A model generated the notes under the pieces. That model worked only from the letters and a program-made list of their open reading frames with translations, was not told where the DNA came from and did not search any database. Shown piece after piece: positions 1 through 32,000 of a DNA stretch of 32,000 nt. The translations under genes were made by a program, and so were the position numbers. Each line of letters opens with the position of its first letter. Positions within the stretch are counted from its first letter, which is position 1. The DNA lies in NCBI RefSeq assembly GCF_000007985.2, contig NC_002939.5, positions 2,220,001 to 2,252,000 on the forward strand. The letters run 5' to 3'. The stretch comes from Geobacter sulfurreducens PCA (GTDB taxonomy: Bacteria; Desulfobacterota; Desulfuromonadia; Geobacterales; Geobacteraceae).

Positions 1-2645
1 GTTTTTGTCTTGTTCTTCGTGTTCGACTTGAATAGCCAGCCAAGGACCGGAATATCCATCAGGAATGGTACCCCTCTGTCTTCATCAGTATCGCTGTCTA
101 CATAGATACCGCCAATTACGGTGGTTTCACCGTTCTTGACCAACAGTTCGGTGGTTGCCTCCTTCTTGTTAATCGGAGGCGGAGACCCGGTGCCAGCTGA
201 GTTGTTTGAGGCCTTAATCTTCATGGAAACGCTGCCGTCCGCTGTTATGTGAGGCGTTACTTCGAGTGTCAGCGCCGCCTCCACGAACTCGGTTTTGGTT
301 CCTTCGGCTGATGTGGTTTGATACGGTATCGACTGACCTTGCGAAATTTTCGCCGCTTTGTTGTTAAGCGTAACAACCTTGGGCGTCGAGACGATCTTAA
401 CAAGGCCTGCAACGGCTGCTGCCGACAACCGCAGATCAACCTGCAAGCTCCCCATTTTGGCAAAGCTGATCCCAACAGCACCGCCGGATGATGTTGCCGC
501 AGGGAAGCCGCTGGCCGGCGGCGGCGTTACGATCCCGCCGAATCCGGCATCAACGCTTCTGATAATATCAGCGCCGGAATCGTTGCTGTGTATGCCCCAC
601 TGGACCCCTAGATCACGAGTGAAGGTGGAGGTTGCTTCCACAATGCGCGCTTCGATGAGCACCTGCTTTTCAGGCAGATCAAGGTTCTTGAGCAGGATGC
701 GCATTTCAGCCAGGGCCGGCTCGATATCCTTCACGATTACCCGGTTGGTCCGCGCATCCTGGCTGATGGTCCCCCGCTCGCTCTTGACGGCGTTGAACTG
801 GGACACGATATCCCCCACCGCCGCAAAGTTGATGTCAAAGACCTCTGTCTTCAGCTCCATGCCCCGTTCCTTGGCCCGCTTGAGCGCCTGCTCCTCGTCA
901 GCCAGGGTCTGGATCTTGGATTTGGGACGAATCTGTACGATATTGCCGTCCCGCTGCATCCCCAGCCCCTTGTTCTCCAGAATGACATCAAGGGCCTGGT
1001 CCCAGGGAACGTTGACCAGTTTAAGGCTGATGGTGCCGGTAACGTCGTCGCCCACGAGGAAGTTGAGATTGCTGACCTCCGCAATCAGCTGGAATATCTT
1101 GCGGATGTCGGCATCGGAAAATTCAAGCGTCACGCGGCGCCCGGTATACGCCTTCTTCGTTCCACCCGACTGGGCGACACCGGCAAGCGGGTCGGTCTCC
1201 CTGGAGGGTTCCTTCTGCCGGACAGCGGCCTGATCCATGCCATCCTGAAGCGTGGGGGAGGCAGGCACATCCGCGACCGGGGGCTCAAAACCTTCTGGGT
1301 TCCGGACGCTCACCTGCAGCAGGTCCCCATCCCGCCTGACATCGTAGGATGCGGGCTGGCGGAGTTGCACTTGGATCTTTACGTCACTGCGCCCCTTCGT
1401 CTTCACCTGGTAGGGGGTAACCTTCTGAACGACACTGGCAAAAGCGCCCGTATCGAGATGACGCTGAAGCTTCTTGGGAAGGATGCAGTTTCTAAGCGTT
1501 ACGCTGAAGCCGTCGGCGGATTTGACCGGTTTGTCGTTGGCACAGGCGCCGGTGACGGCAACAGTGATACGTGAGGTCCCGTCAAGTACTTTGAACTCAA
1601 TGGCATCAACCGCGGGTGTTAAGCCCTTTGCCGGCTCGGCGGACTTCACCGCTTCCGGCTGCCGTGCCTGGGATGCCGAGGCGGACGGCTGCGGAGGGGC
1701 GGCAGCACGAGGTACGTCAACAACCTTGTCAGCCGGGGCAACAATCAGGCCAGCTGCACCTTTAGTTACATTGAGAGGAGAGAGGGTCCCCCCCGCAGCA
1801 TCGAGAACAATCCTGACCTTATCGGGATAAGCACCAATGCGGGCCATCCCTACACCGAGGGCATTCAGGGGAATAGCCTTGGAATTGATGCCGAGCCTGG
1901 CGTCCGAGATATCCACCACCAGCCGGTCGGGCTTGGCAAGGCGGAAGAACTTGAAGTCCTTGATCTCCCCGCTCGTTTCGATCACCAGGTAACCATTCTG
2001 CGCTTCGATGGCCTTGATGACCGGGGGGCCGGTCTGCGGAGCAACAACCGGAGCGATCGGAGCCTGAGGCTCCACGGCAACGGGAGCCGGAGCTACTGCC
2101 GGGGCTGCAGCGACTGCTACCGGGGCACCCGTAGAGCTCTCGCCGGCCTGGCCGGCAGCCGGTGCGGCTTCAACGGCAACGGAGGCGGCGGGCGCGACAG
2201 GACGAGCCACGGCAAGGACAAGCATTCCTTTGTCACTGGCGTCGATGGTCGCATTCGCCTCGGTGTCGCGTGTGAAATATACCTCCACACGGGTCATGGC
2301 CGTGGCACCCTCACCGTACCGCACGGTCTCGATACGCCGGATGGTATCGGAGTTCACGTCCATCGGCGACGCAATGGCGCCCGGTTCGGTGCGGGCCAGA
2401 TCGATGACCGCCTTGGGCGGATCTGCCGTTTTGTAGAACGTGTAGGCCAGGGGACGGTCGGCCGACAGTACGACACGGGCACCCTCACCTGTTTCCGCCA
2501 CCTTGATCTCACGCAGGACGCCCCCCTTGGCCTGCTCGACCATGGCGTCGCCCTTCACGCTGGAGTGAACGTCGGCGCATCCGCAGAACACAGCCAGCAG
2601 TGACATCAGGACGAGTTTCCGGGAGAATGTCGTCTGGATTCTCAT
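1..2645 (-). CDS. pilQ: Type IV pilus secretin PilQ; the C-terminal few codons run off the window edge
   Basis: The minus frame is open from ATG 2645 to position 1. It is absent from the ORF track because no stop lies inside the window. My translation starts MRIQTTFSRKLVLMSLLAVFCG. It includes AMIN-like segments such as VLREIKVAETGEGARVVLSADRPLAYTFYKTADPPKAVID. It ends with a classic secretin C-terminus, VKNGETTVIGGIYVDSDTDEDRGVPFLMDIPVLGWLFKSNTKNKTK. The gene lies 10 nt downstream of pilP. Confidence 0.9.
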   Translation of the reverse strand, partial: MRIQTTFSRKLVLMSLLAVFCGCADVHSSVKGDAMVEQAKGGVLREIKVAETGEGARVVLSADRPLAYTFYKTADPPKAVIDLARTEPGAIASPMDVNSDTIRRIETVRYGEGATAMTRVEVYFTRDTEANATIDASDKGMLVLAVARPVAPAASVAVEAAPAAGQAGESSTGAPVAVAAAPAVAPAPVAVEPQAPIAPVVAPQTGPPVIKAIEAQNGYLVIETSGEIKDFKFFRLAKPDRLVVDISDARLGINSKAIPLNALGVGMARIGAYPDKVRIVLDAAGGTLSPLNVTKGAAGLIVAPADKVVDVPRAAAPPQPSASASQARQPEAVKSAEPAKGLTPAVDAIEFKVLDGTSRITVAVTGACANDKPVKSADGFSVTLRNCILPKKLQRHLDTGAFASVVQKVTPYQVKTKGRSDVKIQVQLRQPASYDVRRDGDLLQVSVRNPEGFEPPVADVPASPTLQDGMDQAAVRQKEPSRETDPLAGVAQSGGTKKAYTGRRVTLEFSDADIRKIFQLIAEVSNLNFLVGDDVTGTISLKLVNVPWDQALDVILENKGLGMQRDGNIVQIRPKSKIQTLADEEQALKRAKERGMELKTEVFDINFAAVGDIVSQFNAVKSERGTISQDARTNRVIVKDIEPALAEMRILLKNLDLPEKQVLIEARIVEATSTFTRDLGVQWGIHSNDSGADIIRSVDAGFGGIVTPPPASGFPAATSSGGAVGISFAKMGSLQVDLRLSAAAVAGLVKIVSTPKVVTLNNKAAKISQGQSIPYQTTSAEGTKTEFVEAALTLEVTPHITADGSVSMKIKASNNSAGTGSPPPINKKEATTELLVKNGETTVIGGIYVDSDTDEDRGVPFLMDIPVLGWLFKSNTKNKTK

Positions 2646-2655
2646 GGGGGACTCC

Positions 2656-3204
2656 TTACTGTTTCTTCGCCAGAGAAAGCTTGACCGTCCGCTTTCTCAC
2701 CTTGCCGAAGTCATCGGTATATCGCTCGTTCACTTCCAGATACGAAGGTGCGATTTTGGTAATCACACCGTTATTGGCGCCGATACTCATGCCCTCTTTC
2801 ACCACGTAGCCCTTGCCAGCCGGATCAACGATGAGCGCCTTGCTTTCCTTGAGGCCGACGATAATGCCCGAAATCCTGAACTGTTCCACGTTGTAGCTCT
2901 GGATCGGCAACAGGCCGGCGGACGATCCCCGCACGGCACGGGTTTTCTCGGGAGCCTTGGCCTGAAGGAAGGGCTTGAACGGGTCGCGGCGGTTGGCGAA
3001 ATCGTACTGAGACAGACCCGCCACAGGGGCAATAGCGGCTGAGGTGGCTCGGCCCTGGACCGGAGGCTGTGCCTTGGGCGCAGGAGATGCCTTTTGAGGA
3101 GGTGGTGGAGGGGAAGGCGCCTGCTCCTTCTTTCCGCAGCCGGCCGAGACAAAGGTGAGAGCCACCAAAACGGCAAGAATCGGTATGCTATTTCTTCTTG
3201 TCAT
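2656..3204 (-). CDS. pilP: Type IV pilus assembly lipoprotein PilP
   Basis: This uses the ORF-track frame 2656..3429, with the start moved to the internal ATG at 3204. The product begins MTRRNSIPILAVLVALTFVSAGC, a signal peptide with an SAGC lipobox. A Pro-rich linker and a C-terminal beta domain follow. The start overlaps the pilO stop by 17 nt, and the gene sits between pilO and pilQ. Confidence 0.85.
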   Translation of the reverse strand: MTRRNSIPILAVLVALTFVSAGCGKKEQAPSPPPPPQKASPAPKAQPPVQGRATSAAIAPVAGLSQYDFANRRDPFKPFLQAKAPEKTRAVRGSSAGLLPIQSYNVEQFRISGIIVGLKESKALIVDPAGKGYVVKEGMSIGANNGVITKIAPSYLEVNERYTDDFGKVRKRTVKLSLAKKQ

Positions 3205-3784
3205 CCTTGGTCTCTTTCTTTTCGATGAAGCGGAAGGTCGTGGCCAGACAGTTGACCTTGACAGTGGTCTTGCCACCCACGGGCTTGATGTCAGTGAACG
3301 ATACGTTTGTAATGTTGACGATCCTCGGCAGGTTACCGACGGCGGTAAAGAAATTCGCCACTCCGTAGAACGATCCCGATACAGAGATATCGACCGGCAC
3401 TTCGGCATAGAAGTCCTTGGGCACTTCACCCTTGGGCCTGAAGAGGAGAAAATCGAGACCGGCTCCTTTGCCTACGCTGGTAATCCCCGTGAGCAGCGAG
3501 GGGATCTCCTTCTGGTTGGGCAACTCGGTTAGGGCGTTCTCCAGATCCTTCTGCAGTTGCTGATACTCCTTTTTCAGCTTGGGCAGGTTGTTGGCGATCC
3601 GGGTCTTTTCCTGGACCTCGGTCTGGAGTTTTTCAAGCTTTCCGCGCAGTGCCGTAAGCTCCTTCTGGCGGGGGGCATACAGGCCCCAATACAGGGCTGC
3701 CCCTTCAACCACAAGAATCGCCGCAAGGAGAGCTAGCTTCTGTTTATTGGGGAGCTTGAGCAGTTTTTCTATTCTCGCGTCCAT
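3188..3784 (-). CDS. pilO: Type IV pilus inner-membrane alignment protein PilO
   Basis: 198 aa. There is one N-terminal TM helix (LALLAAILVVEGAALYWGLY) followed by a coiled-coil (KELTALRGKLEKLQTEVQEK) and a C-terminal globular part. The order is the conserved pilN-pilO-pilP. Confidence 0.85.
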   Translation of the reverse strand: MDARIEKLLKLPNKQKLALLAAILVVEGAALYWGLYAPRQKELTALRGKLEKLQTEVQEKTRIANNLPKLKKEYQQLQKDLENALTELPNQKEIPSLLTGITSVGKGAGLDFLLFRPKGEVPKDFYAEVPVDISVSGSFYGVANFFTAVGNLPRIVNITNVSFTDIKPVGGKTTVKVNCLATTFRFIEKKETKDDKKK

Positions 3785-3821
3785 GGGGAGTCCTTGAGAA
3801 TTTTTTCCGGGGCCAATGGCC

Positions 3822-4397
3822 TTACTTTTTCTTTGCCGGCGCGGGCTCTTCTTTTTTCAGAGCCTTTATGACACAGGTGAGCTCGAACCGTTTCGCCTTC
3901 ACACCGCCGATTTCGGTCTGCTCGGAGACGATCAACTCAACATTTGTGTAGTCTTCAGTTTGTTGGAGATTACGCATAAAGGCGGCGATCAGATCCTCGT
4001 CCACTGCGACACCGCCGATACTGACGTTCGGACCGTTCTCAGAATATTTGGTGAGCCAGAGCTTCTCCGGCGTCGCATCACTGAGCGTAGCGAGACGGCG
4101 CACGGGGCCGGTCTTTTCCTTGCGCAGCTGGGTAAGCACATTAAGCTTCTTGGTAACATCATCCTTCAGCTTTTTGATATTTTCGAGCTCGCCGATTTTC
4201 CCCTTGAGCCGTTGCAACTCGCTTTCCGCACCGGAGATGTCGTTCTTGGTCGCCTTGATCTTTGCCTGGGCGTAGCCGAACAGGCCGACGCCGATACCGA
4301 GAACCACCAGCACCGATACGAGCAGAATCGCCATCTGCTGCCTGGCTGTTTCCTTCTTTTTGGACGATCTGACCGGAAGCAGGTTGATCCTTACCAT
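3822..4397 (-). CDS. pilN: Type IV pilus assembly protein PilN
   Basis: 191 aa. It has the canonical PilN N-terminus MVRINLLPVR, a single TM helix (MAILLVSVLVVLGIGVGLF) and a coiled-coil. The start overlaps the pilM stop by 7 nt. Confidence 0.9.
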   Translation of the reverse strand: MVRINLLPVRSSKKKETARQQMAILLVSVLVVLGIGVGLFGYAQAKIKATKNDISGAESELQRLKGKIGELENIKKLKDDVTKKLNVLTQLRKEKTGPVRRLATLSDATPEKLWLTKYSENGPNVSIGGVAVDEDLIAAFMRNLQQTEDYTNVELIVSEQTEIGGVKAKRFELTCVIKALKKEEPAPAKKK

Positions 4398-5446
4398 TTG
4401 TCACCCACCCTCCTCGTGGCCAGCCCCACGGCAACCGTCACGAGCGGCCCGATCTCCCGAAGGTACTCGGGATCGAACTCTTTCTCGCTGCAGGTGATTT
4501 TCGTAAGTGGGTCCAGCATCTCAACCGGAACGCCCAGCTTGTTCTGCACGGTTTCAGCAAGCATGGCGGTCTTGGCTGCGCCTCCACTCAGGTATACCCT
4601 GGCGATTCGCCCTTCGCCCGCGGTTGTGTTGTAAAAATCGAGCGAACGGCGCATCTCCACGGCAAGGGTTTCGTTAACGCGGGCGATGACATCCTTCAGC
4701 TTGGCCTTGTCGGGGTACTCGCCGGTGATCTTTACCTGCTCGGCTTCTTCGCTGCTCAAGGCGAACTGCTTCTGGATCTCCTCAGTGAAGAGATTTCCGC
4801 CCACCTGTACATCCCGGGTAAAGAGGGAGCTCCCTCCCCTGACGATATTGAGGTTCAGAATACTTGCGCCGACATTGATAAGCGCCACAACCTCTTCGGG
4901 ATCGGTTTCGTAGTTGAGTTCGAAGGCGTTCTGGACGGCAAAGGAATCCACATCGACGATCACGAGTTTGAGACCTGTCTCGGCAAACACATTGACGTAA
5001 TCGTTGATGATTTCCTTCTTGCTCGCCACGAGAAGGACATTCATGCGGGACGGGTCGTCCTCGTCGGGCTCCAGAATCTGGAAGTCAATGTTCACATCGT
5101 TGATATCGAAGGGGATGTACTGCTCCGCTTCCCACTGGATCTGGTCTTCCAGTTCTTCCGGGGTCATGGCCGGGAGCTTGATCTTGCGGATGATGACCGT
5201 GTTCCCGGAAATGGAGCACGCCACATCCTTGACCTTGACGGAGAGCCCCTTCATGAGCCCCTTGACCGCCTCGATCACGGATGAACTATCCATGAGAGTG
5301 TTATCGACAATGGCCTCGGGAGGCAGGGGCTGGATGCCGATATTGACCAGCTGCCATCCCCCCTTCTGCTCCTTGAGCTGAACGAGCTTCACGGAGCTGG
5401 AGCCGATATCGATGCCGACGATTTCTTTCTTTTTGGAGAAAAGCAT
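4391..5446 (-). CDS. pilM: Type IV pilus assembly ATPase-fold (actin-like) protein PilM
   Basis: This uses the ORF-track frame 4391..5548, with the start placed at ATG 5446. The product begins MLFSKKKEIVGIDIGSSSVKLVQL, a typical PilM N-terminus with the phosphate-1 motif. ATG 5455 is an alternative start. The gene lies 20 nt downstream of the xre stop. Confidence 0.9.
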   Translation of the reverse strand: MLFSKKKEIVGIDIGSSSVKLVQLKEQKGGWQLVNIGIQPLPPEAIVDNTLMDSSSVIEAVKGLMKGLSVKVKDVACSISGNTVIIRKIKLPAMTPEELEDQIQWEAEQYIPFDINDVNIDFQILEPDEDDPSRMNVLLVASKKEIINDYVNVFAETGLKLVIVDVDSFAVQNAFELNYETDPEEVVALINVGASILNLNIVRGGSSLFTRDVQVGGNLFTEEIQKQFALSSEEAEQVKITGEYPDKAKLKDVIARVNETLAVEMRRSLDFYNTTAGEGRIARVYLSGGAAKTAMLAETVQNKLGVPVEMLDPLTKITCSEKEFDPEYLREIGPLVTVAVGLATRRVGDKW

Positions 5447-5466
5447 ACGCCCCATCCCGTCCGAGA

Positions 5467-5667
5467 TCAGTCGATAAACACCGCGTCCTTTTCGGACAAT
5501 GAAAAACCAAGAGCAAGCAGAATCTTTCTCTTGGTTTCCATGCGGCACTCCTCGCCGCGCTCGATTCTCTCTATGGTTGCCGGGGAGACGCCCGCGAGCC
5601 GTGCCAGTTCGGCCTTGCTCATGAGCCGTTCTTCCCTGATCTTCTTCACGTTGTTTCGGTATTTCAT
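5467..5667 (-). CDS. Small XRE/Cro-C1-family helix-turn-helix protein (66 aa)
   Basis: MKYRNNVKKIREERLMSKAELARLAGVSPATIERIERGEE is a typical HTH_3 core. The start is set at ATG 5667. The longer in-frame ORF (to 5877) runs through AT-rich leader and the riboswitch terminator, so I reject it. Confidence 0.75.
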   Translation of the reverse strand: MKYRNNVKKIREERLMSKAELARLAGVSPATIERIERGEECRMETKRKILLALGFSLSEKDAVFID

Positions 5668-5875
5668 TGCATTGTCCCGAAAAATTGTATGATTCAACGC
5701 GAAATCTACCGGAATTGAATCTAAAGTCAAGTAATTAGTTACACTTGAAACAAATTGAAATCTTTTATGCGAAATTGACATCAATAGTGTATCTATCGGC
5801 GGAACAACAGGAAAACTTGAGGATAATTTCACGGTGGTCATGCGTCGCTGCCTCGCTCCGGCATCGGACCCGGGC

Positions 5876-5927
5876 AAAAGAAAAGCCGGGGCCGACTATC
5901 ACGGTGGTGATATTTCGGCAACCCGGC
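5876..5927 (-). terminator. Intrinsic terminator that serves as the riboswitch expression platform
   Basis: An interrupted 17-bp hairpin pairs 5885-5890 with 5922-5927, 5891-5895 with 5915-5919, and 5897-5902 with 5907-5912. On the minus strand it is followed by UUUUCUUUUG. Its 5' arm is shared with the 3' part of the aptamer. Confidence 0.75.
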
Positions 5928-5990
5928 TGTCTCGGTGAGACCCTGTAGGCTTTCCGCCCCATCCTCACGGATGGTTTAGTATTATCGATA
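5909..5990 (-). promoter_or_regulatory. GEMM-I-class cyclic-dinucleotide riboswitch aptamer (cGAMP-type, A at the Vc2 G20-equivalent)
   Basis: The minus-strand RNA reads GAUAAUACUAAACC-AUCC-GUGA-GGAU-GGGGCGGAAAGCC-UACAGGGUCUCACCGAGACAGCCGGGUUGCCGAAAUAUC. From memory, this matches the GEMM-I core layout: AAACC, a 4-bp helix with a GNRA loop, GG, then RCGSAAAGCC. P1 is GAUA/UAUC. Confidence 0.8.
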
Positions 5991-6031
5991 TCGATCAGTA
6001 TTCGGTTGTGGCGTGCTGCTTGGCAGTTAGC

Positions 6032-6047
6032 AGCAAAAATGACGCCA
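6032..6047 (-). promoter_or_regulatory. Candidate sigma-54 (-24/-12) promoter upstream of the riboswitch
   Basis: The minus strand reads TGGCGTCATTTTTGCT. The GG and GC are spaced exactly as in the consensus TGGCACG-N4-TTGCW. The site lies about 40 nt upstream of the aptamer. Confidence 0.5.
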
Positions 6048-6187
6048 GCTTCGTTAGCACAAGATACTTAACGGCGTACGCCGTCATTTCGTGCCGTTAC
6101 ACTCCGCATCGAGCCCTCTCCCTGTCCCAGGTTCGTCACAAGGTCGAATTTTTGGCAGCAGCGGTGACGTAAACCGGCACTGGATCG

Positions 6188-6859
6188 TCAATAGGCATAG
6201 AGCACCGAGATGGCGGCCTTCTCGTTCGGGTTGCTCTCGCGCTCGCCCTCGATTTCCACCGTGTACAGATAAGGGTTAACGGTTCCCGGCCCCTGGATGC
6301 CAGAGTCAGAACCTGCCGTAACACCGCCGGTGAAGAGGTTGAGGTTCGAGGTATTGGTGATCCCCTGGCGGGTATCGATGATTTTGGCGTTGACCTTGAA
6401 TTCTGGTTTATCACCCGTGTCCTTGAGGACAAAAGACATGTCAGGAAAAATCTTGGGATTTTCCGTGCGCTGCTCATCGGCACAACTGGTCCACTGATCC
6501 GTGGAGAGAGACAGTTTCTGACGCAAGCAGTCCGACTCGTCGGAGACCTTGAGATCCACGGCGCCAAGGCGTGTTTCAATAGTGGTTATGTCGGTCTGGA
6601 AGGAGGCCAAGGTCGGAGAATCGACAGCGGTCCTGACGAGCTCCGGAAGGAGATCCCGCATGGTGAGATCCAACCCGCCGTAGGTGGCTTCAAGGCTGTT
6701 CTGGTAGCGTTTCTGGGCCGACGAAAGCCTGGTCCCCTGGGTGACAAGGTAGAGGACCACCATGATAATGACCAGCGACATGAGGGTAAGCATAAGTGCC
6801 GTGACCAGCGCCACCCCCCGTTCGTTGCGGAGAAGTCCCATGGAACACCGTCCGTTCAT
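6188..6859 (-). CDS. pilX: Type IV pilus minor pilin PilX-like protein
   Basis: The PilX-type hydrophobic N-terminus is RNERGVALVTALMLTLMSLVIIMVVLYLV, with no G/F-E5 cleavage motif. It is the last gene of the fimU-pilV-pilW-pilX set. The start at 6859 gives a TGATG overlap with the pilW stop. ATG 6841 is an alternative. Confidence 0.75.
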   Translation of the reverse strand: MNGRCSMGLLRNERGVALVTALMLTLMSLVIIMVVLYLVTQGTRLSSAQKRYQNSLEATYGGLDLTMRDLLPELVRTAVDSPTLASFQTDITTIETRLGAVDLKVSDESDCLRQKLSLSTDQWTSCADEQRTENPKIFPDMSFVLKDTGDKPEFKVNAKIIDTRQGITNTSNLNLFTGGVTAGSDSGIQGPGTVNPYLYTVEIEGERESNPNEKAAISVLYAY

Positions 6860-8040
6860 CAGTAGTTTCCCAGGTTCTTGGGAAGGACTATGAAGGAATA
6901 GACCTTCCAGCGGTAATTCCGCCAGTTGTTTATGGTGGCGAGGTCGAATTCCCTGCCAAAGGGCGTTGTGCCGATTATATAGCCCACCATCACCTTCTGC
7001 TGGGGATAGCTGAAACCCGGGTCCCGCGCCCCCTCATGGGCCAGAACAAATACCTCGATTTCCTTGAGCTGTCGGCGAACATCAGTCAGCTCAGACGGGC
7101 TTTCGAGATCGTTCTGATGGAGATCCACGGAACCGTCTCCATTCGTGTCGAGGCCGAAGACCACCTGAAAATCAGCCACACAATCAAGCAGAGGCATCTT
7201 GATTAACTCGCCGTCGTCCTGGCGGACAACGGCCTTGTAGAGAACCCCCACCTTGCTGTCGTCGGCACAACGCATGGCGATATTGGCCGGACGCTCCACG
7301 AAGAAATCGGCGCGGTTGAACGGCATCCGCACGCTGGAGGCAGTATCCAGCCCGTAGATGAAAAAGAAGGGGGACTTGCTCGCCATGGGGTAGTTATCGG
7401 GGGAAAAGTGGCGCAGATGTTTCGTATTTCCGATAGCTGCTGAATAATTGGCAAAAAATTCGCTGCCATTGACAACCAGCTCCCTGCCGGCGGCACTGGG
7501 ATCATCGGCCTGGAAGCGGGGATTGATGACCACGACGCTGTCCGAGCTGGCAAACTGCGACAACGGGTTATCGGACTGCCAGGGACGCGCACTGCCTGTT
7601 CCCATGTGGGACGATTTGCCCGAGGCATCGTTGCGGGCCGCCATGGCGGACTTGACGACCAGGTAGTCAGTGCCGTTCAGCCCGGCGTCGTCGCCGATGC
7701 GCAAAGGCCAGGGAACGCCCGAGGGAGCATCGTTATAACCGGCGGCCGTTGCATCCTCGGCCTCTTCGTAGGTGATGGCACTCTGGAACGACCAGGGAAG
7801 CGCATAGCCGGCATGCTCGATATCGTAGCGCAGGGTTTCGAGTCCGGCGACCTCCATGATCTGCCCCTCGGCCAGCCGGGACTGCTTGCCCGAATGGGTG
7901 AGCAGCGTATTGAAGGCGCTCCCGGCCAAGGCCATGACTCCCACAAAAACGGCCATGACCACGATCAGCTCAACCAGGGAGAATCCCCGGTCGTCCCGCG
8001 CCCTTCGAGTAACTGTATTGGATTCGGTCTGCGTCCTCAT
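6859..8040 (-). CDS. pilW: Type IV pilus minor pilin PilW-like protein (393 aa)
   Basis: The prepilin N-terminal motif is RG|FSLVELIVVMAVFVGVMALAG. The start is set at ATG 8040 (MRTQTESNTVTRRARDDRGFSLVEL), just after the pilV stop at 8049. Position and size are consistent with PilW. Confidence 0.8.
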   Translation of the reverse strand: MRTQTESNTVTRRARDDRGFSLVELIVVMAVFVGVMALAGSAFNTLLTHSGKQSRLAEGQIMEVAGLETLRYDIEHAGYALPWSFQSAITYEEAEDATAAGYNDAPSGVPWPLRIGDDAGLNGTDYLVVKSAMAARNDASGKSSHMGTGSARPWQSDNPLSQFASSDSVVVINPRFQADDPSAAGRELVVNGSEFFANYSAAIGNTKHLRHFSPDNYPMASKSPFFFIYGLDTASSVRMPFNRADFFVERPANIAMRCADDSKVGVLYKAVVRQDDGELIKMPLLDCVADFQVVFGLDTNGDGSVDLHQNDLESPSELTDVRRQLKEIEVFVLAHEGARDPGFSYPQQKVMVGYIIGTTPFGREFDLATINNWRNYRWKVYSFIVLPKNLGNY

Positions 8041-8048
8041 GTGGGCCC

Positions 8049-15755: not shown

Positions 15756-17123
15756 TTAATCGATGCCGAATTCCTTGAGCTTGTAGAGCAACGCCCGATG
15801 GCTGATTTCCAGCAAACGCGCGGCATGGGTCCTGTTCCCGCCGGTTTTGGCCAGGGCTCTGCGGATGAATTCCCGCTCAAGGCACTCTTCGGCCCGCTTG
15901 ATGGAAAGGGTATCCTCGGGCAGGTGGAACCCCGCCGCCGATGCGGCCGAGTCTCCCCGCACAACATCGGGCAGGCTTCCGGCATCGAGGATTTCTCCGT
16001 CGCTGAGAATGAACGCGCGCTCAATGCAGTTTTCAAGTTCTCGCACATTGCCGGGCCAGCCATAGGCAGCAAGCAGCTTCATGGCCTCCGGCGACACGAC
16101 CATTCCGGACCGGCCGAAAGACTCACCGTACTTGTGCAGGAAGTGGTTCACGAGTAGAGGGATGTCTTCCAACCGCTCCCTCAGGGGAGGCAGGGTAATG
16201 GCGAACACATTGAGGCGGAAAAAAAGGTCCTCGCGAAAACGCCCCTCCGCGGCATCCCGGGCCAGATCCCGAGAGGTGGCGGAAATGATCCGGACATCGA
16301 CGCGCTGGGCTTTGGATCCGCCCACTCGCCGGACCTCACCCTCCTGCAGTACGCGCAAAAGCTTCACCTGGAGCGCCGGGGGCATTTCACCGATCTCGTC
16401 GAGAAAAAGCGTCCCGCCGTTGGCCTCCTCGAAAAGCCCGGCGCGGTCCGACGAGGCATCGGTAAAGGCGCCGCGAACGTGACCGAACAGTTCCGACTCC
16501 AGAAGGCTTTCGGGAATTGCGCCGCAGTTGACCGCCACAAAGGGTCCGTCACTGCGGCTGCCGTTATGGTGGATGGCCCGCGCCACCAGCTCCTTGCCGG
16601 TTCCCGACTCGCCGAGGATGAGAACGGTGGTCCGCACGTCGCACACCTTGCGGATAAGGTTGAAGATCTCGCGCATGCGCGGGTTACGGCTTACAATGCT
16701 GCCGAACGCATACTCTCGCCCCACCACTTCCCGCAACCGGCGGTTTTCATTTTTAAGTCGCTCGCGCTCCTCCGCCTTCCTGAGGACCAGCAGGATCTCG
16801 TCGTTTTTAAACGGTTTCGAAACGTAATCGTAGGCCCCTTCCTTCATGCAGGCGATGGCGGCATCCACGGTACCATAGGCGGACATCATGATAACGGTGC
16901 CGGGGAGTTCGGCCTTCTGAAAGGTCCGCAGAAACCCGACACCATCCATGATCGGCATCCGGATGTCACAGAGGATAAAGTCGTAGGCAGCAGCGGATGC
17001 CTGGGCCAGGGCCGCTTCGCCATCGGCGGCCTCCACCGCCTCGTAGCCCTGCTTGCGGAGCATGGCGCACAGCATGTGCCTCATGTTTTCTTCGTCGTCG
17101 ACGACCAGTATCCGCTTTTTCAT
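15756..17123 (-). CDS. NtrC-family sigma-54-dependent response regulator (REC-AAA+-Fis HTH)
   Basis: The receiver is [17 protein letters not shown] ... [14 protein letters not shown]. The Walker A is GESGTGKE. The L1 loop reads GAFTDA. The R-finger region is [10 protein letters not shown]. The C-terminal HTH is [23 protein letters not shown]. The start is ATG 17123 (MKKRILVV). Confidence 0.9.
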
Positions 17124-17159
17124 CTCATACCCCTCGCCCATAACCCATTGTATTTCATT

Positions 17160-18734
17160 TCATTTCGAGACTGGAAGCCATATCTCGAACCGCGATCCTT
17201 CGCCCACCGCACTTTCGACCGTCATTCTCCCGCCAAGAGAATCAACTATCCTGGCCGAGATGGATAGCCCCAGTCCGGTCCCCCTGCCCGGCTCCTTGGT
17301 GGTAAAAAAGGGGTCGAAGATCCTCTCCAGGTGCTCGGGCGCGATTCCCGACCCGGTGTCGGTCACGGCAATCCGGATACACGGCACCTCGCTCCCGTCC
17401 CCGGCAAACGGTGTGCGGAACACACCGCCGAAGTCATCCTTGCGCCGGCCGGCCATAACAGACCAGCGACCGCTGTCTGGAAGCCCTGCCGGCGGCATGA
17501 ACGCTCCGGTCGATACGGCGACATCCAGGCGGCCACCGTCGGGCATGGCGTCACGGGCATTGATCAGCAGGTTGATCAAAACCTGTTGGAGCTGATGCGG
17601 ATCGGTCACGGCCACAGCACTCCCCTCGCCAGCCCCGATGTGCACCTGAACCCGTTTGAGGGCTCCCTGCCGGCTTACCATCTCCACAGTTTCAGCCACC
17701 AGGGCGACCACGTCAACCTCTTCGGCGGCAAGGGGCACGGGGCGGGCATAATCGAGCAGGTCGTGAACGATCCGGTCGATCCGTTCGGTCTCATGCTGAA
17801 TTCGACGGAGATAGTCGGCCCTTTCCGGATCAAGGGATTCATCATCCCGCAAGAGTGATACGTACCCCATGATGGCTGCCAGCGGGGTGCCGATCTCGTG
17901 GGCCGTCCCAGCGGCCAGCATTCCCACCGACGCCATTTTTTCGGATCTGAGGGTTTCTTCGCGGGCCTCCTTGAGCTCCCGGTTGGCCCGCTCCAGCGAG
18001 GTCACGTGGCGCACCGCTTCTTCATCCTTGACCCGCAGGGCGTCCACCATCTGGTTGAATGAATCGGCCAGTTCGGCTATCTCACGGCTCCCCGGAACCG
18101 CGGCCTTATGGTGATAGTCGCCGGCGCCGATCCGCTCCGTTGCGGCCAGAAGCTTGCGCATGGGGATGATGATGAAGCGGGAAAGCAGCAGTGACCCCAC
18201 CGCCAGAAGGAGAAGGAAATCGAGGGCGAAGTAGGCGAGGAACAGGTGACGCGAATGGGCGAGCATCTGCCGCTCCCCCGCCAGGGAAAGGACGAGCCTG
18301 GCCGCGCCAACGGTCGCCCCCTCACGGATGATTGGGGCATAGCGAATGAGGACGCCCTCCCCCGCAGGGAGCCAGACCGATTCGGCGCCGTCGCGAAGAC
18401 AGGCCGCCAGACGCTCGTCAGCGGGTGAACCGGCACCCAGAGCGAACACCGGTGCTCCGTCACCCCGCACAACGGCCAGGGCCGTGAATTCCGGTTCTCC
18501 CGCCAGCTGGCGGGCAAGTACGCCGGCCGCCGAAGAACCTATCCCGTCCAGCGACGGGGGAACCAGCGCGGTGAAAGACGCGAGCAGGATACGCGCCTTG
18601 TCGCTTTTCTGGCGAAGGAGGTCGCTTTCGGCGGTCTTGAACGAGATCAGGCTCAGGAGAAACCAGGTAAGAACCAGGAGGAACGTAAGGGAAGAGAGGA
18701 TCAGGAAGCTGAGACTGAAGCGCAGACGCCTCAC
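17160..18734 (-). CDS. Membrane sensor histidine kinase (2 TM, periplasmic loop, HAMP, HisKA, HATPase_c)
   Basis: The HAMP segment is PMRKLLAATERIGAGDYHHKAAVPGSREIAELADSFNQMV. The H-box is GTAHEIGTPL. The N-box is LLINARDAM. The G-boxes are DTGSGI and GTGLGLSI. The start is GTG 18734, with GAGGTG 5 nt upstream, 12 nt after the pilD stop. Confidence 0.9.
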   Translation of the reverse strand: MRRLRFSLSFLILSSLTFLLVLTWFLLSLISFKTAESDLLRQKSDKARILLASFTALVPPSLDGIGSSAAGVLARQLAGEPEFTALAVVRGDGAPVFALGAGSPADERLAACLRDGAESVWLPAGEGVLIRYAPIIREGATVGAARLVLSLAGERQMLAHSRHLFLAYFALDFLLLLAVGSLLLSRFIIIPMRKLLAATERIGAGDYHHKAAVPGSREIAELADSFNQMVDALRVKDEEAVRHVTSLERANRELKEAREETLRSEKMASVGMLAAGTAHEIGTPLAAIMGYVSLLRDDESLDPERADYLRRIQHETERIDRIVHDLLDYARPVPLAAEEVDVVALVAETVEMVSRQGALKRVQVHIGAGEGSAVAVTDPHQLQQVLINLLINARDAMPDGGRLDVAVSTGAFMPPAGLPDSGRWSVMAGRRKDDFGGVFRTPFAGDGSEVPCIRIAVTDTGSGIAPEHLERIFDPFFTTKEPGRGTGLGLSISARIVDSLGGRMTVESAVGEGSRFEIWLPVSK

Positions 18735-18746
18735 GGGTGCACCTCG

Positions 18747-19526
18747 CTACCGGGCGCCGATGCTCAGGTACCAGAGAATGATCGCCTTGCCGAAAAAGAT
18801 GTAGAGAAGTGCCCCCAGCGCCAGGAACGGGCCGAACGGGATGGCAAGCTTGCTATCTTTTTTCTGGAGCATCATGAGTGTGAGCCCGATGACCGAGCCC
18901 ACCAGAGAGCTGGCAAAGATGATGAACGGCACCGCCCGCCAGCCGAGAAAGGCCCCCATCATGGCAAGAAGCTTGATGTCACCTCCGCCCATTCCCTCCT
19001 TGCCCGTCAGCCGCTCGTAGAGCCAGGCAACCAGCAGGAGGCTCCCTCCCCCCGCCGCGATGCCGATGAGGGAATTGAGCCAGCCGAGCCAGGGCAGAAA
19101 GAACGACAGGACAAATCCAAGAACGATTCCCGGGAGGCTGATGACATCGGGGATGATCTGATGGTCGAGGTCAATGAAGGAGATCGCCACCAGGGCGGAG
19201 CAGAATACGAAGAGGGCCGCAAAGGTCAGGGTCGGCCCGAACTTGAGGAACAGGGCGAGGCAGAGCAAGCCGTTGATAAGTTCAACCAGGGGATAGCGAG
19301 CCGAGATCTTTGCCCTGCAGGCGCGGCATGCTCCGCGCAGGATGAGCCAGCTCAGAATAGGGATGTTGTCCCAGGGACGAATCCGCGTCCCGCAGGAGGT
19401 GCAGCGGGAAGGAGGAAACACGACCGACTCACCCGTTGGCAGCCTATAAATGCAGACGTTCAGGAATGAGCCGACCACTGCCCCGAGGACAAAGGAAAAA
19501 AGATAGAACACTATCGGTAGCGTCAT
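18747..19526 (-). CDS. pilD: Prepilin peptidase / N-methyltransferase PilD (A24 family)
   Basis: The sequence includes GSFLNVCIYRLP, the Zn-type pair CTSCGTRIRPWDNIPILSWLILRGACRACRAKI, and multiple TM segments with the GGGDIKLLAM catalytic Asp box. Confidence 0.9.
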   Translation of the reverse strand: MTLPIVFYLFSFVLGAVVGSFLNVCIYRLPTGESVVFPPSRCTSCGTRIRPWDNIPILSWLILRGACRACRAKISARYPLVELINGLLCLALFLKFGPTLTFAALFVFCSALVAISFIDLDHQIIPDVISLPGIVLGFVLSFFLPWLGWLNSLIGIAAGGGSLLLVAWLYERLTGKEGMGGGDIKLLAMMGAFLGWRAVPFIIFASSLVGSVIGLTLMMLQKKDSKLAIPFGPFLALGALLYIFFGKAIILWYLSIGAR

Positions 19527-19582
19527 AAATTAACCGTTAAGACGGCCAGCCCGGCCCTTGTCGCCCTGCTTTCGCCCGCCCG

Positions 19583-21871
19583 TCAGCACCAGGTTCCGAA
19601 ACCGAGGTAGGCGCCCGCGGCCCGGCCGAAGACCGGCGCGAACTGCTCCGCCGGCGCGGGGCGGCTGAAGAGGTGTCCCTGCATGTGGGTGCACTGCAGC
19701 GCTCGCAGCACTTCCAGTTGCTCCACGGTTTCAACACCTTCGGCAACCACTTTCAGATTGAGCCCCTTTGCCATGGTGATCACCGCGCTGGTAATTGCCT
19801 CGTCGTCAGGGTTCGTTGTGATGTCGCGAATGAACGAACGGTCGATCTTCAGGGCATGGATCGGAAACTTTTTCAGATAGTGCAGGGATGAATATCCAGT
19901 ACCGAAATCATCAATGGCGATATGGATTCCCATTCGCTCCAGCACGCGGAAGGTGGCCAAGGTGCTTTCGGTGCCGTCCATCATGATGCTCTCCGTCACT
20001 TCCAGCACGAGCCACCGGGGGGCGAGCCCCGAATCGGAGAGTGCCCGCTCCACCACATCCACCAGATTCCCCTGTTGGAGCTGGCGGGGAGAAATGTTAA
20101 CCGCCACCTGCATTGGTGGGTAGCCGGCCTTTTGCCACTCCCGGTTCTGGCGGCACGCGGTCCTCAACACCCATTCGCCCAGGGGAACGATGAGCCCCGT
20201 TTCTTCCGCGAGGGGGATGAAGCGCGCCGGCGGCACGAGCCCCATGGTGGGGTGCTGCCAGCGGACCAGGGCCTCCATGCACGAGATTTGCCCGTCCTCA
20301 ACGTTGACCTTGGGCTGATAGTAGAGCACCAGCTCTTCCCGCTCAAGCCCCTTGCGCAGGTTGTTTTCAAGAGAAAGCCGCTCGAATGCCTTGCTGTTCA
20401 TCTCAGGGGTGTAGAGCTGGCAGTTGTTCCGCCCCTGCTCTTTGGCCCGATACATGGCAAAATCGGCGTTCTTCACCAAGGCGTCGCTCGTGCGGCCATC
20501 GTAGGGAAACACGCTGATGCCGATGCTCGTGGTGATGAACAACTCGTGCCCATCAATGACGAAGGGGGTCCGCAGGCTGTCGATAATCTTCTGGGCCACT
20601 TTCAGGGCATCTTTCACGTCGGAAATGACCGACAGATTGATGATGAATTCGTCGCCCCCCTGCCGGGCCACGGTGTCGCCGTCGCGGCGACAGACCCCCT
20701 TGAGGCGCTTGGCCACCTGCATGAGGAGCTTGTCTCCCACCGCATGCCCGAGGGTATCGTTGATCAGCTTGAACCGGTCCAGATCGAGAAACAACACTGA
20801 CAGAAGGCGCTTGTTCCGCTGTGCCAGGGCAAGGGACTGGCGGAGCCGGTCGTTGAAGAGCCTGCGGTTGGGCAGTCCGGTAAGCGAGTCATAGTACGCC
20901 ATCTGCCGGATGGTTTCCTCGGCCTGGCGACGATCAGTGATATCGCGGAACGCCTCGATGATCCCGATGGCTACGCCGTCGCTGCCGAGCAGCGGAGACG
21001 TCATAACCTCCACCACGCGCTTGTCCCCGCTCCGGTCGCGATGCTCCTGGGTGGCAATAACCGGACGCTTCGCCGTCCGTACATCGAGCAGGGGGCACTG
21101 CATCCCCTCCTCCCTGACGCAGGGGGTATCGCGATGGTGAATAAGTCGATGGCAGGCCTCGTCACTGCCGACGTCGGATATCTGGAAAAAGTCGCGAGCC
21201 GCCCGGTTCGTCATGATGACACGGCGATCGAGCCCGACCACCACCATGGGCTCGGCCACACCGTCAACCACGGAATTGAGGAAGACATTGGTTTCGGCCA
21301 GCTTCTGCTCGGCCCTGGTGCGCTCATCGTTTTCCTCTTCGAGCATGGCGGCGTGGTGCCGCAGATCGACCATGAGGCGAACGGTGCGCAGTACCATGGA
21401 TGCGGTATGGGCATACTGCTGAAGAAGCTGCTCGTCGATCTGGTCGAACGGATTGCCAACCCGGAACGCGGACAGACAGGCCGTAACCCTGCCTTCTTCC
21501 AGGACGGGGACCAGAACCGCCGCATCCATGTCCATCACCTGCAAGAGTTCGCAGGAGTCAGTGCGGGAGGATATCTGGTCGATCCGCAGGGGAGTACCGC
21601 AGGCGGCCACTGATGCGCACAGATTCCCGCTCTTCATGGGGACTGCCAGCCCTTTCACCATGGCATTCCAGCCCCCGGACGCGGCCATGTAGGTCAGGGT
21701 ACCGGCCTGCATATCGATGGTGGTGAAGACGGCGGTACCGGCCCCCACGATGTCGCAGACACCGTCGCAGAGGGCTGTGTAGAGTTCGTTCGACTCACCA
21801 ATGGTCAGCAGTCGCCTGATCCAGAGATCCAGCTTGAACAGGCCATCATTATATCGCTTGAGATTCGCCAT
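19583..21871 (-). CDS. GAF-PAS-GGDEF-EAL cyclic-di-GMP turnover protein
   Basis: The GGDEF domain shows YYDSLTGLPNRR, INDTLGHAVGD, the I-site RDGD and GGDEFI. The EAL domain shows EALVRW, EVTES, DDFGTGYSSL, KIDRSF and EGVET. Confidence 0.9.
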   Translation of the reverse strand: MANLKRYNDGLFKLDLWIRRLLTIGESNELYTALCDGVCDIVGAGTAVFTTIDMQAGTLTYMAASGGWNAMVKGLAVPMKSGNLCASVAACGTPLRIDQISSRTDSCELLQVMDMDAAVLVPVLEEGRVTACLSAFRVGNPFDQIDEQLLQQYAHTASMVLRTVRLMVDLRHHAAMLEEENDERTRAEQKLAETNVFLNSVVDGVAEPMVVVGLDRRVIMTNRAARDFFQISDVGSDEACHRLIHHRDTPCVREEGMQCPLLDVRTAKRPVIATQEHRDRSGDKRVVEVMTSPLLGSDGVAIGIIEAFRDITDRRQAEETIRQMAYYDSLTGLPNRRLFNDRLRQSLALAQRNKRLLSVLFLDLDRFKLINDTLGHAVGDKLLMQVAKRLKGVCRRDGDTVARQGGDEFIINLSVISDVKDALKVAQKIIDSLRTPFVIDGHELFITTSIGISVFPYDGRTSDALVKNADFAMYRAKEQGRNNCQLYTPEMNSKAFERLSLENNLRKGLEREELVLYYQPKVNVEDGQISCMEALVRWQHPTMGLVPPARFIPLAEETGLIVPLGEWVLRTACRQNREWQKAGYPPMQVAVNISPRQLQQGNLVDVVERALSDSGLAPRWLVLEVTESIMMDGTESTLATFRVLERMGIHIAIDDFGTGYSSLHYLKKFPIHALKIDRSFIRDITTNPDDEAITSAVITMAKGLNLKVVAEGVETVEQLEVLRALQCTHMQGHLFSRPAPAEQFAPVFGRAAGAYLGFGTWC

Positions 21872-21945
21872 AGGTCCCGGAAGATTATCCTGACTTTGCT
21901 CTGTGGATTACGTGCACTCTGCCGTAACCATAAACATTCATTAAA

Positions 21946-21961
21946 TGCAAAATTCCATCCA
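21946..21961 (-). promoter_or_regulatory. Weak candidate sigma-54 promoter upstream of the GGDEF-EAL gene
   Basis: The minus strand reads TGGATGGAATTTTGCA. The GG/GC spacing is correct and the -12 TTGCA is perfect, but the -24 is degenerate (TGGAT). It lies about 75 nt upstream of ATG 21871. Confidence 0.3.
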
Positions 21962-22126
21962 AAAACAGACAGACGACAAAGAAAGAAACAAATAATCCGT
22001 GACATCGACATGTTTGCAACGGCCATTGGGTAACCGGTACCGCGACCTCCACGAAATTATTGACAACGCATGTCACCATCTTGACCCGCGCCGGCAACTG
22101 CCACATGCGGTGAAAAGGCGCCTCAT

Positions 22127-22163
22127 GAAAAACGCCGCCGGTCATCTGCGGACCCGGCGGCGT
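22127..22163 (-). terminator. Intrinsic terminator of valS
   Basis: A 10-bp GC stem ACGCCGCCGG / CCGGCGGCGT (22132-22141 / 22154-22163) has a 12-nt loop. On the minus strand it is followed by TTTTT. It lies 13 nt past the valS stop. Confidence 0.75.
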
Positions 22164-22175
22164 TATAGCGGAGAT

Positions 22176-24839
22176 TCAGGCCAGTTTTCGTATTTTTTCG
22201 AGGCTTGCCAGGAGAACATCCTTCTTCTGCGTCACCTCGGCCAGCTTTTCCCGCTCCTTGGCCACCACGTCCGCCGGCGCCCGCTCCACAAAGGAGGGGT
22301 TCTCAAGCTTGCGGCCGAACATCTCGATCTCCTTGTCGAGCTTGCCAATCTCCTTCAGGAGACGCTTCTCTTCCTCCTCAACGTTGACGAGGCCTTTGAG
22401 AGGAACCGCGATCTCCACGTCTCCAGCCACCTGGATCGCTGCGTCGGCAGGCCGTTCGAGCTGCTGCCCGATGGCCAGATCGGAAAGGCGAGCGAGACTC
22501 ATGACGTAGACCTCGTTGCGTTTGAGCAGGTGCAGGCTCTCGGCGGAACCGCAGGAAAGGATGGCGGCTATCTCCCGTGACGGAGCCACATCCATCTCGC
22601 CCCGAATGTTCCGGATGCCGCGGATCACCTCCATGACCAGTTCCATCTCTGCCGCACCGTCGGGGAAATCACGCTCGGGCACGGAACGCGGATAGCCGGC
22701 CACCATGATGCTCGGCGCGGGACGCGCGCCCGGCAGCGTTTGCCATATCTCTTCGGTAATGAAAGGCATGAAGGGATGCAGCAGCCGCAGGAGGTTTTCC
22801 AGCACGAGCCAAAGGACATACCGCGCCGTCTCCTTGCGTGCATCGTCGCCCCGGTAGAGATCGTCCTTTGCCAGCTCAATGTACCAGTCGCAGAATTCGC
22901 TCCAGGTGAACCGGTAGAGGGTCCCTGCCGCATCGTTGAAGCGGTATGCCTCCAGCGCCTCGGCGGTTTCGGCGGCGGCAGAGTTGAGCCGGTGCAGGAT
23001 CCAGCGATCCGCATTGGACAGGTCGAGTGTTGCCGGGTCCACCGTATCGGGCTCGAATCCCTCCAGGTTCATGAGAGCGAACCGGGAGGCGTTCCAGATC
23101 TTGTTCACGAAATTCCGGTAGCCGGCAATCCGCTCCTCGGCCAGCTTGATGTCGCGCCCCTGGGCGGCAAAGGCCGCCAGGGTGAACCGGAAGGCGTCGG
23201 TGCCGTACTGGTCAATGACCACCAGGGGATCAATGACATTTCCCTTCGACTTGCTCATCTTCTGGCCCTGGGCATCGCGCACCAAGGCATGGATGTACAC
23301 GTCGCTGAAGGGCACCTCGTTCATAAAGTGGAGCCCCATCATCATCATCCGCGCCACCCAGAAGAAGAGAATGTCGAAACCCGTCACCAGACATGAGGTG
23401 GGATAGAACGCCGCAAGTTCCGGCGTCCGGTCAGGCCAGCCCATGGTCGAAAAGGGCCACAGGGCAGAGGAGAACCAGGTGTCGAGTACGTCGGTTTCCT
23501 GACGGATCTCGTCGCTGCCGCACGCGGCGCAGACTGTCGGATCAATTTTGGCCACCGTGGTTTCGCCGCAGTGGTCGCAATACCAGGCCGGAATCCGGTG
23601 TCCCCACCAGATCTGGCGCGAGATGCACCAGTCCTTGATATTCTCCATCCAGTCGTAATAGGTGTTCTCCCACTGCTGGGGAACGATCCGGGTCCGCCCG
23701 TCCTTCACCGCGGCAAGAGCCCGTTCGGCCAGGGGACCGACCTTCACGTACCACTGGAGGGACAGGTACGGCTCCACCACCGTCTTGCAGCGGTAGCAGC
23801 CACCGACCGCGTGGGCGTGATCGTCGATCTTCTCCAGAAGTCCCAGCGCTTCCAGGTCTTCCACCACCCTCTTTCTGGCAGCGAAACGCTCCATCCCCTC
23901 GTACTGGTGCCCGGCCGAGTTCACCACGGCCGATTCGTCGAATACATTGAGCAGATCCAGGTTGTGACGGCGCCCCACCTCGAAGTCGTTGAAATCGTGG
24001 GCAGGGGTGATCTTCACCACGCCGGTACCAAACTCCCGGTCCACGTACCCGTCGGCCACTACCGGGATCTCCCGGTTCACGAGGGGGAGCAGCACCTTTT
24101 TGCCGACAAGGTCGGCATAGCGCTCGTCTTCGGGGTGAACCGCCACGGCGGTATCGCCGAGCATGGTTTCGGGACGGGTCGTGGCCACCACCACGAAGCG
24201 GCCGGGCTCGCCAACCACGGGATAGCGGATGTGCCAGAGATTCCCCGCCTTGTCCTCGTGCTCCACCTCGATGTCAGACAGGGCCGTGTGGCAGCGGGGA
24301 CACCAGTTGATGAGACGGTTGTCCCGGTAGATCAGCCCTTCTTCGTAGAGACGGACAAAAACCTCGCGCACGGCGCGGGAAAGCCCTTCGTCCATAGTGA
24401 AGCGCTCGCGCCCCCAGTCGCAGGATGCGCCGAGCCGCTTCAACTGGCCGATGATCTGGCCGCCGGACTCGGCCTTCCATTTCCAGACCCGTTCGATGAA
24501 TGCCTCGCGCCCCAGTTCGTGACGGCTCGTCCCCTCGCCCGCCAACTGGCGTTCCACCACGTTCTGGGTAGCGATGCCCGCATGGTCGGTGCCGGGCATC
24601 CAGAGAACCTCGTAGCCGTTCATCCGCTTCCAGCGGCAGAGGATGTCCTGGAGCGTATTGTTCAGGGCGTGCCCCATATGAAGGGCGCCGGTGACGTTGG
24701 GCGGCGGGATGACGATGCTGTAGGAGGGCTTGCCGCTGTCCGGGTTTGCCCGGAAATAGCCTTCCTGCTCCCAGGTTTCATACCATTTCCGTTCAACGGC
24801 CGTGGGCTCGTAAACCTTTGCCAGCTCTTTTTCTGCCAT
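22176..24839 (-). CDS. valS: Valyl-tRNA synthetase
   Basis: This is a class I aaRS with HIGH (PNVTGALHMGHA) and KMSKS (QKMSKSKGN) motifs, an editing domain and a C-terminal coiled coil. The start is set at ATG 24839 (MAEKELAKVYEP) with GAGG 7 nt upstream. The track's start at 24863 is a TTG. Confidence 0.95.
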   Translation of the reverse strand: MAEKELAKVYEPTAVERKWYETWEQEGYFRANPDSGKPSYSIVIPPPNVTGALHMGHALNNTLQDILCRWKRMNGYEVLWMPGTDHAGIATQNVVERQLAGEGTSRHELGREAFIERVWKWKAESGGQIIGQLKRLGASCDWGRERFTMDEGLSRAVREVFVRLYEEGLIYRDNRLINWCPRCHTALSDIEVEHEDKAGNLWHIRYPVVGEPGRFVVVATTRPETMLGDTAVAVHPEDERYADLVGKKVLLPLVNREIPVVADGYVDREFGTGVVKITPAHDFNDFEVGRRHNLDLLNVFDESAVVNSAGHQYEGMERFAARKRVVEDLEALGLLEKIDDHAHAVGGCYRCKTVVEPYLSLQWYVKVGPLAERALAAVKDGRTRIVPQQWENTYYDWMENIKDWCISRQIWWGHRIPAWYCDHCGETTVAKIDPTVCAACGSDEIRQETDVLDTWFSSALWPFSTMGWPDRTPELAAFYPTSCLVTGFDILFFWVARMMMMGLHFMNEVPFSDVYIHALVRDAQGQKMSKSKGNVIDPLVVIDQYGTDAFRFTLAAFAAQGRDIKLAEERIAGYRNFVNKIWNASRFALMNLEGFEPDTVDPATLDLSNADRWILHRLNSAAAETAEALEAYRFNDAAGTLYRFTWSEFCDWYIELAKDDLYRGDDARKETARYVLWLVLENLLRLLHPFMPFITEEIWQTLPGARPAPSIMVAGYPRSVPERDFPDGAAEMELVMEVIRGIRNIRGEMDVAPSREIAAILSCGSAESLHLLKRNEVYVMSLARLSDLAIGQQLERPADAAIQVAGDVEIAVPLKGLVNVEEEEKRLLKEIGKLDKEIEMFGRKLENPSFVERAPADVVAKEREKLAEVTQKKDVLLASLEKIRKLA

Positions 24840-24860
24840 TCGATTAACCTCTTCTTTTTT

Positions 24861-24894
24861 CAAAATAAAAATGGGGATGAAGCATCCCCATTTC
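24861..24894 (-). terminator. Intrinsic terminator after the receiver gene, abutting the valS RBS
   Basis: The stem is ATGGGGATG / CATCCCCAT (24871-24879 / 24883-24891), extendable by AAA/TTT, with a 3-nt loop. The minus-strand tail is TTTTTATTTTG. The terminator ends about 20 nt before the valS ATG. Confidence 0.65.
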
Positions 24895-24942
24895 AGTTTC
24901 AGCGGTGTGGACCGGTCCCGTGGGCCGGCCCTGAAGTACGTC

Positions 24943-32000: not shown

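Follow-up and report, generated by a model that had tools for sequence, protein, structure and literature searches.

What does the RNA leader that precedes the type IV pilus genes pilMNOPQ of Geobacter sulfurreducens sense, and is it the only element that decides whether these genes are transcribed? We examined this question in a 32,000-nt stretch of the G. sulfurreducens PCA genome (NC_002939.5, positions 2,220,001 to 2,252,000; "the window"), starting from an original prediction, made from the letters alone, of a GEMM-I riboswitch with a cGAMP-type signature and an ON-switch terminator gating xre-pilMNOPQ. The leader is almost certainly GSUR3013, a GEMM-Ib riboswitch that senses 3',3'-cGAMP and precedes GSU2033 (xre) and pilMNOPQ. 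A cGAMP switch upstream of pilMNOPQ is thus correct, but it is already known, being both annotated and published.

An eLife 2019 supplement lists GSUR3013 (GSU2033) at 2232561-2232679 on the minus strand (PMC6456294, Supplementary file 1). This interval corresponds to window positions 5874-5992, with the offset fixed by the start and stop of GSU2033, and the published GSU2033 primers are exact matches at 5841..5822 and 5470..5488. Two further G. sulfurreducens strains, AM-1 and YM18, have the same leader sequence. The minus-strand RNA written out in the original prediction is as transcribed in its letters and trivially offset at its ends, starting with GAUA at 5986 rather than at 5990 and finishing with a G at 5875. 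GSUR3013 and the element in the window are the same RNA: the original genome annotation called it a "cyclic diguanylate-responsive riboswitch" (PMC6456294), whereas more recent studies place it in GEMM-Ib (cGAMP), and GSU2033 is tabulated as one of 13 G. sulfurreducens genes with a GEMM-Ib riboswitch, described as characterised for cGAMP binding (PMC8835794, Table S1). According to that study cGAMP binding was demonstrated for 12 aptamers as against the 13 genes tabulated, so binding by the GSU2033 RNA itself is not certain, and capture on cGAMP-Sepharose gave no enrichment of GSU2033 transcripts, nor of any of the 13 GEMM-Ib RNAs (PMC8835794).

Prior publications therefore cover the riboswitch annotation, its GacA-dependent expression and a dissection of the G. 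metallireducens orthologue at single-nucleotide resolution. To these we add conservation evidence for two promoters, a separate one 3' of the terminator and one of the sigma-54 type 5' of the aptamer. Through the riboswitch, cGAMP signalling in this electroactive bacterium is tied to the building of its type IV pilus machinery, a tie that bears on extracellular electron transfer and on surface attachment.

The operon and its leader

The gene order downstream of the leader is xre-pilMNOPQ, as predicted, with Pfam matches for xre, pilM, pilN and pilO and gene calls on identical or near-identical contigs for pilP and pilQ (Table 1). Gene calls in NCBI genomes give Xre its 66-residue form, and the 3' end of pilQ lies beyond the start of the window.

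Table 1. Features of the xre-pilMNOPQ operon and its leader (window positions; nt numbers follow the aptamer).
Feature	Position	Strand	Basis or remark
Sigma-54-type -24/-12 motif TGGCGTCATTTTTGCT, candidate promoter	6032..6047	-	exact TGG-N8-TTGCW match
GEMM-Ib (cGAMP-type GEMM-I) aptamer, 84 nt	5909..5992	-	RF01051 match; part of GSUR3013
A13	5980	-	equivalent of Vc2 G20; A14 in Gs1761 crystal numbering; model position 11, consensus G
P2 helix (C14-G39, U15-G38, then 6 bp)	5954..5979	-	GUGA (GNRA) tetraloop cap at 5968..5965
A41 of the invariant AAA	5952	-	equivalent of intercalating Vc2 A47 and Gs1761 A41; role from PMC5888326
P3 helix, nt 42-73	5920..5951	-	3' strand GCCGGGUU, common to terminator
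C75	5918	-	equivalent of Vc2 C92; pairs with ligand guanine; also paired in terminator
Intrinsic terminator hairpin, 17 canonical bp (6+5+6), loop CACC	5885..5927	-	folding; conserved in orthologues
Terminator U-tract UUUUCUUUU	5876..5884	-	U-rich tract kept in all orthologues
Tandem TTTCAA-N4-TTTCAA repeats, putative regulator binding site	5745..5760	-	directly upstream of -35 box
Candidate sigma-70-type promoter TTGACT-16 nt-TAGATT	5703..5730	-	about 63 nt upstream of xre ATG; downstream of terminator
xre (GSU2033), 66-aa Cro/C1-type HTH regulator, first operon gene	5467..5667	-	Pfam HTH_3, 3e-10
pilM (GSU2032)	4391..5446	-	Pfam PilM_2, 3e-87
pilN (GSU2031)	3822..4397	-	Pfam PilN, 4e-21; protein identical in AM-1 and YM18
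pilO (GSU2030)	3188..3784	-	Pfam PilO, 3.5e-49
pilP (GSU2029)	2656..3204	-	gene call with PF04351 on near-identical contig L001, mapped to window
pilQ secretin (GSU2028)	1..2645	-	gene call with AMIN, STN and Secretin domains on L001, mapped to window

A GEMM-I aptamer with adenine in place of Vc2 G20

An Rfam cmscan of the whole window returned a single match at gathering level, RF01051 (c-di-GMP-I) at 5990..5914 on the minus strand. The match covers the full model (1-87 of 87, not truncated) with E = 1.3e-6, and its 48.0 bits lie above the gathering score of 35 on which the original prediction had staked its assignment to GEMM-I. With a locus-specific covariance model built here, the aptamer scores 111.7 bits; neither the Rfam scan nor this model found a tandem second aptamer in the window, an arrangement known from upstream of some G. 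sulfurreducens operons. We number the aptamer nt 1-84 as in the G. metallireducens pilM riboswitch. Across ten orthologous leaders, 94.8% of the cells in the aptamer helices are paired, compared with 36-47% in slid controls.

In P2 every cell is paired, and two pairs show compensatory changes: pair 22-31 is U-A, C-G or U-G depending on the species, and pair 24-29 changes from C-G to U-A in locus L016. The P2 tetraloop is GUGA or GCGA, invariant as GNGA across orthologues. P3 is paired in 90-96% of cells, and its near-invariant sequence makes it uninformative on covariation. For P1, the original prediction paired GAUA at 5986-5983 with a UAUC strand. The GAUA is located there, but the register is ambiguous owing to another GAUA at 5992..5989, and the proposed pairing is one of two possible (7-10/81-84 and 1-5/80-84). 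In five of the ten orthologues the third pair of the first register, 9-82, is mismatched as C-A; the second register has one compensatory change (A5-U80 in locus L037) and four mismatches at pair 5-80. The core pairs of P1 are invariant in either register. NMR on the G. metallireducens orthologue showed that P1 forms only with ligand bound (PMC9262584).

The base equivalent to G20 of Vc2, the Vibrio cholerae archetype of RF01051, is A13 at 5980, as predicted, and none of the ten orthologous leaders departs from it. Selectivity for cGAMP requires an adenine at this position, but the adenine alone does not suffice. The lower P2 pairs C14-G39 and U15-G38 are also invariant in the ten sequences and identical in the cGAMP-binding G. 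metallireducens pilM RNA; the family consensus, in contrast, has G-C and C-G here, and point mutations in lower P2 shift the selectivity for c-di-GMP versus cGAMP (PMC9262584). A40-A42 and C75 do not vary among the ten orthologues.

These bases can be placed against two known relatives. Vc2 shares the overall fold, with a GNRA-capped P2, a P3 and the AAACC...G(A/G)CG(C/G)AAAGCC core, and it too has an intercalating A and a C that pairs with a guanine of the ligand. The two RNAs differ in that Vc2 has G20 and binds c-di-GMP, and in output: Vc2 is a translational switch according to PMC9262584, whereas GSUR3013 has an intrinsic terminator. The GEMM-Ib aptamer Gs1761 (GSU1761; crystal structure PDB 4YAZ, cited in PMC5888326) comes from the same organism and subclass, from a different locus and with a paralogous sequence. 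It contacts its ligand through A14 (Aα), through C75 (Gβ, Watson-Crick) and through A41, which correspond here to A13 (5980), C75 (5918) and A41 (5952), and the base at the A13 position recognises the adenine of cGAMP (PMC5888326).

The closest counterpart is the pilM riboswitch of G. metallireducens, an orthologue at the same locus whose aptamer is identical at 77 of 84 positions (92%); its numbering, with the landmarks U15-G38, C37, G66, C75 and aptamer completion at nt 84, applies here too. The seven substitutions fall at positions 9, 26, 31, 36, 57 and 59 (both in the P3 loop) and 72; position 26 makes the tetraloop GUGA rather than GCGA, and position 31 makes a U-A rather than a U-G pair. 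Others have shown that the G. metallireducens RNA is a transcriptional cGAMP ON-switch with a Kd of 0.25-0.44 µM, a value that belongs to the G. metallireducens and not to the G. sulfurreducens RNA (PMC9262584). Gs1761 is reported to bind much more tightly than this orthologue, at 0.5-1 nM.

A terminator built from the 3' strand of the aptamer

The terminator hairpin is formed by a 5' arm at 5927..5907 and a 3' arm at 5902..5885. Its 5' arm consists of aptamer nt 66-86 and takes in the 3' strand of P3, C75 (5918) and the 3' strand of P1; aptamer and terminator are therefore mutually exclusive folds. The leader folds with a minimum free energy z of -4.0 relative to shuffled sequences, none of 200 of which folds equally well, and the fold with terminator is calculated at -42.9 kcal/mol, compared with -17.8 to -19.0 kcal/mol for the secondary structure of the aptamer. 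Each of the ten orthologous leaders has an equivalent hairpin that reuses the aptamer 3' strand, the 3' arms being divergent and covarying.

When we simulated growth of the transcript, the base of P3 was lost at nt 100 and C75-G101 formed from nt 102. The G. metallireducens riboswitch has the same terminator design, drawn from the 3' strands of P3 and P1, and its RNA is binding-competent at 77-101 nt and loses competence at 102 nt, when C75 pairs with G102 (PMC9262584); the role of C75 and the competition for it have been described (PMC9262584, PMC5888326). The G. sulfurreducens terminator loop is one nucleotide shorter, which places the equivalent pair at C75-G101 rather than C75-G102. Folding, conservation of the hairpin and analogy to the 92%-identical G. 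metallireducens RNA (PMC9262584) thus support a transcriptional ON-switch with intrinsic terminator architecture for the GSU2033 leader, in agreement with the predicted 17-bp hairpin and U-run.

We propose that transcription from an upstream, probably sigma-54-type, promoter near 6047..6032 would first produce the 84-nt aptamer (5992..5909). Binding of GacA-made cGAMP, at a transcript length of about 77 to 100 nt, would keep C75 and the 3' strands of both P3 and P1 in the aptamer. Once the aptamer is locked by ligand, the 17-bp terminator could not nucleate, and RNA polymerase would continue into xre-pilMNOPQ. If ligand is missing, the 3' arm (5902..5885) would invade P1, C75 and P3 to form the far more stable terminator, and transcription would stop at the U-tract (5884..5876). 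The net behaviour would be that of a kinetically controlled transcriptional ON-switch.

Translational control, another conceivable mode of action, we rejected: xre starts about 210 nt past the terminator, and its ribosome-binding site has no apparent pairing partner.

cGAMP and operon expression in vivo

The original prediction placed the operon under cyclic-dinucleotide control, and published RNA-seq bears this out for cGAMP. In wild type, ΔesnD and ΔgacA, respectively, expression is 44, 126 and 20 for GSUR3013, 57, 200 and 24 for GSU2033, 138, 293 and 52 for pilM, and 436, 575 and 131 for pilQ (PMC6456294). The riboswitch RNA, GSU2033 and pilMNOPQ are thus down 2.2- to 3.4-fold when the cGAMP synthase is missing, in ΔgacA (2.7- to 3.4-fold for pilM-Q alone) and up 1.3- to 3.5-fold in ΔesnD (PMC6456294). 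The effect of cGAMP on the operon in vivo is modest, about 2- to 3-fold. In ΔgacA, pilO-Q change slightly more (log2 -1.6 to -1.75) than do the riboswitch and xre (log2 -1.1 to -1.25; PMC6456294), a difference that read-through alone does not explain and that suggests that part of the effect may be indirect.

The same data bear on the identity of the ligand. A canonical GEMM-I riboswitch through which c-di-GMP, and not cGAMP, switches on pilMNOPQ would fit the name of the matched Rfam family and the first annotation of GSUR3013. cGAMP riboswitches can also bind c-di-GMP, via a protonated adenine (PMC9262584), and the omcST riboswitch of the same organism answers to both ligands. However, all orthologues have A for G at the G20-equivalent, lower P2 has the C-G and U-G pairs of the cGAMP-binding G. 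metallireducens RNA, and GSU2033 is counted among the GEMM-Ib genes (PMC8835794). Moreover, GSUR3013 and GSU2033 rise 2.9- to 3.5-fold in ΔesnD, described as having lowered c-di-GMP (PMC6456294), and fall in ΔgacA, whereas an ON-switch for c-di-GMP would show the opposite. We consider control by c-di-GMP very improbable, and continue with cGAMP as the ligand.

Candidate promoters on both sides of the switch

Upstream of the aptamer, the window contains a match to the sigma-54 pattern TGG-N8-TTGCW with the canonical N8 spacing, its GC element lying 40 nt upstream of aptamer nt 1. A motif of this type is found 30-83 nt upstream of the aptamer in seven of the nine orthologous loci that could be assessed, where the background is 0.0127 per locus. 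The candidate sigma-70-type promoter downstream of the terminator has a CTTGAC that is invariant in all riboswitch-bearing loci, and 30 of 41 Geobacteraceae/Desulfuromonadales loci, the majority without the riboswitch, carry the pattern TTGACn-N15-18-TAnnnT equally far from xre. The tandem TTTCAA repeats are conserved, by alignment, in the window, in loci L007-L011 and partly in L037.

From this conservation we infer that both elements act as promoters and that their outputs add. A promoter that lies beyond the terminator and recurs in relatives lacking the riboswitch implies that the switch probably adds read-through transcription rather than acting as sole gate. "Gating" of the operon, as originally predicted, thus holds as cGAMP control and is overstated as sole control; most likely, judging from these sequences, the switch supplies a cGAMP-dependent increment to operon expression. 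If confirmed, the two promoters would explain why pilMNOPQ responds 2- to 3-fold in vivo as against 10- to 16-fold for other GEMM-Ib operons.

A Rockhopper "transcription start" of GSU2033 is given at 2232431, window position 5744, and does not coincide with the start at about 5696 predicted for the sigma-70-type promoter. This start is a coverage-based boundary, and we counted it neither for nor against the promoter.

Two other arrangements of these elements can be envisaged. The riboswitch might have no dedicated promoter and serve mainly to end the upstream minor-pilin/PilY1 operon conditionally, at its terminator; cGAMP would then do no more than couple that operon to pilMNOPQ, the latter otherwise running on its own sigma-70 promoter. 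The nearest upstream gene on the same strand does end at 6188, about 200 nt before the aptamer, the sole terminator-like site in between (6086..6069) is weak, pilO-Q are expressed above the level of the riboswitch RNA, and the conserved sigma-70-type promoter lies where such an arrangement would have it, downstream of the riboswitch. On the other hand, the sigma-54-type motif is kept in seven of nine loci amid flanks that are otherwise unalignable, which argues for a dedicated promoter. We regard this origin of the transcript as unlikely; it would in any case change only the source of the RNA and leave the switching mechanism unaffected.

Alternatively, cGAMP could act on pilMNOPQ largely indirectly, with the riboswitch controlling mainly Xre and Xre in turn acting on the sigma-70 promoter of the operon, for instance at the TTTCAA repeats, so that the signal is amplified. 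The position of xre as first gene past the switch, the conserved repeats adjoining the -35 box and the larger ΔgacA response of pilO-Q than of riboswitch or xre RNA are in line with this route. Yet xre lies directly upstream of pilM in almost all of 80 loci, most of them without a riboswitch, pointing to a role of Xre that is independent of cGAMP, and in ΔesnD the trend is reversed, xre rising 3.5-fold and pilQ only 1.3-fold. We regard a largely indirect effect as rather unlikely, and it would be an addition to the read-through model rather than an alternative to it.

The two candidate promoters that flank the switch also admit a more specific reading. At the Rfam gathering level, no aptamer was found upstream of pilM in other Geobacteraceae loci, in a scan of relatives that left out L043-L086. 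The locus-specific model found none in Desulfuromonadaceae or Myxococcota loci, this model being narrow enough that a highly divergent GEMM-I might escape it. We tentatively suggest, as a possibility that we hold short of probable, that the riboswitch is one input only: transcripts from the sigma-54 promoter would reach xre-pilMNOPQ only with cGAMP, an ancestral sigma-70 promoter would operate beneath, and riboswitch and sigma-54 promoter together would be a module recently inserted, in one Geobacter subclade, before an ancient xre-pilMNOPQ. Such two-promoter logic has, to our knowledge, not previously been described. Were it true, the sigma-70 promoter would be older than the riboswitch and common to relatives that lack it, and the module would work as an AND gate for cGAMP and an enhancer-binding-protein signal. 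The sigma-54 promoter may in this arrangement be driven by the NtrC-type activator whose gene, at 17141..15756, lies 10 kb upstream and belongs to this pilus cluster as well.

A GEMM-I aptamer with a cGAMP-type pocket

With gathering thresholds applied, Rfam 15 has a single match in the entire 32-kb window: minus-strand positions 5990..5914 score 48.0 bits with RF01051 (c-di-GMP-I; gathering score 35; E = 1.3e-6), and the alignment spans model positions 1-87 of 87. This is the test that the original prediction had named as decisive for GEMM-I membership. The predicted RNA matches the minus strand (5995..5866) apart from trivial end differences (the string starts with GAUA at 5986 and ends one base past 5876), and its proposed core blocks, AAACC, a GNRA-capped P2, G(G)CGGAAAGCC and GCCGGGUUGCCGAA, all align to RF01051. 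Model position 11, an unpaired consensus G ahead of the first P2 pair and the equivalent of G20 in the V. cholerae c-di-GMP riboswitch Vc2, is A in the window (5980), as had been claimed.

The riboswitch is the element already annotated as GSUR3013. The published cloning primers for GSU2033, the downstream XRE family regulator gene, match exactly at 5841..5822 (-) and 5470..5488 (+), and its published translation start and stop (2232354 and 2232154; PMC6456294 Supplementary file 1) correspond to window 5667 and 5467. G. sulfurreducens carries 17 GEMM-I riboswitches (PMC6456294), and GSU2033 is among the 13 GEMM-Ib "riboswitch genes" (PMC8835794). Twelve aptamers have been shown to bind cGAMP in vitro (PMC8835794), and the one studied here may be among them. 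A PilN identical to that of the window is encoded in the complete genomes CP010430.1 and AP017912.1, according to the literature G. sulfurreducens AM-1 and YM18; the riboswitch leader is identical in both strains, and two Logan contigs show 0 mismatches to the window over 5.1 kb.

The orthologous "pilM riboswitch" of G. metallireducens has been studied in detail with NMR, ITC and kinetic modelling (PMC9262584). It is described as a transcriptional ON-switch with mutually exclusive aptamer and terminator, binds cGAMP with a Kd of 0.25-0.44 µM at transcript lengths of 84-93 nt, is binding-competent at 77-101 nt, and loses binding at 102 nt, where G102 pairs with C75 (PMC9262584). The window aptamer is identical to that construct (PMC9262584 supplement) at 77 of 84 positions, and the whole leader at 85%. 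With nt 1 set at 5992, the G. metallireducens residue numbers (U15-G38, C37, G66, C75, aptamer end 84) fit the window RNA directly.

Mutually exclusive and conserved folds

A hairpin followed by UUUUCUUUU dominates the minimum free energy (MFE) fold of 5995..5868 (z-score of -4.0 against dinucleotide shuffles; 0 of 200 shuffles fold as well). Pair enumeration recovered the predicted 17-bp terminator and U-run, with 17 canonical pairs in blocks of 6+5+6. The 5' arm corresponds to aptamer nt 66-86, comprising the P3 3' strand, C75 (5918), which is the base that pairs with the ligand guanine, and the P1 3' strand UAUC. One RNA thus cannot hold aptamer and terminator at once, in agreement with the proposed mutual exclusion. 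Nearest-neighbour energies are -42.9 kcal/mol for the terminator-containing fold and -17.8 to -19.0 kcal/mol for the aptamer secondary structure, so kinetics and ligand must decide which fold forms. A simple simulation of transcript growth has P3 lose its base at length 100 and shows the C75-G101 pair from length 102 onward.

The proposed P1 helix, GAUA (5983-5986) with UAUC, is one of two possible registers, as GAUA occurs twice in the 5' sequence GAUAUCGAUA. This proposed register, 7-10/81-84, has a C-A mismatch at the third pair in five of ten orthologues, including the experimentally studied one. In the alternative register, 1-5/80-84, the last pair is mismatched four times, and one change is compensatory. 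By NMR, P1 forms only when ligand is bound (PMC9262584).

Using PilM as a query, we fetched 80 loci from other species. The aptamer precedes xre-pilM in nine of these (L007-L012, L016, L037 and L045), all Geobacteraceae and including G. hydrogenophilus; it was not found in the remaining loci of the 80, with L043-L086 scanned by a locus-specific model only. Ten leaders were aligned, the published G. metallireducens sequence among them; per-column identity of the aptamer is 92%, with no variation in AAA, C75 or the A at the G20 position. P2 shows compensatory changes at pairs 22-31 (U-A, C-G or U-G) and 24-29 (C-G or U-A), and 94.8% of cells are paired, against 36-47% with partners slid. All ten leaders form the terminator fold, with the invariant aptamer 3' strand as 5' arm and a 3' arm of divergent sequence that keeps complementarity and is followed by a U-rich tract.

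Features of the riboswitch locus and pilus cluster, in window positions
Feature	Position	Strand	Basis or remark
Predicted sigma-70-type promoter, TTGACT-16 nt-TAGATT	5730..5703	-	Consensus match and conservation; between terminator and xre start codon
Tandem TTTCAA-N4-TTTCAA	5745-5760	-	Directly upstream of xre-promoter -35 box
Terminator 3' arm	5902..5885	-	Pair enumeration
Terminator loop, CACC		-	Pair enumeration
Terminator 5' arm	5927..5907	-	Pair enumeration
Intergenic TGG-N8-TTGCW	6032-6047	-	Exact match; upstream of riboswitch
Intergenic TGG-N8-TTGCW	14934-14949	-	Exact match; upstream of small signal-peptide ORF preceding the 1898-aa PilY1-like gene
Intergenic TGG-N8-TTGCW	21946-21961	-	Exact match; upstream of GAF-PAS-GGDEF-EAL gene
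xre (66 aa)	5467-5667	-	Cro/C1-type HTH
Upstream same-strand genes	6188-14599; 15077-15727	-	
NtrC-type sigma-54 activator	15756-17141	-	461 aa; receiver, Sigma54_activat, HTH_8
HAMP histidine kinase	17160-18734	-	524 aa
Prepilin peptidase PilD	18747-19526		Adjoins GAF-PAS-GGDEF-EAL gene
GAF-PAS-GGDEF-EAL protein	19583-21871	-	762 aa

Expression and alternative readings

Published expression across the locus (PMC6456294)
Gene	WT	ΔesnD	ΔgacA
GSUR3013	44	126	20
GSU2033	57	200	24
pilM	138	293	52
pilN	116	204	40
pilO	370	536	120
pilP	403	616	120
pilQ	436	575	131

In the best-supported model, the element would switch transcription on in response to 3',3'-cGAMP, under kinetic control. This model builds on the family assignment, ligand-pocket bases, incompatible folds and covarying conservation observed here, on ligand binding and its length window as shown by others in the G. 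metallireducens orthologue, and on the GacA dependence that others showed in vivo at GSU2033-pilMNOPQ; to these we add two promoters and an additive logic that we infer. A switch specific for c-di-GMP is unlikely, both because position 20 is an A and because of how expression changes in the two mutants: it rises in ΔesnD, where c-di-GMP is lowered and cGAMP raised (PMC6456294), which speaks against activation by c-di-GMP.

These data show a proximal/distal asymmetry that simple read-through control leaves unexplained (PMC6456294 Supplementary file 1). The drop in ΔgacA is larger for distal pilO-Q (log2 -1.6 to -1.75) than for the riboswitch RNA and xre (log2 -1.1 to -1.25), and the rise in ΔesnD is larger proximally (xre log2 +1.8, pilQ +0.4). 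The ΔgacA trend prompts a variant in which an Xre feed-forward loop amplifies the cGAMP signal, a reading that the opposite trend in ΔesnD makes less likely. In another variant, the upstream minor-pilin/PilY1 operon supplies the riboswitch transcripts. Both alter inputs or outputs of the cGAMP switch and do not change the switch itself.

Predicted promoters on either side of the riboswitch

The predicted gating of xre-pilMNOPQ is supported by the published GacA-dependent expression, but a conserved, predicted sigma-70-type promoter lies downstream of the terminator. Its CTTGAC is invariant in all riboswitch-bearing loci, and 30 of the 41 Geobacteraceae/Desulfuromonadales loci examined have TTGACn-N15-18-TAnnnT ~57-71 nt ahead of xre, most of them being without a riboswitch. 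Most simply, this would be the operon's ancestral promoter; judging from conservation, the riboswitch would control only transcripts arriving from further upstream. The modest in-vivo effect here (2- to 3-fold, against 10- to 16-fold for other GEMM-Ib operons; PMC6456294) fits such control. Where present in the window and L007-L050, the promoter takes the form TTGACa-16/17 nt-TAnAnT, with a perfect TATAAT in Desulfuromusa-like loci. The tandem TTTCAA repeats, kept in the closest relatives (alignment A5 columns ~180-197), may be an operator, perhaps for Xre itself.

Upstream of the aptamer, TGGCGTCATTTTTGCT (6047..6032) fits the sigma-54 -24/-12 consensus TGG-N8-TTGCW and is a candidate promoter for the riboswitch RNA. 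Seven of the nine loci with upstream sequence have an equivalent motif 30-83 nt before the aptamer, in DNA otherwise unalignable between loci (background 0.0127 per 160-nt stretch; P ~2e-12, or ~7e-9 with two closely related pairs collapsed). The window holds four exact matches against 2.0 expected, a count not significant alone; three are intergenic and correctly oriented, a suggestive placement. The NtrC-type activator and the histidine kinase, both within the pilus cluster, are candidate drivers of these sigma-54-like promoters.

The element, its ligand class, switching logic and physiological regulon are already known from published work. Possibly new, and modest, are the predicted sigma-70 promoter conserved between terminator and xre, the sigma-54 motif upstream of the aptamer, and an evolutionary picture in which a riboswitch module may have been inserted ahead of an ancient xre-pilMNOPQ unit.

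The xre-pilMNOPQ neighbourhood

The 66-aa Xre gene lies immediately upstream of pilM in almost all 80 loci (L007-L086), from Geobacter to Anaeromyxobacter and Myxococcaceae (Myxococcota), at 55-89% identity. The xre-pilMNOPQ arrangement therefore appears ancient and deeply conserved independently of the riboswitch, a probable lineage-restricted addition. We rejected the older 124-aa annotation of GSU2033 (ATG at 5841), the form used for cloning (PMC2817479): its extension (5668-5841, minus strand) overlaps the conserved promoter and is not conserved in orthologues. The start at 5667, giving the 66-aa form called in current genomes, is the supported one.

The GAF-PAS-GGDEF-EAL protein, a predicted cyclic-dinucleotide turnover enzyme, is encoded in the same cluster as the cGAMP riboswitch. 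The same-strand genes upstream of the riboswitch encode a 223-aa protein without a Pfam match, three proteins (417, 177 and 178 aa) that carry N-terminal methylation (prepilin) motifs, another prepilin-like protein (216 aa), and the unusually long 1898-aa protein, which has a C-terminal PilY1 beta-propeller and is without a Pfam match over most of its length.
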